The notes under the pieces are model-generated. The model did not search any database. It saw nothing but the letters and a program-made list of their open reading frames with translations, and had not been told where the DNA came from. From an uncultured virus (IMG/VR IMGVR_UViG_3300005823_000001) (taxonomy: Duplodnaviria; Heunggongvirae; Uroviricota; Caudoviricetes): 64,000 nucleotides of DNA. The DNA is taken from the IMG/VR virus record IMGVR_UViG_3300005823_000001. The stretch is one strand, 5' to 3'. Below, piece by piece: positions 1 to 64,000 of this stretch (the stretch's first letter is position 1; each line of letters begins with the position of its first letter). A program made the translations under genes and the position numbers.

Positions 1-588
1 GGTAATGGTACTCCCGTCAATAGCATGAGCCGTTGGATGGCTAGGGTGAGTAGGGTCAGCCATATCATAGTAGTCGCCTACTCGAACAGGCGTGATAAGG
101 CCAAAGGCATTCGGGTTATAAGGATAGAAGACTCCGCTTATAGAAGGTGGATTTGCAGTTTGTACTATACCACCACTACAAGTAAGAGAGCCTACACCAG
201 CTAGGGTAGCGGCACCTGGTCTTACTAAGCTACCACTGGCAGATAAGGCACCCACGCCAGCTAATGTGCCTACACCTGTAGCCTCTACAGTAGCAGCACA
301 TGTACAATCGCCTACACCCGCTAATGTAGCCGCACCATATACCTCAGCACCAACAGAACCTAAGGCAGATAGGTCGCCTACTCCGGCTAAGGTAGCCGAA
401 CCTGTATGTTCAGCAGTAGCGTTACAGGTAAAAGCGCCTACACCAGCTAGGGTAGCAGAGCCGGTTACTACCGCTCCCGCCGGAGCCGTCGCCGCCGTCT
501 GAGCATATAGACGGCCAGCGACAGTTACTAGCTGGTTAGTAGAAACTAGCCTAGCATGGAGACGACCGGCGATAGTTACAAATTTCAT
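1..588 (-). CDS. N-terminal part of a GxATLAGxG-repeat tail fibre/filament protein (runs off the left edge; not in the ORF track)
   Basis: ATG at 588-586 overlaps the TGA of the upstream gene (ATGA). It reads MKFVTIAGRLHARLV..., then GSATLAGVG repeats, then a non-repeat domain (...PTAHAIDGSTIT). Open to position 1. Confidence 0.85.
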   Translation of the reverse strand, partial: MKFVTIAGRLHARLVSTNQLVTVAGRLYAQTAATAPAGAVVTGSATLAGVGAFTCNATAEHTGSATLAGVGDLSALGSVGAEVYGAATLAGVGDCTCAATVEATGVGTLAGVGALSASGSLVRPGAATLAGVGSLTCSGGIVQTANPPSISGVFYPYNPNAFGLITPVRVGDYYDMADPTHPSHPTAHAIDGSTIT

Positions 589-1913
589 GCGACTTCTATA
601 TCAGAGAAATAGGCCAGTTTACCGGCCTCGTTGCTCTTGAGTACAAGCTCCAACACCTCTCCTACATCGGGAGTTACAGCAGTAAACGTCAACTTTTGCC
701 AGGTGTCATTACCCGCAGTTACGGTCTCAGTCTCCTCTGTAATAGTCTGACCCCGCAGAGTAGCTGTGGGCTTTGTGGAAGCGCTATTGTGTTTGGCGTA
801 GATGGAAATGGTTATCTCTGTATCTGCCTCTGCTGCAATTTGAATAACCTTTTGGCCAATGCCTACCATAAAGATTCCTGGTGGGTTAGTGTTATAGAAG
901 GTCGATGTCCATCCCAAAGACTCAACAGCCAACTCATATGGGCCAATCTCTATAGTTCCCTGCTGCCGCGTCCGGTTTAATATATCCGTGGTGGTAGGGA
1001 GATAGCTATTGTTTCCTTTCTCAAGTAGCGAGCCAAAGGCCATCGGCTCAAGAGCCCGCCTCAAAAGGTCTATATTTTGGAATGCCACTATGTTGGTCTT
1101 AGTAGGGGCGCTACCGGAGCCGCCGGAGCTTGCTATCTGGCAGGCTGCATAGGAACAGTTAGTCTTGGCTACGTTCTGGAAGCCCATCGTGGCGTAGCAG
1201 GCGTGGCAGTTGGTAAAGCCAGGGGTATTGCTCGTATCTGCACAGTAGAAGCAAACACTACAGGCGACAGCTACACAGTTATAATTTTCAACGTCTGTGT
1301 CACTCAGGAAAAAGCCATATTGAGAGCCGATTGCCATGTTGTTCCTAGAACCATCCTGGCACAGGAAAGCGTAGAAGCCGGTGCCGATGCAATTCTCACA
1401 GTAGCAACTTTGCCAACCGTATTTGCCAGCCGCCATGCTCCTAGCTGCCCATATGCCGTAGGCTCCAACAAAGCCCGTCATTATAGCGTCATACACCTTA
1501 CAGGTAGCATCATAAGAGCTACGGGTGACGGTGCCTTTAGAGGTGCTATACGTTCCATCAAAGACTATAGGCCCATAGACCTCTACATACTGTTCATCGG
1601 TAAAGTCAAGAGCGCTATCCGTGCCCTCTGCCTCACTACTATTAGCAGCAGTCCACCTCACAATACCAGGCTTATCGCTGGTAAGGTGCTCGCACTCAGG
1701 GTCAGCTATCCATTTAATAGGGCTACCTGAGGAGCCGCTATAGCTTAGGTCTACCATCTCACGATAGGTGCCAGGGCCAATGTATATTATGTCCCCAGCA
1801 GTATCAGCATCGGTAGCCGCCTTGCCTAGGGTTAGCCACGCTGAGCCCGCACCTGGGCCTGTACCGGCATTAGAATCACTTCCCACCTGCTGAGAGACAT
1901 AGTAGGTAGTCAT
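585..1913 (-). CDS. Putative beta-helix tail spike/receptor-binding protein, Cys-rich
   Basis: TYYVS..GSDSNAG..AWLTL..A..GDIIYIGPGTYRE beta-helix N-terminus and an EIGPYE-type C-terminal motif; tail context. Confidence 0.65.
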   Translation of the reverse strand: MTTYYVSQQVGSDSNAGTGPGAGSAWLTLGKAATDADTAGDIIYIGPGTYREMVDLSYSGSSGSPIKWIADPECEHLTSDKPGIVRWTAANSSEAEGTDSALDFTDEQYVEVYGPIVFDGTYSTSKGTVTRSSYDATCKVYDAIMTGFVGAYGIWAARSMAAGKYGWQSCYCENCIGTGFYAFLCQDGSRNNMAIGSQYGFFLSDTDVENYNCVAVACSVCFYCADTSNTPGFTNCHACYATMGFQNVAKTNCSYAACQIASSGGSGSAPTKTNIVAFQNIDLLRRALEPMAFGSLLEKGNNSYLPTTTDILNRTRQQGTIEIGPYELAVESLGWTSTFYNTNPPGIFMVGIGQKVIQIAAEADTEITISIYAKHNSASTKPTATLRGQTITEETETVTAGNDTWQKLTFTAVTPDVGEVLELVLKSNEAGKLAYFSDIEVA

Positions 1914-1923
1914 ACTGGCCCCC

Positions 1924-2373
1924 TTATGCTAATGAGAATACGCCGTCTGCATGGAAGTGTATAGTGAAATCCTCGTCGTTGGTAGTGAAAGGGAATCCTC
2001 CCTGGTCTAGATAGGCGATTATCAGAGCTAGCGAATCTGAGGCATTGTACTTGTAGATGATGCAGGCTTCTATATCGCCGTTATCGTTGTGTAGGTCGTC
2101 CCAGGTAACATCTGTAACTACCTTGAATACCGCCAAGTCATTCGTTAGATCAACCTCTGCGTAGAAATCAGAACCAGGCGTACCTAGCGACTTACGTACG
2201 TAGCCTGTCCCACTAAGCTCTGATGTAGCGATGTTAGTATCTCCTAGGTACTTGTCGTCTACGTCCCCATCGTAGGTGCTCTTGACAAGTAGAACACGAA
2301 TATCATCGGCATCTAGGTCAACGTCGCCCTGTAGCCATGCCTCTTTAGCGTAATTGCTAACATAGTTGGCCAT
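1924..2373 (-). CDS. Minor tail protein (tail-fibre adaptor type)
   Basis: Acidic 149 aa; ELSGTGYVRK motif resembles the neighbouring gene; tail context. Confidence 0.6.
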   Translation of the reverse strand: MANYVSNYAKEAWLQGDVDLDADDIRVLLVKSTYDGDVDDKYLGDTNIATSELSGTGYVRKSLGTPGSDFYAEVDLTNDLAVFKVVTDVTWDDLHNDNGDIEACIIYKYNASDSLALIIAYLDQGGFPFTTNDEDFTIHFHADGVFSLA

Positions 2374-2455
2374 GCCAACCTCCTATTAAGCTAAGGCCCT
2401 CCACCCTCCCAGCGGCAGAAGCCACTACCGCTGCCTATATGCACAACTACTCCCC

Positions 2456-2845
2456 TTATGCTAGACTGCACTCCAAGTCACCGGCTGCTATCTTGAAGGT
2501 GTCACCATCACCTACGGCCTTGGCCGTATCCAGTATACCGTGGAAGAGCATGTTACCGGTGCTAACAGCGTCAAAGATGGCTACGTGGGTGATGGTTCCC
2601 CAAGACTCAGTAGCAGGCCCAAACTCCTCATCGTCGGTATTCTGAGTAACACCATCGGTAGGAGCGTCAAAGGCCGCAGCTTGCCGTGCGTAGCCGCCTA
2701 GCCCTGTTATCTCAGTACCGCTAGCATCGTCAAGAGGGTCGGTGGTGAATAGAGCTATATAGACCGTTGTGGGAGACGAGTATGCCGCGTTCCGTAGGAC
2801 ATGGTCTATAAGCTCGGTTTCCAGATAGTTACTAAGCTTAGCCAA
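2456..2845 (-). CDS. Phage tail fibre/adaptor protein (Gp80-like)
   Basis: SNYLE...VYIALFTTDP...GTE..GGYARQ...WGTITHVAIFDA..GNMLF pattern typical of this family. Confidence 0.75.
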   Translation of the reverse strand: MAKLSNYLETELIDHVLRNAAYSSPTTVYIALFTTDPLDDASGTEITGLGGYARQAAAFDAPTDGVTQNTDDEEFGPATESWGTITHVAIFDAVSTGNMLFHGILDTAKAVGDGDTFKIAAGDLECSLA

Positions 2846-2911
2846 GTGAATCCTCCTATGTTACTACACTCTACCCGCTATATTCAGTTGTGCTCTTGCT
2901 ATAGGCCCCTC

Positions 2912-3325
2912 CTATGTGTTCACCCATCCACCTTCAGGCTCTCGCCAGACAGAGCCGTTACTTACGTTTAGACCGCCATCATCGCTATTGTTGATGACAG
3001 CACCGGCTCCAAGTGTAACAGCAGATGGCCTAGTAGCGTCTGTGTACGTCTTAAATGTGAGATGGTCTATAATACCTTGCGGGTTTGTCTTGCCTAGGAT
3101 TATAAAGCTACCAGCTATGCGAGCCACCACTACAAAGTCATCTACCGTATAAGGGCCATAACAGATACATTGGTAGTAGTGGTCTGCATCGGCAGTATCG
3201 CCTAGGAATCGTACCTTCACGCCGTTAGCAGTTACCTCTTTCACCTGAGCAAACATCAACCGGTAGCTATTACGTTGAGCTATGCTGTCTATGAGCTTAG
3301 CTAGCCTGCCCCCCTCACCGGCCAT
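2912..3325 (-). CDS. Tail tip/spike protein
   Basis: OB-fold-like N-terminus (VKVRFLGD...VDDFVVVARIAGSFIILGK) directly after the hub gene. Confidence 0.55.
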   Translation of the reverse strand: MAGEGGRLAKLIDSIAQRNSYRLMFAQVKEVTANGVKVRFLGDTADADHYYQCICYGPYTVDDFVVVARIAGSFIILGKTNPQGIIDHLTFKTYTDATRPSAVTLGAGAVINNSDDGGLNVSNGSVWREPEGGWVNT

Positions 3326-4401
3326 TACGCTACCGCCTGCACTTTGGCTATCTCATGCTTCATAGGCCCGCCTAGTTTAAGTGGCATCGTCCATCCTCGA
3401 CACCACCACTTACCGCTTAATAGCGGGCTAGCGCCGTTTCTATACACATTCAAAGTGTAAGCCTCATGTATGGTTCTGCTGGGGTCTAAACCGGTGTAGA
3501 GGTAGCCAGTGAGATACACACTAGCGGCCTGCTCACATAAGGCTTGAGCATAGGCATCGGCATCAGCTTGTGTTTGTATAGATGTGCTATCTATCACCTT
3601 GCAGATAGTCCGGCCCAACGATACTGTGGATATAGGGCTATCAGGATTGCTGTTAGTGTAGGAGCCGGTGATAGGAACATCTAGGTCGGGATTATTCACC
3701 CGCACGATTACCTTATTAGCAAACCTAGTAGCATCAGTCCTGATAGTGGCCGGATTAGGCATTACCATGCTATTCTCGTCTGTAGTATAGGCAACCGTTG
3801 GCGTAATCTCGTCTAAGGACTGCCTCAATCTGGTAACTAAATAGCCCCTGTCTTCCATCCAAGGCGTCCAGCAGCCACCTGCATTACACAGATTAGATAT
3901 AGCCCTTAGTTTAGACGTACCCACCTCCCAGGTCATATCTGCGGTCAGGTTAGATGATGGTGCATCAGGGAAGTTGAATAGAGATAGGCCCGCTCCCTCT
4001 GCTATCGCCTTAGCTTCAGCTAGCGGGTCATCGCCATCATCTGCTGTATAAGGAGCATCGAATAGGTCTTCCAATAGGATTACTGATAGGTCGTAAGCGT
4101 CAATATCCCATAGGGATACGTCTGGCCCATGTCGCCGCTTAGGGAAGCCTAGTCGGTAGATTCCTAGCTCATAGTCAACCATTGAACCTGCTTCTGTAAT
4201 ACGCATGACCGGCATGAAATAGTCAGATAGGAAGGTTATGGCATCCGTCTCCTCTATGGTAAAGCGGGCCTGGAATTTTACAGATAAGTCCATATCCATC
4301 CGTATTGTACCGGCCTGTACATACTCAGTTACATCGGCCTGGAATACGCCAGCCTTGTTAACCTTGTAATATAGGAATTCTATTTGGCGCTGGTCGGTCA
4401 T
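3325..4401 (-). CDS. Baseplate hub / Tal-like minor tail protein
   Basis: Position after the distal tail protein; NKVIVR...NSNPDSPISTVSLGR...QTQADADAYA motifs. Confidence 0.7.
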   Translation of the reverse strand: MTDQRQIEFLYYKVNKAGVFQADVTEYVQAGTIRMDMDLSVKFQARFTIEETDAITFLSDYFMPVMRITEAGSMVDYELGIYRLGFPKRRHGPDVSLWDIDAYDLSVILLEDLFDAPYTADDGDDPLAEAKAIAEGAGLSLFNFPDAPSSNLTADMTWEVGTSKLRAISNLCNAGGCWTPWMEDRGYLVTRLRQSLDEITPTVAYTTDENSMVMPNPATIRTDATRFANKVIVRVNNPDLDVPITGSYTNSNPDSPISTVSLGRTICKVIDSTSIQTQADADAYAQALCEQAASVYLTGYLYTGLDPSRTIHEAYTLNVYRNGASPLLSGKWWCRGWTMPLKLGGPMKHEIAKVQAVA

Positions 4402-7400
4402 GCGCTCACTTCCTCGGTATATTGGGCCTCAATCAGGTGTAGCTCTCCCCGCAGGCCGCTAGGCCGTCGATGGTGATAGCGGTAGCCCTTATCCATATTA
4501 CAGAATATCTTAGTGCTCCTGCTGTCCCTATAGCATAGCTTCTCGTTGCTTTCATACAGCGCTTGTAAGTCGTCTAGGGTACCCTCGTCAGCTTCCCTAA
4601 GTGCCCAGCTAACCTTAAACCGGCGGTAGTTAGCCTTGCCTATCTCCAAGACCGGAGCCGTCCGGCCCCAATATAGTACCTCTTTCTGGTCACGTCGCCG
4701 GTCAAATGAACGGCTAATAGTGATTGAGAATAGCGCATAGCTAGTTGCATCAGTCAAGTCGTGTAGCACAATCATGCCAGCAACATCAACACTATCTGAA
4801 GGTGTGCTGCTATCACCGCTTTCTACCTCGTCACCACTTATAAGCTCCACCTGAGTAACCTTATACTGGCTATCTTCATTAAGCGGCACCAAATAGTCCT
4901 TATAGGTAGTGGTAGCCTTTGTAGTAATAGCCACCATGCGTGTCCAAGCAGAAGTGCCTACCTTGCGACGATATATAAGGTATTCGACAAACTCTAGGCC
5001 GCTCTCATCCCAATCTATCTGCATATGCGGATTGCCACTTATAACCGGTGTAAGCGCTACATTGGCGATGACCGCCGGAGGTGTCCAGGCCGTAGTAAAA
5101 GTACGCCAACCGGTAGATTCAGCCTGTGTATCATCCGTATCCCAAACATATACTTTCAGCTTATATGTATTGCCGGTATGCAAGTAACCGGTCGGTATGT
5201 CGTGATACTCATTAGAGCTAGCCACTATGCCAGAATCATATATAACAGTCTCAAGAGCGCTATCATAGATGATAGTTCTATACTTGTTCTGGTTAAGAGT
5301 ACCTGAATACGTCCATTGTGTTTGTGGAGTAGGGGTAACTACACTTTCGTCTTCTGCCGGAAAGTCGATTGTAACAGTAGGAGACAAAACCGGCATAAAG
5401 ATGTTATACGCTGATTCAGCCCCTAGTAGATATCCATCACGGGTTTTGACCTTCCACTTATAGGCTGTTCCATAATCGAGAGCCGTAGCTGTCTCATGCT
5501 CCTCATCCTCAGCTGCCGCAGCAGTAGCTATAAAATCATCCCACCTAGTATCTGTCGCATGGGCCTCTTCAGCATACAAGCCTACTCCAGTTTCTTCCTC
5601 ATGGTCAGTTATAGTCTGAGGAGCAATTGCCTGTATACCATTGACGTATACACTTACTTGGTCACCAACAAATCGTATCTCAACCGGATACCAGCCACCT
5701 ATTACCATATCTATACCGCTTGAGGTTTCTATAGTGCTCTGCGAGCCACTTACGCACTTACCTAGGCGTATTACACCCCCATAAGTGGCGTCTGCGAAAA
5801 GATACACATACAAATAATCTTCATCGCTACCTGTAAAATCTTTTATACGGAAAGCTATACCATTCAAGGCAGCAGCGCCCGCATACTTGAGGCGACAATA
5901 CACCTTCCCATCAGCAGAGCCCATATCTTGCCATAGAGAGGCCCTGTACCTGGCATTTAAGGCAGTACAGCGTACTGCATCATCTAACCGGCTCCAAGTG
6001 CCTTCTTGCGTCCAGGCCTTACCTGAGGGCTCGCTGTCATCATTAGCAATAGCACCGGAGCCTGCAAAGGCATCTAATATAGCAGCTAGCGTCTTGGGGT
6101 AACCGCTTACAAGGTTATCGCTAACATTCTCTCGTAGCTCTACCCTAGCACCGCTTTGAGCATCGCTATTGGGGTCATTATGCGTCCAGCTTAATAGGGG
6201 AGTTTGGTCACCGTATAGATTTTCACCGCCGGTAGGATCACAATCGGTAGGTGTAGTAGGTGCTGAACCTATTAGGATAGTTTGTAAAGAAGTCCAATCG
6301 CCCCAGATACCATTGCTATCTTTGCATCGGGCCTTCCACTTATAAGAAGTACCTCTAGTAAGACTATAGGTATCCAGTATTTGAAACCGGCTACCTGTAT
6401 TAGTAACAGAGCCGGAATCCCAAATAAGGACTGTAGCAGCGCTATTCCATATTTGCACTTGAGCAGCTGCCATAACACCGGCATCACCCTGTGAATAGTC
6501 GCCACCGAAAGTAGGCCGCTGTTCTAGTATATCACCAGTGGGAAGCAAGCTAGTAGGCGCGTTAGGCGCATCTAGCGGCTGGTCAATATGCATCATCAAC
6601 TGAGTTACATATTTGGTATTCTGTAGAGCAGCATCCGTCTGGATGAGTACCTGCATGGCATCTATCTGAGCCCAAGTAAGCCCTAGGTCAGACCTGCAAT
6701 GGACGGCGCACAGGGCATAATGCAGAGGCCCATTGCCGTCATGAGTTACAATATACGGAGTGCCAGCAGCTACAAATCCTATCCTTGTCGGACTATAAGA
6801 ACCTGCAAAGAGTTTCACTACATTAGTAGTGCAAAAACCGTTATGGGGCTCGCCGGAGGGCAGAGGGTTAGATACAGGATATGACTCACGATAATTGTAA
6901 TGGTTCGCATCATAGATGTAATCAGTGTCGTCGGTATGAGGTATCTCGTCAACATCACTATAGCTTCCTATCCACTGGTTGTAGGACTGAGTACCTGCTA
7001 CAGGTACCATCGGTGCAAGTACCTTCCCATTAGCAGGTACCACACAGCTGTCATCGCTAATAGCATTAGCTATATCATCAAAGATGAGGTCAATAGCCTG
7101 CGATTCCGTGCCTACGCATCCTATGCTCAAACTATAGTATTCATGCATAGTAGGCGTAGCAGAGATCTCCTCAACTCCATCCATGTAAACCTTAACGGTG
7201 CCAGCATAGACGTTGACTTCCCATCCTATAGTAGACCACTCGTTCTGTATCAAGGACGTAGTTGTAGTACCCTTTACAGCGCCTAGATAGTCCAACAAGC
7301 TAATAGTGCCATCGGTATTGAGCCTTAGCTCCAAGTTACCGCCACTGGCCAGCCATCTAGCTATCTTTCTTGAGTTAGTAAGAGGTAGAGCCGTCCGGCA

Positions 7401-7634
7401 CATCACCGGTATTCTGGTAGCAGGCCCGTACATAGAGGGATAATCAGATGCGCTCAAATCCCATATTGGACTTCGACCGTAGCCATTAGCGCCAGAAGTC
7501 GGATTGCACTGTAACGCATAGGTACCATTTCTCTTGTACGTGCTCTGAATAGCGGACGTTCCATACAAGTCCATCTCAGGGTCGCCATTATTGGCCCCTA
7601 GCTCAAATCCTGTACACCAAAATGAGTCAGTCAT
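4398..7634 (-). CDS. Large minor tail protein with lectin-like and FN3-like domains, Dit-like C-terminus
   Basis: 1078 aa after the tape measure; repeated YKWKARC/YKWKVK/YKLKVYV FN3 signatures; C-terminal YWGRTAPV..LCYRDSR. Confidence 0.7.
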   Translation of the reverse strand: MTDSFWCTGFELGANNGDPEMDLYGTSAIQSTYKRNGTYALQCNPTSGANGYGRSPIWDLSASDYPSMYGPATRIPVMCRTALPLTNSRKIARWLASGGNLELRLNTDGTISLLDYLGAVKGTTTTSLIQNEWSTIGWEVNVYAGTVKVYMDGVEEISATPTMHEYYSLSIGCVGTESQAIDLIFDDIANAISDDSCVVPANGKVLAPMVPVAGTQSYNQWIGSYSDVDEIPHTDDTDYIYDANHYNYRESYPVSNPLPSGEPHNGFCTTNVVKLFAGSYSPTRIGFVAAGTPYIVTHDGNGPLHYALCAVHCRSDLGLTWAQIDAMQVLIQTDAALQNTKYVTQLMMHIDQPLDAPNAPTSLLPTGDILEQRPTFGGDYSQGDAGVMAAAQVQIWNSAATVLIWDSGSVTNTGSRFQILDTYSLTRGTSYKWKARCKDSNGIWGDWTSLQTILIGSAPTTPTDCDPTGGENLYGDQTPLLSWTHNDPNSDAQSGARVELRENVSDNLVSGYPKTLAAILDAFAGSGAIANDDSEPSGKAWTQEGTWSRLDDAVRCTALNARYRASLWQDMGSADGKVYCRLKYAGAAALNGIAFRIKDFTGSDEDYLYVYLFADATYGGVIRLGKCVSGSQSTIETSSGIDMVIGGWYPVEIRFVGDQVSVYVNGIQAIAPQTITDHEEETGVGLYAEEAHATDTRWDDFIATAAAAEDEEHETATALDYGTAYKWKVKTRDGYLLGAESAYNIFMPVLSPTVTIDFPAEDESVVTPTPQTQWTYSGTLNQNKYRTIIYDSALETVIYDSGIVASSNEYHDIPTGYLHTGNTYKLKVYVWDTDDTQAESTGWRTFTTAWTPPAVIANVALTPVISGNPHMQIDWDESGLEFVEYLIYRRKVGTSAWTRMVAITTKATTTYKDYLVPLNEDSQYKVTQVELISGDEVESGDSSTPSDSVDVAGMIVLHDLTDATSYALFSITISRSFDRRRDQKEVLYWGRTAPVLEIGKANYRRFKVSWALREADEGTLDDLQALYESNEKLCYRDSRSTKIFCNMDKGYRYHHRRPSGLRGELHLIEAQYTEEVSA

Positions 7635-7635
7635 A

Positions 7636-10600
7636 CTAAGTCCCTAACGTAGGCTCCACCACTTCTACCTCGTCTAGTATCTCTTCTACTGTAACCCTAA
7701 CGCTTTCTGCTATAGAGTCACCTATAGCTTCGCCGCCTTCTACACCGGCCACATCTACGTTGATATTAAACGTATACTGCTTACTAGAGTTCACACTACC
7801 GGCTGCTGCTAACCCGCGTGTACCACCTATCATTCCATTGAGCTTAGGTAGGTCTATGGATAAGGGCTCAAGATTGATGCCCCTCTGGATACCGGCCCCT
7901 ATCGCAACACCTAGCGGTATAGCCTTCTTTGCCGGACTAGATATGCCCAAGGCGTCTATCAGACCATCATATATGATATCAGCTATGCTCTCGGCCCAGC
8001 TATCCCAATCACTATTAAACGCTTGCCAGATACCAGACATTACGTAGCCGCCGATGCTCCGGCCCCATGCCCCAGCGGTACTAGAGCCCGCCCACCTGCC
8101 AAGTGCTGCACCGATGGCACCAGAGGCCTCCTGAGCCGTCCCTGGTGCGGTCTGGTCAACCTCACTACCCAACCCCTCAGTGACGGCTCCACCGGCCACC
8201 TCACCGGCCTCTGAGCCCTCCTCCTGGCCAAGGAGACTCAGTTGGCCCATGAGCAACGAGAGGGCAGTTTTAGCAGGGCCGGACTGGTCGCCCAGCATGT
8301 CTATTAGGGACTCTATATAATCAATAGCAGCATCTATACCGCCTTGAGACGCCACATTCCTAATGGCCCCTAGCCAGCTTCCCATGTAGCCTACCCAAGC
8401 TTGACCGGCCTTACCCATCTTAGATAGAGCCGCAGGCCCGCCGATGGCTGCTATATAAGCCTCAAATATACTCTGAGTAAGCTTGATAACCGATGGCATA
8501 TGGACTTCTGTGCCCTTGAGAAGGCCGCCAAGTAGGGCCTTGCCGCTTACCATACCGGCCTCAGCGCCTTCCGCTTTGCCTACTGTCTGAACCTCTCCAA
8601 GTAGCGCCCTAAGTGCCTTAGTCGCAGGTTCCTCGTTGTAGTCCAACAAGTCAGTGAACTGCTTTATATAAGCGACGGCTGCATCCACACCGCCCGTAGC
8701 GGCAATCTTATGCGCTTCATCTATGAATCCTTGCAGCGTTTCTGTCCAGCGTATGCCCTTCCAGCCCTTCGGTACCTGTAGACCGTTTAGACAAGCTTCA
8801 AGGAATTTGCTAAGACTATCCTGCACCGTAGCTGTTTGGCTATCTATCCCGCTAACTAGGCCCGACTCCGCTTCCTCTACTATAGCTATGCCTATCTGTT
8901 TAGCTGCTGACCGTAGGTCATCCGGTAGGTGAGTAAGATAATCGTTCAAATAGTCGCCCAAGCTACCAGTACTGGTAATGTATTTCTCTAAGGCGTCAGC
9001 CACAGCACCGGTGCTGTCATTGACTATAGCTTCACCTAAAGCCTCAGCCGGACGTTGCAGGCCTTCAGGTAGGTGCGTAAGCCAATCGTTTAGATGGTCA
9101 CTATATTTGACGGTAAACTTTGTGTAGCGGAATAGAGAGTCTTCTATAGACTCAGCAATAGAACGGCCAGCGGATTCTACAGTGGGTAGTGTACTTGCTA
9201 TGCCCTTCTCGATGCCAAGGCCTAGGCCCTCGCCCACCTCAATACCGAATACAGACGGTGAGAAGGGATTAAGCTTACCTAGCCCGTCGCCTACAGCGCC
9301 GAGTACAGCACCACCTAGACCCTTAACCTTATCTAGCAGCCAAGTCTTCATAGAGGCGATGCCATCCCATAGACCCTCTACTATGTCGATGCCTAGTTGG
9401 AGCATCTTTCCAGGTAGTGACTTGATGCCTTCCCATACCCAATTAGCTACGCTTGTACCCTTCTGCTTAAGGGAGTCTCCTATTGTTACAATGGCATCCT
9501 TCAGCTTGTCTCTGAAGGTATACATAAGTAATATGGGAATGCCACCAATTACGCCTATAAGCACATCCTTCCAATGGTCACGGAAGAAATTAGATACGGT
9601 GGAGGTTACTATCTCCTTTACCTCGTTGAAGGCCTCTATAATCTTATCACGGAACTTGTATATCAAGAGGCCTGGGATACCGGCGAAGATTACTATAAGC
9701 GCTTCCTTCCAATGCGTCTTAAACCAGTTAGGTATCGTCTTTATAAAGAAGTCTTTGATAAGTGCCCATCCGTCCTTGATGACCCCTAGGAAGGTATCTA
9801 GGTAGACGCCGATAAGCCCCTGAATAGCCTTCAGTACAAGCTCTATTTGTTTCTTGATGCCATCCCATATACCAGTAACTAGGTCTTTCACTCCCTGCCA
9901 AGCGCCTTCCCAGTCGCCCTTGATAAGTGCCATTACGATAGTGATGATGTTCTTAATAGCGCCGATTACCGTCTCTATGTAATTCTTAATCGTATTGAAC
10001 CAATACTCAACGATAATCCATATAGCTTTGAATGCTCCCTCAAAGATTCCACCTATGATGGGTATCTCTCGGAATGTATTTATGAAGCCCTTGACCTGAT
10101 TAGCTACACTAGCAAAGAATCCGCTTATCTCATCCCACTTAGCCAGTACTAGGGCTATTGCAGCCACTACAGCCAACCAAGGAGCTACTAGCGCCAAGAT
10201 AGCAGCCACCACTAGAATAAGCAGAGGCTTATGCTCCATAAGGAAAGCGCCTACCCTTTGTAGTGCTGGTATTACATAATCTTGTAGCACCGGCCATAGG
10301 TTAGACCAAAGATCAGTAAGCGTATCAAGAGCCGGTAGGAGAAACAGCCCTATCTCTTTCGCCGCGTCTATTATCTGAGGAATTAGCTCTTGGAAAGCTA
10401 TAGTCGCCTTGCCAATCCAAAGAGCAATCGGCTGTATTGAAGGCGGAAGGTTTGTAAGCCAATCGTTTAGCTCGTCACCTTCTGCCCAAACAAAGCCTAG
10501 ATACTTGCTGAAGGTGCTTAATACAGGTAGTACCTTCTTTTCGATGATAGTAAAGAATGCTGTCAAGCCGTCAAAGATACGTATGAGCACCGGCTCTAGC

Positions 10601-11583
10601 TTGACCAGGGCCTTGTTCTTAAGTACCTCCAGCTTCTGTGTCCAAGATATAGTAGCCTCAGAGGTGTCCATTATAACGCCACCGGATGCTTCTAGCTGGG
10701 CTGTATACTCTTCGAGGTCAAAGACGCCGGTACGAATAGCTACACTAAGTCGCTGAGCACCCTCAGCACCAAAGGCCACAGTAGCTATATTCAGCGCTTC
10801 TGATTCTGTTGTAGCTTCCTTAACTTCAGCTACTACATCCTTAAGGCCGCCGTACAGGTCTGTTACGCCTTCATCAGCTAGCTTTCTCATATAAGCGTTC
10901 AGACCAGGCATTACACGACTAACGTCTACACCACCCTTATACAAAGCAGAGAATAGGGCCGTAGACTCTTCAAAGCTAAGATTAAGGTTTTTCAATACAG
11001 GCCCATAGGTCTGCATGGTAGTCGCTAGCTGCGTCATTGGTATGTTGGTAGCTTGAGACGCCGCAAATAGAACATCTAGGGCTCCTGCTGCGTCCTCATT
11101 AGCTATCTCAAATACGTTGAAGGCTCTGCTAGCACCAGCTATAAGGGCTGCGCTATCCTCGCCTAGCATACGTGCAGCCTCTAGTGCTGCCACGGACATA
11201 TCACGTAGAATAGGGCCGGTAGCACCGGTCAACGTGTTGAAATCAGATATAGCTTGGCCAGCAGCAGACATATCTACAGGGATAGCCGAGAATACGTATT
11301 TGAAATCGTCTTTGAGGCCCTTCAAATCCTCACCGGTTGCGCCGGTGCCTACTCGTATCTTGTCGTATATCTCATCGAATTGGCCACCTAGCTTAAGGGC
11401 CGCCAAGCCTAGACCTACAAAAGCTATGCCGCCGCCTATAGCGGCCATCTTGATAGCCTTACTCATACCACCGGCTTTCCGGCCTATTCGACTGAATATG
11501 CCGGTAGCTTCCGTTTCGCCCTTCTTGAGCTTACCGGTACGTAGCTCTACGTCTGAGAAGATAGTACCTAGATCGACAGACAT
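7636..11583 (-). CDS. Tail tape measure protein
   Basis: 1315 aa, Ala/Gly-rich helical; TGATGEDL start, hydrophobic segments, Trp-spaced repeats (IKGDWEGAWQGVK), LGISSP motif. Confidence 0.95.
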   Translation of the reverse strand: MSVDLGTIFSDVELRTGKLKKGETEATGIFSRIGRKAGGMSKAIKMAAIGGGIAFVGLGLAALKLGGQFDEIYDKIRVGTGATGEDLKGLKDDFKYVFSAIPVDMSAAGQAISDFNTLTGATGPILRDMSVAALEAARMLGEDSAALIAGASRAFNVFEIANEDAAGALDVLFAASQATNIPMTQLATTMQTYGPVLKNLNLSFEESTALFSALYKGGVDVSRVMPGLNAYMRKLADEGVTDLYGGLKDVVAEVKEATTESEALNIATVAFGAEGAQRLSVAIRTGVFDLEEYTAQLEASGGVIMDTSEATISWTQKLEVLKNKALVKLEPVLIRIFDGLTAFFTIIEKKVLPVLSTFSKYLGFVWAEGDELNDWLTNLPPSIQPIALWIGKATIAFQELIPQIIDAAKEIGLFLLPALDTLTDLWSNLWPVLQDYVIPALQRVGAFLMEHKPLLILVVAAILALVAPWLAVVAAIALVLAKWDEISGFFASVANQVKGFINTFREIPIIGGIFEGAFKAIWIIVEYWFNTIKNYIETVIGAIKNIITIVMALIKGDWEGAWQGVKDLVTGIWDGIKKQIELVLKAIQGLIGVYLDTFLGVIKDGWALIKDFFIKTIPNWFKTHWKEALIVIFAGIPGLLIYKFRDKIIEAFNEVKEIVTSTVSNFFRDHWKDVLIGVIGGIPILLMYTFRDKLKDAIVTIGDSLKQKGTSVANWVWEGIKSLPGKMLQLGIDIVEGLWDGIASMKTWLLDKVKGLGGAVLGAVGDGLGKLNPFSPSVFGIEVGEGLGLGIEKGIASTLPTVESAGRSIAESIEDSLFRYTKFTVKYSDHLNDWLTHLPEGLQRPAEALGEAIVNDSTGAVADALEKYITSTGSLGDYLNDYLTHLPDDLRSAAKQIGIAIVEEAESGLVSGIDSQTATVQDSLSKFLEACLNGLQVPKGWKGIRWTETLQGFIDEAHKIAATGGVDAAVAYIKQFTDLLDYNEEPATKALRALLGEVQTVGKAEGAEAGMVSGKALLGGLLKGTEVHMPSVIKLTQSIFEAYIAAIGGPAALSKMGKAGQAWVGYMGSWLGAIRNVASQGGIDAAIDYIESLIDMLGDQSGPAKTALSLLMGQLSLLGQEEGSEAGEVAGGAVTEGLGSEVDQTAPGTAQEASGAIGAALGRWAGSSTAGAWGRSIGGYVMSGIWQAFNSDWDSWAESIADIIYDGLIDALGISSPAKKAIPLGVAIGAGIQRGINLEPLSIDLPKLNGMIGGTRGLAAAGSVNSSKQYTFNINVDVAGVEGGEAIGDSIAESVRVTVEEILDEVEVVEPTLGT

Positions 11584-11814
11584 CTATTGCTCACTCAATA
11601 CAGGAAACCGGCCAGTAGGCAGTAACCCACTTGTAGTATCCCAAGTAGGAGAAGGCTTTTCCTGCTCGGCCTCTGCTAAGATAGCGATGATAGCTACAGC
11701 CTCGTCCAAGGCCAGGGCCGTGTAAGGCTCAGTTATCCCTATAAGGTCACTCGGCCTTTGGCTGTACCTTCTCGCTACCAGGTCTAGCCTCTGCACTAGC
11801 TCCTCGTTCCTCAC
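11584..11814 (-). CDS. Tail assembly chaperone, C-terminal (frameshift) extension
   Basis: Overlaps the upstream chaperone in the +1 frame; ARRYSQRPSDLIGI...ALDEA motif; just upstream of the TMP. Confidence 0.7.
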   Translation of the reverse strand: MRNEELVQRLDLVARRYSQRPSDLIGITEPYTALALDEAVAIIAILAEAEQEKPSPTWDTTSGLLPTGRFPVLSEQ

Positions 11815-12196
11815 GAAATTTTGCTAGGGCCTCTAGGCCACTCTGTACATACGCCATGAGAAAGCCCTTGTCTTCATCAGATACCCATGATATATGTAGC
11901 TCGTCGCCTGTCGCCTCGCCCTCTACTATGCATTTGGGCTCATAGAAGGCTTTTGCCACCACTATTTCGATGACCTGAGATATGCCTGGTAGGTGCTCAT
12001 CCTTAAAGTCGCTACCTGCCTTGCCCTCCATTACTTTCCTAGCGGCAGACAAAAGGCTGTTAGGGAACACCCCTGCCGACATCATGCTAAGCACAGATGG
12101 CCTAACAGCCTTTATGGTATTGCCCGATGGCAATTCCAATATGTCTACCTTACGCCATCCGCTAGCTGCGGTGGCTTTCTTACTGGGCTCAGCCAT
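11747..12196 (-). CDS. Tail assembly chaperone
   Basis: Between tail tube and TMP; LELPSG..VRPS motif; ends LAKFR. Confidence 0.8.
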   Translation of the reverse strand: MAEPSKKATAASGWRKVDILELPSGNTIKAVRPSVLSMMSAGVFPNSLLSAARKVMEGKAGSDFKDEHLPGISQVIEIVVAKAFYEPKCIVEGEATGDELHISWVSDEDKGFLMAYVQSGLEALAKFREERGASAEARPGSEKVQPKAE

Positions 12197-12226
12197 AATC
12201 GCCCTCCTTATATAGCTAATGCCCTA

Positions 12227-12781
12227 TTACGAGCTAAGTATAGCGATGCTGTAGTAGGCCCCGCCAGTGGGTACGCTTGGTATAGCAGAGGTAATGAGGT
12301 CTGTAGCTGTCTTTACAGCCTCAAACGTCCAAGCCATACCGTGCTTTTCCTTGCTAGCAGCGCTAGGCACAGTATACGGTTGCGCCTTGCCCTTGTACAG
12401 AGTGACTCGTAGTGTCCGCTCGGTGCCGGTAGCATCCTCAACCGCCTGTAGGTCAATCTGTAGGCCTACATCCGGTGGCGCTTCCTCTGCCGTCTCACCA
12501 AAGTAGTACCGGCTTATCTCGCCGGTCTGAGCCGCATCGGACTTACCGTATAGCCGCTCAAACAGCGCCTCTGTGTACTTATCCACCTCGATGGTAGCTA
12601 CCACCTTGTCGATGGAGAACATGGTTTGTACCTGGCCGTCACCCAAGAAGTCGATATCTGACCTAGGCACGTCCAGGCCTACGCTCCGCAGAAAGACTAT
12701 CTGCTCCTCAGCAATAGTTGTAGGGCCAGAAGAGTAGAGCACCTTGCCCTGCTTGACACCCTTAACCTTATATGTAGCCAA
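12227..12781 (-). CDS. Major tail (tube) protein
   Basis: 184 aa, beta-rich, FLGDG motif, directly upstream of the chaperones. Confidence 0.75.
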   Translation of the reverse strand: MATYKVKGVKQGKVLYSSGPTTIAEEQIVFLRSVGLDVPRSDIDFLGDGQVQTMFSIDKVVATIEVDKYTEALFERLYGKSDAAQTGEISRYYFGETAEEAPPDVGLQIDLQAVEDATGTERTLRVTLYKGKAQPYTVPSAASKEKHGMAWTFEAVKTATDLITSAIPSVPTGGAYYSIAILSS

Positions 12782-12850
12782 CGTAACCCTCCTATTGGCA
12801 TTTCACAGCCGCGTATTTTGTCTAGGCTAAGTGCCCTTCTATATGGGACT

Positions 12851-13282
12851 TCAAACCCATATTCCAAGTCTGACATACTTATACGCCTTTTGTAGGCCAT
12901 CATCGTGTAGCTCGCCGCTAGTATGCTCCCATTCAGTCATGAAATCCTGTATACGCTCGCCGGAATCGCCCGTAAACTGAGGGCCGGTATTCTCTAGCGC
13001 CTCACGGATTTCTTTGATTATCCGGTCAACAGCCCAGTATGACTTGCCAGGTTCATCGTATATCCAAATAGAGACGCCCATTCGCCCTATTAGAGGCGGG
13101 TCTATGGCTCCTTGCTCCTCTATCTTGACTACGATAAACGGTGTAGCCGTCTCTGAAGTAGGCTCATATATAACACCGGAGCGGACAGCAGGTAGTATAG
13201 AATTTACGCCATCAGCTAGTTTGCTGATAAGGCCGCTATCGCCCTCTAGCGTGTTATAGATTTGTCTCTTTATCTGAGCCAC
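12851..13282 (-). CDS. Tail terminator protein
   Basis: IYNTL..DSGL..L...TPFIVV...SIWIYD..KSYWAVD pattern; synteny. Confidence 0.7.
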   Translation of the reverse strand: MAQIKRQIYNTLEGDSGLISKLADGVNSILPAVRSGVIYEPTSETATPFIVVKIEEQGAIDPPLIGRMGVSIWIYDEPGKSYWAVDRIIKEIREALENTGPQFTGDSGERIQDFMTEWEHTSGELHDDGLQKAYKYVRLGIWV

Positions 13283-13539
13283 TATTGAGATACTACCTCT
13301 TCCTTCTTAGGCTGAACGCTGTGCTTTTCCATATCTTCCGGCAGGTTGAGGGTATTGCAGCGTCCACACTTGATATACTGAGGCCAAGCTGATAGGCTTA
13401 TTACGTAATTGCTAATCTTAATCTCTATACGGTTGCTTGCCTCATCGCCAGTCTCATACTCGCGGGCCAAGGGCCAGCCGCAGCCCTTACACACCACTTT
13501 CTTGAAAGATAGACGAAAGTTGGCTAAATTATTTGCCAT
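13282..13539 (-). CDS. Small Zn-ribbon protein (Mu Com-like)
   Basis: CKGCGWPLA...IKCGRCNTLN. Confidence 0.55.
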   Translation of the reverse strand: MANNLANFRLSFKKVVCKGCGWPLAREYETGDEASNRIEIKISNYVISLSAWPQYIKCGRCNTLNLPEDMEKHSVQPKKEEVVSQ

Positions 13540-13541
13540 AG

Positions 13542-13874
13542 CTAACTCCTTATCTTGCCAACAAGCCTATGTAACCTGATAGCTGTTTCTTGCGCTGTAG
13601 GATAGATGACGGCATACCGGCCCTGGTAGTCAAGCTCCAATCGTGGGCTATAAGGCATTCCTCCTCTGAGTATGATTTTCTTCTCCTCTTTAGTGAATGA
13701 GGTAGTACCGCCTAGAGAGTTACGAGCGTTAGCAGTACGGTCTATCCAAGGAGCGTTGTTTTTCATGTCTTGCTCAGCTTGTATAGCTTGCTGGTCACAT
13801 ATAGTCTCCAAGGCAGTCTCAAAGTTCTGCACCCAGCTACTAAGTCTTGCTATTACCGCAGCTTCGCCGGTCAT
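13542..13874 (-). CDS. HK97 gp10-like neck protein
   Basis: MKNNAPWIDRTANARNSL...Y..RLEL..GRYAVIYPT. Confidence 0.8.
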   Translation of the reverse strand: MTGEAAVIARLSSWVQNFETALETICDQQAIQAEQDMKNNAPWIDRTANARNSLGGTTSFTKEEKKIILRGGMPYSPRLELDYQGRYAVIYPTAQETAIRLHRLVGKIRS

Positions 13875-14236
13875 TACCCGCTCCTTGCCAAAGCCACCAC
13901 CATATGACTATTCCAGTTAGCCACATGCTTAATAAGCAGAGTAACACCTGTAGACCGTCTTATCTGACCACCAGCCACCAGATAAGTACTAACTTCACTA
14001 TAGGCTACGTAATCGGCTGCCGCTTGTATCGCCGGAGGTAAGGCCTTGATAAGGCCATATATCGGTTGTATATTCATCTCTATGGTGGCTATGTCTCCCC
14101 AGCGTACCTTTTCCTCGCCATCTGCATCGGTATACCCTTCGCGGCCCTCAACCGTTACTGTCTCGATGCTATCTGTAGCATCTAGCCCATGAGCGTTCTC
14201 GTCGTACTCGGTAGGCACTAGGCTTTGCCCCTCCAT
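13874..14236 (-). CDS. Head closure protein
   Basis: Size, synteny and NIQP motif. Confidence 0.55.
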   Translation of the reverse strand: MEGQSLVPTEYDENAHGLDATDSIETVTVEGREGYTDADGEEKVRWGDIATIEMNIQPIYGLIKALPPAIQAAADYVAYSEVSTYLVAGGQIRRSTGVTLLIKHVANWNSHMVVALARSG

Positions 14237-15483
14237 CGTCTCGACTTAGGGATACTCATAACCTGCTCTACTAGCGCCGGTAGGGGCTTGAGAACCTCGC
14301 TCCATGTACGCTGAGTAGCCCATTCTATCCCCTTCTGGCGCTTCTCCCACCACCTAGTACGGCCATTCTTGACATCCTGGTAGATAAGGTTAAGCCATTG
14401 GGCCGTTTCATCTACGTTAGGAGGCAAGTATTCTATAGAAGCGATGAGGTTAATACGGTGAAGGCCCCTTATAAGCCAACCGCCATGTACCACTTCAGCA
14501 ACAGCCGTATTAGCCGGTGCCAAAACCGGACACCCTGCTGCCTGGGCCTCATGCATAGGTAGCCCATATGCCTCGCCGCCGGTAGTGCTGAAGTATATGT
14601 CAGCAAGGTTGTACAGCATATTGAGATTGGTTTGGCTAGTTGCTTTCCAAGCCGTATTATAACCGGAGGTCATGATTATACGGCCCTCAGGGTAATCCCT
14701 AGCATATACATCCAGCATATCCTCGAAATTCCAGCCAAAGTAGTCATCATAGCTGGTGTGGGCATATAGGTAAGCGTCTTGGGCTCCTGATATGTCTAGG
14801 AATTGCTTAAAGGCCTGGAAGCTAAGAGGCCACTGTTTTCTATACTCGTTACGGTCACAACGGAAGGCTATAAAGGCATCCTCCGGCATGCCTATCTTAG
14901 CCCTTAGCGCATTACGCTCCTCTAGCGTTTTCCAGGTAGTATGGAACCTCGTTGGCTCATAGCCATGAGGTATAACGTGTACCTTCTCTGGCGGTACTGG
15001 ATTGCGCTCACATAGTATACGCTTGCCCCAATCGCTGAATACTACTGTAGCATCGGCTCGCATAGGGCCAGACGCCCACCAGCGAGGGAATAGCTCGCTC
15101 TCAAAAGCTACAAAGCCTATAGTAGGGAAGTTTTTGAATTGAGGCGAACGCTGCCAGCGAGCACTATAACCGGCCAAGTCATTTACGAATAGTATCAGGT
15201 CTGGCCGAATAGCCTTGACCATCTTAGGCAGTAGGACATGGCCCCAGAGGTCTATCTGACCATCCTCTCCCGCCATAGGCTTAGGAGCCGGATTCCAATA
15301 CCTATATGGATACCGGTCGTGGTCAGGACAGTTACCGTCCCAGTTAAGAGCTAGGACATGTATATCGAATTCGTCTTTGAATAGGTCTAATACGTTCCTC
15401 ATTACATTGGCGAATCCGGTATGCATATTCGGAGCATCGCCACATGCAATAAGTACCGGCTTCTTCCTCTTGCGAGTGGTCAT
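14218..15483 (-). CDS. Glycosyltransferase, GT-B fold (GT4-like)
   Basis: GDAP..TGFA N-terminus, VIPHG, RNEYRK, EAYGLPMHEAQAAGCPV (EX7E) motif. Confidence 0.9.
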   Translation of the reverse strand: MTTRKRKKPVLIACGDAPNMHTGFANVMRNVLDLFKDEFDIHVLALNWDGNCPDHDRYPYRYWNPAPKPMAGEDGQIDLWGHVLLPKMVKAIRPDLILFVNDLAGYSARWQRSPQFKNFPTIGFVAFESELFPRWWASGPMRADATVVFSDWGKRILCERNPVPPEKVHVIPHGYEPTRFHTTWKTLEERNALRAKIGMPEDAFIAFRCDRNEYRKQWPLSFQAFKQFLDISGAQDAYLYAHTSYDDYFGWNFEDMLDVYARDYPEGRIIMTSGYNTAWKATSQTNLNMLYNLADIYFSTTGGEAYGLPMHEAQAAGCPVLAPANTAVAEVVHGGWLIRGLHRINLIASIEYLPPNVDETAQWLNLIYQDVKNGRTRWWEKRQKGIEWATQRTWSEVLKPLPALVEQVMSIPKSRRWRGKA

Positions 15484-15501
15484 GGCTATATGCCTCCAAT
15501 C

Positions 15502-15873
15502 TTAGACCTCACCTTGTAAGGCCCTATCTATAAGGATTTGCTGCAATGACCAGGGAGCCCAAGCTATCTCAGTAAGCTCCTCTGTGTACTTAGTCTGGCC
15601 TATCTCACGTAGTTGCTGAGCCCTTTGTTGTAGCTGCACAGCCGTCTGACGGCTTATAGCTATCCCTCCTCTGCTATAAGAAGATAGCTTCCTAGCCTCT
15701 ATATTGGCAAGTGACTCCAAGGCCTCAGCAGCCGCGTAGTAGAGGTTATCTAAGGCCTCGTCAAGGAAAAACTGTATCTCGTTATCCCTGTACAAGGCCG
15801 AATCGTGGTCAACATCTCCTATTAACCGCCGAACCTTGCCTATATTAGTAGTTATGTCGTATGTAAACGCCAA
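15502..15873 (-). CDS. Head-tail adaptor
   Basis: FTYD..T.IGKVRRLIGD....L..DNEIQFFL. Confidence 0.8.
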   Translation of the reverse strand: MAFTYDITTNIGKVRRLIGDVDHDSALYRDNEIQFFLDEALDNLYYAAAEALESLANIEARKLSSYSRGGIAISRQTAVQLQQRAQQLREIGQTKYTEELTEIAWAPWSLQQILIDRALQGEV

Positions 15874-15883
15874 GCCTCAACCC

Positions 15884-16150
15884 CTAATTCCACTCTACAT
15901 AGCAATTAGGAGCGGTGCCTGCTAGAGTAACGTGTATATCCGTATCACACTTCCTATTAAAGGCAAAGCCCTGAGACGTTGCCAGGGCCACCTTTAATAC
16001 GGCTATAATCGTTCCGCTAGCGCCACCATTCCTTATAGTAGCCGTGGCCGCATCGCTACCGCCTGTGAGTACAACCTGCTTCAACACAGCAGGCCTCGCA
16101 CAGGCGGTAGCATCAGCGGTTAGGTTGACGCTGCTATTAACGTCAGCCAT
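15884..16150 (-). CDS. Small virion-associated protein
   Basis: 88 aa, beta-rich, follows the capsid gene; has an RBS. Confidence 0.5.
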   Translation of the reverse strand: MADVNSSVNLTADATACARPAVLKQVVLTGGSDAATATIRNGGASGTIIAVLKVALATSQGFAFNRKCDTDIHVTLAGTAPNCYVEWN

Positions 16151-16166
16151 TCAGTACCTCCGTGGC

Positions 16167-17186
16167 TTATGCCGCTGCCTTGATGATGCCGCGTGGCTCT
16201 ATTGGCTTGACTATCCAATCGTGACGTACCTTGTAGGCAATCTCATCGAATTCGAAGCTATAGGGGTCGTTGCCTCCAAGTACAAGCCGTACAGCAGGGT
16301 CTTTCAACATCAGGTCTGGTGTATCCTTGCCGTTTAGGAAACCCACAGCCAAGCCAGGTGCAACAGCCGGTGAAGCGAACAGATACCAGGTGGTAGCGCT
16401 AGTCAGGAATGGCTCCACCACTACCTGTATAGCGTTCTGCATCACATTGGCATTAGGCGCTAGTACGTTGCTAGCCGGTGTGCCAATGAGTATCTGACTC
16501 TCAAGTATCTCCTTGGCTGTGTACTCAAGCTCAATGGGTACAAGGATGAAAGCAGGCTGTAGAGCTAGCTTATTGCCATCCCTGTCAAGGAAGCCTCTCT
16601 GCGTTTCCAGAGCCGTCCTAAGGGTAGTCCGGCTAAGGGCTGAGCTAGTCATGGAGTTATTCGCCGCCGTAGTAGCGCCATCGGTTTGTAGGTGGTCGCC
16701 AAAGAAGGCTACACCATCATAGGCAGTACCAGGGCTCTCTAGCACGGCTACAACGTCCTTAGCCAAAGAACGCGCCGCCGACCGGCCAAACCTAGCAGGC
16801 TGATCCTGTAGCTTGTTGAATTCGTCGTTGATGATGGCCTGCCTGCTAATAGAGAACGTCCGGCCATAGGTAGCCAATGCCATCTGCACGTTGTATACGT
16901 CGTCAACGTCAGAGCCCGCATAGCCACCACCCTCCGGTATAGGCAAAAGATCATCGGTCTCACCTAGCGGAGTCATGATGTTATGCGTCTTGAAGTCACT
17001 GAAGGGCATCAGCTTGGTATACTGTCGCCAAGCTGCCGGTGCCTTAGCCCACTCGCCCAGAAGTATCTTGTGTAGCCGCTCGGCTAGGAAATTGGGGAAG
17101 TCCGATATGGCGTGGGCCTCCTGAGCCTCAATATAGGCTTCGTATAGCGCATTTGAGCGCTTCCAACCGTCTGTATCAAAGGGCAT
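16167..17186 (-). CDS. Major capsid protein (Mu gpT-like)
   Basis: SDFP..L, DFK, TYGRTFSISRQAIINDE, L.LQPAFILVP, WYLFA, YKVRHD. Confidence 0.92.
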   Translation of the reverse strand: MPFDTDGWKRSNALYEAYIEAQEAHAISDFPNFLAERLHKILLGEWAKAPAAWRQYTKLMPFSDFKTHNIMTPLGETDDLLPIPEGGGYAGSDVDDVYNVQMALATYGRTFSISRQAIINDEFNKLQDQPARFGRSAARSLAKDVVAVLESPGTAYDGVAFFGDHLQTDGATTAANNSMTSSALSRTTLRTALETQRGFLDRDGNKLALQPAFILVPIELEYTAKEILESQILIGTPASNVLAPNANVMQNAIQVVVEPFLTSATTWYLFASPAVAPGLAVGFLNGKDTPDLMLKDPAVRLVLGGNDPYSFEFDEIAYKVRHDWIVKPIEPRGIIKAAA

Positions 17187-17208
17187 ACCGATATCCTCCT
17201 ATCTGCTC

Positions 17209-17574
17209 CTACAGGTTGTTGGGTAGTACGAGCATCCACACCTTGCCGCTAGGTACACCCTTTTGATGTGTCTCAGTACCGGTGCCTCTGGTAACCTTAC
17301 CGGTTAGGCGGTTGCTGCCTGGTGTGCTGGTGAGGGCATTAGCCGCCGTGCTGCCGACGAGATATACCTTTGTACCAACGGCCCACGTCTGGCCGGAGCT
17401 TATAGTCACCTCTATCTCACCAGGAACGAGGTTGAGCCAACCATATTCGCCGGAGACTTGGGTAGTCATGGCTACGCCATGAAATCCGTCCTGTAGCACA
17501 AAGTCGCCCGCCGTCACACCAAGAGTGTACTTAACGAGTATGCGCTTGCCGTCGCCGCGTGTATTCTTAGGCAT
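17209..17574 (-). CDS. Capsid decoration/cement protein (DUF2190-like)
   Basis: GVTAGDFV...GVAMT...GE.G pattern upstream of the MCP. Confidence 0.7.
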   Translation of the reverse strand: MPKNTRGDGKRILVKYTLGVTAGDFVLQDGFHGVAMTTQVSGEYGWLNLVPGEIEVTISSGQTWAVGTKVYLVGSTAANALTSTPGSNRLTGKVTRGTGTETHQKGVPSGKVWMLVLPNNL

Positions 17575-19377
17575 CTACTTTTCCTCCCCTTGGGTGCTAC
17601 CCGCGTCCTCAGCGATACCCAACGCTCTATCAAGAGCAGACACCTTAGGCGTGGGCTTATGCCCATTATCACCGCCAGACGGCCCCATGTTCTGTACCCG
17701 TCCGTCAGGTGCTAGGCTCCGAATGTAGGCCCGCTCGTCTTCAACGGCCTCAGTAACTTTGGCCTCTACCTCTTCCTCTGGTATAACGGTATCAGTGAAT
17801 TTCTGAGCTACCCGTTCTTGAGCCGGTGCCGGTAGCTGGCCTTCCTTTGCCAGAAATTCGCGTACCCTCTTGTCACTATCTGTCTGCTCGCCCTTGGCCT
17901 TAAGCTCATCCCGCTCGGCCTGGGCCTCATCCCGCTCCTTAGTAGCGGTTTCTAGCTGCTCCTTGACCTGTGTAAGCTCGGTCTTGTCTTCCTGTACGAG
18001 CATTTCTACCAGGTCAGGACGCTCTTGCTTAAGCTCCTCTACGGTGAGTTCCTTGAGGATAGCCATAAGCTCCTCACCTCCTATAGATTCTTGCGCCAAT
18101 ATACCTCCACCGGCACCGGCATCCGTTACCCAATCGACACTATGGCTCTTGACGAATTCCTGTATATAGTCCACCTTCTTGCCGTCTAGTGGGTAATTGG
18201 GGACACCTCGGCAGAGAGCGTTTATACTTATGCCTACGTCATTCTTCGCCTCCTTAGCAAAGTCGTAGAAATCCCTACGGAATATCTTGATATCGCCTCT
18301 GATAGCGCCTTCCTCGTCTACCCAAGTACGCGCTACCTTACTCACTAGCTCGTTGACGCTTCTTATAGATTGGCCCCTAGGTGGATGGTTGAGATACATC
18401 TTGGCACCCTCAAATACGCCATAACCCTTGTGAATGGCATCCTGGCTATAGTGCCGGTTATTGAGGCTAGTACCAGGCTTGAGGATAGTCACCCCTTCCA
18501 CTACCATGTCGGCGTCCCTGAAAGCCACTGAGCCGGTGTCGGTGCGCTCCGTGACCTCCATGCTAGCCTCATCCTCAGAGGCCACGCCTGGGCCATCCTG
18601 GTGCGTCTCCTGGGCAATTTGGGAGCCTTCCGCGCTCGGATCATCGGTAACCGGCTCATCGGTGCCGCTACCCTCAGTGGTAGCTGCCCATGTCTGCATA
18701 ACCGGAGTCTTATCGCCAAGGACTACAGAACCATCCTCATTGAGGGTATAAGGATACTTATAGTGCTTACCATCTTCTCGGATGATTACATGATTCTGAT
18801 ATACATCCACTACCCACGGATAGCTAGGGCCGACCGCCTTATCTGCTGATGGCTGTAGCTTAGTCTCTATCTTGTCACGGATAGCATTGAAGCTCATAGT
18901 AGCAGCGTTAAGCTCCATCACGCTGTCTATCCATGTGCTTATAGCTTCCTCGGCCCCTTCCTTAGAGGTAGCCAGTGACTTAGCCGTAGCTGCCAAGTCC
19001 TTGATGGTGGCTGTATCCAATTTTAAGTCGCCTAGGTCGCCAAATAGCGACTTAAGCATAGCGCCCATCATCTTAGCTAGGCTACCTTCCCATCCGGCAT
19101 GACGGGCTCCGGCCTCCTGTACTAACTGGTCTAGCTTGTCTTCTATAGTTACGCCTTCCCTTAACATCCAAGTACCTCCACGTTTCGTATACCGCTTACG
19201 AAAAGCGGCGATGGCCATAGACATAGCCTTACCAGGGTCGTGTGTTCCGCTAGGGCTGGTTTTGATGGCATCGTACATCGAGGCTAGCTTGTTGGCCTGA
19301 GCCAAAGTCAAACTAACACCGTCTAGCTTCTTAAATTGAGCCGGAGCATCAGCTAGCTTACGGTACGGCATCTTCAC
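17575..19377 (-). CDS. Prohead protease-scaffold fusion with ChaB-like N-terminal domain
   Basis: ILKPGTSLNNRHYS, MYLNHP, GISINA, SVDWVTDAGAGG protease core; coiled-coil C-terminus; N-terminal AMSMAIAAFRKRYTKRGGTW. Confidence 0.8.
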   Translation of the reverse strand: MKMPYRKLADAPAQFKKLDGVSLTLAQANKLASMYDAIKTSPSGTHDPGKAMSMAIAAFRKRYTKRGGTWMLREGVTIEDKLDQLVQEAGARHAGWEGSLAKMMGAMLKSLFGDLGDLKLDTATIKDLAATAKSLATSKEGAEEAISTWIDSVMELNAATMSFNAIRDKIETKLQPSADKAVGPSYPWVVDVYQNHVIIREDGKHYKYPYTLNEDGSVVLGDKTPVMQTWAATTEGSGTDEPVTDDPSAEGSQIAQETHQDGPGVASEDEASMEVTERTDTGSVAFRDADMVVEGVTILKPGTSLNNRHYSQDAIHKGYGVFEGAKMYLNHPPRGQSIRSVNELVSKVARTWVDEEGAIRGDIKIFRRDFYDFAKEAKNDVGISINALCRGVPNYPLDGKKVDYIQEFVKSHSVDWVTDAGAGGGILAQESIGGEELMAILKELTVEELKQERPDLVEMLVQEDKTELTQVKEQLETATKERDEAQAERDELKAKGEQTDSDKRVREFLAKEGQLPAPAQERVAQKFTDTVIPEEEVEAKVTEAVEDERAYIRSLAPDGRVQNMGPSGGDNGHKPTPKVSALDRALGIAEDAGSTQGEEK

Positions 19378-19470
19378 TTATTAAACGCTTGGATGGTGTC
19401 TCCTGTTGTACCTAGTCAACTTTCTTTGAATCTTTTTTCAAAGTATTTTTCCGTCCTATCTAGCAATGAC

Positions 19471-19532
19471 TTGACTTGTGTGGTAAGGTTGAGGATAATA
19501 TACATAGAGAGTAGGATATAGCAGCTAGGAGG
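19471..19532 (+). promoter_or_regulatory. Sigma70-type early promoter with leader and RBS
   Basis: TTGACT-17-GATAAT, then GAGTAGGATATAGCAGCTAGGAGG, which is identical to the copy at 56051-56074. Confidence 0.85.
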
Positions 19533-19539
19533 AATCGAG

Positions 19540-19827
19540 ATGACTACACGGAACGCGGTCTACCTACTCCACTTTGACAAGGCCCTATGCCACGCTCAGC
19601 ACTACATGGGCTCCGCTGCTGACCTAGAGGCCCGCCTAGAGAAGCACCGCACCGGTAATGGTGCTCGCCTCATGGCAGTCATCAAGGATTTGGGTATAGG
19701 ATGGGAAGTGGCTCGAATATGGGAGCACGAGACGCTCAAGAAAGCTCGGCTAGCTGAAAGCCGATACAAGAGGGTATACAAGAGCGCTCGGAAACTCTGC
19801 CCCATATGCAGGAATGGAAACAAGTAG
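19540..19827 (+). CDS. Small GIY-YIG nuclease-like protein
   Basis: VYLLHF...HYMGSA.DL.ARL..H..G.GAR...E. Confidence 0.85.
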   Translation: MTTRNAVYLLHFDKALCHAQHYMGSAADLEARLEKHRTGNGARLMAVIKDLGIGWEVARIWEHETLKKARLAESRYKRVYKSARKLCPICRNGNK

Positions 19828-19850
19828 GAAAGTAGTTAACTAGGAGGTAT

Positions 19851-20123
19851 ATGGTGATAACCAAAGAGCAGGCCCTTACTCTACGGCACGGTGATATACT
19901 CCATTACGAGGGATGCACTAGCACCGTAGGCCCTCGTGGTGGAGTACACACACAGATAGAACATTGGCGTGTAAACGGTAGGGTCAAGACCTGGAAGCGC
20001 CAGCCTGAATTGTTCGAGATACCCATCAAGTACGGCCTCAAGAGTTACGGCTACCTGGATGACAAGAACGCTCACCTATTCCACCTTGAGGCCGACTGTC
20101 CTATAGCACTTCAGACCTCCTAG
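19851..20123 (+). CDS. Hypothetical protein
   Basis: GGAGG RBS; WRVNGRVKTWKR.P..F.IPIKYGL. Confidence 0.7.
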   Translation: MVITKEQALTLRHGDILHYEGCTSTVGPRGGVHTQIEHWRVNGRVKTWKRQPELFEIPIKYGLKSYGYLDDKNAHLFHLEADCPIALQTS

Positions 20124-20174
20124 CTGGAGTGATGCGGGCTGAGCCTAGCTTGGCCCGCCTACCCTGGCTAGGAG
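20117..20174 (+). other. Long intergenic RNA stem-loop (processing site or terminator)
   Basis: CTCCTAGCTGG..GCGGGCTGAGC-cta-GCTTGGCCCGC..CTGGCTAGGAG; G-U pairs favour the + strand. Confidence 0.6.
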
Positions 20175-20196
20175 CTAGGAGAAAGGAGCCGGAATA

Positions 20197-20394
20197 ATGG
20201 CTAGGAGTGACCGGCGCAAAAAGGCTGTTACAGCCAAGAGGGAGAGGCGAGCCAATCGCCTAGAGTCGTCAGGCCGTTCCAAGTACGCCCAGCGACAGCG
20301 TGGTTCATACAAGGCAGTCCACCACCTACACACAGTACCGGTAGCTGCCTGTCCGCTCTGCAACCCCTCAGGGAGCGACAGATATGTCTCCTAA
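20197..20394 (+). CDS. Small basic hypothetical protein
   Basis: AGGAG RBS; Arg/Lys-rich; CPLC. Confidence 0.55.
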   Translation: MARSDRRKKAVTAKRERRANRLESSGRSKYAQRQRGSYKAVHHLHTVPVAACPLCNPSGSDRYVS

Positions 20395-20635
20395 GCATCT
20401 TAGCAGGCCCCAACAATGGGCTGCCGCCGTCGCCAAGGCCTCAGAGGGCTTGGAAGACCTTAAGGCCCTACAGGAAGACTATCAGACATGGCTAGACAAC
20501 CTACCTGAGAACCTTCAGCAGAGCGCTACCGGCGAGCTACTTGAGGCCATATGCGAGCTAGAGTTGGAAACGGCCTACGATACCGTACAGGAGGCCGATG
20601 GTATAGACCTACCGCGTGGATTCGGTAGGGACTAG
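20384..20635 (+). CDS. Hypothetical helical protein
   Basis: LQEDYQTWLDNLPENLQ...LPRGFGRD; in operon. Confidence 0.7.
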   Translation: MSPKHLSRPQQWAAAVAKASEGLEDLKALQEDYQTWLDNLPENLQQSATGELLEAICELELETAYDTVQEADGIDLPRGFGRD

Positions 20636-20643
20636 GAGGAGAT

Positions 20644-20841
20644 ATGCCACAGACACCGAAATTCGTAGTAGAGCAAGATCGCGATTACGACCGCGAGACG
20701 CCGGATCGCCCTGTATACACCTACAAAGTCAAGCGAGCCTATAACACCACCATACACCCGCTCGGTGCTGTCCTCAGCAGGAAGCAGATAAGCGAGCTTA
20801 TAGAGCTTGGCTTCAACATCGAGATACAGGAGTGCTCCTGA
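20644..20841 (+). CDS. Hypothetical protein
   Basis: AGGAGGAG RBS. Confidence 0.6.
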   Translation: MPQTPKFVVEQDRDYDRETPDRPVYTYKVKRAYNTTIHPLGAVLSRKQISELIELGFNIEIQECS

Positions 20842-20866
20842 CCGGAGCTAGGTGAGTTAAGTATGC

Positions 20867-20896
20867 TTGACTCACCGGCCCTGAGCAGGACATAAT
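20867..20896 (+). promoter_or_regulatory. Sigma70-type promoter
   Basis: TTGACT-18-CATAAT; the -35 box lies within an inverted repeat at 20851-20876. Confidence 0.65.
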
Positions 20897-20910
20897 AGTA
20901 TAAGAGGTGT

Positions 20911-21117
20911 ATGATAATGGTATTTGAGATACCAGAGCACAGACCTATATTTGATGAGGCCCTAGAAGCCTTTAGCGCTGCTACTACACCAGCCAAGGCT
21001 GATGAGGTACTGCGTCGGTATAAGAATCGCCTTACCAAAGACGAATATAGAGCGCTACTAGAGGCCGGTGAAAGTAAATATATGGCCTGGTCTGCTAGGA
21101 AGGCCGCTAGACGTTAA
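20911..21117 (+). CDS. Hypothetical protein
   Basis: GAGGTG RBS and own promoter; converges on muF. Confidence 0.65.
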   Translation: MIMVFEIPEHRPIFDEALEAFSAATTPAKADEVLRRYKNRLTKDEYRALLEAGESKYMAWSARKAARR

Positions 21118-23045
21118 TACGGCCCCCCAGCAGCCATATCCCTAAGCGCATAATTAGCATCTCGCCAAGCCCCCGATGATAGCACCCCATCTGTATTCCA
21201 ACCGCCTGTTCCTATAATATCCTCTAGTGTCTTCTTTACTTTGGTACTTTTCAATCCCTTAGCTCCCTTATCTCTAAGGTTCTTAGCTATATCCTTACAT
21301 GCTGTATTCCATGCCTTGACGTCTGATGTAGTCTTCTTCCATTCGTTTATTTTTGCTATTTTAGACACCTCATCTACAGCACCGGCGGCCTGGGCCATAT
21401 CTCCTGCAAGACTCACGCTATAGTCATAAGCACCTGCTCCCCTGGCCGGTGTCCATTCCTTACCAGGGAACATAGCCCTAGCTAGGTCATCTGCTATAGA
21501 CCTTGTATAAGCTTCTGTAATGCCTTCCTCAAATACCTTCTGGTACTTACGTGCATAGCTACCTGGATTATGTGTCGGATTAACCATATGTGTCTGCTCA
21601 TGTAGCAGAGTACGAAACGAGTTAGTTACCCAAGATTGGCTACCGGCCCAAGGCCCCTCACCGCTAGCACCCTGAAATAGCAGCCTTAGCTCATTTGATA
21701 CATGGTCAGAATAGCCTATGCTACCATCCCAACGAGCTACCGCATTCCAACCAGGCCTACCAGGGTCATAAGTGAGTCGCCCATTCCAGTGATTCTTATA
21801 CCCCTTATTCTGGTAGTACTGCTGCATCCAGCGTAGCGCTATCTCAGAATTCTGCCTAGTAATCTCGTCACCAATACCAGTTAGAAATTCTGGTGGTGGT
21901 GGATACCCCTCAGGTGACACCGGCCCCATATCTCCACTAAGCGCCTTCTGTAGTAGCGGAGTAGGCGTAGGCACCGGCACCAGTGTACATAGGCAATTAG
22001 GGTGGGCTATAGGTATATCACCAGATTCCCATACACCAGCAGGGTCTACGCCGTATTTGCTAAGCCAAGAAAACTGGCCATCGTAATGCTCAGCGTATTC
22101 ATCACATTCGTCTCTATCTTTACCTAGTCGTGACATCCTAAAGGCATGCTCGCCGCTGAGTACCCACCGGCTACCTACCAATACTCCCTTATTCTTTAGA
22201 TGGGTATCTAAGGTTTTACGTGTATGGTTATAAGCTTGGTTTATCTCAGTCCGGCCCAAGCGAAAAGCGTTATAGGCCAATGAGCGAGGCTGCTGAGATA
22301 CAACAGAGCTAGGCACCGCTCTAGGGAATTCCCTACCAGGAAGCAGATAGGGCTCCATATTACGACCAAACTGCTTAGCGGTTACTCCCTCTCGTAGTGA
22401 GTCTCGCATAGTAGGCCCTATTTGTGTAGCACCCACTTGGCCGCTATCCCAAATACGCCTGCTCAGCATAGGCCCTACTGCACCCGTACCCCTTGCACCA
22501 GCATAGCTACCCGCTACACGTCCAGGCCCGAATACCACATCTACTGTAGGTACTGAAGCCTGTTCATATACCTGAAGGTCTATGCCGCGCATCTTAAGTA
22601 CGGCTACCGTGTCGTCAATAGCCTGCTGTCTGGTATCAAATATAGCCTCTTCTAAGAAGCTAAGGAATTCCCTCTCATACGCCTCAAATACAGGCTCCAA
22701 GGCAAGACGTATCTCCTCGTCGGTAGATTCAGCCGTCAGGCCTTTATATACATCAAGGACATCCCTGTGTACCTGGCGCAGTACGCGAGTTAGGCCTCTA
22801 AGACGCTTTACCTCATCCTGTTGGAAGTGCCTCATAGGAGTAGCTAAGGCCTCTGTATCAGCGACGTGTGCCCGTTTAGGCGGCCTAGCTTCCTTGACCG
22901 GCTCAGGATGGTTACAGTAGTCGCTATGGTCGCCCAGATTCAACTGCCATATACCGAACCAGGTATCGAAAGTCTCCTCTAGCTCGTCTATTTCCTCGTC
23001 AAGGGCTGCCCTCAGCCGCAGCCGGTCAACGTCTGCCATCACCAT
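21114..23045 (-). CDS. MuF-like head morphogenesis protein with C-terminal zincin metallopeptidase domain
   Basis: RLGRTEINQAY, WVLS..H, CDEYA, HPNCLC (MuF); then LLHEQTH...EEGITE. Confidence 0.85.
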   Translation of the reverse strand: MVMADVDRLRLRAALDEEIDELEETFDTWFGIWQLNLGDHSDYCNHPEPVKEARPPKRAHVADTEALATPMRHFQQDEVKRLRGLTRVLRQVHRDVLDVYKGLTAESTDEEIRLALEPVFEAYEREFLSFLEEAIFDTRQQAIDDTVAVLKMRGIDLQVYEQASVPTVDVVFGPGRVAGSYAGARGTGAVGPMLSRRIWDSGQVGATQIGPTMRDSLREGVTAKQFGRNMEPYLLPGREFPRAVPSSVVSQQPRSLAYNAFRLGRTEINQAYNHTRKTLDTHLKNKGVLVGSRWVLSGEHAFRMSRLGKDRDECDEYAEHYDGQFSWLSKYGVDPAGVWESGDIPIAHPNCLCTLVPVPTPTPLLQKALSGDMGPVSPEGYPPPPEFLTGIGDEITRQNSEIALRWMQQYYQNKGYKNHWNGRLTYDPGRPGWNAVARWDGSIGYSDHVSNELRLLFQGASGEGPWAGSQSWVTNSFRTLLHEQTHMVNPTHNPGSYARKYQKVFEEGITEAYTRSIADDLARAMFPGKEWTPARGAGAYDYSVSLAGDMAQAAGAVDEVSKIAKINEWKKTTSDVKAWNTACKDIAKNLRDKGAKGLKSTKVKKTLEDIIGTGGWNTDGVLSSGAWRDANYALRDMAAGGPY

Positions 23046-23121
23046 ATAAGACTCCCTCTATCTGTAAGTGAGAAAACGGACGAAAATAGGCGAAAATAGA
23101 AGAATATAGGAGCTTTTCCAC

Positions 23122-23150
23122 TTGACTTTGCCGGTGAAGTGTGCGATAAT
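23122..23150 (+). promoter_or_regulatory. Sigma70-type promoter
   Basis: TTGACT-17-GATAAT; CCACTTGACTTTnCCGGTGAAGT is shared with the 57048 promoter. Confidence 0.75.
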
Positions 23151-23173
23151 AATTGGTGTATAGGAGGTGTATA

Positions 23174-23356
23174 GTGCCTACTGCCGCCAAGTTTGTTGAG
23201 GCCAAGGCTCAAATGGGCCACTGTGCCGGATGCCACCAAAACCGGCTTGTACAGCGATACAAGGGTATCAATATCTGTAACCGGTGCTGGTGGTGGCGTA
23301 AGCGAATATGGACTGACCATCACCTAGTACAAGTACGCAAAAGAGCTATCTCCTAG
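23174..23356 (+). CDS. Small Zn-finger protein (GTG start)
   Basis: AGGAGG RBS at 23162; CAGC...ICNRC. Confidence 0.6.
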   Translation: MPTAAKFVEAKAQMGHCAGCHQNRLVQRYKGINICNRCWWWRKRIWTDHHLVQVRKRAIS

Positions 23357-23513
23357 GCCGCTTATTGCGCCTACGACGCCACCAGCCCCACCTGGATAAG
23401 CGCTCTCTTATCGCTATAATGATGGCAAAGGCTGTCGCCGTCGGAATGCCAGCCGCTATAAGCCAAGTCCACCAATGCAACTCAGACGGTGAGAGTATAG
23501 GCGTTAGAAACAT
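23346..23513 (-). CDS. Small membrane protein (not in the ORF track)
   Basis: MFLTPILSPSELHWWTWLIAAGIPTATAFAIIIAIKRR...; start overlaps the upstream stop; GGAGG RBS. Confidence 0.55.
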   Translation of the reverse strand: MFLTPILSPSELHWWTWLIAAGIPTATAFAIIIAIRERLSRWGWWRRRRNKRPRR

Positions 23514-23752
23514 CACCGGCCTCCACCTAACATATCACTTTGTGTAGTTTCCGTTACTAAGTCACGTGCTCGCATATGTGACTTCAATACAGCAGCAATC
23601 TCAGGCCCCAGGCACTCCTCACAGGTATGAATTCGCCCCTCGTATATTTGGGCCGTAGGTGATTCCTCTCCTACTGTAACGGCGCTAATTGCTGCAAAGA
23701 TACCCTCGCCCTCATCAACCTTATTGCAGGTATCGCACCTCAATACTATCAT
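23513..23752 (-). CDS. Small Zn-binding hypothetical protein
   Basis: CDTC...HTCEEC; coupled to the portal stop. Confidence 0.6.
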   Translation of the reverse strand: MIVLRCDTCNKVDEGEGIFAAISAVTVGEESPTAQIYEGRIHTCEECLGPEIAAVLKSHMRARDLVTETTQSDMLGGGR

Positions 23753-25416
23753 ACTACCTCCCGCTTGGCCCCGTTGCCGCCTATTACATTCCCTAGGTCA
23801 CGCATAGCATTTACGGCCCTGCTTACCTGAGCCTGAGCATTGATAAGAGCCGGTGCCGCCGGTATCTCTTCGCCCTCTGGATACCACCTAGTTATCATCT
23901 CGTCTATATTATTGGCTCCTATCGCTGTTAGCGCAAGAGCAGCCAAATCCTTAGTAGCCTCGCCGGTAGTGCCGAATTTATCCATCACCATACTAACGGC
24001 CTCTACCATAGCCTTCATATCTTCCTGTACAAGAGGTGGGAAGTCTACATCTATAAACGGATTGACCTCGCCATAGGAGTAGGTGCGGTCTATAATCCGG
24101 CCATCGTCTCCTACGGTGTCCTGGTACTTGCCCCCCTTAAGCGCACCGGCCTCAATAGCCTTCCATAGGCTGTAGGTATGGAAGAAGGATAATGTGCTAT
24201 TCCATAGCTGCTGCCACTCTAGGAAGCCTCTGAATACAGGGAAGTTCATCGCCCTCGCCGTAGCTAGGTTAGCATCGCCACCCTCGCCAAACCAGTGTAT
24301 AGGAAGACTTACACCGGCCCCTAGCGCCATGAGTATCATGCGGGCATCCTCTACGGCTTGAGTAGCGCCGGTGTCGCCCCTAGTCCACTGGTAGCTTACG
24401 TTCTCAGGTGTACTAAGAATGGAACCGCTCACCGGCGGTATACGTACACTTGTCTCGCCTATGTTAACCGTCTTGCTGGCTATACCCTTGCTGATAGCAG
24501 CAGTCATATCCTGTGACGTACCCTTGACCTTGCGCTGCCAAGCTATAGCGGCTGCTGCCCTATTGATGGTTACACGGTCTTCCATAAACTGTAAGAATTG
24601 CCGTATCCAATCACGGATAGTCCATAGCTCGCTCAGACCGAAATGGCCTACCTTGTTAATAGCGACGTGGTATATCCGCATGGAGTCGTCTAGCATAGCG
24701 CGAGTAGTCGCATTTTGGTTAAACCATTTCTTATCTACTTTATCCTGTTCCACATTAAGGTTCAGCCAACTAGGAATATATGTAACTGCTCCCTTCTTGG
24801 CGTCCGGCTCCCAGGTGCCAGCAGATAGGTTATACTTACGAGGCTGCCGTTGTCGCCTGTAATATAGCGGCTTACGCTGGTCTTCCGGATCGGTAATTAC
24901 ATCCACTATCTCCTCAGGTGGTATAGAGCGTACCTTGATGTGGCCATCCTTACCGGCGAACATACCAAAGAATAGCTCGCCGTCCGTCCATAGCTCATCG
25001 CAGCGAGCTACCATAGCCTGATGCGTGGTAAGCTCTAGCTGGTTATCTATGTCTTTCCAGAAGGCCTCTATAATCGGCTGCACCCGCTCCTGGTCGGCGG
25101 CCCTCCAAGTAACACCGGCCCCAAATGTATACCGGCATACAAGCTTGGCTGCATGCTTAGCTAGCGGATTTGTATGGCGCAATCGCCGTAGCCGGTTAAG
25201 CATAGGTAGCTTATTACCAGGAGGCATACCGATTATCTGATGGCCACCAGAGGCCCCACTTATAAATCGGTCGGTGGCATCCTCTAGCAACCGACTAACG
25301 CTTATAAGCTGCTCCATAGCATCCGATAGACGGCCTTCCTTGTGGGCTTGTAGCATCTTGCCGACAGTGGCCGCCGGTACAGACACACCACTATCTAGCT
25401 CTATAAATTCAGACAT
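23749..25416 (-). CDS. Portal protein
   Basis: NPLAKHA...YTFGAG, DGELF, IPPEEIVDVITDPED, FGLSEL, NLATA, IDVDFPPL; synteny. Confidence 0.9.
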   Translation of the reverse strand: MSEFIELDSGVSVPAATVGKMLQAHKEGRLSDAMEQLISVSRLLEDATDRFISGASGGHQIIGMPPGNKLPMLNRLRRLRHTNPLAKHAAKLVCRYTFGAGVTWRAADQERVQPIIEAFWKDIDNQLELTTHQAMVARCDELWTDGELFFGMFAGKDGHIKVRSIPPEEIVDVITDPEDQRKPLYYRRQRQPRKYNLSAGTWEPDAKKGAVTYIPSWLNLNVEQDKVDKKWFNQNATTRAMLDDSMRIYHVAINKVGHFGLSELWTIRDWIRQFLQFMEDRVTINRAAAAIAWQRKVKGTSQDMTAAISKGIASKTVNIGETSVRIPPVSGSILSTPENVSYQWTRGDTGATQAVEDARMILMALGAGVSLPIHWFGEGGDANLATARAMNFPVFRGFLEWQQLWNSTLSFFHTYSLWKAIEAGALKGGKYQDTVGDDGRIIDRTYSYGEVNPFIDVDFPPLVQEDMKAMVEAVSMVMDKFGTTGEATKDLAALALTAIGANNIDEMITRWYPEGEEIPAAPALINAQAQVSRAVNAMRDLGNVIGGNGAKREVV

Positions 25417-25943
25417 GGCCTCTTCCTCCTATTCACCTCTATCCATGCAGGTGGAAGATAACATAGCTGCCGTTTACGCATTCTAAATATAGCATGTCGT
25501 ACTGTAGAAGGGCTGCATCTAAACCGCCTAGCTAAGGCTCTCTGGCCAAAACGGTAATATAGCCGCATTACACGGAGCACTACCGGCGCATACAGACGAT
25601 TAAGCTCACGATACTGCCACATACGATAGTCTCGCCACTCTAGCATCTCTATACCATTATTGGTGCGGAATTGCGCCGGATCGAGGCCTGGTATCTCATT
25701 ACGCGCATACAAGGTACGAGTCATGGTTATATAACGCTGTTTGCTTATCTCTCTTAATAGCCCTTGAGTACAAGAGCCCTTGCCATAATATTCCCATATG
25801 CGCAAGGCGGCCTCTTGAAAAGCGTCTTCAGCATCCTCAGGTGTGCTACCTCTCGCTATGAGGAGGCCCATAACCTCACACTTAGTATGGTTGAATTCGT
25901 CTACCGATAATCCTAGGTATTTCATTCGTCTGCTCCTAGCCAA
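25401..25943 (-). CDS. ECF/sigma70-like factor
   Basis: Region-2 motif EDAEDAFQEAALRIW; C-terminal HTH (ALARRFRCSPSTVRHAIFRMR). Confidence 0.7.
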   Translation of the reverse strand: MARSRRMKYLGLSVDEFNHTKCEVMGLLIARGSTPEDAEDAFQEAALRIWEYYGKGSCTQGLLREISKQRYITMTRTLYARNEIPGLDPAQFRTNNGIEMLEWRDYRMWQYRELNRLYAPVVLRVMRLYYRFGQRALARRFRCSPSTVRHAIFRMRKRQLCYLPPAWIEVNRRKRPCLNL

Positions 25944-27466
25944 GACGGAGGAGTATCTGGTAGCTCGTGACCGAATTCACTTAGCGGCCCCTCACCGGCC
26001 TGTAGAGGATTAAGTACGACGGTAGACTGATTAGGCCCTTGCTCTTGCTGCTCCTTAAGCCGCTGTACTAAGCTCTGCATGTAGCGTACAGCACACTCAG
26101 ATAGCCACCAGGCCATTACAACATCGCTGGTAGTGGCTACAGGATAGCCTAGCATCTCCTTGACCCATATACACACTAAACAGCGGCAATCGCTACCGCC
26201 GGTGCAGCCGCCTTTAGGTACAATCCAGGTGCGATTACGTAGCTGTACTAGGAAGCCTGGTAGCCCTAGCTCTAGGTGGTGCTTGTTAGAGCCCGTAGTA
26301 AAGCTCTCAACCGGTATTTCGCTATGCTTATTAGCTAGATGTTGTACTAGCACCTCTTGATAGCTGTTATTCTCCACCATAATCAGGCTATGGTGATGCC
26401 GTTGCCACGCAGAGTGTATCATCTCTACCGTGCTATCAAAAGGCTGCTTATATCGCAGAATCTCTATAGGAATGCGCTTACCCTCAGGAGTAAGTACCGC
26501 CGTAAACATGACTGTAAAGGCCCCTCGTTGCCGGAGCGAGGCCGCCAAGTCTACACCGGCTATACGAGGCCAATCTGTCGGGTAGTCCTGGCCTAGCGAT
26601 ACATCCCAATCGTAGGCACCTTCCACTACCTCCTCAGAGAATACAGCCTCCTCGTCTGTAAGGGCTTTTAGCTGGTATCCTCGCTGGTAGGCCCGTAAAC
26701 CTATCTCCCTCTCCCGCTCTTTGAGCCTAGCTACTGTCCACTTCCTAGGCCACGGCCCCTCATGGCTCTCATTGACAGCATAGCTAGCTAACCTCCAAGC
26801 CCCATCATCTTTTAGCTCGGCGCTCAGGTCATCCTTATGCCAAGGCGTGAATATATAGATGGCCCGTCCGGTAGGCTCTAGCATATTCAGCCATACATTG
26901 CGTACTGACTGTTTTACCTGGTCGCGTAAAGCCGGTTGAGATATAGTATTACGAAATCCACAGATATCATCGAATATAATAAGGTCAGCACGTCCACCTC
27001 CGGCATTAGTAAGCACACCATAAGCTTCTACGCTAGCATCTTTACCTACTCGGCTACGCTTGACAATTATACGGTGCTTGCTCCAATCCTGTTGGCTCGC
27101 CGGTCGTAGACGTGACCATATAGCTCTGACCTTAGCGTTCTCCTTAATATGCTGGCCAATAGCCTTAACACGCGCCTTAGCTAGCTCGTCATTCTCGCAT
27201 ACAATCTTTATACGTAGCTCAGGATTCTTGCCTAGCTCGCTTATCACGCGAGATATAACCATCTGCTCCGTCTTACCGTGATCTCGTGGTGCCTCTATGA
27301 TTAGAAGCTTCACTGTATTGGCCAAGTCATGCCATTCTATATGCATAGGAGCCATAACGATATTGCCGCCTAGCTCTAGGTCGGTCAAGATATGCTCAGC
27401 CGCCGTAGCGTGGTCTATACGCGCCAGCGCTAGCTCATGTTGCTCAGCTATATCTGCTTGTATCAC
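25922..27466 (-). CDS. terL: Terminase large subunit
   Basis: Walker A APRDHGKT, GGRADLIIFDD, TPWHKDD, IAGVDLA, VENNSYQ, SDVVMA. Confidence 0.95.
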   Translation of the reverse strand: MIQADIAEQHELALARIDHATAAEHILTDLELGGNIVMAPMHIEWHDLANTVKLLIIEAPRDHGKTEQMVISRVISELGKNPELRIKIVCENDELAKARVKAIGQHIKENAKVRAIWSRLRPASQQDWSKHRIIVKRSRVGKDASVEAYGVLTNAGGGRADLIIFDDICGFRNTISQPALRDQVKQSVRNVWLNMLEPTGRAIYIFTPWHKDDLSAELKDDGAWRLASYAVNESHEGPWPRKWTVARLKEREREIGLRAYQRGYQLKALTDEEAVFSEEVVEGAYDWDVSLGQDYPTDWPRIAGVDLAASLRQRGAFTVMFTAVLTPEGKRIPIEILRYKQPFDSTVEMIHSAWQRHHHSLIMVENNSYQEVLVQHLANKHSEIPVESFTTGSNKHHLELGLPGFLVQLRNRTWIVPKGGCTGGSDCRCLVCIWVKEMLGYPVATTSDVVMAWWLSECAVRYMQSLVQRLKEQQEQGPNQSTVVLNPLQAGEGPLSEFGHELPDTPPSWLGADE

Positions 27467-27684
27467 TTGCTTAGCTTCCTCTGACAGCTATCTATACTGG
27501 CCTTTAGGGTCGTATCTATCACTTCTGCCACGTCCGGCCCCTCGCTTAGCGCCCATTGAGCAAAATGTATAGCGCCACTTATAGAAGCGCTCAAATAGTT
27601 ATGCTCGCCGCCTACAAGGTCTATCTTTTCACCTACAACCTTCAGCCGGTGCATGGCTTCTCGTATCTCCGCTTCGGTTTTCAC
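27463..27684 (-). CDS. Hypothetical protein
   Basis: 73 aa, coupled between the radical SAM gene and terL. Confidence 0.6.
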   Translation of the reverse strand: MKTEAEIREAMHRLKVVGEKIDLVGGEHNYLSASISGAIHFAQWALSEGPDVAEVIDTTLKASIDSCQRKLSK

Positions 27685-28731
27685 CTATACTAAATCCAGA
27701 CGCATCCCATCACGTATAAATACCTGCTGTATTATCTCGTTGCGCTTGTTCCATACACAACGAGGGCATTTATCTAGCTCCTCTTTACGCATCATCCGGC
27801 CTATAAGGGCCAGATGCTCCTCTGAGTACCAAATATCTTCAAAGGTCGCTCCCTGAGCGTAGCCGCTGCCGTATTTCAGGTCTGTCCGGTCTTGGCAGAG
27901 AGCGAATTCGCCGGTAGCCGTTAAGCAGGTGCCGGTCAAGTTAGCTCTGCACCTATCATAGGTACGTGGTGTCCAGTAGCCCTCAAATTTCTCTGTAATA
28001 GCAAAGACATCTACGTTATCTCCGCACTCTGCCTGAGCCCGCATACTGAGCACCCTGGCCCGCTCCATCACCGCGTGTACTGCCACGTCCTGCTGCTTGT
28101 CATACCAGAACGCAGGCCTGATATGTACAAAGTCTACCCCACATTCAACTGCTAACCGGCAGAAGACTGGTATATCCTCTACGTTCTCAGGACATACCAC
28201 GAAAGATAGACCTATATCCTGACGCTTGACCTTGGCCGCATCCTTGATATTCTCTATTATGCGCTTCCAATCGGTCGTATGGCCGCTATTGATTAGCTGG
28301 TGTGTCTCAGGCATGCCCGCGTTGAGGCTCACCCTCAGGTAGTCCACCGCCTTAGCATACTCCGGTGTAAGAAAAGAGCCGTTAGTAGATAGTGCCACGC
28401 TCATGCCTAACTCGTTAGCTAGCTGGCATGCCTCCAAGGTATGTACATTAAGCAAGGGCTCACCGCCGCCGGAGAAGTGTATCAGCCTAGCATCCGTCCT
28501 GGCCGCGTCATTAACGGCCCGTAGTAGAACATCAGCTGGTAGCTGAGATAGTGTATCCTGTTCGCCGTTCTGCCTAAACATACACCAGCTACAGTGTTGA
28601 TTACAGAAATTAGTAGGGTAGATATGCCAGTCTATAGGGAAGGGCAAATCTCCCCGTACTATGGCCTCTAACCGGTCTGCATAGGCTAGTAGTTTAAGGC
28701 TATTGAACCTATGATACGGGCTATGTGGCAT
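27685..28731 (-). CDS. Radical SAM enzyme with SPASM/twitch domain
   Basis: CNQHCSWC, FSGGGEPL, STNG; C-terminal C...G...LC...CPRC. Confidence 0.92.
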   Translation of the reverse strand: MPHSPYHRFNSLKLLAYADRLEAIVRGDLPFPIDWHIYPTNFCNQHCSWCMFRQNGEQDTLSQLPADVLLRAVNDAARTDARLIHFSGGGEPLLNVHTLEACQLANELGMSVALSTNGSFLTPEYAKAVDYLRVSLNAGMPETHQLINSGHTTDWKRIIENIKDAAKVKRQDIGLSFVVCPENVEDIPVFCRLAVECGVDFVHIRPAFWYDKQQDVAVHAVMERARVLSMRAQAECGDNVDVFAITEKFEGYWTPRTYDRCRANLTGTCLTATGEFALCQDRTDLKYGSGYAQGATFEDIWYSEEHLALIGRMMRKEELDKCPRCVWNKRNEIIQQVFIRDGMRLDLV

Positions 28732-29407
28732 TTAATAGTATTCTCCTACTTGGCCCAAACTTGGCCGCTAGCCTCCTACAGTCTAATAGGTATCCTTCCT
28801 TAAATAGATTCCAGTTAGCGTTGAAACGGGCTCCCCAATCGGCTAGGTGGCGCTTAGTAGCTGTCTCGTGGTGGTAGGCCTTGAGCGGCACGTACACAAC
28901 ATTGTAGATATGCCGCTCTGCCTCTAGGCAAAATGCTACATCCTCCCACTGATACCCTGGCCACTCAGGGAAGCGCATACCAATATCGAATAGCTCGGAT
29001 TTGAAGTAGGATAACGAGGTGGTAATATAGGCTACGTAAGAAGGGCTATCGCTGCCACTGAATATATGGCCCGCTCCACCTTCATCACTTACCCAGCCGC
29101 CGTCATGCTGTAGGCCGCCGCTAGGGTAGTATAACTTGAAGCCGAATATATGCCCGTAGGGTAGGTAGCGCTCAAAGCCTTCAAACGTCTCAGGTAGTAG
29201 CTGTACATCATCATCTATAATAATGGCGTCTCGGCCCTCTACCCGCTGCTCTAGGCACTTATTGATGGCCTGTCCCCATCCTATTCGCTCCCCGCATGTG
29301 ATGAGGTTGTATGGCCAAGGCAAATGATGTAGGGAGTTTGCGGTCAAGTCTCCCATATGGCCCAGCGTCGGCATAATGACGTCTATCACCGGTGCGCCTC
29401 TAGCCAT
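28721..29407 (-). CDS. Glycosyltransferase family 2 (GT-A)
   Basis: IDVIMPT, IIDDD (DxD), KLYYPSGGLQHDGG, WEDVAFC, YHHE. Confidence 0.9.
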   Translation of the reverse strand: MARGAPVIDVIMPTLGHMGDLTANSLHHLPWPYNLITCGERIGWGQAINKCLEQRVEGRDAIIIDDDVQLLPETFEGFERYLPYGHIFGFKLYYPSGGLQHDGGWVSDEGGAGHIFSGSDSPSYVAYITTSLSYFKSELFDIGMRFPEWPGYQWEDVAFCLEAERHIYNVVYVPLKAYHHETATKRHLADWGARFNANWNLFKEGYLLDCRRLAAKFGPSRRILLNAT

Positions 29408-29991
29408 AGGTGAGTCTCGTAAGCCGGATCGTCTTCCTTATAGTTAGGGTGCCGTATTATGTTGGCCTCGTAGCCATAGGCCCTGAGTAGGCGTTGACAC
29501 CGCTCGGCATTTTCCCTATTGTGAATCTCTACCAGGATTTGAGCTAGGCCATTAAGGAGCCCTCCGGCCCCTACCAGCACATCGTACTCAGCACCCTCTA
29601 CGTCTATTTTGAGGAAGTCTAGCTGGCCATCTATCAGCACCTTATCTAGCGGCACCGTGTAGACGTACATTTTGCCTACCGGCTGGCCCCAATCCGGCCC
29701 CGCTGCTGGCCAGATGGAGGTATGGATAGTCTTGGGGTGTAGGTGGAGTAGCCGGAATCCAGGCGTACTACCGCAAGCCATGTTGTACACGTCCACATTC
29801 TCCGGTACGTCCGCTAGAAGCTCCCTAAGGGCCAGAGGCCCAGGCTCAAAGGCCAGCACCCGTCTGAAGGTAGCAGCTAAATCTATACTGAAGGCCCCTA
29901 CGTTGGCCCCTACGTCTATAGCCACATCGCCGGACTCCGGTATGTAAGGCAATAGCCACGGCTCCCAGCGTTCTATGCGACTATACACCAT
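29386..29991 (-). CDS. FkbM-family methyltransferase
   Basis: IDVGANVG, AFEP, LDFLKIDVEGAE, VEIH. Confidence 0.92.
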   Translation of the reverse strand: MVYSRIERWEPWLLPYIPESGDVAIDVGANVGAFSIDLAATFRRVLAFEPGPLALRELLADVPENVDVYNMACGSTPGFRLLHLHPKTIHTSIWPAAGPDWGQPVGKMYVYTVPLDKVLIDGQLDFLKIDVEGAEYDVLVGAGGLLNGLAQILVEIHNRENAERCQRLLRAYGYEANIIRHPNYKEDDPAYETHLWLEAHR

Positions 29992-30613
29992 TACCTCCGG
30001 TATGCTTGATGGCTATATCGTTAGCCGTCCTCAAAGCCTTCTGTAGTTCACGCTGTGTAGCTATAAACTTCTGCCGCTCAGCAGGGTCAGTAATAAGGTC
30101 AGCCATGCTACTAAGGTCTAGCTTGCTCGCCGCCTCGCTATCACTGCCGCCGCCTAGCATAACCGTTGCCACCTCGACACAGAGCCGGAGGCCCTCTAGC
30201 AGGCCCGCAAAGCTAAGGTCATCCGGTGCGTCCATCATCTTAGACCGCATGGTACGTATGACTAGCGGTAGTGTCTGGCCCCATAGCGCCTTCTCAAATA
30301 TGCTCTTTAGCTGGCCTATCCCCATCTTGTCTATATCGTCTTCGCTTAGGCCCGAATCCCGCTTCCTAGTCTTGGCCCTGGCATACACGTCTACGTCGGC
30401 CAGATGCTTGATAAACCGCCGGTGGAAATCCATGCCGTCATTACCAGGCCGCCGGTCGCCTAGCTGTACCATGTACTCCAATATGTCATGGTTACCGGCC
30501 CCGCTTACCAGCATCGCATCTATATCGTCCTTATGCGGACTCTTACAGATGGGGCAGACGGCCTTGTGCCGCACTACTCGAATTCTTGTTTTCTTATCTA
30601 ACCCCTCCATCAT
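29981..30613 (-). CDS. Putative terminase small subunit
   Basis: CPICKSPHK..ID.ML..G HTH-like N-terminus; first gene of the packaging operon. Confidence 0.6.
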   Translation of the reverse strand: MMEGLDKKTRIRVVRHKAVCPICKSPHKDDIDAMLVSGAGNHDILEYMVQLGDRRPGNDGMDFHRRFIKHLADVDVYARAKTRKRDSGLSEDDIDKMGIGQLKSIFEKALWGQTLPLVIRTMRSKMMDAPDDLSFAGLLEGLRLCVEVATVMLGGGSDSEAASKLDLSSMADLITDPAERQKFIATQRELQKALRTANDIAIKHTGGNGV

Positions 30614-30740
30614 ACCTCCCCTATAAATGTCCCGCTTACATCTATACTATACGCTATTTCTCGTGTCGTCCAAGAGTAATATGAATCCTATTATTGCCAT
30701 CAACCCCGCATTCAAAAAGCACAGGCTAGCCGGTATCCAA

Positions 30741-31292
30741 TTAGGCAGTCCATGTATTAGGAAGAGGCTGCTTACCTCTACCATTCTGCCGTAGCCTCCA
30801 TGCCATCACTCTTATACTCTCCTCACTCACCTTATACCGCTTGGCGCAATACCGTGTCCCCTTGCTGTAATATGCCAACAGGAATCCCCACACTGTAGGA
30901 TGGAATAGACGCTTAGCCGCCGCTAGAGCCATCTCCTTATCCAGCCGCTCCTCTAACTCCTCTATCCCACCGTTAGTACTCCTATGGTAAGCCTCTTCAA
31001 GTGATACGTGTATTGTCTGCTCCCTCAGTCGCCGGTGCTGGTCAATAACAAGATGGTCACCTACTATCCAGATAAGATTCCAAGGGGCATAAGCACCGTT
31101 GTACCCGTAAGCTTGTAGCACCGCCTCTAACGTGTCCTGCCATAAGTCTTCAGCCGCTTCAAAGCTCTTACCATACGTGATTGCCTTACCTATGAACCTA
31201 TGGCGCAAGTCTCGGTACATCTCTGGAGACAGTTGCCGGAGGGCTCTACCACTCATGGTATAGTTATAACACCCCACCAACAAATAGGCCAT
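30741..31292 (-). CDS. ECF/sigma70-like factor (paralogue of 25401-25943; start may be 31256)
   Basis: AAEDLWQDT region 2, IDQHRR, C-terminal HTH (CAKRYKVSEESIRVMAWRLR). Confidence 0.75.
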   Translation of the reverse strand: MAYLLVGCYNYTMSGRALRQLSPEMYRDLRHRFIGKAITYGKSFEAAEDLWQDTLEAVLQAYGYNGAYAPWNLIWIVGDHLVIDQHRRLREQTIHVSLEEAYHRSTNGGIEELEERLDKEMALAAAKRLFHPTVWGFLLAYYSKGTRYCAKRYKVSEESIRVMAWRLRQNGRGKQPLPNTWTA

Positions 31293-31920
31293 TTGCGAAA
31301 CTGCGAATCCAGTACCCCTCTTTTTGTACTTGTGGACTATACTCTAAACAGTATAGTGATAGCTCGCAGAAAGTGGGGAAGGGGAAACGCACCCGTATAG
31401 AAGATGACCTGGGAATGCACAGGCTCCTCAGCCTTGGCCCCAGGAGCTTAGATAGGAAGGCTCCCCCACCAGGCCGGTTGCAGGGGAGCCCTCGCTGAAG
31501 TGATATTAAGCTATTAGGGTATTCCAGGGGAGTACAGAGGATCGCACTATAACCATTATGTAAAGTAGGTATAAGATTGGCTACGAGGTGGGGTAGGTGA
31601 ATGGGTGAGATGACTCCTGGCCTCTGGAGATTGTCAATGATGTTAACAGTTCTTCTATACTGGTGAGTGAGGAGGTGTAAGACTGTGTGCCCATTGTCTC
31701 CCGCCCCTCTATCTGAGCTACTATCTCTTGTATAGGGCTCCGTATAGGGAGAGAGGGGTGCCCCCGTATAAGGACGGTCGCTTATCCCTTCCCTACCTGG
31801 GCTCTGGCCCTCTCTTTGTTTTGTCTCACAGCCTGTATACAAGAGCCGCTCACCTCTCACCGGCGGGTTATGAGGCCTGCGACTGAGTGCCGCTTATGAC
31901 TATCTGTGTCTCTGTAACCG

Positions 31921-31950
31921 ATTATCCTCTGAGGGGTGTTGTGATGTCAA
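31921..31950 (-). promoter_or_regulatory. Sigma70-type promoter firing into a ~600-nt non-coding tract
   Basis: TTGACA-18-GATAAT on the minus strand. Confidence 0.6.
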
Positions 31951-31996
31951 GGTAACTTAAGGAGAGGATGGAGTGGTATTGTGAGTCGGTGGCTTG

Positions 31997-32290
31997 TCAA
32001 TGTCGCCTAACTACATCAAGGAAGTGGACTATAGGCCTATCATCCTCCTGGGCCTCTAGGATTTCTAGTATGCCTCTTGAGGCTGCTGCTAGGTGTCGGA
32101 TAGCTTGCTCTGTACTTGTATGATGATGGATTGCCTCGCTTAGCTGCTTACGTAGTTGTGCATAGGAAGGTTGCCCTTTTCTCTCCGGCCTGGGCTCCTC
32201 AGTTGCGTTTCTGAGGCCTCTAAGGAAGGTAGCAACGTCCTCCACTGTGTCCATTTCTATAGCGAGGTTACCGATGTAGGCTCGTATCAT
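31997..32290 (-). CDS. Hypothetical protein
   Basis: ATGA-coupled ORF chain. Confidence 0.6.
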   Translation of the reverse strand: MIRAYIGNLAIEMDTVEDVATFLRGLRNATEEPRPERKGQPSYAQLRKQLSEAIHHHTSTEQAIRHLAAASRGILEILEAQEDDRPIVHFLDVVRRH

Positions 32291-32592
32291 GGCATCCCTG
32301 GTATCTCTAGCATGTCTTCTATTTGTTCTAGCCCAATCGCTAACTGATTAGCCCTTCTCCTAGCGGCCAGAACCTTGATGACCCTCTTTAGCGGTATACA
32401 CACCGCGTCTCTGTCTTGTAAGGCTGAGCTAGGACAGGTGATGGCTTCTATTCCGGCCCATATCTTGCCTAAGGCCAGTAGCATCTCCTCATCGGTCATA
32501 GGTGCGAAGCTACAAGGGCCACTATGTCCTGTTGGCTCAATACAGTTTGGATATGAGCACTCACCTTTTCGTAGTAGGTCTTCGTTACACAT
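32287..32592 (-). CDS. Hypothetical protein
   Basis: C-x4-C..GH.GPC motif; coupled chain. Confidence 0.55.
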   Translation of the reverse strand: MCNEDLLRKGECSYPNCIEPTGHSGPCSFAPMTDEEMLLALGKIWAGIEAITCPSSALQDRDAVCIPLKRVIKVLAARRRANQLAIGLEQIEDMLEIPGMP

Positions 32593-32628
32593 GGCCCCTC
32601 GTCTCCTTAGAGCTTAGCCACTTATCCA

Positions 32629-32865
32629 TTATAGCTCCCACTCCTCTAGCATCCTTAGCCCTAAGGCTCTGCACTCTTCCTCTGTTAGGGCTCGTGGCTG
32701 GTCAAGGTCTATCTCCTTAGGCCAGACTTTAGTACGCATCTCTAGTAGGCTCTCAGGGTCTAGCATCATTTCCTTTACGGCTAAGATTTTAGCTTTGCCT
32801 CTTGTAGGTGAGGCGATGAGCCATCCATAGGGCTCATCCTTTATATTGCAATACCAGACTCTCAT
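32629..32865 (-). CDS. Hypothetical protein
   Basis: Coupled chain; A.TRGKAK motif. Confidence 0.6.
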   Translation of the reverse strand: MRVWYCNIKDEPYGWLIASPTRGKAKILAVKEMMLDPESLLEMRTKVWPKEIDLDQPRALTEEECRALGLRMLEEWEL

Positions 32866-33140
32866 GGCGTTCTCTTACTAGCCTCTATTATGTACCGGCC
32901 TGGTATGTAACGAGCAAAGATAGGTGTACCATCTTCCTTACGTACTACAAGGTACATTTCCTCATGCACCTCTACCTCAATAGGCCCATCTAGCATCTCC
33001 TCTGCCGGCACACATTCTTCCATAGGTATTGCATCCCATGTGCCCTTATGCCAAGTAAGGAATACATACCCTCCATCCTGTTTCACCGGCCCGCAAACAT
33101 CTACTACCTTGTCACCTAGATATATGAGGCGTACTTTCAT
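32862..33140 (-). CDS. Hypothetical protein
   Basis: GAGG RBS; coupled chain. Confidence 0.6.
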   Translation of the reverse strand: MKVRLIYLGDKVVDVCGPVKQDGGYVFLTWHKGTWDAIPMEECVPAEEMLDGPIEVEVHEEMYLVVRKEDGTPIFARYIPGRYIIEASKRTP

Positions 33141-33309
33141 CAGATACCTCTTCCTTCTTGCGCACCTTAATACGCTCTATTTTCAGGCTACCATCTGGTA
33201 GGTCTAGCCTCTCACCGGCCTGGAGGCGTAGCCAACACTCAAAGCAGAGCCTATCCTCGCCTATACCTATCATCCATACCTTATCGCAATCTATTACAGA
33301 GCACTTCAT
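33112..33309 (-). CDS. Small Cys-containing hypothetical protein
   Basis: CSVIDC...LCFEC. Confidence 0.5.
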   Translation of the reverse strand: MKCSVIDCDKVWMIGIGEDRLCFECWLRLQAGERLDLPDGSLKIERIKVRKKEEVSDESTPHISR

Positions 33310-33393
33310 TTAGCTACCCCCATAAGATATGGCCTAATATGAGGCCTGCTGCAAAGGCCAATAGGATACTAGATATGATTTCCGCTTCTTTAC

Positions 33394-33570
33394 TCATGTG
33401 AATGTAGCTCCTAAGGGCCTAGGCTCCCACTTGTTACAGGTATGAACGGTAGGAGCCCATATTGGCTTAGAATCACCCTCTTTTACGATACAAAGAGGCA
33501 CCTTTAGAGGCTTAGGCCAAGATAGGTGCTTACAGGTAGTACAGATTTTAGGTATTCCGCTACTCGGCAT
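33394..33570 (-). CDS. Small 4-Cys protein (not in the ORF track)
   Basis: MPSSGIPKICTTCKH...C...TCNKW; GGAGG RBS. Confidence 0.55.
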   Translation of the reverse strand: MPSSGIPKICTTCKHLSWPKPLKVPLCIVKEGDSKPIWAPTVHTCNKWEPRPLGATFT

Positions 33571-33580
33571 CTATCGCCTC

Positions 33581-34207
33581 CTATCTCGCCCTACATTCTA
33601 TCTGTACTTCCTTTAGGGCCTTAAGCGGGTTAGCGGCCTGAGCTATTCGGCGGCCTACGATAATGGCATCAGTTAGCCCCTCAGACGCCTCTATATAAGT
33701 CCCTATTCTAGCATGGTCATTACGCTGGTTGCCATAAGGCCTTATAGCTGTACATATGTGTATTCCTAGAGGCCACCGGTTACGTACTTGCCTTATTTCT
33801 CGTAATGTCGTTATAGTGCCATCTAGCTTGGCCGCTCTACAGGTATCAATGGCCTCTTCTATCTCCTGCCCATTAGTAAGCAAGCTAGATAGCTTGAGAA
33901 CGCCAAACACCTTGACCGGCCCAGCAGTATCCTTAATGCCTGTAAGCATAGCACGGCCACCAGAGGCATGAGCCGTCATGCCCCATACTGCATCACTTTG
34001 GACGATTCTCATAGTGGCCTTCATAGCCTCATAAAGGATATCGCACATCTTGATATCGTAGAGCACCTGAAACCCCATATTGTGTACAGAGTCGGCTGCT
34101 AATAGGCCCATTTCAGCTATTAGGGGCAAACCCACTTTAATAGTACGTACCTGACCTTTTAGCTGTTCAGCCTGTGTTATCGAGCTTACCGCTACAATGA
34201 TTTCCAT
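33581..34207 (-). CDS. pyrF: Orotidine-5'-phosphate decarboxylase homologue (divergent)
   Basis: IKVG, DIKMCDI (DxKxxD), TAHASGGRAML, AIRP, IIVGRRI..A.NP. Confidence 0.85.
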   Translation of the reverse strand: MEIIVAVSSITQAEQLKGQVRTIKVGLPLIAEMGLLAADSVHNMGFQVLYDIKMCDILYEAMKATMRIVQSDAVWGMTAHASGGRAMLTGIKDTAGPVKVFGVLKLSSLLTNGQEIEEAIDTCRAAKLDGTITTLREIRQVRNRWPLGIHICTAIRPYGNQRNDHARIGTYIEASEGLTDAIIVGRRIAQAANPLKALKEVQIECRAR

Positions 34208-34209
34208 AC

Positions 34210-34449
34210 CTAATTCCCTCTCCTATAATCTAGCCCTCGCCGGTCGGCCTCTGCTTGTAGGGCCTCTAATTCCTCTCTAGCCTCTTTTTCGTAGTCACTG
34301 TACACCTCTTCTATTTCGGTGCTGAGCTTACGTATGATATTCAATAGATGAGCCTCATGTAGGTTGTGCAAAGCCACCTCACGGCCTCTGCTATCTGTGT
34401 GAGTACGATTACCGCAGGCCATTATGTTGCCACCTCTTGCATACCTCAT
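34210..34449 (-). CDS. Hypothetical protein
   Basis: HLLNIIR..L motif; operon context. Confidence 0.5.
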   Translation of the reverse strand: MRYARGGNIMACGNRTHTDSRGREVALHNLHEAHLLNIIRKLSTEIEEVYSDYEKEAREELEALQAEADRRGLDYRRGN

Positions 34450-34561
34450 CTCCCTTAGCTACGAGCTTAAGGGACATGCAATAACCCTGTTGGCGTCCAT
34501 CCAGCCTAGGCACCGCCGGTGGATTGTACTTCCAGTGTATACAATTTGCACATCTAGCCAT
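34409..34561 (-). CDS. Small 4-Cys protein
   Basis: MARCANCIHW...GYC...VCKRW; AGGAGG RBS. Confidence 0.55.
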   Translation of the reverse strand: MARCANCIHWKYNPPAVPRLDGRQQGYCMSLKLVAKGDEVCKRWQHNGLR

Positions 34562-34571
34562 CTTACACCTC

Positions 34572-35039
34572 CTACTGGTGTTGATTGAGCCCATAAAGGG
34601 CTATACAGGCTGCATCTGCCATATGATGACTTTCCTCTAGGCCTCTACCGAATAGCAATGGATGATTCGCTGCTACCTTTTGAGCCATCTCCTTACTAGC
34701 TCGGCCATGCCCTAATATGACTTTTTTCCAGGTATTCGCCGGTACTAGATGCACCTCTTTGGTGAATACGAAAGATATAGCTAATGCGCCTCCTATTACC
34801 TTAGCGAGCTTGTGAGCAGCCCCATAGGAGCGGTAAGCGCTGTCTTCTATGTAAATCTTCTTTGGGCCATCCCAATCATGTAGCAGGTGATACCACTCAG
34901 GCAGAAGTTGGCTATACCGCTCAAACCACTCCTTGCTCATCCTGGCTAGTATCATTCCGCTAGAGTGGAATGTAGCAGTATCCTCGTTGAGGGCCACATA
35001 ACATATGCGGTAGGTATCTGAGTCTACTCCTAATATCAT
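34572..35039 (-). CDS. ruvC: RuvC-like Holliday junction resolvase
   Basis: ILGVD, IYIED, WKK.ILGHGRASK, ADAACIA. Confidence 0.88.
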   Translation of the reverse strand: MILGVDSDTYRICYVALNEDTATFHSSGMILARMSKEWFERYSQLLPEWYHLLHDWDGPKKIYIEDSAYRSYGAAHKLAKVIGGALAISFVFTKEVHLVPANTWKKVILGHGRASKEMAQKVAANHPLLFGRGLEESHHMADAACIALYGLNQHQ

Positions 35040-35536
35040 TTCGTTTCCTCCAAGGCTGTTATACGCCCATTGTAGGCCGGTAGGTAGTTAGGTGCTAAGT
35101 ATCTTAGGTTCGTGACCGCTACGAACCTGTTATCTAGCATCTCTAGCAAAATAGGCCGCACGTCGCTGTACAGAAGTTGCCCGTTTCCGCACCCTACTCG
35201 TGGCAGCACAACCGTATGCATTTTGTAGGCGTCAGCTAGCTCTATTAGCTCCCTACAGGAGCAGGCAATTAGCTCTAATTTAGCCGGTTGATACCATTGG
35301 TACTTAACAGGGAAGGCTATGAGCCGTTGCTCTAATGACAGGACGCCCACAGAAGTCCCTACAGCCTTGATGAGCCTTCCTAAAGCTATATCTAGGCTTG
35401 GGTAACGCTCTAAGGCTTGTAGTGCTACCCCTTTACCCATAATACCGGCTCCGTTAGCCTTGACGGTGCCATTAGTAGGGATTACCCGCCATACCGCCTC
35501 GTCAATCTCCCATATATCAGCTACTATCTCTTTCAC
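35036..35536 (-). CDS. Macro domain (ADP-ribosylglycohydrolase-like)
   Basis: DIW..VIPTN...MGKGVALQ..RYP, FPVKY.W, LPRVGCGNGQL. Confidence 0.88.
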   Translation of the reverse strand: MKEIVADIWEIDEAVWRVIPTNGTVKANGAGIMGKGVALQALERYPSLDIALGRLIKAVGTSVGVLSLEQRLIAFPVKYQWYQPAKLELIACSCRELIELADAYKMHTVVLPRVGCGNGQLLYSDVRPILLEMLDNRFVAVTNLRYLAPNYLPAYNGRITALEETK

Positions 35537-35726
35537 GCTGGGCCTCCTCTTCTAAGTCTCTGGCCTCCGTTATTAAGACACCAGCAGAGTTAAAAGCTAC
35601 TCGCTCATAGCCCTCTACTGAAGGGAATACCACCATCACTATAGTTACTATACCTGTCCTGCCCTTAAATGGCCCGCCTAGTATTTGAGCCTTGGCACCA
35701 CCTAGTACAACATTCATCTTCTTCAT
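35517..35726 (-). CDS. Small KOW-motif protein
   Basis: ILGGPFKGRTGIV. Confidence 0.5.
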   Translation of the reverse strand: MKKMNVVLGGAKAQILGGPFKGRTGIVTIVMVVFPSVEGYERVAFNSAGVLITEARDLEEEAQRERDSS

Positions 35727-36219
35727 ACCGGCCTAGGCCCTCCCTTCTTAGCTTGTTTCCAGGGCGGCCTCCTGCTGTCCCTGGCCCATCCTCTGTGCAA
35801 ACGGCCTCTGTGGTGCTCCCTCGCCGGTTTTGGAGTGGGCCAGAGGGACGCACGGAGCCGCTTGTCAGCTTCCAGCCGGTCATCCGGCCCTGGTCGCCGG
35901 AGAATTCGCCGGAACCACGCCAGCACCCAATCCCAAAATCGCCTCATCTCACGACACCCTCCAAAACTGCCACCAGCGGCCCTGAGGCCAAAATCTGCTG
36001 GTCTGCATGTAAAAACCTGCCCCTGACACCAGGACGCATTTTTCGGCCTTGCCTGGTGCAGCAGGGCCGGTCGGCCTAACTGCGACGCAGCAATCAACTA
36101 TACACTGGCCATCTAACCGGCCCCACCGTTCTGACCTCAAATTGCATATATCGCATATGCCTCCCCAGGATACACAATCTAGCACCATTTTCCCTATTCG
36201 CCTATTTGAGGCCAGAACG

Positions 36220-36456
36220 CTAAGGCCGCTCATCCTCTTCCCCTTGTACTAGGTGAATCTTGTGACCGGTTGCCTCTGCTAGCTCGTTTGCGAATACCTC
36301 AGGTTCGCACATCAGCTTAGCTAGCACATTTACCTCATTTACACCCTCTATCACCCTAACTACGCAGAGATATAGTCCCTTTTTCCTTATATCAGATGGT
36401 AGGGTGCTAATAAGCAATTTAGGCCTAGGAGCCGGAGCACCGCCGTTACCACTCAT
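36220..36456 (-). CDS. Hypothetical protein
   Basis: Coupled to the pyrE-like stop. Confidence 0.55.
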   Translation of the reverse strand: MSGNGGAPAPRPKLLISTLPSDIRKKGLYLCVVRVIEGVNEVNVLAKLMCEPEVFANELAEATGHKIHLVQGEEDERP

Positions 36457-36950
36457 AGCATTGTATCTCCTGTTCCCCTGGCCACCTTAGTAACAGCACA
36501 TAGCGGGCATTCCTTAGCTTCCCATAGAGGCAAATTACGAGCATCTACCAGGTAACCGAATGGAATATCACTAGGAGGCATGCCCCTAAGGAACATCACC
36601 CAAATAGCATCCGGCCTTATCTTGTGCTCATTATAGAAAGCCCTAACGCTACGGCCCGTAGTCCACACATCATCTACTATTACCGTAGGTACATCTGGCG
36701 TAGGAAAGCGTAATGGATGTAGGCCACTTCTCATACGTTTCACATTCATCTTACCTAGGAGCCACTCGCCGCCGGTCGGCACCCCTAGACAACCATATGG
36801 GAACATCACATCCGGCGGTAGATACATAAGCCCAAAGGGTATATCACGATAATGCAAATCCTCTATGACTATCTTGACCGATGTATGCATACCACTGGCT
36901 AGTATGAAATGCCCAAACTTGAGATAAGATAAGCTATGTAGGTCTAGCAT
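36453..36950 (-). CDS. pyrE: Orotate phosphoribosyltransferase homologue (short, divergent)
   Basis: GHFILASGMH hood motif, PRPP motif VIVDDVWTTGRSV, C-terminal W...ECPLC. Confidence 0.8.
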   Translation of the reverse strand: MLDLHSLSYLKFGHFILASGMHTSVKIVIEDLHYRDIPFGLMYLPPDVMFPYGCLGVPTGGEWLLGKMNVKRMRSGLHPLRFPTPDVPTVIVDDVWTTGRSVRAFYNEHKIRPDAIWVMFLRGMPPSDIPFGYLVDARNLPLWEAKECPLCAVTKVARGTGDTML

Positions 36951-37189
36951 GTCCTCAATTTCTCCTCATATGGGAATGGCCCACCATTCTCCTGTAGCCA
37001 AAGATTGCCCATAGGAGTCAAGATATAGCGCTTATGCCCATAAGCACCCAAGCGCTGCACCAGGCCCATAGCTACCATATCGTCTAAGACAAACTTGCTT
37101 ATGCCTATTTGCACCGGTGTTCCTTTACTAACGCAATGGACACACCGCAAAGCATATCTCGCTTCAGACACTATTTTGTTAGATATCAT
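36944..37189 (-). CDS. Small winged-helix-like protein
   Basis: LDDMVAMGLVQR...YILTPMG. Confidence 0.5.
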   Translation of the reverse strand: MISNKIVSEARYALRCVHCVSKGTPVQIGISKFVLDDMVAMGLVQRLGAYGHKRYILTPMGNLWLQENGGPFPYEEKLRTC

Positions 37190-37866
37190 CCAGCCTTATC
37201 TCTTTCGCCTAGCCGGAGCGTCAACTGACGGCTGATAGCTCCGAACATGGTCTGTCCCATCTCTACCAGGCGACGTAGGAGCTTAGCCTCACTGGTAAGG
37301 TGGGCCTGCCGCATAGTACCATCTCTGAGCATCTTGCTCTTTGATACGGCTTGGGCCTCAATTACCTCCTTAAGCCCTCGCTTATCCGCATCCCTTATAA
37401 TGTCGCCCATGACCTTACCACGATGGATACGCAGTATCTCCTCTAGTGCTGCTAGCTCGCCCTCTACCCAAGCTAATTGGCCTAAGTAGTAGGAGAGCCA
37501 TGCTGAGGCCTTGGCCAGATTCTCCTCTACCTCTGGTATTGCCCATATTGGCATCCCTGACAGGTCTACGTCATTATCAATAGCAGGCAATATAGGCTTC
37601 GGGTACTTCTTCTCTAGGTCTTCCATTATACGCCACCATCCCCAATCTCCTCTCTGGCGAGCTAGCTTGATAAAAGGCAAGCTAGAGAATAGGCCCTCAC
37701 GGTTTTTGATAGCCTCTTCCCACAGAGGATCGCTCTGGCGTACCTCCCATATAGTGCCATATTCATCCCGCACCAGGATACGAGCTTCTAGCTCTTGTAC
37801 CTCTTCTTCTGTCGGTGAATCTTTCATAATAATTGCTACTAAGGGGAGTAGAGGTCTGACGAGCAA
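37186..37866 (-). CDS. UvsY-like recombination mediator (putative)
   Basis: Long helices ending ISRQLTLR; near recA. Confidence 0.45.
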   Translation of the reverse strand: MLVRPLLPLVAIIMKDSPTEEEVQELEARILVRDEYGTIWEVRQSDPLWEEAIKNREGLFSSLPFIKLARQRGDWGWWRIMEDLEKKYPKPILPAIDNDVDLSGMPIWAIPEVEENLAKASAWLSYYLGQLAWVEGELAALEEILRIHRGKVMGDIIRDADKRGLKEVIEAQAVSKSKMLRDGTMRQAHLTSEAKLLRRLVEMGQTMFGAISRQLTLRLGERDKAG

Positions 37867-37982
37867 TCACGATACCTCCCTCCTATAGTTTTGTGTTACC
37901 CCTACTCCCCTTAGCTACTGACCCGACGGTTCAGGCGTCGGTGCGTCTACTGTCGGAGTCAGTTACATCACCCCCCTTCATA

Positions 37983-38384
37983 TTAGGATACGTAGTGACC
38001 CATCGGCATATGCCAGTAACCGGCAGTATGACCACCAGCGTCTATAAACGGCCCAAATGTAAATTCGTATATCTGTGGCTGCCGCTTATTGACATCGCGC
38101 TCTATTAAGTCATGCCGATAGAGGATTTTGCGTCGCCGGACTACCAGCAAGGATACTGTCTTTGCCGGTATTCGGCACTTTACTTGAAATTCAGGTGCCT
38201 TATCCGGCTCTGATATGAGCGTCGGCTTGACTACTTTCATCCAGAAGCCCTCACCGCTCATATCGGTGCCGCGTACCTCACCTCTACGGCCCGTAGTTGT
38301 TACGTAGTAGACATGTAGATACTTAGCCTCCGTAGTAACCAATAGCCTGATAGCCTCACGCTCAGATACCTCTTCAAATGCCAT
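37983..38384 (-). CDS. Hypothetical protein
   Basis: Open ORF with GGGGGGTG RBS. Confidence 0.6.
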   Translation of the reverse strand: MAFEEVSEREAIRLLVTTEAKYLHVYYVTTTGRRGEVRGTDMSGEGFWMKVVKPTLISEPDKAPEFQVKCRIPAKTVSLLVVRRRKILYRHDLIERDVNKRQPQIYEFTFGPFIDAGGHTAGYWHMPMGHYVS

Positions 38385-38387
38385 ATC

Positions 38388-39203
38388 TTATTCACCCCCC
38401 TTCTGTAGTAAGCTTAATGCTACCGCATCTTCTACCTCAGCGCAAGCACAACCGGCCCGATAAGGTGCCGGTAGGTGGTGCTCTTTGACTACCTCATGGT
38501 GTATCTGCAATAGCCGTGTGGTTATATCAGCCCAATCAGCCTTACTAGGCTCTATGATAAAGCTCTTTAGGTTTTGGGTATCTTTGTCTTCTATCAGGAT
38601 GATGCCTTTATGGGTATTCTCTGTGCCATGCACATAGCAGGTTATCTGTGCCTTGTACTCTCTAGTAGGCTCTTTTATCTGGCTAAACTGGCGTGTATTC
38701 ATACTCTTTAACTCGACTACCCATGATTCGCCCATCGGATGCCGTATAAGGCAATCTGCCTCGCCACGCACGAACACCGCCGGTAGCACTATAGGGTAAT
38801 CGTGGGCTACCAGGATGCCCATACTACGAAATAAGCGAGTCATACGCAAATGGAAGTATTTACCGTTATCCATTATACGCTTCATCCTTGGCTCAAACTC
38901 CCTCAGGCGCTTGTAGCCTAGGAATTCTAAGGCCAGACACCGACGGCATAGGCCTCCGATAGAGCTAGGGTGAAACCATCCAGGATCAGGCGCTCGTTGC
39001 TTCTGGTGGCCTTCTAGCCAGTAGTCTACCTCTGTTATGAGCCAATTTTCTCCCCTGAGCCCCAATAGACGCTTAAGAGAGCCCTTTGGCGTCGTTCTGG
39101 TGCTGTCTCTGCCCACCGGCCCACGAATTCCAGCACTACCGATTGAGCCTTGGCTGGATAGCCTAGAAGCTGAGCGTTTAACCGTAGGATTGGTATCTGG
39201 CAT
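38388..39203 (-). CDS. Cas4-like / PD-(D/E)XK exonuclease (start uncertain)
   Basis: FHPSSIG..C.R, G..FH, GEAD..VVELKS, Q...Y, terminal Cys pair. Confidence 0.85.
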   Translation of the reverse strand: MPDTNPTVKRSASRLSSQGSIGSAGIRGPVGRDSTRTTPKGSLKRLLGLRGENWLITEVDYWLEGHQKQRAPDPGWFHPSSIGGLCRRCLALEFLGYKRLREFEPRMKRIMDNGKYFHLRMTRLFRSMGILVAHDYPIVLPAVFVRGEADCLIRHPMGESWVVELKSMNTRQFSQIKEPTREYKAQITCYVHGTENTHKGIILIEDKDTQNLKSFIIEPSKADWADITTRLLQIHHEVVKEHHLPAPYRAGCACAEVEDAVALSLLQKGGE

Positions 39204-39397
39204 TGTTCCATTATCTCCTTATCTCGTATTTCGTCCCTCTTGGCTTGTATCTTATGGTGAGGGCCATCGGCCTCAAAACCTAGCCAGTATTTATAGCTAA
39301 AACAGTCCATACTGTATGGCCCTACACACACCTCCTCAGTATGCGGTATCTCAATTTCGTCTAGGAGCCTAATAAGCCGCTTATGCAGGCCACTCAT
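39035..39397 (-). CDS. DUF559/Vsr-like endonuclease
   Basis: YSMDC...FEADGPHH...RD..RD...PILR. Confidence 0.8.
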   Translation of the reverse strand: MSGLHKRLIRLLDEIEIPHTEEVCVGPYSMDCFSYKYWLGFEADGPHHKIQAKRDEIRDKEIMEQCQIPILRLNAQLLGYPAKAQSVVLEFVGRWAETAPERRQRALLSVYWGSGEKIGS

Positions 39398-39525
39398 TTT
39401 CGCTTATCCACCCCTAGTATCTTCTCGTATCGTCGCCGCTTAGTACGGGTAACAAGCTCATCCCATAGCACCAGAATGGCTATAGCAAGCAGTATCCCGA
39501 CTTCTACCTGCATCCACATAGGCAT
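39394..39525 (-). CDS. Small membrane protein (not in the ORF track)
   Basis: MPMWMQVEVGILLAIAILVLW... with basic tail; fills the gap between recA and the next gene. Confidence 0.5.
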   Translation of the reverse strand: MPMWMQVEVGILLAIAILVLWDELVTRTKRRRYEKILGVDKRK

Positions 39526-39526
39526 G

Positions 39527-40453
39527 CTACTCTCCTTGCGCCATAAGGCGCTCAAAATCAGTAGGGTCATCTAGGAAGTGCTGGCGTAGCGCCGGTTTAC
39601 CATGATACTTCTCACCCTGCCATACATAGAATGGTGCCTTGCCACCAAATAGGCCCTTAGTTATGGCCCAATCTATCCCTACTGCTATCTCATCGAATAG
39701 GCCCTGGAAGTGAAACGGCAGATTGCATTCCTGATACGGCTGAGCTAGCTTATTCTTAGCGGTCATGGCATGGCAGATAAAACCTATGCGCCGGTTGCCG
39801 TCCTTAATCCAGTCAGCCCTACTAACCCTCAACATAATCATTGCTACCTGGCGTACAACCTTGCCGCCTGGTAATTGCTCGCCTGGAAACCCTATCTGAG
39901 TGCGAGTCTGGTTAAGAGCCATTATAGCAGCCTTTTGGTTCTTAGCGTTTAGCCGCAGGAGGCCCCTAGTTATAAGGCGAGCATGTGCTCCTATAAAGGC
40001 CTTTTCAGCCGATTCCTCTAGCATCACTGAAGGCACCAGAGCCGGTAACGAGTCGATTACCACCATATCAAAATACGGTAGCACATCGGCTATAATGTCA
40101 ATGGCCTTTTCACCGGTCGGTGGCTGAGATACTATGAGGTCATTGGTATTCACTCCTAGCTGCTCAGCCCATTCTTGCTGATACGTATATTCCGCATCCA
40201 CAAATAGGGCTCGCTTACCATTCTTCTGATTATGGGCTATCCACTTAAGGGCCAACGTAGTCTTGAGCGAGGAATAGTCGCCATACACGATGCTTATACG
40301 GCCTGCCGGTATGCCGCCGCCTAGAATATCGTCTAGTAGAGGCATGCCAAAAGGCAGAAGGCTTATATGCAAAGTCGGGTCATCCCCGCGTACCATGTCG
40401 CCCTTATCCATTAGGTCTGATACTTCTTTAGGTAGGTGCTTATCGTTTGTCAC
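39527..40453 (-). CDS. recA: RecA-like recombinase
   Basis: LD.ILGGGIPAGRI..YG..S.LKTT, FVDAE, VSQP.TGE, VIDS, NQ.R, KNK. Confidence 0.93.
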   Translation of the reverse strand: MTNDKHLPKEVSDLMDKGDMVRGDDPTLHISLLPFGMPLLDDILGGGIPAGRISIVYGDYSSLKTTLALKWIAHNQKNGKRALFVDAEYTYQQEWAEQLGVNTNDLIVSQPPTGEKAIDIIADVLPYFDMVVIDSLPALVPSVMLEESAEKAFIGAHARLITRGLLRLNAKNQKAAIMALNQTRTQIGFPGEQLPGGKVVRQVAMIMLRVSRADWIKDGNRRIGFICHAMTAKNKLAQPYQECNLPFHFQGLFDEIAVGIDWAITKGLFGGKAPFYVWQGEKYHGKPALRQHFLDDPTDFERLMAQGE

Positions 40454-41402
40454 GATTCAACCACTCCAAGAAATGCTGTCCTGCCTTTATCCAATCCGGA
40501 TACATCCAAGAGTACCGTATAGAATTGGGGCTAGGGTAAGGGTAGGCCCTCTCCTCTCGATACCACCTGAGGAAGTCCTCAGCAAAGCATAGCGCCGGAT
40601 GGTCAGTTACGATGCCCTGCCCGCTAAATATGTTCCATAGCTCATCTAGGAGTAGGTCATGTAAGGCTGTGCTAATAGGTGGCAAGAATAGCCGTCTACC
40701 AGGAGGCATCTTAGGTAGGGGCTCATCCCAAGCATGTACCATCCGGTTTGTAATATCTCCTCCTGGCCCATGTAGGTAAGCATGCAGGCTGTTGCTAATA
40801 TGAGTCTGAGTGCCTATATGCACTCCTACTCTGGCCGCTATGAATTCCTGCAATATACCGAATTCTGGCAAATTGACCGCAAATAGGCCCCAATGTACAT
40901 CGTTGCTACGGCAGAAAACGGTCATATGCAGCTTTCCTTGACGGATTTTGAAGGTAGCCACCATATTACAAGGCGGGTCTTTCGTATTGGCGAATAAGTC
41001 TTTGGGCCTGGATATAAGCAGGAAGGCTCGCCGGTCGCTGCTATCCTGTCGGAGCCGGTTGACAACCTTCTTTAGCTGGCCCTTGATACGGTAGCCGTAG
41101 GCTCCATAGAATATCTCGCCGTCATCACTGAAATCAGCTATGCGCTTGTTATACGGCAACAGGGCTGCTACATCGTTCCGGCCTGCCAATACCCATAGAG
41201 ATTCAGATAGTGCCACCCAAGGGTTAGCATACCGGCCTGGAACCATAGTTACGTGCTCCCAAGGCTGCCGGATAACTGTAGCCACGTTGAGGGCCTCGAT
41301 AGTAGGGCCATACTGAGTAGTTACCCCATAGCCTTCTTTCAGGATATGGTTAAGGACAGGCCGATAGGCCTCATGCGCTGTATCTGCTTCTATTACTTTC
41401 AT
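40440..41402 (-). CDS. Thymidylate synthase homologue, probable dUMP hydroxymethylase
   Basis: ESLW.LAGRND, YGAYG.R, DRRA, KDPPCN, RSND..WG...N, SLHAY. Confidence 0.8.
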   Translation of the reverse strand: MKVIEADTAHEAYRPVLNHILKEGYGVTTQYGPTIEALNVATVIRQPWEHVTMVPGRYANPWVALSESLWVLAGRNDVAALLPYNKRIADFSDDGEIFYGAYGYRIKGQLKKVVNRLRQDSSDRRAFLLISRPKDLFANTKDPPCNMVATFKIRQGKLHMTVFCRSNDVHWGLFAVNLPEFGILQEFIAARVGVHIGTQTHISNSLHAYLHGPGGDITNRMVHAWDEPLPKMPPGRRLFLPPISTALHDLLLDELWNIFSGQGIVTDHPALCFAEDFLRWYREERAYPYPSPNSIRYSWMYPDWIKAGQHFLEWLNRDKR

Positions 41403-42340
41403 GGTGCTACTACCTTGAATAGTGGCACCTCATAGGCTTCCTCAGCATCGAAATTCATCCTAGGCCTACCCTTGCTATGCTGATGGCTAACGTATTTGCC
41501 AAACTCACACACGCTGTGTATAATGTTGCCTAGGCTTAACGTCTCGCCCTTCCACCAATGCATATCCAAGCCCAAAGCCTCCATGCAATACGGCTGTACG
41601 TCCCTGAGGGCTTGAGCATATGCTAGCTGCTGCTTAATACGCCGCGTCTCAAATAGGTATTGTAAGCCAAGCCTAGCCCCTGGCCCGATATGAGCCCAAG
41701 TGTCAGGGTCATATGGGAGCATATCTACCATCATCAGGTCTAGACAAACCTCGTAGGCTGTAAACCCACCTATGCCATACATGCCTTGTATCTTCTGCCA
41801 TGTATCCTTAAAATCGCCTACACCGTCCTTAAGCTGCGCCTGTAGGTATATTACTATTTGTGGGTAGGTGAATAGGGCCTGCTCACAGATATACTCAAAC
41901 CGGTCTATCCAGCTAGCCATGTGCACCGGCTGAGGCATGCTCATATGAGCATTAGGATACTGTAGCTCGCCTTCCTCTCTTAGGCGTCGTAGCTCGGCAA
42001 AGAAGCGCTCTCTATACTGCTGGTCGCCGTAGAACAAATGGTACTTAGGTACGTAGCCTACCGCATCCCAAAAGTCTATATTGTTCATCAGCCGGTAGAG
42101 AATCGTACGCCATAACAGGTCTGGTAGGCCATCGGCCTTAGGCGCTAGATTTTGCACATACCATTGGGTGCCTTTATCTAGCTCCCTATATACATTGACA
42201 AAACGGTAATGGGCTAGTATAGGGTCTTTCGTCCAAGGTGGAGGTTGCTTGAGTAGCCACCGCCGATTCCAGATGCTATGACGCTCGTATACAAACTGCC
42301 AGAATTGCTCTACTGTACTAGGCACACGGATATATGGCAT
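41399..42340 (-). CDS. 5-hmdU DNA kinase-like protein (aGPT-Pplase1 helical family)
   Basis: FVYERH.IW.RR...PWTKDPIL..YRF.NVYRELDKGT, HhH-like GIGGFTAYEV..DL, GPGA..GL, CEFGKY. Start at 42340 (TAATG overlap). Confidence 0.85.
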   Translation of the reverse strand: MPYIRVPSTVEQFWQFVYERHSIWNRRWLLKQPPPWTKDPILAHYRFVNVYRELDKGTQWYVQNLAPKADGLPDLLWRTILYRLMNNIDFWDAVGYVPKYHLFYGDQQYRERFFAELRRLREEGELQYPNAHMSMPQPVHMASWIDRFEYICEQALFTYPQIVIYLQAQLKDGVGDFKDTWQKIQGMYGIGGFTAYEVCLDLMMVDMLPYDPDTWAHIGPGARLGLQYLFETRRIKQQLAYAQALRDVQPYCMEALGLDMHWWKGETLSLGNIIHSVCEFGKYVSHQHSKGRPRMNFDAEEAYEVPLFKVVAP

Positions 42341-42681
42341 TAGGCCCGCTTCCTCCTTAACGGCGCTAGGTCTGCAAAGCACAGGTCAAGGTTGACTAGC
42401 ATACGGTCAGCTACTCTAGGTTCTATGCTCCCCTTGAGTACGCAGACCAGGATGTTGAATATGGCATCGGCTACCTCTTCTACCGCGTCCTCTACACTAT
42501 CGGCGTCCATACAGGCGTTAATGAAACGACCATCCATACGTCGCTTAGTCGTGGTGTACTCGCACTCATGGTCACGATGCCGCTCTGCTACAAGGGTCTG
42601 TAGCTCCTCGCATATCATACCCTCTGCCGGTGCTATTAGCTCTTCCGTACTAGGATATAGTCCCTCTCTGTTGTAAGGCAT
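42340..42681 (-). CDS. MazG-like all-alpha nucleotide pyrophosphatase (putative dTTPase/dUTPase)
   Basis: EDAVEEVADAIFN acidic motif; located among nucleotide genes. Confidence 0.55.
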   Translation of the reverse strand: MPYNREGLYPSTEELIAPAEGMICEELQTLVAERHRDHECEYTTTKRRMDGRFINACMDADSVEDAVEEVADAIFNILVCVLKGSIEPRVADRMLVNLDLCFADLAPLRRKRA

Positions 42682-42682
42682 C

Positions 42683-45646
42683 CTAATCCTCCATACGCTT
42701 AAAGTATTCCTCACGTGCCCAAGGCCTATTAGGGTCAGATGGGCTATCTACTGAGATAGTTAGCCGCTCTTTCTGATATGGCCGGTCATCCATAAACGTC
42801 TCATGACGGCCCTTAGCCTCCCATACCTCAGGCCGGTCTTGCGGGTAATGCCAATCACTAGGTGGCTTGGCTACTATAACACGGAAGCTACCTAGGGCAT
42901 TGGTAAGCTCAATATAGTGCTTACCGCTCTCCTGTATTACATCGTTTGTAGGTATGCCTCGTATGATGTAACCAGGTTTACCCCAAATAGGAGGCGCATC
43001 TTCCAGGTATGTCACCTTAGATAGGAAGCCCTCTTCTAGTAGCTCTATAGGAAAATCAAGCGCTTGTTCAAAGGCCGCCGGTTTAATTGCTGTACCTGGG
43101 AATGCTCCGGCTGCTGCCAGCGCTCGGATAGCGCCGATATTACAACTCTTGCGCTCAACTCTATTACGCAAATCCTCAGCATCTTTTATAGGCCGAACAG
43201 CCTTCAGCGCTTTATAAGCACCGTAGCCGATACCGCTGATATTGCCGATGCCAATACGTATTCGGCCATCGCTACGCACCCTAGTACGATACCAGCTATC
43301 GTTGATATCCGGTATGAGCCATTCCATCGCCCAATTTGCGCTCTCTAATATGGCCCATAGCCGGTCACCCTTATTCTTAAGGGTATCAAATACAGCGGCA
43401 TAGTAGTGGCTAGGATAATGCTCCTTATACCACATCATCCGATAGGCCAGACCAGCATAGATAACAGCATGCGCACGGTTAAAGTTGTAACCAGCACCGG
43501 CCCTAACTGCCCGCCATAGGCCCTCGCCTCTTATGCCATTGGCCTTGCAACCAGCTAGGAATTGGGCCTCTAGCCGGTCAAGGGTATCGCCCTCGAAATG
43601 CTTAATGGCCTCTTTGACGGTATCTTGCTCAATATCATCGAAACCGGCACACCGTTTACATATCTCCATCACTTGTTCCTGGTATATAACCAGGCCGCGT
43701 GTAGGCTCCAATATATCCCGCAAATCCGGATAGGCTCTTAGAAGCTCGGCTGAGCCATCCTTATAGGCCTTAACAGCACCGTAGGCCCCTGGCCGCACCA
43801 TAGCATTAATAGCCACTACATCGTTGAAATCCTGTACCTCTTTAAGCTGATTGATTACAAAACGAGCAGCAGTACCCTTCATCTGAAATAGGCCACATAC
43901 AAGGCCGTGGCTAAAGCTCTCATATACCGCCTTATCATCGTATTCATTCGGTACAATGGTGCCAGCACCGGCCTCTATCGCCTGTAGGGAGTCAAGTGTT
44001 TCTACTCCCAAAATATCCAGCTTAAATAGGCCTAGCTCCTTAAGGCTGTACATATCGAAATGCGTAACGTAGTGTACATCCTTACTAGCCTTATCAGCTA
44101 TCCGCATTAACGGCACCTCGTACTCCAAAGGCCTCTGTGTGTCCGTTAACACGATACCGGCTGCATGCCTACCTTGATTGCCTATGAGCCCATTCCATTG
44201 CTCTAACCGCTTGGCCGCCTCTTTTCCTATTACTGATTCGGCTGGCTTATACCAGTCGCCATCCCACTTCTCAGGTAGGCGTTTGCTAGCTTGGCGCTTT
44301 TGCTCCTCAGACATGCCTTTACACGTCATTACAAAACGAGCGGCCCCTCTAGGCCCGTAGGTGCTAAAGGTGACTATCTGACGGCCCTGGTAACGCTGCT
44401 TTATATGAGCTAGCACCTTCCCTCTTTGACGGCTACTTACGTCCAGGTCAAAGTCAGGTATAGTAAGCCTAGCTGGATTCACGGCCCGCTCGAATAGGAG
44501 CTTATACTTAATAGGGTCTTCAGCCGTGATACCTAACAGCCAAGATATGAGACTACCGGCCATGCTACCTCTGCCGGTTACCGGTATATTTTCCTTCCTA
44601 CACCACTCCACTATCTCATGCGTGAGCAGATAGGATTGGGCTATGTGTGGTGCTGTGCCAAGTACCGACATCTCCCGCTCGTATCGCTTCTGGTATTCCT
44701 TCGGTGCCGATTCTACCCAATCGCGTAGCATATTGCCTATGGTATCACAAGGGTCATCGACAACCGCCGGTACATGCCACATACGCCTATCCACCTCAGG
44801 TATCTCCAAGTCGCAAAGCTCTGCTACCTCCAAGGTGTTATCTAAGGCCTCCTGGGGTATTGATGCTTTCCTGGCCTGTATACGCATCTCTTCCTCGGTT
44901 TTGAAGTATACACCCCTAGCATCGAATACAATGAAATACGGCCCTCGCTTGGCTGTCTCCGGTGCTGCCGCTATAAGGTTGTGATACCAGTCTTCCCAAT
45001 CCGCGCTATGGAAATGGCAGTCGTTAGTCATAACGAGACGGCTACCGGTATCCTTGGCCAGCCGGAACAGCCCTTCTATAAAGGTATCCTGCTTGCTCTC
45101 ATAGGGCAAACCTACCCAGCTATCGTGGTGCATCACCTCTATGAATACCGCTTTAGCGGCCTCTTGTAGCTTCTTGACGTATTGGACGGCCCTATCGTAT
45201 TCATCGTTTAAGATGTACCGGCCTGCTCTGCCTCCTATGCAGCCGGTGAGCACTACCCAATTTTCCATAGGGCTTCTTATGCCCTTTTTCTTGTTACCTG
45301 TCAGGTCGGCTAGCTTGACACGCGGACGCTTATAGAAATTCTTGTGAGCCGCCGTCGTTATCTCTATAAGGTCGCGGTATCCTCGTTGGTTAGCCGCTAG
45401 TACTGTAATATGAGCGTTTTGCTGATAACCATCACCCTCCAGGTATAGCTCTGAGCCAATGATAGGCTTTATACCCGCCTTTTTAGCTAGGGTGTAAAGC
45501 TCAATAGCACCGGCCATATTACCGTGGTCGGTCAAGGCCAAGGCCGAATGCCCGTCAGCCTTAGCTAGGTCTACGTACTGAGCTACAGTAGCTCGGCCAT
45601 CGCCTATTGAATATTGACTATGAGTGTGTAAGTGGCAATAGCTCAT
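42683..45646 (-). CDS. dnaE: DNA polymerase III alpha subunit (family C)
   Basis: PHP HLHTHSQYS/TDHG, GRGS.AGSL, PDFDLD, HAAG, KLDILG, YQEQ, FNRAHA. Confidence 0.97.
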   Translation of the reverse strand: MSYCHLHTHSQYSIGDGRATVAQYVDLAKADGHSALALTDHGNMAGAIELYTLAKKAGIKPIIGSELYLEGDGYQQNAHITVLAANQRGYRDLIEITTAAHKNFYKRPRVKLADLTGNKKKGIRSPMENWVVLTGCIGGRAGRYILNDEYDRAVQYVKKLQEAAKAVFIEVMHHDSWVGLPYESKQDTFIEGLFRLAKDTGSRLVMTNDCHFHSADWEDWYHNLIAAAPETAKRGPYFIVFDARGVYFKTEEEMRIQARKASIPQEALDNTLEVAELCDLEIPEVDRRMWHVPAVVDDPCDTIGNMLRDWVESAPKEYQKRYEREMSVLGTAPHIAQSYLLTHEIVEWCRKENIPVTGRGSMAGSLISWLLGITAEDPIKYKLLFERAVNPARLTIPDFDLDVSSRQRGKVLAHIKQRYQGRQIVTFSTYGPRGAARFVMTCKGMSEEQKRQASKRLPEKWDGDWYKPAESVIGKEAAKRLEQWNGLIGNQGRHAAGIVLTDTQRPLEYEVPLMRIADKASKDVHYVTHFDMYSLKELGLFKLDILGVETLDSLQAIEAGAGTIVPNEYDDKAVYESFSHGLVCGLFQMKGTAARFVINQLKEVQDFNDVVAINAMVRPGAYGAVKAYKDGSAELLRAYPDLRDILEPTRGLVIYQEQVMEICKRCAGFDDIEQDTVKEAIKHFEGDTLDRLEAQFLAGCKANGIRGEGLWRAVRAGAGYNFNRAHAVIYAGLAYRMMWYKEHYPSHYYAAVFDTLKNKGDRLWAILESANWAMEWLIPDINDSWYRTRVRSDGRIRIGIGNISGIGYGAYKALKAVRPIKDAEDLRNRVERKSCNIGAIRALAAAGAFPGTAIKPAAFEQALDFPIELLEEGFLSKVTYLEDAPPIWGKPGYIIRGIPTNDVIQESGKHYIELTNALGSFRVIVAKPPSDWHYPQDRPEVWEAKGRHETFMDDRPYQKERLTISVDSPSDPNRPWAREEYFKRMED

Positions 45647-46236
45647 CTGTCATAACCGCCATATCTATCTCGTATCTCTGCCTTAAGCGGTTGGAGCCAA
45701 TCATAGCCTAGCTCCTCTATCCAATCTAGGCTTCGCATACGTATTACAGGCATAGCCTTGTTACCTAGTAATTCCTCTTCCATCGCGTATAAGGTGATAC
45801 TGAGCAAATCAGCTACATGTACTATCTGGCCCTCTATGCCATCACCCTTGGCCTTAAGCCAATGGTTACTTAGCATATCCGCTACCTCGTCAGGTAGGAT
45901 AGCACAAATCCGGTCACGTACAGCCTCATTACCAGCAACCCGCAAGAGAGAATCTAGCTCAGGTGTCTCACGTTTAGCTAGGCTATTTACATCACCGGTA
46001 AAGCTCTCTTCTATATCGTGCATGAGCGCTTTGCCTAGGACTAGATGCACATCAACTATATACCCCTTGCCGATGAGGTACAACGTAAGCATATAGGCAT
46101 TGAGAGCCACGTAGTAGCTGTGCTCGGCTACCGATTCGTCACGGCAACGAGGGTAAGTAGCAAAACGGGTTATGTACCGGAGCCGCCTGGGGTAGCCATA
46201 CAAGAATTTGAGGAAGGGCTTGATAGACAGGCTCAT
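45643..46236 (-). CDS. HD-domain 5'-deoxynucleotidase (YfbR-like)
   Basis: RF....ESVAEHS, LMHDIEE..TGD, AD.L. Confidence 0.9.
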   Translation of the reverse strand: MSLSIKPFLKFLYGYPRRLRYITRFATYPRCRDESVAEHSYYVALNAYMLTLYLIGKGYIVDVHLVLGKALMHDIEESFTGDVNSLAKRETPELDSLLRVAGNEAVRDRICAILPDEVADMLSNHWLKAKGDGIEGQIVHVADLLSITLYAMEEELLGNKAMPVIRMRSLDWIEELGYDWLQPLKAEIRDRYGGYDR

Positions 46237-46457
46237 CGTATCTTACCCGCAGCTATATTCTGCTCAATTATCCCCTGTAGCGCCTCCATTAGGTGCCCAT
46301 AGGTTTCTTCCATCACGTTACCCGTCTTGCCTAACTGAGCTTCTATTGGCTGCTCTGTGTCTATACCCTCTAGGCCCACCTCGCACCGGAAATACTCATG
46401 GTTTTGCGGGTTGCCTATAAGCATAGTTACTCCTAGCTTCATACTTAGATTGGGCAT
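46233..46457 (-). CDS. Hypothetical phage protein
   Basis: LGVT..IGN..EY.R.EV; coupled. Confidence 0.6.
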   Translation of the reverse strand: MPNLSMKLGVTMLIGNPQNHEYFRCEVGLEGIDTEQPIEAQLGKTGNVMEETYGHLMEALQGIIEQNIAAGKIR

Positions 46458-47440
46458 TACTCTACCTCTTCCTCTACCGGCTCGTCTTCCTCCGGCTCAT
46501 CAGGTAGGAGGTTCGGGTCATCGCTTCCTACAGCATCACCAGGCCGCCTTACCACAGAGCCCTCAGGCTCGCCCTCTGACTCCACTTCCGGCTCCGGCTC
46601 CTGGGTCTTAGGTGCCTTAGATCGACGGCTGCTGGTGGGCTCCTGAGGCTTGCTGCTGGCCTTTTCGGTCAACCTTGAGGCTGCCGGTGCTTCTACCGGT
46701 GTTGTCTCCTCAATCGGTATCTCTTCCTCAGCACCCTCAACGTCTACCTGTTCACCCTCTGCTGGCCACTTGGCTTTACCAGCTAGCACATTCGGTGTCG
46801 CCGGTAGCTTAGGTTTCACAGCAGCTACACCCTCTGGTACTTCGCGCCGGTTACCAGTAGGTACGATAGTCCAGCTAGTCTGTAGGCCCTGGCCACGGCG
46901 CTCTATCTCGTAGTCCTGTAGGGTTAGGTCGCCATCTTTGCGATAGCAGGCAACAAGGTCTTGCCATAGGGATTGGCCCTGGCCGAATCCTCTCTGCCAG
47001 AACACAGGCCCATTGACTATCTGCTTGAACACTACCTCATTGGTAGACGCTATGCGTACCTTCTTCCAGGCCTGATCCGGATTCTTCTCTGCGTCTGGAT
47101 TCTGATTATGCCGGTATATTTGATACACCCAGCACCAGATACCAAACTGCTCAGCCCGTCGCTCACCGTTATCGCATAGGTCGCACTCTAGGTCATCCGT
47201 ACCAGGACACCATCTAGGTACTTTCCATATGTCGCCGGACTGGACAGTGATTTCTACCTGGTGAAAATAGGCAGTACCGAAATGGGGATCGTCCTCATGG
47301 CCGGTAGCCATAAAACGGACTATAGCCCGCTCATAAGGGCCAAGACGTAGCAACGGCACCTGAGGCCGGAAGCTACCTTGTGCGGGCTCTTTGGCTTGGC
47401 GCTCCAATATCGACCGTATTCCTGGGTACTTCTTAGGCAT
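46457..47440 (-). CDS. Single-stranded DNA-binding protein (gp32-like)
   Basis: VRF...H...C..C..C Zn site, DYEIERRG.GL.TSW, long acidic tail. Confidence 0.75.
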   Translation of the reverse strand: MPKKYPGIRSILERQAKEPAQGSFRPQVPLLRLGPYERAIVRFMATGHEDDPHFGTAYFHQVEITVQSGDIWKVPRWCPGTDDLECDLCDNGERRAEQFGIWCWVYQIYRHNQNPDAEKNPDQAWKKVRIASTNEVVFKQIVNGPVFWQRGFGQGQSLWQDLVACYRKDGDLTLQDYEIERRGQGLQTSWTIVPTGNRREVPEGVAAVKPKLPATPNVLAGKAKWPAEGEQVDVEGAEEEIPIEETTPVEAPAASRLTEKASSKPQEPTSSRRSKAPKTQEPEPEVESEGEPEGSVVRRPGDAVGSDDPNLLPDEPEEDEPVEEEVE

Positions 47441-47780
47441 CAGTGCAAACCCTCCTCTTAACTAGCTCCTGCCTTATCTCTCGTAACGTGGTATCAGGTA
47501 GTATATTAGCATCTATCAACTTACAGGCTATTCGCTCCTTATAAGAATCTAACGCGCGTCTATTGATGCATAGGCGTCTCGCTAAAGCTTGAACACTAAC
47601 GCCGCTGAGTATACAGCAGAGGAAGACAAGCTCCGTTTGCGTAAGGCTCTCTGTAACTTGGACATAGCATTCTACATCTGCTAGCTCTACTGCCTCAACG
47701 CGAAACTCCACTATACGTCTTTCAGGATTTCTATAATGAGCAAGGTAGTCATCTAGTGAGAAGCAGAATATGGCATACAA
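47433..47780 (-). CDS. HTH protein (sigma region 4/LuxR-like)
   Basis: LTQTE...GVSVQALARRLCINRR. Confidence 0.6.
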   Translation of the reverse strand: MYAIFCFSLDDYLAHYRNPERRIVEFRVEAVELADVECYVQVTESLTQTELVFLCCILSGVSVQALARRLCINRRALDSYKERIACKLIDANILPDTTLREIRQELVKRRVCTDA

Positions 47781-47859
47781 TCCATACCTCCTGGTGGAGC
47801 CTACCTACGTTATTCAGTTGTAACGGCGGTATTCGATATACACCTCCTGTCCCTCCATT

Positions 47860-48819
47860 TTAATTATGGCGAAGTTGACGGGCTCTCGCCGCCAATTTTA
47901 GGCTAAAATGGCATCTTTTTTCAAGAACGTCCTTGACCATGTACGGCGGACACTCCTGTATATCTTTGAATCCTAACGGCAATTCTACTACGCTGGTGTA
48001 GGCCTCAAACCGCCGATAGCACATTTCCTCTAGCCGGAGGCCCGCGCTATCAGCATCGAAACACAGTATAATCTCGCTTGGGCCTAGGCCCTGCACCCAA
48101 GCCGTCTGCCATTCACTCATATCTGAGCCTAAGATGGCTAGGGCTGGCCCCCAATGCTCCCATACCCAAATGCAGTCAAGCGCACCCTCTACTAACACCA
48201 CGGCCTCAGGATTGCGCTCTATTCTGTCCATCCCGAATAAGTGCATGGCCCGCTGGAATCCCTTAGTATATAGATACTTGTGTGGGCTGCTAGGGCCAAA
48301 CCTCTTGATAACAGCTACCCGCCGCCGGTCATCATCGTAAACTGGTATGACTATAGCCTTGTCATTAGCATCATAACCTATACCCCAGCGTTTAATCATC
48401 GCCGGTGTATACCCGCGCTCCAGAAACCAACGAGGCACCACGTCAAAACGGAAGTCAGTGTCCTGGGGTAGGTTTTGCGGCAGAGGAGGCCTCTGGGCCA
48501 CCAGGGAGCCGCTGGTGGGCAATTTGCGTAAAGTTTCCAGCAGGATCGCGGGCTCAACCGGCACGGCCTCGCTGAACATATCCACCTCAGCCGCTAGACG
48601 AGATTTTCCTAGCTTAGTCGCTAGTGTAAGCAGGTTCCCTCGCCCGCAACCGGAAAAGCATATCCATAGGCCCGTCTTTAGGTTAATACCAAAGCTAGGG
48701 TTGCTGTCCTCATGGAATGGACAGTGTGTATACATCTGGCCCTCACCGGTTATCTGGCCCACTATACCCCAGGAGCGCAATACCCGCGCTACGTCTACCT
48801 CCATACCCTCAAAGTTCAT
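47860..48819 (-). CDS. dnaG: DNA primase (CHC2 zinc finger + TOPRIM)
   Basis: CPFHED..PSF...C...C; LVEGALD; FDAD.AG; KD. Confidence 0.92.
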   Translation of the reverse strand: MNFEGMEVDVARVLRSWGIVGQITGEGQMYTHCPFHEDSNPSFGINLKTGLWICFSGCGRGNLLTLATKLGKSRLAAEVDMFSEAVPVEPAILLETLRKLPTSGSLVAQRPPLPQNLPQDTDFRFDVVPRWFLERGYTPAMIKRWGIGYDANDKAIVIPVYDDDRRRVAVIKRFGPSSPHKYLYTKGFQRAMHLFGMDRIERNPEAVVLVEGALDCIWVWEHWGPALAILGSDMSEWQTAWVQGLGPSEIILCFDADSAGLRLEEMCYRRFEAYTSVVELPLGFKDIQECPPYMVKDVLEKRCHFSLKLAARARQLRHN

Positions 48820-50045
48820 CCTATCTCCCTAATGATTCCCTTATCTACTTCCCATGCTAGCGTTTTGCTATCTGTGATGGCCATGCCTCGCCTATTCTTT
48901 TCCATACGGTATATTAATTGGCTCTCTTCATTTAGCCGCCTAGCTAGACCGATAACCTTGTCGCAGGCATGAGCAAAGCCCTGGCCAAAAGCACACTGAT
49001 TTATCTTAGGGATTCTATCTGGACGCACATCGCGGGTAGCCTGGTCGCTAAGTATGATAACTAAGTTATACGCTTCTGCCATACTCTTGAGGCTGTAGCT
49101 AATATCCCTTACCTGCTCCCATACCTTGTCACCGGCACCGCCACTTATCATAAAGCCTAGGCCATCTATAAGTACTAGGTCGGGCTTATGCTCACGTACC
49201 AGCTTACGCACCGCATTAAAATCCAGGTTGATATCCTCTACGTGGTCTACTGTGAGCCAATCCTCACGTTTTGCCATACGGCTCAGAAGTTTCTTATAGG
49301 CCTCCTCATCTATAGGATGGCCCTGCTGTAGGGCTAAATTGCTTATCTCCATACCGCTCTGGCCTGCCAAGAGTGTATCTACTCGTAGCTCAAGGTCACG
49401 GGCTGCCATCTCTGGCGATACAAATAGGACACGAGAGCCACCACGCCAAGCAGTTACGCCAAAATAGCAGAGTAACCACGTCTTGCCTATGCCGGTAGCA
49501 GATACAACACCTACTAGCTCACCATCCTGCCATCCTACTCCTGTAGCATCTATACTCAACAGGCCAGTGGGTATACCCTTTACCATGAGCGCTCGTCTTC
49601 TATTCAGAGCCCTGGCCCTGTAATCTCCTAGGCGTTCTATAGCACCAGCGTCCGTCTTGCTTGCATGGCCCTCGTCAACCGTAACACCTATATCTGATAA
49701 GTCCATTCGTAAGCCCTGTATGGCTCCTACAGGGTCATCTTTCAATCTAGGTATATGTTTCTCTAATGATGCAGCCGCTTTACGGTAGGCGTCCTGGTCT
49801 ATAAACCGCTTAAGCCAATATGGAAAGTCATCTTTCCTATTCCAGGCGTAATCAGGGAATTGAGCATTTAATACATCGACACCTGGTATCTCTAGCTGTT
49901 TCTCGTAATAACCACATATGAATTCTACTACGGTCTTGAGCCGCGTGAATCGCTCCGGCTGCACACCGGCCCGTAACATGATAGCTAGCTCATCCGGTGT
50001 AGTAAGAGAGCATATAAGGTTTTGTTCTGTAGCTAAATCTGGCAT
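48816..50045 (-). CDS. dnaB: Replicative helicase
   Basis: GIPTG...D, GIGKT, SPEM, VLIDG, KNRRG. Confidence 0.9.
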   Translation of the reverse strand: MPDLATEQNLICSLTTPDELAIMLRAGVQPERFTRLKTVVEFICGYYEKQLEIPGVDVLNAQFPDYAWNRKDDFPYWLKRFIDQDAYRKAAASLEKHIPRLKDDPVGAIQGLRMDLSDIGVTVDEGHASKTDAGAIERLGDYRARALNRRRALMVKGIPTGLLSIDATGVGWQDGELVGVVSATGIGKTWLLCYFGVTAWRGGSRVLFVSPEMAARDLELRVDTLLAGQSGMEISNLALQQGHPIDEEAYKKLLSRMAKREDWLTVDHVEDINLDFNAVRKLVREHKPDLVLIDGLGFMISGGAGDKVWEQVRDISYSLKSMAEAYNLVIILSDQATRDVRPDRIPKINQCAFGQGFAHACDKVIGLARRLNEESQLIYRMEKNRRGMAITDSKTLAWEVDKGIIREIG

Positions 50046-50494
50046 AACTCATCACACATATCTGCAAGGGTGGCTCGCGCTCCGGTTAGGTTAGCAGGAT
50101 GGCCCCAGCTATAGGCTGCATCTATCTCATCATATCTAATAATAGTATCTCTAAGCTCTCTGTCTTTGGTTACATACAGGAGGTAATAGGCCTTAGCTAG
50201 GAGCTTATCATGGAATACCTCGTCTTGTATATCCTCAGAGAGCCAACCGGCTACGCTCCTGATAGACGGGTCAGCCCAGCTATGGACATGTTGTATAATA
50301 GCGTAGCCGATTTGGTAGGCATCAAACCTAGATAATAACGACGAGAGCAGAGCCGTTTCTATTGCTCTGCTCTCGCCCTGGTACGATTTGCGGTATATGT
50401 TTTTGTACCACCAGGCCCACAGTTGCCACAGCAGAGTAGGAGTAGTTAGGTTGAGTAGCTTGCTGCGGCTACCCTGTAGACTACTTGGTGCCAT
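50033..50494 (-). CDS. Hypothetical protein (possible helicase loader/initiator)
   Basis: Immediately upstream of dnaB. Confidence 0.45.
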   Translation of the reverse strand: MAPSSLQGSRSKLLNLTTPTLLWQLWAWWYKNIYRKSYQGESRAIETALLSSLLSRFDAYQIGYAIIQHVHSWADPSIRSVAGWLSEDIQDEVFHDKLLAKAYYLLYVTKDRELRDTIIRYDEIDAAYSWGHPANLTGARATLADMCDELCQI

Positions 50495-50526
50495 TCCTAC
50501 CTTCCCATGTCCTATCAGAATATCGT

Positions 50527-51657
50527 CTACTCGCTAGCGGCCTTCTTAGCTCGCCGCTTCCGCTTGGGCTTAGGGGCTTCCTCTACCGGCTCCGGCTCCT
50601 CCACTACCGTAGCCTCAGCGTCTATGACCGGCTCCTGGTCGCCGTCTTCCTCCACAATGGCTACCTGGTGGCAAGTAGGGCAAGAAGTAAGGTGGCCCAG
50701 GAAGTGACCAGCTAGCCGCTGCATACGGTAGACCTTGAAAGCCCATCCAAAGTCATCACGGCCCATAGAGGTGTGGCTTGCCACGTAGGTCATGTGCTGT
50801 AGCAAGTCGTATACGGTCTGAGGTGGCTCCTCTGTGACGAGCTTCATAATGGCCCGCCGTTGCGGTACTTGGTGCTGAGCTAGGAGCCGGTCAAAATTGT
50901 CTAGGACTCCCTCTTCCAATGGCGTCTCAGCACTCCGCTGTACGTCGGCTAGCAGATGGTCGGCACCACTCCATACCTTACGCATCTGCCGCCTAGCCCA
51001 ATGGTACGTGCCTCTGGCCCTGGCGTCATCATCATCGCCCTCGCCATCGCCAGAACGTCGCCACCTCCGGCCTCTGTGCTCGGCGCTTATCATGCCATTG
51101 GTACACCGGAGCCGGTAGGCCACAAGCTCGATGGTCAAGGCCTGAAAGCCAATAAGAGAGCCTGACACCTGGATGCCTACCCGCGTGATGTCACCAACAG
51201 ATACAGCCGTCTCTCGCGACCCTAGGCCCACGAAAGAGAAATGCTTAAGCGTCTTGGTATTGGCCAGCCAGTCTACCGGCTGTATGGCCCTATCCAAAGA
51301 CTCGATAAGCTCCTCAGGTCGGTAGGGCTCCAGCGCCGTAGTGCTAGCCTCTACGACACGGCCCTCCGATGGCTCTACCAGGATGTTGAATGGCTGGCCC
51401 GCCTCAGCTAGGCAAGTCAGTTGGTGCCGGTAGTGAGGCAACACAAGCTCGTTAGGTAGCCCGTTGAAGTAATCGCTAGGCACCGGCAGAGCGGCCCCTA
51501 TAGCCTGGATGTTGCCTAGGTTGAGCGGCACCCTCGCCTGGTCAGCTAGCTTGATACGGCGGCCCCGCGTATCGAATTCGATACTAGCAGGGTCTACGGT
51601 ATGCAAGTTGCTCTGGCTAAGTGGTGCGAACACCTGCAATACGTCTTCCTTATTCAC
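50527..51657 (-). CDS. DUF932-like protein
   Basis: YRLRCTNGMI motif; TVYDL....TY.ASH. Confidence 0.7.
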   Translation of the reverse strand: MNKEDVLQVFAPLSQSNLHTVDPASIEFDTRGRRIKLADQARVPLNLGNIQAIGAALPVPSDYFNGLPNELVLPHYRHQLTCLAEAGQPFNILVEPSEGRVVEASTTALEPYRPEELIESLDRAIQPVDWLANTKTLKHFSFVGLGSRETAVSVGDITRVGIQVSGSLIGFQALTIELVAYRLRCTNGMISAEHRGRRWRRSGDGEGDDDDARARGTYHWARRQMRKVWSGADHLLADVQRSAETPLEEGVLDNFDRLLAQHQVPQRRAIMKLVTEEPPQTVYDLLQHMTYVASHTSMGRDDFGWAFKVYRMQRLAGHFLGHLTSCPTCHQVAIVEEDGDQEPVIDAEATVVEEPEPVEEAPKPKRKRRAKKAASE

Positions 51658-53288
51658 TTATACCCCCTTGCTAAGGCGATCATGTCGCCTATGCTAAGCT
51701 TACGCTGCCTTACCTCGTCTACTCCTGCCAAGAAATCACTAGCTAGCCGTAACTTCTTGTACAGAATAGTCCAGATATACTCGTCTATAGTGTCTCCTCC
51801 CTTCAGATTGATTACGTTAACTGTCTTATCTTGGCCAATACGATGTAGCCGGTCTTCCCTTTGGGCTAGCTTGGCTGGATTCCAAGGGTAATCATAGTGT
51901 ATCACATAATCAGCCATCGTGAGATTAATACCATAGGCACCCACCTCAGTCATGACCAGATAAGGACATGGGCTGCTCTCAAAGCTATCTAGTATATCAG
52001 ACCGTGTTTCCATCTTTGTCTTACCTGTTACTATAAGGCAATCTAACCTCTCCTGAATAGCCCTGGCTACCTCGGCGTACTGTGTGAATATGACTACCCG
52101 ATGGCCACGGCCTATCTCCTCAAGTATATTCTGTAGCTCATTCAACTTACTCGTACCGGCCCCATCTACCAATAGTGGTGGATAGTCCACTAGTTGCTTT
52201 AGCCGCGTCAGCTTAGCTAGGATATTAGGCATCGTCTCACGGTCTATGGTGTGCACCCAAGATACGAAATCCCTTACGGCCCTGTTGTACTCCTGGCGCT
52301 CCCTGTAGCTAAGCTCCACTATGTAATCCTGTACTATCTTGGCCGGTAGCTGGGGCTCAACGTCGGCCTTGAGCCGTCGTAGGAAATACGGCGCTACCTT
52401 TATCTGCACCTCTTCTAGGCCCCTGTAGCCGGTCGTCTTGCCCCATAAATCTTTAATACAATGCTGTTCTACGAATAGCCATCCTGGGCCTAGGAGTGTT
52501 GGCTGTACGAATTCCATGATACTATGTAGCTCTTCCAAGGTATTCTCTATTGGCTGGCCAGACATGGCAATAGCGTACTTGCACTGTAAGCGCTTAAGCC
52601 GTTTGGTGGTCTGAGCCCTATAGTTCTTTACCCTGGTGGCCTCGTCAGCCACTATACAACCCCACTTGTAGGGCATGATATCTGCATCATGTAAAAGAAG
52701 CTCGTAATTAGCTATCTTAATCTTGGGCTCGGCCTTGGCCCAAGACTCCCGCCGGTCAGCCTTGCTGCCGGTGATGATTTCACAGCCCATACGGGCTGTA
52801 TGCTTGTGTATCTCCCTCTCCCAATTCACCTTTACAGAGGCCGGACACAGGACTAAGGTACTACTCGGCTCCCATGCCATTATAGCAGCGATGGCTTGAA
52901 TGGTTTTGCCTAGGCCCATCTCATCTGCTAGTAACACCCGCTTACCTTCTGTTACAAACTTAGCCCCTACTCGCTGGAATGGCCGGAGTGTACTTATCAT
53001 GCCTGGTGTCTCGAATTCGGCATCTTCTAGGTCGCGAGTAGCCAACTGGCGCTCTGTTAGCCGCCTCTGGTGGCTCAGGAAGACGGTAAGAACCTCCTCG
53101 TAGGCCCAAGTGTAGCCCCGCTGTCTGAGGACACCCTCAAGACGCTTCAGTTGGCCTAGAGGGAATTCCCAACGCTTATGGCGAGGATTCCACCGGCGGC
53201 CTGGTATAGTCCTGTAGGCCTCAACGAGGCCTAGGTCAAAAGGCGATACCGCCGTAAGGTTCTTACCGTCTAGGCTGAGTACTATCAC
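51654..53288 (-). CDS. SNF2-family helicase with HARP-like N-terminus
   Basis: LADEMGLGKT, ADEA, SGQPIEN, GINL, WNP..QREDRLHRIGQ. Confidence 0.93.
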   Translation of the reverse strand: MIVLSLDGKNLTAVSPFDLGLVEAYRTIPGRRWNPRHKRWEFPLGQLKRLEGVLRQRGYTWAYEEVLTVFLSHQRRLTERQLATRDLEDAEFETPGMISTLRPFQRVGAKFVTEGKRVLLADEMGLGKTIQAIAAIMAWEPSSTLVLCPASVKVNWEREIHKHTARMGCEIITGSKADRRESWAKAEPKIKIANYELLLHDADIMPYKWGCIVADEATRVKNYRAQTTKRLKRLQCKYAIAMSGQPIENTLEELHSIMEFVQPTLLGPGWLFVEQHCIKDLWGKTTGYRGLEEVQIKVAPYFLRRLKADVEPQLPAKIVQDYIVELSYRERQEYNRAVRDFVSWVHTIDRETMPNILAKLTRLKQLVDYPPLLVDGAGTSKLNELQNILEEIGRGHRVVIFTQYAEVARAIQERLDCLIVTGKTKMETRSDILDSFESSPCPYLVMTEVGAYGINLTMADYVIHYDYPWNPAKLAQREDRLHRIGQDKTVNVINLKGGDTIDEYIWTILYKKLRLASDFLAGVDEVRQRKLSIGDMIALARGYK

Positions 53289-53590
53289 TATTTGGTAGCC
53301 GCCTTTTGTCTTCTATATGCTGCCCAACACGCCTGTAGCCACATTTGCTCAGGCCCGCTAATCATAATCCCTGGTAATCCTACTATCCCTCGCGCATCTA
53401 TTTTCACTATGCGACAATTTTCCCATCCTGCATCGCCACCATAGACAAGTAGTAAACCATCCTGGCATATCGCTATCCACTGTTCGCCATGCTCATTCTC
53501 ATAGTAGCTGGCGAATTCTGCTTTGTTTGCGTCTATCTCCGGTGGCGAACCACAACCCTCTACATGCTTATTATCAGCCTTGAACAGCAC
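53288..53590 (-). CDS. Hypothetical protein
   Basis: YYENEHGEQW...GGDAGW; GGAGG RBS. Confidence 0.65.
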   Translation of the reverse strand: MLFKADNKHVEGCGSPPEIDANKAEFASYYENEHGEQWIAICQDGLLLVYGGDAGWENCRIVKIDARGIVGLPGIMISGPEQMWLQACWAAYRRQKAATK

Positions 53591-53599
53591 AGCTACCTC

Positions 53600-54475
53600 C
53601 TATAGCTCAAGCGTTTGCAGATGTGTACGGAATTGCGCTGTAGCTCTTTCCTCTTCGGCATCTACCTCCCATAGGGCTTCATAGTCAAGTATCCCGTTAG
53701 CCCTTTCTATAAAGACTCTGGCTTGCTCGTCTCGTAGCGCTTCCCATTGGAATGTACCAGGCCGCTCAGGGTTTTCAGGTATGTCGTACTCTACCTCATG
53801 GCCTGGATTGAGACCTATGCGCTCAAAGTCTATATCATCCCTGGCCCTGGCTACTAGTGCATCGCTACAGTTGTATTCGCCTTTAATCAGGCCCAGCGTC
53901 CATACATAGATGTCCCGCCAAGCAGAATAGGGTATCTCCATACCCTTAGGGTCATAGTCGCCGTAGTAGAAGATTTTGATAGGCTTCTGATGGAGGATAT
54001 ACCGACGGGCTAGGCGCTCAGCCGCTTTCCACTTCTCCGGTATAGAAATGTCGCCGTGAAAAGCAAGTAGGCTGATATTGCCATCCGCGTAATGGTCGAA
54101 TTGGGCAGACATAGCAGAGGCCTCAAACCAACACTCCGTGTATACCGGTTGCTTTTGCCATCGGTCTATAGCACAGTGGCTCCGCTCCTGTAGGGCTCGC
54201 AGCCATTCAGCAGGATTGGTATAGCCGCCACCGCGTACTACAGCAGCACGGCTATCATCGGCTAGGGTAGCCGGATGCCAACCGTTATAGAATTCCTTAC
54301 GGGCTTTGGATAGAAGGCCAAGCAAGTGCTTGTATCCGGCCTTCTCGCTGTAGAGCCCTTCCTGTAACAGCCGGTAGAATACCCACCTAGCTGTTACCTG
54401 ATAGGGCACCGAATCGACATAGCCTTTGGCCATATCTATAATGACCTTGTTCCTAGCAGCAGGTGTATAGGTCAC
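53600..54475 (-). CDS. Topoisomerase VI-A/Spo11-like wHTH + TOPRIM protein
   Basis: TARWVFYRL...Y..L..AR, Q..Y.E.WFE, YYGDYDP.G, RIGLN, WEAL. Confidence 0.7.
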   Translation of the reverse strand: MTYTPAARNKVIIDMAKGYVDSVPYQVTARWVFYRLLQEGLYSEKAGYKHLLGLLSKARKEFYNGWHPATLADDSRAAVVRGGGYTNPAEWLRALQERSHCAIDRWQKQPVYTECWFEASAMSAQFDHYADGNISLLAFHGDISIPEKWKAAERLARRYILHQKPIKIFYYGDYDPKGMEIPYSAWRDIYVWTLGLIKGEYNCSDALVARARDDIDFERIGLNPGHEVEYDIPENPERPGTFQWEALRDEQARVFIERANGILDYEALWEVDAEEERATAQFRTHLQTLEL

Positions 54476-54683
54476 TGTGCGTTCCTCCTAGCATCTCTAC
54501 AGCGGCCCTCATTAGCCGCCTACGAGACTTAAAGCCTACGCTCCTGGGGTTATCTGTCTTAGTTACAGGCCTACCATCTAGCCAACCGTGATGATAGGCC
54601 CTATGCCCAGGATGCGGGCTACTACGCAGCATAATCAACGTATGCCCTTTGAGCGGCCCGTATGGTATCTTGCTGTTTGCCAT
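54453..54683 (-). CDS. Hypothetical protein
   Basis: Part of the early operon chain. Confidence 0.5.
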   Translation of the reverse strand: MANSKIPYGPLKGHTLIMLRSSPHPGHRAYHHGWLDGRPVTKTDNPRSVGFKSRRRLMRAAVEMLGGTHSDLYTCC

Positions 54684-54684
54684 C

Positions 54685-54978
54685 CTAGAACCTTCTGGCT
54701 ATGTGAATGGCCCCTAGCAGGTAATTCCATACCTCACGGATAGTCATGTTGATGGCCACTACCTGCATGTCATCCGGTATCGGTAGTGCGTGTTGGAATA
54801 CGTGCGATATAGCCTCTGTAGGCTGCTGGTTAATACGCCGCCATATGGAATAACGTATTGCGCCGTTCTCCTTTTTACGCCATATAGCAAAGTAGTTGTA
54901 GCCGATCTGGTCGTATAGCTCGTGGCAAGCATCGCCCAAGCTCTTGTCGGTTACCCTCTGCCGGTGCGGAATCGTCAT
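54685..54978 (-). CDS. Hypothetical protein
   Basis: AGGAGG RBS; early operon. Confidence 0.6.
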   Translation of the reverse strand: MTIPHRQRVTDKSLGDACHELYDQIGYNYFAIWRKKENGAIRYSIWRRINQQPTEAISHVFQHALPIPDDMQVVAINMTIREVWNYLLGAIHIARRF

Positions 54979-54980
54979 AG

Positions 54981-55409
54981 CTACTTGGCCTCCTGGTGGC
55001 TCTCCCTGACATGCGCCATAAGGTCATCAAGGTCATCGTATAGCTCTTCACACGCAGGACAGGCATACGGCGCTACTGCCATTAGCTCTAGGTCGCAATC
55101 GTCATTACACTTCTGACCGTCCGGCTCCTCACCTCGCAGATAGAAGGTGTCACACGCGGTACACTTGTAGCCCTCTATATGACGGATGAGGTAGAGAGTC
55201 TCGCCTATAGCGAGTACGAAGCCATCACCCTCTGTAATTGTGATGGACTTAAGAGCACGGCCTATCTTTTCGGCTACCCCATAGGCATCAATGTAAGCTA
55301 GGCCATTGAGGGGAGTATCTTCTAGCTCACTAGCTGCTACCCTAAGCGCCTTGCTTAGCTTGACGGCGGTATTCGGGTGCATCCGTACCTCCAACTCTTC
55401 ATACCACAT
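54981..55409 (-). CDS. Zn-finger hypothetical protein
   Basis: CTAC..C...C; YACPAC...H...H (C2H2-like). Confidence 0.6.
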   Translation of the reverse strand: MWYEELEVRMHPNTAVKLSKALRVAASELEDTPLNGLAYIDAYGVAEKIGRALKSITITEGDGFVLAIGETLYLIRHIEGYKCTACDTFYLRGEEPDGQKCNDDCDLELMAVAPYACPACEELYDDLDDLMAHVRESHQEAK

Positions 55410-55557
55410 ACCGTGCAGATAACCTTCTCACGGTTATGCTCAGGAAGGACACCTGCTACCTTTTCGCCGGTCAGCTTCCAGGTATGCTTCATACCATCCT
55501 TAGCACAGGAGAAGTCATCAGCCGTTGCCTGCCTAGCAAACTCAATACGGCTATTCA

Positions 55558-56046
55558 TTACGCGCCTGCCTGCTCTAGCTGGTCTACCAAGTCCCACCTA
55601 GCCCAAACGAGCATAGGCCGATTCGTGTACCCTTGTAGCTCTGTCCACCGCATCTGTGACTCGGACGCTGTACGGACTAGAGCCGGTACACCATCGTCAT
55701 CGGCCCGCCATGAGTAGTACTTAGTAGGCTCTCCTGGCTTCTGGTAGTAAGAGTCCATTGGCTTCCTAGGGTTACCAGCAGGGAAGGTTGCCTGTATGAT
55801 GTGCCCTGCGGTATTCCATGCTATCTGGTCGGCCTTGTACGATGGCTGGTCATCGCACCCTACAACCGCATGTAGCTTGTAAACGTAGGTCTTTCGCCTA
55901 CTTGTGCGCTCCGGCTGTGTGCCACCATCACGTAGGCAACCATGGTTCTTGCCATTACAGCTACACCGGCAGATATCCTCTCTGGCATGCCAGCAAGCGT
56001 CCCCACAAGTATGTGCGTACATCAGCGCTTCTGTAATAGGATTCAC
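55558..56046 (-). CDS. Cys-rich hypothetical protein, first gene of the leftward early operon
   Basis: CGDACWHA...C.CSC.G.NHG; follows the repeated promoter. Confidence 0.7.
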   Translation of the reverse strand: MNPITEALMYAHTCGDACWHAREDICRCSCNGKNHGCLRDGGTQPERTSRRKTYVYKLHAVVGCDDQPSYKADQIAWNTAGHIIQATFPAGNPRKPMDSYYQKPGEPTKYYSWRADDDGVPALVRTASESQMRWTELQGYTNRPMLVWARWDLVDQLEQAGA

Positions 56047-56050
56047 GTTA

Positions 56051-56112
56051 CCTCCTAGCTGCTATATCCTACTCGCTACAGATATTATCCTCCACTTTAC
56101 CCCACAAGTCAA
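56051..56112 (-). promoter_or_regulatory. Sigma70-type early promoter with leader and RBS
   Basis: TTGACT-17-GATAAT and a 24-bp leader identical to 19509-19532. Confidence 0.85.
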
Positions 56113-56169
56113 GTTTTTCCTCTGTACGAGTGGATTTTTCTTCCAAATTTCTTTTGGCTGTATCCTCTA

Positions 56170-56600
56170 TCTCATGCTTGAGGGTACAATGGCCCCCTAG
56201 GAAAGAGGGTCACTGTACACCAGCTTGAGGTATACAATCCGGTGCTTTCAACCGGACGGCCTTATCTCCATATCTCAGCTGAGGAATTGTCTCGTTTCCG
56301 ATGGAGTGCTGCCCAGGTCTGCCATTACCAGCTATTCAGCCGTGGCCTCAACAGGACGGCTTCTACCCGTAGGCGACTAGATAGTGTCTGGGGTGTCCAG
56401 GTCAGTTACTCACGTAGCCCCTGGCTCCCTGGCCTAAGGGATACCGAATCCTACGGTCTACCGGTAAACCGGCTCATTATGTCAGCTAGCATCGGCCAAG
56501 CTAGCTTGATAGGGAGAGGCGGCCCCGCCGCTAACCGCCTCTCCCCTAACCAGGAGGTAACGGAGGGTATATGGGGGTGCGGCCACTTCATCCATGCCCT
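56170..56600 (-). ncRNA. Candidate large structured ncRNA (class unknown)
   Basis: About ten helices, three GNRA tetraloops on the minus strand, long-range CCGUAGG/CCUACGG helix, upstream TGnCATAAT. Confidence 0.6.
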
Positions 56601-56655
56601 CCATTCTAATTATGACAGGTTTTGCAGCCGGTCGCCGCCAATTTTGGAGAAAGAT

Positions 56656-56684
56656 TTGACTTTTCTTGCGAGGTGAGGCATAAT
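56656..56684 (+). promoter_or_regulatory. Sigma70-type promoter
   Basis: TTGACT-17-CATAAT. Confidence 0.75.
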
Positions 56685-56703
56685 ATATGGTGAGGGTAGT
56701 TAT

Positions 56704-56982
56704 ATGGTGCTACAAATGACTAGGGAGCGTAAGCGGAAAAGGGGTACTCCTAAGGGTACACGGCTATCTCGTGCTCATCGTGATGCTATAAGTCGCGGTA
56801 TGAAACGTAATAAGCAATTTATGGAGGCAATACAAGGCCCGCGTAATGACGATTGGCGAGCTAAGATAGCTGCATCCTCACAAGTGAATAAGGATGAAAA
56901 CCCTAAGGAATGGGAGCGCTTATACAAGCGTCACCTGGCCCGCCTCCGGCTCCTACGGCTTGCTGAGGAGCAGGCTAACTAA
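56704..56982 (+). CDS. Basic protein with NUMOD3-like motifs
   Basis: KGTRLSRAHRDAISRGMK and DWRAKIAAS. Confidence 0.6.
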   Translation: MVLQMTRERKRKRGTPKGTRLSRAHRDAISRGMKRNKQFMEAIQGPRNDDWRAKIAASSQVNKDENPKEWERLYKRHLARLRLLRLAEEQAN

Positions 56983-57047
56983 ATACGATAGTCTATCGCG
57001 TTTCTCCTTTCTGGTGTTAAGTGGCCTAGTTGGTCGAGCTAGGCCAC

Positions 57048-57076
57048 TTGACTTTTCCGGTGAAGTCCATCATAAT
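57048..57076 (+). promoter_or_regulatory. Sigma70-type promoter
   Basis: TTGACT-17-CATAAT; the -35 box overlaps an inverted repeat at 57019-57049. Confidence 0.75.
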
Positions 57077-57098
57077 ATAAATCGGAGGTGAACACTAT

Positions 57099-57290
57099 AT
57101 GAGAATGATGTGGAATAGTGGTTTTGAAACCGGCCCCAGCCCAGGCCCCACTCGTATCAAGGTAGCTAAAGGCAAAGTGCCTATACTCCAAGCTACTGTG
57201 CTAACGGATGATGATATATGGGACACCATTTGGTCATCCGGCCCGCGTAATATCTGGATAGTGCATAACCCACATCCTAAGTGGGGATAG
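57099..57290 (+). CDS. Hypothetical protein
   Basis: GGAGGTG RBS downstream of the promoter. Confidence 0.55.
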   Translation: MRMMWNSGFETGPSPGPTRIKVAKGKVPILQATVLTDDDIWDTIWSSGPRNIWIVHNPHPKWG

Positions 57291-57298
57291 GAGATAGC

Positions 57299-57766
57299 AT
57301 GAAAAAGAAGGAAGCTATAGAGGCCCTCCGGCAAGCTGAGCGCCGGTTGAGAGCCATCAAAGATGAGCAGGATAGCCTTAGCTATGAGCATGATGGGATG
57401 TGGGAGACTATCTACCGGTGCTTTGACGCCATAGAGGGTGCCGGTCAACCGGCCCGTTTCCTTACTGAAGAGGGAATGGTATTAGCCAGAGAGCTAGCCC
57501 GTCATCCTCAGGATGGCCGCATAGACCTTAAGGCCCTGGCCGCAAAGCTTACACCTGAACAATGGAAGGCTGTAACCCGTACTGAGCGGGTATTCGATGA
57601 AGGTCGCCTCAATAAGGCGGTCGAAAAGGGTATAGTGCCTCTCGCGCTAGTAGAGGGCTCTGTCCTCAGTAAGGCACCGGTGCCACGTCGCATACATAAG
57701 ACGTGTACCAAAGATGAGGCTGAGCAGCTACAGTCTCAAGGCCGCCTGCTGCGAATCGTAGCTTAG
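57299..57766 (+). CDS. Hypothetical protein (coiled-coil N-terminus)
   Basis: AGGAG RBS before MKKKE. Confidence 0.65.
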   Translation: MKKKEAIEALRQAERRLRAIKDEQDSLSYEHDGMWETIYRCFDAIEGAGQPARFLTEEGMVLARELARHPQDGRIDLKALAAKLTPEQWKAVTRTERVFDEGRLNKAVEKGIVPLALVEGSVLSKAPVPRRIHKTCTKDEAEQLQSQGRLLRIVA

Positions 57767-57780
57767 TAAGGGGAGCAACC

Positions 57781-58425
57781 TTGCGTGTATGGATAGGTAT
57801 CCTATCTTTAAGTATTGTCATACTAGCAGCTATAGTAATAGCAGGAGAGTATAGTGGAGAACCTAGAGCCTCGCTGGATGGGCCTGATAATAGTGGTATC
57901 GTGTTCCGTCGGGATTATCCTGATAGGGGCAGCTATAGAACTGCTGATATCCTGGTATGGGAAGCGAAAATGGCAACGCCTATACCAACGATTAAGGCGG
58001 CCTCGCTAACACCTACAGTATTCGATTTCCACACCCAAACCCCTGTTATAGCATCCTCTTATGGCCCATATTATGATGAGGTAGTATGGATTACCCACTA
58101 CCTCTGCATAGGTGACAGCACCGGTATATATTGCCCTACCTGGATGTGTGATACATGCAACCTTACTAGGTGGGGAGCAGAAGTAGGGCCATATGTAGCA
58201 GCCTGCGATCCGGCGAGGAAGCTATGGCAATTCGAGCTATTCGGTGATGTATTCACCTGCTGGGATACCGGCTCAATGGTATGGGGAGCGCATGTGGATA
58301 TTTGGTGCTACGATTTTGACCACTTTGGAGTGCCAGGTACGCCTGAGTACGAGCTACCTTGCCCGCCGGTTACTAATGCTGCCTATGAGAGGGTTATTTG
58401 GAAGATACCTACTGAGGCTCAGTAA
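57781..58425 (+). CDS. Membrane-anchored 3D-domain (MltA-like) cell-wall enzyme
   Basis: N-terminal TM; ITHY, T.WG...VAACDP, DTG....AHVDIW. Confidence 0.75.
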   Translation: MRVWIGILSLSIVILAAIVIAGEYSGEPRASLDGPDNSGIVFRRDYPDRGSYRTADILVWEAKMATPIPTIKAASLTPTVFDFHTQTPVIASSYGPYYDEVVWITHYLCIGDSTGIYCPTWMCDTCNLTRWGAEVGPYVAACDPARKLWQFELFGDVFTCWDTGSMVWGAHVDIWCYDFDHFGVPGTPEYELPCPPVTNAAYERVIWKIPTEAQ

Positions 58426-59122
58426 CAGTATACCCCATCGCCTTTAGTCGCCATATATAGTGCTTAGCGGCCTTGAGAAACGGAGGCCCTTGTATACTAG
58501 GGTCATCCTCGTAGTGCTTGAGCCATCCCTCATTATCTGCTCGTATCTCGTCCTTTTCTTGCTCTAGCTCAATTCCCCGCTCTAATTTCTTTATACGCTC
58601 TTCCCAATTCGACATAGGCTCTTCTCCTATATTGTCTAGCTCTGGCACCCATTCTTGCCACCTATTACCAGGACAGGCCGTACCATGTCCAGGTAGAGCC
58701 CAATCCCTATGGCCCTTGACCGGCACTCGCCGCTCTAGCTCCCAGCGCCACTTCTGCACTAAGGCCCTAGCTGTCTCCATCGCCGCCGGTGTAGGCAAAT
58801 CGTTCTGGAGATTTCCTACAAAGGCGAAAGATAGTATCTCGTGATTACGAGAGGCGACACCGGCCCGCTGCTGAATGATAGACCCACATATGTAGCCTCT
58901 GCCGGACATGAATACTAGGGCTGTATAACCAATGCCTCCCCACAACCTAGGAGCCGTATTATGAAAGAGGTTGATGAATTTGATATGATTTAGCTCATCC
59001 TCTACTGTCGGGTTAACCCGCATATAGAAGCTGACGGTATGATGGGCTCCGATGCCTATAATACCATCGGGATTCCTAGTATCGTAACCTGCGTCAACGA
59101 TGGTGCTTACATCTGCGAACAT
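58409..59122 (-). CDS. Endolysin, N-acetylmuramoyl-L-alanine amidase (Amidase_2/PGRP-like)
   Basis: AHHT, W.GIGY, GHRD, TACPG. Confidence 0.9.
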   Translation of the reverse strand: MFADVSTIVDAGYDTRNPDGIIGIGAHHTVSFYMRVNPTVEDELNHIKFINLFHNTAPRLWGGIGYTALVFMSGRGYICGSIIQQRAGVASRNHEILSFAFVGNLQNDLPTPAAMETARALVQKWRWELERRVPVKGHRDWALPGHGTACPGNRWQEWVPELDNIGEEPMSNWEERIKKLERGIELEQEKDEIRADNEGWLKHYEDDPSIQGPPFLKAAKHYIWRLKAMGYTVTEPQ

Positions 59123-59128
59123 CGTGGA

Positions 59129-59632
59129 TCACCCCAAAATCGGTGCTTTCTTATCTAGGCTAACTGGCTCCATATATCCTTTTCCACAATGGGGGCAAAT
59201 CAAATCCGATGTACGTTGTCCATATCTAATTGGGTTAATCCATAGCTCCAGATTTTCTAGCCGGTTATCAGCCTTGTTGCCATTCTTGTGATGTACCGAT
59301 TCACCCTTACGTAGAGGCCGTCCTAATATATGAGTCATTACTACACGGTGTTCCTCAATAGCTACGCCGTCAAAGAACCTAATGTACATATAGCCTCTAC
59401 CGTCTCGGAAACGGTCGTGTCGTGGCAATTTGCGTACACGGTTGTAAGCGTTTTGCCTCCATCGTCGCCTCAGGCACTTTCGGCAGTAGACACCCATTAG
59501 GGTTTCTACTTCCATACCGCAATCTAAGCAAGTGGCTATTTTATATCCACGCTCTGCTCGTAATCGTTGTACACAATCCGAGCAGTATATATAACACGAT
59601 GTTGCTATGCCGCATTCTCGGCACTCTTTCAT
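59129..59632 (-). CDS. HNH endonuclease
   Basis: EHRVVM..ILGRPL...[20 protein letters not shown]-terminal Zn fingers. Confidence 0.92.
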
Positions 59633-59724
59633 CTACGCCCTCCTCAGAAGTGGGATTTAGCGGCCCTGAGCGCCAAATCTGGGCCTTCCGGCGATGAAAT
59701 CAGTGTCAACCCCTAGCCCCATTT

Positions 59725-59970
59725 CTAGCCGGTCGTCCGCTTTATAGCCCAAAAAGCCAAGGCTCCACCGGCAACGGCCCTAACCAGACCACCGCCTATA
59801 TTGACTAGCCATTCCTTCCAGTCGGTAATCACTGTAGGGTCAAATTGTACCAGGATTTCCAGTACGAAGATGCACCCCGCCACCAGACCAGCCATCAGCA
59901 ATTCAGCTACAAGCCGGAAATTGTACTGGCTGATATCCTGTACACCCTCGTCTAGCTTTTTAGGTAGCAT
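59725..59970 (-). CDS. Holin (2 TM)
   Basis: Two hydrophobic helices and a basic tail; lysis context. Confidence 0.7.
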   Translation of the reverse strand: MLPKKLDEGVQDISQYNFRLVAELLMAGLVAGCIFVLEILVQFDPTVITDWKEWLVNIGGGLVRAVAGGALAFWAIKRTTG

Positions 59971-59989
59971 AACATCCCTCCCTCTACAA

Positions 59990-60049
59990 GCCTGAGCGGG
60001 TATACACCATAGGGGGAGTATGGTGCGCCTTTCGCGTACCCGCTCAGGC
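59990..60049 (-). promoter_or_regulatory. Three-way-junction RNA element upstream of the holin RBS
   Basis: 13-bp perfect stem enclosing a GAAA-capped arm and a 7-bp hairpin with loop CUCCCCC. Confidence 0.6.
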
Positions 60050-60061
60050 CGTCACCCCCTG

Positions 60062-60268
60062 CTAATATAAGCGGCCTGCTAAAATAGCTACAGAAGCCAG
60101 AACAACTGGTATTGCCCATCTAAGGAGGCTAATCATACCATTCATCTTGTCTAGCCGTGTTTCTATAGAATCGAGGCGACCTTTGACATGTACTATGTCT
60201 TCATCTAAGCGCTTATTTAGACCCTCGCACATCTCCTTAAGTATAGCGGTAGCTGATTTTCCTGGCAT
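60062..60268 (-). CDS. Holin-like/XhlA-like protein (coiled coil + C-terminal TM)
   Basis: RLDSIETRLDK then a hydrophobic C-terminus. Confidence 0.6.
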   Translation of the reverse strand: MPGKSATAILKEMCEGLNKRLDEDIVHVKGRLDSIETRLDKMNGMISLLRWAIPVVLASVAILAGRLY

Positions 60269-60280
60269 GTATAGTACTCC

Positions 60281-61069
60281 TTACTTGGCGGTAAAGAATT
60301 TATATCCTATAGCAGTTTGTATCTCATCTCCAGGCCCCCAATTAGGGCTCTCCGGTATCCAGATGGAGCCGCCGGTATGCTCTAATATACAGCTTGGGAA
60401 GTTATACAAGCGTCCGGTCATTACACACATAGGGCCATGAGTGGAGCCGGTGCAGGGTATAAGGGCTAAATTGTGCATTAGCTCATGCATTACGGCTCCA
60501 TAGGCCCTATTAGCTGTCCAGAAGCCATCTACGCCATCTCCTGTCTCGTGGTTAGTGATGGCCTCTATACCCATCGTCATAAAGAAGGATATACCAGGCA
60601 CACGCATAAAGCCAAGTCTACCTGGTACTTGGCCCTCCGTCTGGCCGAACCAATCACCTCCTACAGTGCCATATAGGTTAAGCTCGTTGGTAGGATCATC
60701 GAGGAAGATATACCAGGCGTTATGGCCATCGAAATTACAGTACCCGCTATCCTTTAGACGATTCACTATAGATAGCAGGCTGTAGCCCTTAGATGGGCCT
60801 GGTATTTGAGCAGCATGTAGCTTCCAGTTAGGAATCTGTATACTAAACTTGTTCAGCCATCCGTTTATCCTACCAGGAATCTTAGCCAAGCCGCTTTTGT
60901 ATTCGGTCTTGGGCTCACGGTCAAAAGCTACCACTATGAGGTTAACGGTATAAGCGTTTTCGCTAGATGTTGTTGGCCAAGCCTGTCTTAGCTGGCCTAT
61001 AGTGGTTAGCTTAGCCGCCTCAAATGTAGCTGCTATTTGCGCTTCTAGCTTCTCCAAGTCAGTAGGCAT
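60281..61069 (-). CDS. Zincin-like metallopeptidase
   Basis: VMHELMHNLAL followed by a CVM Met-turn-like motif. Confidence 0.65.
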   Translation of the reverse strand: MPTDLEKLEAQIAATFEAAKLTTIGQLRQAWPTTSSENAYTVNLIVVAFDREPKTEYKSGLAKIPGRINGWLNKFSIQIPNWKLHAAQIPGPSKGYSLLSIVNRLKDSGYCNFDGHNAWYIFLDDPTNELNLYGTVGGDWFGQTEGQVPGRLGFMRVPGISFFMTMGIEAITNHETGDGVDGFWTANRAYGAVMHELMHNLALIPCTGSTHGPMCVMTGRLYNFPSCILEHTGGSIWIPESPNWGPGDEIQTAIGYKFFTAK

Positions 61070-61072
61070 GCA

Positions 61073-64000
61073 TCACCTCGTTACCGGCTGTAGCAACTTA
61101 AGCTCGCCTATAGCCCCTAAGTTCTCCTCGCCCTCATCCATGCGCTTTACATCGTACTTATACGGCTCAGGCCGCCTATTCCAAGCCAATAGAGGGTTAG
61201 TATCAGAATCGCTAATAGCGACATGCGCTACGGTAGCGCTCTGTTTAGTTACACCTCCAATAGCGCCACTGTCTTTCTCTATAAGAACATCATCAGCTAT
61301 GGCTGTTTCACGTACAGTAGCTTTAAGCAGCCAGGTGCTTATATCCGTACCGTCGGGGAAGGTTACACGTATAATAACGTCACATCCTTGATAGAATTCA
61401 ATATCTGTCTCTACTGCCACATCTACACCTCCTACTATGTCTATATACTTTTCGATAGTGGCTTGTATGTCTATGATTAGACCAGGTAGTGTAGCCCGTA
61501 CCGTTAGACTGCCTACGCCAGCTAGAGCGGCAGAGCCCTTATAAGCGACGGCTGCTGCTGCCGACGCCTCACCAATACCGGCCAAGGTAGCACTACCCTT
61601 AAGGATGCTGATAGCAATAGCGCTAACGTCGCCAACACCGGCCAATGTAGCTGAGCTACGACGTACCGCTCTACCATCTGCTGTAAGGGCTCCGACACCG
61701 GCCAAGGTAGCAGAGCCTACCTTTTCCACCTTGCCTATAACAGATACATTGCCTACACCAGCTAGGGTGGCTCGGCCATACACCTCGCCGCCTACAGTAC
61801 CAAGGGCTGATAGGTTTCCTATACCGGCTAGTGTAGCAGCCCCTACTAGGCCCATTATAGCATGAGCTTGCAAATCTCCCGCACCGGCCAATGTAGCTGA
61901 GGCTAAGCGTACACAGGCACCGGCCCCTGACAAGGCCCCTACACCCGCTAAGGTAGCGCTTCCTAGGGTTATAACTCCACCTGATACACTAACTGTACCT
62001 ACACCGGCTAGGGTAGCGGCCCCTGGACGTACAAGACCACTACTAGCGGTACACCCACCTACACCGGCTAACGTAGCTATGCCAACATGCTCAACGGTAG
62101 CTGAACAGGTAAGGCCACCTGCGCCAGCTAAGGTGGCTTGGCCATATACCTCAGCACCTACAGTGCCAAGGGCTGATAGGTCGCCTATACCGGCCAGCGT
62201 ACCTGAGCCCGCAAGGGTAGCAGATCCGCTAGCGCTCAAATCACCTATACCGACTAAGGTAGCAGAGCCGCTAGTTATCCGGCTACCCGTAGCAGATAAG
62301 GTTCCTACACCTGCTAGAGTGACTGTACCTGCCCTTGTTACGTTAGCAGCACATGTAAGCGCTCCGGCCCCAGCTAGGGTAGCTGAGCCCGTTACTATCG
62401 CTTGAATAACGGTAGCGGAAGCAGATAGGTTACCTATACCAACGAGTGTAGCTGAGCCTATCCGTTCTACGCTGGCACTACAAGTAAGGCCACCTATTCC
62501 TGCTAGGGTAGCTGAGCCTGTTACTATCGCCTGAGTGACAGTAGCTAAAGCAGTTAGACTGCCTATACCTGCTAGCGTAGCCGAACCTGCCCTTATTACG
62601 CTGGCATTACAAGCAAATGCTCCAACCCCAGCAAGTGTAGCTGAGCCTGTTCGTTCCACACCGGCGCTAGCTGATAGGTTGCCTACACCCGCTATAGTAG
62701 CGGCCCCTGGCCTGATAACACCACCACTAACAGATAAGGTTCCTATGCCAGCTAAGACGCCTGCACCCGTAGCCTCTATAGTAGCGCTACATGCGCAATC
62801 ACCCACACCTGCTAACGTAGCTGTACCATATACCTCAGCACCTACAGTACCTAAGCAAGATAGGTCACCTATACCGGCTAGAGTGGCTGTGCCAGTACGT
62901 TCGATAGTGGCACTACAGGTAAGAGAACCTACACCAGCTAAGGTAGCAGAAGTGCCACGTATAACAGTGGCGTTAGCTGAGCAATCGCCTATACCTGCTA
63001 GTGTGGCTGAACCTGAACGTATAACGCCGCCACTAGCAGATACATTACCAATACCGGCCAGTGTAGCAGCCCCTGGCTTAGTTAAGCCACCACTACACGT
63101 AAGGGCTCCAACTCCAGATAGCGTAGCTGAGCCTGTCGCTTCCTTAGCAGCGCTACAAGCAAGAGAGCCTACACCAGCTAGGGTAGCTGAGCCATATACT
63201 TCAGCACCAACAGTAGCTAAGGCAGATAAGTTTCCTACACCAGCCAGTGTAGCTGAACCTATAGCCTCAATGCTAGCGCTACAAGTGAGATTGCCTACAC
63301 CGGCGAGCGTAGCTGAGCCTGGACGTATCAGGCCAGCAGCAATAGATAAGCCACCAGCACCAGCTAGGGTAGCTGCTCCTGGCCTTACTAAGCCGCCACT
63401 ACAAGTAAGATTAGCTACACCGGCTAAGGTGGCTGTACCATATACTATTGCCTGGATGACAGTAGCACTACAAGATAGAGTGCCAACGCCTGCCAGCGTA
63501 GCTGAGCCGGTACGTTCTACGCCGCCTAAGGCAGATAAAGTACCTATACCAGCTAACGTAGCTGCACCTGGCCTAGTAATGCTTGCGCTACAGGTAAGGC
63601 TGCCTATGCCAGCCAAAGTAGCTGTGCCGTATACTATTGCTTGAATGACACTAGCTGAACAAGTAAGGCCACCAACACCCGCTAATGTAGCAGAGCCCCC
63701 TAATATTCTTGTAGCTGCGATAGATAGGTCGCCAACACCGGCTAGTGTAGCTGCGCCTACCGCTTCTTTTGCAGCTACACAAGTAAGGTTACCGGCTCCT
63801 GCTAATGCGGCTGAACCTATACGCTCTACACCGGCGCTACAACTCAAATCACCCGCACCAGCTAGGGTGGCGCTACCTGGCCTTACTAGGCCGCCACTAC
63901 AAGTAAGGCCGCCTATTCCTGCTAATGTAGCTGAGCCGATACGCTCAATACCGGCGCTAACAGATAGGTCGCCTACTCCAGCTAGGGTAGCTGAGCCGGT
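61073..64000 (-). CDS. C-terminal part of the GxATLAGxG-repeat tail fibre/filament protein with terminal beta-sandwich (BppU-like) domain
   Basis: The frame stays open from 63847 to 64000; about 40 repeats of ~20 aa; C-terminal YQG.D...YKYDV...GEL.L...VTR. Confidence 0.85.
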   Translation of the reverse strand, partial: TGSATLAGVGDLSVSAGIERIGSATLAGIGGLTCSGGLVRPGSATLAGAGDLSCSAGVERIGSAALAGAGNLTCVAAKEAVGAATLAGVGDLSIAATRILGGSATLAGVGGLTCSASVIQAIVYGTATLAGIGSLTCSASITRPGAATLAGIGTLSALGGVERTGSATLAGVGTLSCSATVIQAIVYGTATLAGVANLTCSGGLVRPGAATLAGAGGLSIAAGLIRPGSATLAGVGNLTCSASIEAIGSATLAGVGNLSALATVGAEVYGSATLAGVGSLACSAAKEATGSATLSGVGALTCSGGLTKPGAATLAGIGNVSASGGVIRSGSATLAGIGDCSANATVIRGTSATLAGVGSLTCSATIERTGTATLAGIGDLSCLGTVGAEVYGTATLAGVGDCACSATIEATGAGVLAGIGTLSVSGGVIRPGAATIAGVGNLSASAGVERTGSATLAGVGAFACNASVIRAGSATLAGIGSLTALATVTQAIVTGSATLAGIGGLTCSASVERIGSATLVGIGNLSASATVIQAIVTGSATLAGAGALTCAANVTRAGTVTLAGVGTLSATGSRITSGSATLVGIGDLSASGSATLAGSGTLAGIGDLSALGTVGAEVYGQATLAGAGGLTCSATVEHVGIATLAGVGGCTASSGLVRPGAATLAGVGTVSVSGGVITLGSATLAGVGALSGAGACVRLASATLAGAGDLQAHAIMGLVGAATLAGIGNLSALGTVGGEVYGRATLAGVGNVSVIGKVEKVGSATLAGVGALTADGRAVRRSSATLAGVGDVSAIAISILKGSATLAGIGEASAAAAVAYKGSAALAGVGSLTVRATLPGLIIDIQATIEKYIDIVGGVDVAVETDIEFYQGCDVIIRVTFPDGTDISTWLLKATVRETAIADDVLIEKDSGAIGGVTKQSATVAHVAISDSDTNPLLAWNRRPEPYKYDVKRMDEGEENLGAIGELKLLQPVTR
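61490..64000. repeat. Degenerate coding tandem repeat, ~60-69 bp unit
   Basis: Recurrent CC(T/A)A(C/T)ACCnGCTAnnGTAGC on the + strand. Confidence 0.9.

Follow-up and report, generated by a model that had tools for sequence, protein, structure and literature searches.

Can a phage that exchanges thymine for 5-hmdU modify that base further without the enzymes on which the known pathways depend? Thymidine hypermodification as understood proceeds from a kinase to a transferase (ADDT) and then to tailoring enzymes. The locus described here couples a candidate dUMP hydroxymethylase to an aGPT-Pplase clade 1 protein in a genome in which neither a P-loop 5-hmdU DNA kinase nor a canonical ADDT was found within the stretch analysed. 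Our preferred reading, to which we give a probability of about 0.5, is a thymidine-replacement module together with a cysteine enzyme of clade 1 that would hypermodify 5-hmdU without kinase or ADDT; we infer every chemical step.

The window (the whole stretch of DNA that was analysed, 64,000 bases) covers almost all of the genome of a novel tailed phage, known from marine-sediment metagenomes. Both of its ends lie inside ORFs with GSATLAGVG repeats, the frames of which would join over a gap of 2,772 bases, and at most these 2,772 bases (about 2.8 kb) of a probable contig of 66,772 bases fall outside it. At least three studies yielded assemblies of the phage from ordinary shotgun libraries, and this speaks, if only weakly, against a very bulky adduct that would block polymerases. 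The Pfam scan covered 84 ORFs of the window and the phmmer search 933 six-frame ORFs. Exact-pattern scans of viral_contigs and metagenome_contigs for the missing contig ends gave no match. Close relatives of the cluster were found neither by blastn against phages nor by an exact-peptide search of viral_contigs; the comparison set consisted of 80 loci related through the clade 1 gene.

The replication operon

The genes of the operon, in their order on the minus strand, are:

45643..46236, minus strand: HD-domain YfbR-like 5'-deoxynucleotidase, 197 aa (Pfam YfbR-like 7.6e-24, HD_3 6e-15; NCBIfam 5'-deoxynucleotidase 5.9e-14)
42683..45646, minus strand: DnaE-type family C DNA polymerase, 987 aa (Pfam PHP 5.5e-40, DNA_pol3_alpha 6e-49, DNA_pol3_finger 7e-27, HHH_6 2e-11)
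42340..42714, minus strand: small conserved protein, 124-aa ORF, no family match, coupled to the downstream gene
41399..42382, minus strand: aGPT-Pplase clade 1 protein, 327 aa, possible start Met15 at 42340 (Pfam HMUDK_hel PF18723 2.6e-48)
40440..41402, minus strand: candidate TS-fold dUMP hydroxymethylase, 320 aa (Pfam Thymidylat_synt 3.4e-16; phrog_5131 4.7e-67)
39527..40453, minus strand: RecA/UvsX-like recombinase of the same operon, kept downstream in related loci (Pfam RecA 6.8e-46)

The HD and DnaE genes overlap by four bases (ATGA), as do the genes of the clade 1 protein and the TS homologue, and the TS homologue overlaps the RecA gene by 14 bases; these junctions fit translational coupling. 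An earlier note on this DNA had described the first five genes as a coupled row, and its order and coordinates are exact. The label 'MazG-like', which it gave to the small ORF, was not borne out: the ORF has no Pfam family, MazG was found in none of 40 aligned homologues (0/40), hhalign against a genuine MazG domain gave a probability of 0.3%, and fold searches with an AF2 model (pLDDT 94) returned generic helical hairpins only, with no MazG listed. A match to NCBIfam hisI/PRA-PH at E 0.093 is the sole trace of a family, and an EEVAD stretch is present. The likely start of the small protein is Met12 at 42681, which gives 113 aa and agrees with the collection's own gene call (113 aa). It has 54 homologues at E<=1e-3, and none was found in the 80 related loci.

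In related loci the TS homologue is followed by HD genes, which the HD protein of the window matches at E 1.1e-17. This protein has its PaMx11 counterpart in gp52 and is probably a dTMP/dNMP-depleting enzyme of the pre-replicative pathway. The family C assignment of the polymerase, made in the earlier note, is borne out by PHP, Pol III alpha core, finger and HhH domains in that order (Pfam); its identity is just 29-31% to the best cultured-phage relatives and 31% to the DnaE of Group A viral contigs.

The TS homologue bears KDPPCN and RSNDVHWGLFAVN, both as previously noted. The final Asn of RSNDVHWGLFAVN aligns with Asn in PaMx11 gp51 and SPO1-type gp29, as against Asp in the T4 dCMP hydroxymethylase, and this agrees with the earlier reading of that residue as indicating dUMP rather than dCMP. 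Alignment with Goe10 gp29, PaMx11 gp51 and T4 gp42 shows the catalytic PCN motif, the specificity Asn and a C-terminal extension that reaches past the TS core. The protein (43% identity to PaMx11 gp51, 37% to SPO1-type gp29) groups with the SPO1/PaMx11 dUMP hydroxymethylases and is a candidate dUMP-type hydroxymethylase, so that the locus is best read as one that most likely exchanges T for 5-hmdU.

The clade 1 protein and the candidate tailoring genes

HMUDK_hel matches residues 23-303 of the clade 1 protein (profile positions 3-277 of 281; 165.3 bits versus a cut-off of 25 bits), and this helical domain stands alone, with no kinase domain and no Walker A. The earlier note had taken the protein for a 5-hmdU DNA kinase; the evidence does not support this, and since no P-loop kinase was found in the window, its suggestion of a base that stays phosphorylated is left without an enzyme to do the phosphorylating. 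In all 34 aligned sequences, the window's included (homologues 23-33% identical), 16 residues besides the start Met are invariant (34/34), among them N63, Y65, R66, E67, D69, G233-P234-G235, C292, E293 and K296. Comparison with ADDT by hhalign (probability 76%, E 2.4e-5) placed C292 on Cys247 of PaMx11 gp46, which is proposed in PMC11472151 as the nucleophile that attacks C6. With the AF2 model (pLDDT 83), PaMx11 gp46/PUGT (8z2m) was the top match of 48,161 chains, with 223 residues aligned at Z 9.8, a value that, as the tool itself cautions, helical folds can reach by chance. Foldseek gave weak glycosylase matches only, and the search for solved structures by sequence with the clade 1 profile returned designed helical proteins only. 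The gp46 metal ligand Glu243 is replaced by Ile in the window protein and is Glu in just 3/7 aligned sequences. One fused form was found (HMUDK_hel + MazG + MazG_C, 777 aa), which is uninformative on the transferred group. To our knowledge, no activity has been shown for any clade 1 protein, and a clade 1 paralogue is present in every studied hypermodifying phage. Judged by alignment and invariant residues, the clade 1 protein is a remote ADDT homologue that retains the predicted catalytic cysteine; alignment and model together suggest that it is probably an enzyme and not a kinase accessory, and we propose that it is a Cys-dependent enzyme acting on 5-substituted uracil.

Candidates for later steps, and two possible pyrimidine genes, are encoded elsewhere in the window:

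29981..30613, minus strand: 210-aa protein heading the operon (no Pfam, PHROG or NCBIfam match)
29386..29991, minus strand: FkbM-family methyltransferase, 201 aa (Pfam Methyltransf_21 1.1e-15; TIGR01444 3.2e-21)
28721..29407, minus strand: GT-A fold GT2-like glycosyltransferase, 228 aa (Atlas model pTM 0.88, TM 0.84-0.86 to GT2 clusters)
27685..28731, minus strand: radical SAM enzyme, 348 aa (Pfam Radical_SAM 1.8e-19)
14218..15483, minus strand: GT4 (GT-B) glycosyltransferase between capsid and tail genes (Pfam Glyco_transf_4 1.4e-10; phrog_2170 1.6e-29)
33581..34207, minus strand: OMP decarboxylase-like protein, 208 aa (Pfam OMPdecase 9.3e-23; NCBIfam pyrF 1.5e-25, under cut-off)
36453..36950, minus strand: type I phosphoribosyltransferase-like protein, 165 aa (weak NCBIfam PyrR/PyrE, 4e-4 to 4e-3; PRPP loop)

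The radical SAM/GT-A/FkbM operon (27.7-30.0 kb), which had been overlooked, lies 11 kb from the replacement cluster and adjoins the terminase. The radical SAM enzyme carries CNQHCSWC at residues 43-50 and a C-terminal cysteine cluster (C261, C269, C279, C322, C325). The GT-A protein has DDD at residues 64-66; its own Pfam match reaches only E 0.078, under cut-off, and that of its homologue P0009 to Glyco_trans_2_3 (6.8e-6, 26.5 bits) falls just below the 27-bit cut-off. For the 210-aa protein, the Atlas gave unnamed viral clusters and weak small-terminase-like leads only. The OMP decarboxylase-like protein (D-x-K-x-x-D at residues 51-56) is possibly a pyrimidine-supply enzyme, and the phosphoribosyltransferase-like protein (VIVDDVWTTGRS at residues 90-101) may be the partner of that gene.

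The radical SAM and FkbM genes resemble the neighbours of clade 1 genes in other phages at family level only. The window radical SAM scored 55-69 bits against those adjoining clade 1, and in three phage records without clade 1 its counterparts scored 56-87 bits; the tree is a polytomy. The former may be its orthologues, but it is equally similar to the latter. For FkbM the link to the clade 1-adjoining genes is weak (HMM E 3.6e-4; tblastn 4.9e-8 to L055), and neither GT-A nor GT4 showed a relation to the neighbour families of clade 1 that were compared. Radical SAM, GT-A and FkbM are candidate tailoring enzymes; the target of GT4 is more likely to be virion proteins than DNA. The earlier guess that the added group is perhaps a sugar thus gains candidate enzymes in GT-A, FkbM, radical SAM and GT4, which may serve virion glycans instead.

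In the pathway that we propose, a TS-fold enzyme of SPO1/PaMx11 type would convert dUMP to 5-hmdUMP and the YfbR-like HD nucleotidase would lower the competing pool of thymidine nucleotides, both as suggested by homology. Host kinases would then supply 5-hmdUTP, which the phage DnaE polymerase would incorporate. The clade 1 protein, with the predicted helix-hairpin-helix, glycosylase-like fold of the ADDTs and with their catalytic cysteine, would flip 5-hmdU out of the DNA, and attack of Cys292 on C6 would give an exocyclic-methylene intermediate without prior phosphorylation, on which another group would replace the hydroxyl. For tailoring, the genome offers no candidates besides GT-A, FkbM and radical SAM, which could turn the product into a sugar or methyl-ether derivative. 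In its full form, i.e. a stand-alone, phosphorylation-free, Cys-dependent base transferase or lyase followed by GT-A, FkbM and radical SAM and leading to a chemically undescribed sugar or methyl-ether substitute for thymine, this proposal is tentative and rather unlikely to hold in every part.

The strongest competitor, somewhat unlikely in our estimate, is a phage that stops at 5-hmdU or at a mixture of 5-hmdU and T, as in SPO1, with the clade 1 protein employed otherwise (e.g., in turning some of the 5-hmdU into thymine again, or in binding and protecting modified DNA) and with GT-A, FkbM, radical SAM and GT4 decorating proteins of the capsid or tail, or glycans of the host, and not DNA. In the SPO1 group of Bacillus phages, 5-hmdU fully replaces T and nothing further is added, and the hydroxymethylase is of the same type (37% identity, same motifs, same C-terminal extension). 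For hypermodifying phages, PMC8989533 describes conversion of 5-hmdU either into the hypermodified base or into thymine, the latter with no enzyme assigned, and reports that glycine transfer in vitro did not require gp55, the M6 paralogue of clade 1. The window's operon adjoins the terminase, GT4 lies among head and tail genes, and radical SAM genes as similar as any occur in glycan-type clusters of phages in which HMUDK_hel was not found in the records checked; MW202801, for instance, has a similar radical SAM among its structural genes, in the company of two glycosyltransferases and a methyltransferase. A model for such decoration is provided by the cluster O mycobacteriophages, in which, as stated in PMC11600133, the proteins of capsid and tail tube are modified by an O-methyltransferase and three glycosyltransferases whose genes lie next to those for structure and packaging; the likeness is drawn from the description, which mentions no radical SAM. 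Against a stop at 5-hmdU stand the strong constraint on the clade 1 gene, with invariant residues of enzyme-like character, and its tight coupling to the hydroxymethylase here, which is matched by a distance of at most 1.5 kb in 18/80 loci. Radical SAM, FkbM and a TET-associated glycosyltransferase (the latter in 1/80 loci) directly adjoin clade 1 in other phages. Unlike SPO1, the window phage carries aGPT-Pplase1, and in a comparison of seven genomes including SPO1, aG/PT-PPlase is described as apparently restricted to hypermodifying phages (Lee et al. 2018, PMC5889632).

Kinase and ADDT searches and comparison with known systems

PF18724, PF18747 and PF18748 matched none of the 84 window ORFs at E<=0.01 (0/84), and a Walker A motif was found within real window ORFs in the terminase only. 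Searches of the 933 six-frame ORFs by phmmer with PaMx11 gp46 and gp49 gave best E values of just 0.074 and 0.25, respectively, and profiles built from ten kinases and eight ADDTs of related loci yielded no match in the window at E<=1 with filters off. No FAD or GNAT enzyme was detected among the 84 ORFs (Pfam), nor were the PLP enzyme, dNMP kinase and dCMP deaminase whose absence the earlier note had recorded. The transferase that it did not recognise was not found in canonical form here either; what escaped it was the remote relationship of the clade 1 protein to ADDT. The HMM search against the HMUDK and ADDT families returned HMUDK_hel and no canonical kinase or ADDT. Families from the flanks of clade 1 genes (a family of about 480 aa; clusters 43, 44, 49, 53, 71 and 95) have no homologues in the window by HMM or hhalign. 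Lacking both the P-loop 5-hmdU DNA kinase and an ADDT within the window, the pathway departs from the M6/PaMx11/ViI scheme.

Among the 80 related loci, a kinase was found in the flanks of 15 and an ADDT in 11. Within 1.5 kb of the clade 1 gene, the TS homologue is the commonest of these neighbours (18/80), followed by ADDT (10/80), kinase and radical SAM (8/80 each) and FkbM (6/80); with a kinase this close in only 8/80 loci, a fused or adjacent kinase is not universal in PF18723. A complete relative (G002; 100%, direct terminal repeats) encodes the TS homologue, whereas no kinase was found in it by PF18748 or by a custom profile that matched its positive controls, and in the ADDT search its clade 1 gene alone gave a trace.

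That a canonical kinase and ADDT pathway is present all the same, either in the missing stretch of at most 2.8 kb, or too divergent to be recognized, or with a host kinase, we consider very unlikely. Up to 2,772 of the 66,772 contig bases lie outside the window, several window ORFs have no annotation, and divergent kinases can escape detection, as the PaMx11 kinase barely reaches Pfam HMUDK_HMUD1 (E 0.002). In the opposite direction, the repeat ORFs at the two ends would join in frame and leave little room in the gap, the filter-free six-frame profile searches were empty, no canonical Walker A occurs beyond the terminase and the complete relative also lacks kinase and ADDT. In addition, kinase-less aGPT-Pplase1 is in print for RP13, EP_H11 and EcoM_IME92, according to PMC13697223.

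PaMx11, whose gp50 (27%) and gp51 (43% identity) are the best cultured-phage matches of the window genes, has a cluster of gp46 (ADDT/PUGT), gp47 (FAD lyase), gp48 (acetyltransferase), gp49 (kinase), gp50 (aGPT-Pplase1), gp51 (dUMP hydroxymethylase) and gp52 (HD), with 5-AcNmdU as product. Both phages have aGPT-Pplase1 followed by a TS-fold hydroxymethylase, with the HD nucleotidase in the same cluster; in contrast to PaMx11, the window has no counterparts of gp46, gp47, gp48 and gp49, holds the small ORF in the slot of the kinase and encodes DnaE in place of a family A polymerase. In M6, the pathway described in PMC8989533 consists of gp51 (ADDT), gp52 (PLP decarboxylase), gp53 (radical SAM isomerase), gp54 (kinase) and gp55, and leads to 5-NedU. 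It shares with the window the 5-hmdU base, an aGPT-Pplase paralogue and, in that account, the use of radical SAM in tailoring, whereas the window lacks kinase, ADDT and PLP enzyme, and its radical SAM is not detectably related to M6-like ones, since a search of 50,697 phage records with it returned none from an M6-like phage at E<=1e-3.

The SP15-like T-modifying phages, as characterized in PMC13697223, combine a UDG-fused family A polymerase, dCTP deaminase, dUTP diphosphatase and a TS homologue, and UDG-PolA fusions are present in all four close clade 1 relatives scanned (L002, L004, L005, L007); the window has DnaE, and no UDG, dCTP deaminase or dUTPase domains in its 84 ORFs. RP13, EP_H11 and EcoM_IME92, which have such SP15-like UDG-fused family A polymerases, have kinase-less aGPT-Pplase1 like the window, and their relatives YerA41, SP-15 and Carin-5 carry glycosylated linkers on T. 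RP13 and YerA41 needed RNA-seq, whereas ordinary shotgun libraries sufficed for assembly of the window phage. Kinase-less clade 1 genes are thus already in print, and the window cluster is a variation on them.

An ordinary thymidylate synthase or a dCMP hydroxymethylase, with thymine retained, is highly improbable: the Pfam Thymidylat_synt match and the PHROG family name 'thymidylate synthase' speak for it, whereas the nearest kin are PaMx11 gp51 and the SPO1-type dUMP hydroxymethyltransferases, the CMP 5-hydroxymethylase MilA is the best solved relative (1.8e-16, with true TS at 3e-9 or weaker), the catalytic Cys lies in PCN in place of the PCH of true TS, the score is far under the NCBIfam TS cut-offs (e.g., 85 bits versus 174.55) and Asn stands where T4 gp42 has Asp.

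Meaning for clade 1 and for thymine replacement

Clade 1 is far commoner than the kinase, as 65/80 related loci have no kinase in their flanks. As a test case the window is compact: its 64 kb, almost the full genome, encode a hydroxymethylase and a clade 1 protein that keeps the catalytic cysteine of the transferase, but no kinase or ADDT. Action of the clade 1 protein on 5-hmdU DNA, once shown, would give the clade its missing activity and could show that new DNA bases arise by a route that needs no phosphate, which would bear on the restriction resistance of phages and on enzymatic DNA labelling.

The five-gene cluster and its genome

The cluster is a genuine thymidine-replacement module of the 5-hydroxymethyluracil (5-hmdU) type that lacks both canonical post-replicative enzymes, and it belongs to a widespread kinase-less class rather than being a categorically new system. 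Its genes were placed exactly by the earlier note, and their stops and starts overlap:

45643-46236 (-), YfbR-like HD 5'-deoxynucleotidase (Pfam, 7.6e-24)
42683-45646 (-), DnaE, a family C polymerase with PHP, Pol III alpha, finger and HhH domains (Pfam)
42340-42714 (-), small conserved protein
41399-42382 (-), aGPT-Pplase clade 1 protein (PF18723 HMUDK_hel, 2.6e-48, residues 23-303)
40440-41402 (-), thymidylate synthase (TS)-fold enzyme (Pfam Thymidylat_synt, 3.4e-16)

The Pfam match of the TS homologue is modest. This protein shares 43% identity with PaMx11 gp51 and 37% with SPO1-type enzymes whose annotation is deoxyuridylate hydroxymethyltransferase, and it matches phrog_5131 (4.7e-67). 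Among solved structures the CMP 5-hydroxymethylase MilA ranked top (1.8e-16), with all thymidylate synthases at 3e-9 or weaker. In an alignment with PaMx11 gp51, Goe10 gp29 and T4 gp42, the motifs KD-x-PCN and RSND-x-x-WG-x-x-x-N are common to the TS homologue and the two dUMP enzymes (gp51 and gp29), whose C-terminal extension it also has. The last motif position is Asn in these three proteins, whereas it is Asp in the T4 dCMP hydroxymethylase (gp42); the earlier reading of these motifs, with Asn pointing to dUMP, was correct.

The small ORF is likely 113 aa long, starting from Met12, which matches the gene call of the protein collection, and 54 homologues were found. The label 'MazG-like' given to it before is not borne out: no Pfam family was found for itself or over 40 homologues, its confident model (pLDDT 94) matches generic helical hairpins only, and comparison with a real MazG domain showed no relatedness. 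The sole hints of MazG are an EEVAD stretch and an NCBIfam hisI match (E 0.093).

The window is a tailed-phage genome with genes for a tape-measure protein, major capsid, portal and large terminase, and a replication block of SNF2 helicase, DnaB, primase, DnaE, RecA, Cas4-like nuclease and RuvC-like resolvase (Pfam and PHROG scans, 84 ORFs). The minus strand carries almost all of the genes. A comparison with 50,697 phage records found no match at the DNA level, and the top DnaE match there was 31% identical. Metagenome runs of marine sediment and of the subsurface contain the sequence, in all cases as assembled contigs, and come from at least three studies. Because proteins identical to those of the window are encoded on contigs whose length reaches 66,772 bp, the window is probably short of the whole by at most 2,772 bases. 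Open-ended ORFs at the right end (61073-64000 (-), >975 aa) and the left end (1-588 (-), >196 aa) both contain GSATLAGVG-type repeats of about 20 residues, and the codon boundaries at 1 and 64000 are compatible with an in-frame join over the 2,772-base gap. Should the contig be circular at 66,772 bases, the two would be parts of a single protein of about 2,095 aa, which is probably a fibre protein or a decoration protein.

Absence of kinase and transferase, and the clade 1 protein

In PaMx11 the gene order is amino acid:DNA transferase (ADDT), FAD lyase, acetyltransferase, P-loop kinase, aGPT-Pplase1, hydroxymethylase and HD. In the M6 lysate reactions described by Lee et al. (PMC8989533), kinase and ADDT were necessary and sufficient for amino-acid transfer, and gp55 could be left out. 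Neither enzyme was found in the window by Pfam (84 ORFs), by phmmer searches of 933 six-frame ORFs with the PaMx11 proteins as queries (best E 0.25 and 0.074, in spurious short frames), or by unfiltered searches with profiles made from 10 kinases and 8 ADDTs that related loci encode. These searches agree with the earlier note in recognising no transferase. Its assignment of the kinase role to the aGPT-Pplase1 protein fails, as this protein consists of the helical domain only and has no Walker A motif.

Across 34 homologues, which are 23-33% identical to the window protein, 16 residues besides the start Met are invariant (R34, W50, F61, N63, Y65, R66, E67, D69, R97, F207, G233, P234, G235, C292, E293 and K296), a pattern that suits an enzyme. 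Profile-profile comparison with 10 ADDTs gave a probability of 76% (E 2.4e-5, approximately 105 columns) and aligned C292 to Cys247 of PaMx11 gp46, the proposed nucleophile that attacks C6 and expels phosphate according to the crystal-structure account in PMC11472151. Pplase2 activity is reported in a later paper (PMC13458397) to be lost when the conserved cysteine is mutated. The Pfam ADDT model weakly matches the clade 1 gene of one relative (E 0.0013). For the AF2 model of the window protein (pLDDT 83, pTM 0.82), the top structural match among 48,161 chains was gp46/PUGT (8z2m; Z 9.8, rmsd 4.5 Å, 223 residues), a Z near 10 being not decisive for helical folds; queuine-salvage DUF2419 and HhH DNA glycosylases came next, and Foldseek returned weak glycosylase matches only. 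A further caveat is that the window protein has Ile at the column of the gp46 metal ligand Glu243.

The public gene call for 41399-42382 (-) starts at Met99 and gives 229 aa; as the stretch matched by Pfam already starts at residue 23, this deposited call appears N-terminally truncated. P0064, a protein of 777 aa from the protein collection, is a natural fusion of HMUDK_hel, MazG and MazG_C. The fusion ties clade 1 to nucleotide-pool enzymes, and some members may possibly act on free nucleotides.

Clade 1 neighbourhoods in relatives

A profile scan of IMG/VR found 398 relatives, of which the best 80 loci were kept; their ORFs were called, clustered and profile-searched.

Genes near the clade 1 gene in the best 80 of 398 relatives (in flanks; within 1.5 kb)
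TS homologue: 24/80; 18/80
P-loop kinase: 15/80; 8/80
Radical SAM enzyme related to that of the window: 14/80; 8/80
ADDT: 11/80; 10/80
Family of about 480 aa without Pfam match, abutting the clade 1 gene: 9/80; 9/80
FkbM methyltransferase (Pfam-confirmed), gaps of at most 7 bases: 6/80; 6/80

In one of these 80 loci (L018:9117-9941) the gene immediately upstream of clade 1 encodes a TET-associated glycosyltransferase. Two others, L031 (1795-5263) and L032, have two ADDT paralogues, an FkbM methyltransferase and the clade 1 gene in a row.

Eight loci (L011, L016, L019-L023 and L028) have DnaE (31%), RecA, primase, DnaB and a 376-aa protein in common with the window. The order radical SAM/SPASM, clade 1 gene, two small ORFs, DnaE was found in 7/8, the count leaving out L016, which is cut upstream. 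In two near-complete genomes of this group the TS homologue is located elsewhere in the genome; no kinase was found in them by PF18748 or our own profile, the positive controls of which matched, and no ADDT beyond the clade 1 gene itself. Two DnaE relatives (L020:7029-10936 and L022:6676-10894) carry, in order, genes for a nucleoside 2-deoxyribosyltransferase-like protein, the ~480-aa protein, radical SAM/SPASM and clade 1.

Among the closest clade 1 relatives, UDG-fused family A polymerases, a mark of the SP15-like group, occur in 4/4 scanned loci (L002, L004, L005 and L007). For that group, a 2026 paper (PMC13697223) reports aGPT-Pplase1 in RP13, EP_H11 and EcoM_IME92, with a kinase that 'could not be detected'. 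Lack of the kinase is therefore common and has been remarked on in print before.

Candidate tailoring genes and proposed pathway

The sole candidate group-transfer enzymes of the genome are a GT4 glycosyltransferase and three proteins of an operon, not mentioned in the earlier note, that has a sigma-like gene on one side and the terminase on the other:

27.7-30.6 kb, operon: unknown protein (210 aa); FkbM methyltransferase (Pfam, 1.1e-15); GT-A, GT2-like glycosyltransferase (228 aa; Atlas model, DDD motif); radical SAM enzyme (1.8e-19; CNQHCSWC and a C-terminal Cys cluster)
14218-15483 (-), GT4 glycosyltransferase, between capsid and tail genes

The position of the GT4 gene among head and tail genes suggests that virion proteins are glycosylated. 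The Atlas model of the 228-aa protein (pTM 0.88) has a TM of 0.84-0.86 to GT2 clusters, and a homologue matches Glyco_trans_2_3 (6.8e-6, slightly below the family cut-off). Weak sigma-70/ECF-like proteins (30741-31292 (-) and 25401-25943 (-)) flank the block of methyltransferase, glycosyltransferase, radical SAM and terminase genes and may be phage late transcription factors.

The operon's link to DNA is not firm, because its radical SAM enzyme is as similar to those of three phage records without HMUDK_hel (56-87 bits) as to those beside clade 1 genes (22-24% identity, 55-69 bits), all fall in a polytomy of long branches in a maximum-likelihood tree, and the similarity of its FkbM protein to those beside clade 1 genes is weak. 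In MW202801, a complete 40-kb phage that lacks a TS homologue as well as HMUDK_hel, this radical SAM gene follows the capsid gene. Next in line come genes for a glycosyltransferase, a dioxygenase, a methyltransferase, a NodB-like protein and a second glycosyltransferase, an arrangement that resembles a module for virion or glycan modification. A precedent is known from cluster O mycobacteriophages, whose capsid and tail tube proteins are modified by an O-methyltransferase together with three glycosyltransferases (PMC11600133). That the operon acts in DNA modification therefore has roughly even odds at best.

As in the earlier note, which recognised no dCMP deaminase, none was found among the 84 ORFs by Pfam, nor a dCTP deaminase or dUTPase. 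Given this, a pyrE/pyrF-like pair, unusual in a phage, may feed uridine nucleotides, which is a guess. It consists of an OMP decarboxylase-like gene (33581-34207 (-), D-x-K-x-x-D motif), whose few matches in the phage database look host-like, and a type I phosphoribosyltransferase-like gene (36453-36950 (-), PRPP loop VIVDDVWTTGRS). A macro-domain protein (35036-35536 (-)) resembles DarG, an antitoxin that acts as a DNA ADP-ribosyl glycohydrolase (NCBIfam 4.9e-18, below cut-off), and may on this resemblance counter DarT-type ADP-ribosylation of thymidine in DNA.

By homology, the TS homologue would convert dUMP to 5-hmdUMP, the HD nucleotidase would lower the thymidine nucleotide pool, host kinases would supply the triphosphate and DnaE would incorporate it. 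We propose that the clade 1 enzyme then flips 5-hmdU out, that Cys292 adds to C6 and that the 5-substituent is eliminated to give an exocyclic methylene, the same intermediate as in ADDT and TS-fold enzymes, to which a nucleophile would add. As no kinase is available, water would leave, or the substrate would be activated by some other means. The incoming group might, speculatively, be a sugar or methyl from the GT-A, FkbM and radical SAM enzymes; the sequence does not allow the final base to be named. The value of the cluster is as a compact test bed for a clade 1 enzyme of unassigned activity.

Follow-up and report, generated by a model that had tools for sequence, protein, structure and literature searches.

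A likely divergent EGFOA-type RNA in the gene-free gap of an uncultured marine-sediment phage

GOLLD, ROOL, HEARO, and OLE are Rfam families that provide a point of comparison for phage RNAs. The family closest to the locus described here is EGFOA (RF02955), which reportedly goes back, like two EGFOA-associated motifs, to Weinberg and colleagues in 2017. The word EGFOA is absent from the main text of Weinberg et al. 2017 (PMC5737381). In a preprint, EGFOA RNAs are treated as putative small RNAs of unusually large intergenic regions, and cryo-EM of them is described as revealing trimers and strand-exchanged dimers (bioRxiv 10.64898/2026.07.01.735769).

The locus examined here lies in a 64-kb window, by which we mean the whole stretch of DNA that was analysed. 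The window is a phage-like genome with nearly all of its genes on the minus strand, and among its products are an SNF2 helicase, a topoisomerase-like protein, an amidase, and an HNH endonuclease. Near-identical copies of it in public sequencing runs come from marine-sediment and subsurface metagenomes. A leftward and a rightward gene are separated by a long gap, whose main landmarks are as follows.

56047-56703: gene-free gap of 657 nt in a tightly packed phage
55558-56046, leftward: left neighbour gene, with a GTG start and an AGGAGG site
56704-56982, rightward: right neighbour gene
56112-56084, minus strand: phage promoter TTGACT-17-GATAAT of the leftward early genes, located between gene 55558-56046 and the RNA
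56656-56684, plus strand: phage promoter TTGACT-17-CATAAT of the rightward genes, 56704-56982 and onward
56617-56609, minus strand: candidate extended -10 TGTCATAAT, about 40 nt from the rightward promoter and back to back with it
56484-56476, minus strand: second TGNCATAAT match, TGACATAAT, a possible alternative start that would give an RNA of about 300 nt lacking hairpins H1-H3

The pattern TTGACT-17-NATAAT has five matches in the window against 0.02 expected, and copies of this phage-specific promoter on both sides of the gap bear out an earlier note on this DNA, made from its letters alone, which had placed a structured RNA between divergent early promoters. The same note had pointed to an extended -10 near 56609-56617. 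The element TGTCATAAT is present there, but with three TGNCATAAT matches in the window where 2.26 are expected, the promoter call, taken alone, is not above chance. By analogy, TGTCATAAT is nevertheless probably the RNA's own promoter; the best argument for this is the mirrored divergent-promoter arrangement in L094, an Anaerolineae MAG contig (DAOUMD010000283.1) that carries an EGFOA-like RNA. An intrinsic terminator for the candidate RNA was not found. Searches across the window yielded neither tRNA nor tmRNA, and the earlier note had recognised neither in its candidate RNA.

Comparison with Rfam, one of the checks that the earlier note had proposed, gave a divided answer. In the whole 64-kb window not one family attains its gathering score, but a permissive search of the region returned five weak matches, the best of which was to EGFOA (56332-56308, minus strand; model positions 71-95; 17.4 bits, E 1.7, against a threshold of 37.7 bits). 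Taken alone this match is at the level of chance, and five further tests were therefore carried out. The following elements of the family were located on the minus strand.

56393-56387, minus strand: CCCCAGA block (‘CCcAG’ in the EGFOA model)
56359-56352, minus strand: CCGUCCUG block (family consensus CCGUCcUAG)
56332-56308, minus strand: signature hairpin GCUG / GUAAUGGCAGACCUGGG / CAGC, with a 4-bp stem and a 17-nt loop

These three elements (56393-56308) stand in the order found in the family. The combined block-plus-hairpin pattern has one match in the window and none in 100 shuffles, a count that is descriptive and not an independent test because the pattern was composed after the window had been seen. 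The CCGUCCUG block is separated from the stem of the hairpin by only 19 nt (UUGAGGCCACGGCUGAAUA), where the family model R3, introduced below, aligns a weak, mismatched UGAGG/CCACG.

Relatives were collected with several patterns. An 18-base pattern made of the letters that the window shares with the EGFOA hairpin was searched in IMG/VR and found seven loci: five pass the EGFOA gathering score, one reaches 37.0, and L088 matches in the hairpin only. Further patterns, which add the CCGUCC block 18-48 nt from the hairpin, found four more loci in IMG/VR and nine in GTDB species genomes, the latter from Anaerolineae, Actinomycetota, Gaiellaceae, Limnochordia, Bacillus, Peribacillus, and Paenibacillus. 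Nine of these 13 loci are above the gathering score and L101, at 37.6, is just below it; in L094 the match is limited to the hairpin, and L098 and L099 have none. A looser loop pattern added L116, L117, and L120, together with L118. The loop of L117 is identical to that of the window, L120 is a second EGFOA copy within one phage, and L118, drawn from all of IMG/VR, is an apparent chance match of the loop in coding sequence. In all, 18 pattern hits sit in IMG/VR viral contigs. A subtype pattern that joins the hairpin to the CUCC that follows it had no hit in IMG/VR. In L116, a promoter-like TTGACA..TATAAT was noticed by eye about 270 nt upstream of the hairpin.

The single-sequence model R1, built from L091, has one site in the 64-kb window, the hairpin (14.4 bits, E 0.011), and matched none of 46 loci, of which parts were searched, from phages related through the topoisomerase-like gene. 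The gap has no blastn match among 50,697 phage records, and when it was compared by blastn and nhmmer with 81 and then seven more loci, only a hairpin region of 20-60 nt matched. No relative of the adjacent 162-aa protein turned up in IMG/VR, and the SNF2 helicase led to a single distant locus. Through the 266 homologues of the topoisomerase-like protein, 80 metagenome loci were obtained; their flanks share with the window only a homologue of a 214-aa protein (L002) and distant SNF2-helicase matches (L001, L025).

The alignment of the relatives supports a shared fold. Pairs were counted from the upstream block to the hairpin in 20 sequences, which form 19 distinct rows, and 94.7% of the alignment cells pair, compared with 74.4% after shuffling; none of 500 shuffles reaches 94.7%, and slid controls are all far lower. 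Three of the four pairs of the signature stem change on both sides among the distinct rows. The window pairs at all four positions of this stem and fits each of the seven pairs counted. Beyond the stem, the alignment contains a tertiary pair, 8-88, between the last base of CCGUCCUN and the loop base that precedes AGACC. It is GC in nine of the 19 distinct rows, AU in four, CG in four, and GU in one, and the single row in which it is unpaired is L099, an apparent chance match inside a gene. Both bases of this pair had been left free in the search patterns. In the window the pair is G56352 with C56321, and C56354-U56353-G56352 of the CCGUCCUG block pair with G56319-A56320-C56321 of the loop. This block-loop pairing (CUN' with NAG) was derived here from covariation and not from Rfam's printed structure. 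The contact of the CCGUCCUN block with the loop is a tertiary (pseudoknot) contact, backed by three different Watson-Crick pairs. A second contact may join CCCAG to CUGGG, which closes the loop on its 3' side. This candidate pseudoknot is suggested by complementarity; both blocks are invariant, so covariation is impossible for it.

A covariance model, R3, was then made from 16 EGFOA-type RNAs with the window excluded. Its full-length alignment at 56372-56301 scores 23.9 bits (E 1.9e-4) and is the only significant site in the window, the next scoring 11.7 bits. On the chance loop of L118 the same model scores 20.6 bits, about 3 bits under the window. Since these two scores are close, the case is founded on the stem, the blocks, and the covarying contact and not on the score.

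Taken together, these comparisons make it likely that a non-coding phage RNA is specified by the minus strand of the gap and that its conserved centre (about 56393-56255) would be a divergent EGFOA-type fold. The earlier note is supported in having proposed that the minus strand between the divergent promoters encodes a structured RNA. It had gone further and suggested a possibly new class of phage RNA, and this is not supported, as the centre is matched by R3 and has the hairpin, the sequence blocks, and the covarying tertiary pair that mark EGFOA (RF02955). The homologues and the covariation that it had proposed to look for were found for the core, in 20 sequences and in both the stem and the tertiary pair, but not for the 5' portion of about 200 nt, which is without a relative.

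The outer helix of the family (P1) has three candidates in the window, which are mutually exclusive.

56342-56336 / 56282-56276, minus strand: P1 candidate 1, CGGCUGA / UCAGCUG
56343-56338 / 56261-56256, minus strand: P1 candidate 2, ACGGCU / GGCCGU
56361-56356 / 56343-56338, minus strand: P1 candidate 3, the local hairpin AGCCGU / ACGGCU

The following picture of the RNA is suggested. The 4-bp hairpin would present the invariant 17-nt loop, onto which two upstream single-stranded blocks, CCCCAGA and CCGUCCUG, would dock; docking of CCGUCCUG is backed by covariation, and that of CCCCAGA is proposed from complementarity. Phage-specific hairpins would surround this core, with a 3' arm ending in a 13-bp hairpin (56218-56184) and a 5' arm of about 200 nt that may or may not share a transcript with the core. 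Transcription would probably start from the extended -10 at 56617-56609. The product would probably be a stable, compact RNA particle, which may self-associate, and not a protein-coding message. The genes beside five EGFOA-bearing relatives encode DUF6551/ParB-like proteins, an AAA_25 and Toprim protein, a large terminase, RecT, and unknown proteins. No partner protein is common to the five, which argues for a self-contained RNA and not for the leader of a particular gene.

Outside the core elements, further stems on the minus strand make up the arms.

56605-56400, minus strand: 5' arm, comprising H1-H4, CCGUAGG, and CCAGG/CCUGG
56605-56597 / 56567-56559, minus strand: H1, which contains GGAGGG (56602-56597) and CCCUCC (56567-56562)
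56546-56533 / 56524-56511, minus strand: H2, a 14-bp hairpin
56506-56500 / 56490-56484, minus strand: H3, AGCUAGC / GCUAGCU
56472-56469 / 56464-56461, minus strand: H4, a CCGG stem
56456-56450 / 56373-56367, minus strand: long-range CCGUAGG / CCUACGG
56424-56420 / 56401-56397, minus strand: CCAGG / CCUGG around UAC-GUGA-GUA
56306-56301 / 56271-56266, minus strand: second hairpin, CUCCAU/AUGGAG around UCG-GAAA-CGA, with AAUUCCUCAGCUG
56261-56256, minus strand: GGCCGU, which may pair with ACGGCU (56343-56338) as the 3' side of the outer helix
56255-56239, minus strand: hairpin CCGGU-UGAAAGC-ACCGG
56218-56184, minus strand: terminal 13-bp hairpin, GUACAGUG-A-CCCUC / GGGGG-C-CAUUGUAC
56230-56223 and 56183-56176, minus strand: two copies of CCUCAAGC flanking the terminal hairpin

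All of the stems listed in the earlier note occur in the minus-strand sequence, exactly or within a few bases, and most of them also appear in the predicted minimum-energy folds. Its UUGAGG (56351-56346) and the two CCUCAAGC copies, proposed there as pseudoknot partners, are likewise present as sequences. The identifying hairpin at 56332-56308 (GCUG / 17-nt loop / CAGC) is missing from that list. The second hairpin (56306-56266) begins one base past the signature hairpin and is known from a single sequence, so it has no covariation. By eye, the terminal hairpin resembles in shape GCGCACUG..CAGUGCGC of L089; that hairpin is followed by CUCAAGCC, and CUCAAGC comes after both hairpins.

Folding energies were compared with those of shuffled sequences, as the earlier note had advised. 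Over the whole 451 nt (56170-56620) the minus strand reaches -183.4 kcal/mol (z -3.35), and none of 100 shuffles is as stable, whereas two of 100 are for the plus strand (z -2.16). The excess is confined to the 5' half (56605-56400), where z is -2.79 for the minus strand (2 of 200 shuffles) and -3.22 for the plus strand (1 of 200); in the 3' half (56399-56175) the values are -1.11 (28 of 200) and -0.38 (68 of 200). The energies of the two halves on both strands thus lend support to nothing beyond the perfect hairpins in the 5' half, and they do not pick a strand. In a nested model, forcing the EGFOA hairpin carries a penalty of 10.5 kcal/mol. The EGFOA blocks, the hairpin, and the tertiary pair all lie on the minus strand, the one that the earlier note preferred.

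These results bear on how much of the gap is RNA. It is possible, if somewhat improbable, that the RNA consists of only the EGFOA-type core and the 3' hairpins (from about 56470 or 56400 to 56176), and that the 5' hairpins at 56605-56480 are features of the DNA (palindromes that bind proteins, for instance, or sites that stop transcription in both directions) or are due to chance. Perfect DNA palindromes would fold equally well on both strands, as the 5' half does, and this half has no relative in any EGFOA-bearing locus: blastn, nhmmer, and the single-sequence covariance model R2 (35 sources) all found none for these roughly 200 nt. The second TGNCATAAT match at 56484-56476 could start such a shorter RNA, and in L094 about 70 nt separate the end of the -10 hexamer from the CCCAGA downstream of it, compared with about 215 nt in the window. 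The longer form is instead favoured by the family. In L096, a locus of the Peribacillus type, a core of 129 nt lies within about 300 nt that run from a promoter-like site to a clear intrinsic terminator, which suggests that family transcripts are probably much longer than the Rfam model and that long flanks are usual; the distance of about 270 nt from promoter-like site to hairpin noticed by eye in L116 fits the long form as well.

A 229-nt contig over 56490-56262 shows DNA contiguity only. It is the entire coverage (56262-56490) in one run, X9, whose library is labelled metatranscriptomic and marked as probably DNA. Ten sediment and subsurface metagenome runs carry the stretch, all as contigs, with no RNA run listed among them, and another of the ten, X10, covers 56197-56347 and 56550-56700 only. 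Coverage in X9 and X10 was counted neither as expression nor as conservation. Three differences were seen, each in a single contig with a depth below 5, so that they are possible errors.

56247, minus strand: A>G, changing GAAA to GAGA in a loop
56424, minus strand: C>U, changing C-G to U-G in the CCAGG/CCUGG stem
56587, minus strand: A>G, in an internal loop

All three would keep the proposed fold, as an estimated 70% or so of transitions would by chance.

A different proposal assigns the 5' arm a regulatory role through one short element.

56562-56552, minus strand: CGUUACCUCCU, an anti-RBS element that is a perfect 11-nt complement of 56056-56046

Its target runs from the ribosome-binding site through the first base of the GTG of gene 55558-56046. 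According to this proposal, the RNA would regulate this first leftward early gene, with CGUUACCUCCU pairing to its ribosome-binding site and start. It would block the translation of transcripts that begin at promoter 56112 (in trans) or that arise by read-through (in cis). The perfect match extends from the Shine-Dalgarno sequence into the start codon, the 11-mer occurs at these two places only within the 64-kb window, and a complement of this length arose in one of 2000 RNA shuffles. Five gene starts in four loci could be compared among the relatives, and the first start of L111 has a 12-nt complement just before the start of the next gene (again 1 of 2000 shuffles). The other four (L108, L110, L113, and the second start of L111) have complements of 6 nt only, which is at the level of chance, and L120, the second copy in the phage of L111, keeps the target and has lost the 12-nt complement. 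In addition, CGUUACCUCCU is partly paired in the predicted fold, it sits in the 5' arm, which may lie outside the RNA, and a strong promoter (56112-56084) separates it from the gene. Moreover, GC-rich stems often contain strings rich in CCUCC. With this balance of evidence, such regulation seems unlikely.

Two further readings deny that the gap encodes a functional RNA. It is very unlikely that the hairpins and the EGFOA-like blocks are the work of chance or a decayed remnant. The Rfam E-value of 1.7, the exact loop that L118 carries by chance in coding DNA, and the unremarkable stability of the 3' half would be in keeping with this, but the window has the three blocks in the correct order and spacing, a stem and a covarying tertiary pair that are both correct, and the sole significant R3 site (E 1.9e-4), all within a gene-free gap of about 650 nt in a tightly packed phage. 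The last reading takes one of two open frames to be a gene.

56242-56676, plus strand: ORF144, 144 aa
56591-56451, minus strand: 46-aa ORF, with GGAGG 5 nt before its ATG

Both frames are open and a gene caller predicted the 144-aa ORF on a public contig, but ORF144 has no Pfam or PHROG family, matches only itself (99% identity) among 5.8 billion proteins, and runs antisense through the conserved EGFOA blocks, so that a protein-coding function is scarcely credible and the reading of the stretch as gene-free is supported.

If the gap does encode a divergent EGFOA-type RNA, this orphan family would extend to uncultured marine-sediment phages in forms that lie below the Rfam threshold. Two divergent members, the window and L094, adjoin one of a pair of divergent promoters and head a leftward gene row. 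Judging from where promoters and terminators lie in relatives, the transcripts may measure about 300 nt or more, and the Rfam core would probably be a part of them. For a family of this type the anti-RBS arm provides a concrete candidate hypothesis, and no new class is opened. A broader and unlikely scheme can also be outlined. The window and L094 would form a new EGFOA subtype, which lacks the Pb hairpin, has extra sequence inserted between the blocks, and carries a second hairpin; the 108-nt Rfam EGFOA would be only the core of early transcripts of 300-450 nt at divergent-promoter junctions; and variable arms would confer specificity, the 5' arm pairing in this phage with the ribosome-binding site of the first leftward early gene and the folded, possibly multimeric core serving as a stable platform for an antisense arm that times early-gene translation.

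Among known systems, GOLLD, ROOL, HEARO, and OLE are similar in general character, being RNAs of several hundred nucleotides, densely folded, in gene-free gaps of phages or mobile elements. None of them is among the five weak Rfam matches of the region, and none reaches a gathering score in the window.

The RNA of L094 is considerably closer. Rfam scores its hairpin only (21.6 bits), GACACCC(C)AGACA stands ahead of a long insertion, the Pb hairpin is missing, and a short linker leads to the signature hairpin. Its second hairpin (CUCCC...GGGGG) opens with CUCC one base past the stem, and GAUAA-R-GCCGU-Y-CC follows downstream, where AGAUAAGGCCGUCC of the window resembles GAUAAAGCCGUUCC of L094. 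Two perfect divergent promoters (12/12 matches each) stand back to back in L094, and the RNA follows directly after one of them, at the head of a row of leftward genes. There are differences between the two: the insertion in L094 is 62 nt long with three small hairpins, against 27 nt in the window, its outer helix is clear (ACAG..CGACCU / AGGGUCG..CUGU), nothing in it matches the 5' arm or the terminal hairpin of the window, and its neighbouring proteins are unrelated to those of the window.

With respect to EGFOA as a whole, the window departs from the family in its Rfam score, 17.4 bits against a threshold of 37.7. The small Pb hairpin that follows CCGUCCUN and the AGGCAG linker were not found in its RNA, its blocks are 27 nt apart compared with about 5-12 nt in most members, an extra second hairpin comes after the signature hairpin, and the approximately 200 nt of 5' hairpins have no counterpart. 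The resemblances lie in the elements by which the family is recognized. Both have the signature hairpin with its covarying 4-bp stem and 17-nt loop (GUAAnGnnAGACCUGGG; consensus loop GUAAAGCUAGACCUGGG), and in both CCCAG(A) and then CCGUCCUN precede it in the same order. The last base of this block covaries with the loop base before AGACC, and the RNA is set, as in the family, in a large gene-free gap of a phage.

On the RNA strand of the window, the divergent EGFOA-type RNA (Rfam RF02955) carries a 13-nt direct repeat, GCCGUCC(G/U)GUUGA, the copies of which lie at 56248-56260 and 56348-56360 and are spaced 100 nt apart. One copy corresponds to the conserved EGFOA block, and the other forms the start of the CCGGU hairpin. 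Both are complementary to ACGGCU (56343-56338), so that pairing with either copy would make alternative folds of the RNA possible.

A phage-specific promoter family, TTGACTTNTNNGGTRAAGT..NATAAT, was also identified by pattern matching, with five copies found in the 64-kb window compared with 0.02 expected. The copies are located as follows:

19471-19499, plus strand, promoter copy
23122-23150, plus strand, promoter copy
56084-56112, minus strand, promoter copy
56656-56684, plus strand, promoter copy
57048-57076, plus strand, promoter copy

Two rightward-pointing copies are found within a long leftward gene block, and a 95-aa plus-strand ORF (19540-19827) lies downstream of the copy at 19471. 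Contigs from two public sediment or subsurface metagenome runs, X7 and X8, match the window only at 56051-56114 (promoter and ribosome-binding site, with 7 differences), and their sequence is unrelated to it on either side. From these alignments, the promoter cassette therefore seems to be present in another phage, or at another locus, in the same samples.

For the 291-aa protein encoded at 53600-54475 on the minus strand, the PHROG comparison gave a family with a DNA topoisomerase annotation (4.8e-22), and no Pfam family was matched. At a cutoff of E <= 0.001, 266 homologues of this protein were found, and the number of matching stretches in JGI metagenomes is estimated at about 700. The protein belongs to a phage family that is widespread but uncharacterised, in which many residues are invariant.

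In an Anaerolineaceae contig (L098), an EGFOA-like loop (586-643) that is degenerate and has an unpaired stem lies ∼450 nt from a tRNA gene (74-146; 71.2 bits); the two together may mark the edge of an integrated element. The 37-kb phage contig G004 (IMGVR_UViG_3300031576_000184) has two diverged EGFOA copies, one at each end:

476-566 of locus L111, EGFOA copy
6915-7006 of locus L112, EGFOA copy

Both are followed by the start of the same small zinc-ribbon-like gene. The paired copies could represent a tandem duplication that spans the junction of a circular genome; alternatively, the contig could be terminally redundant, with two strains contributing to its assembly. This EGFOA-bearing phage also encodes a relative of the 95-aa ORF of the window, with 43% identity.
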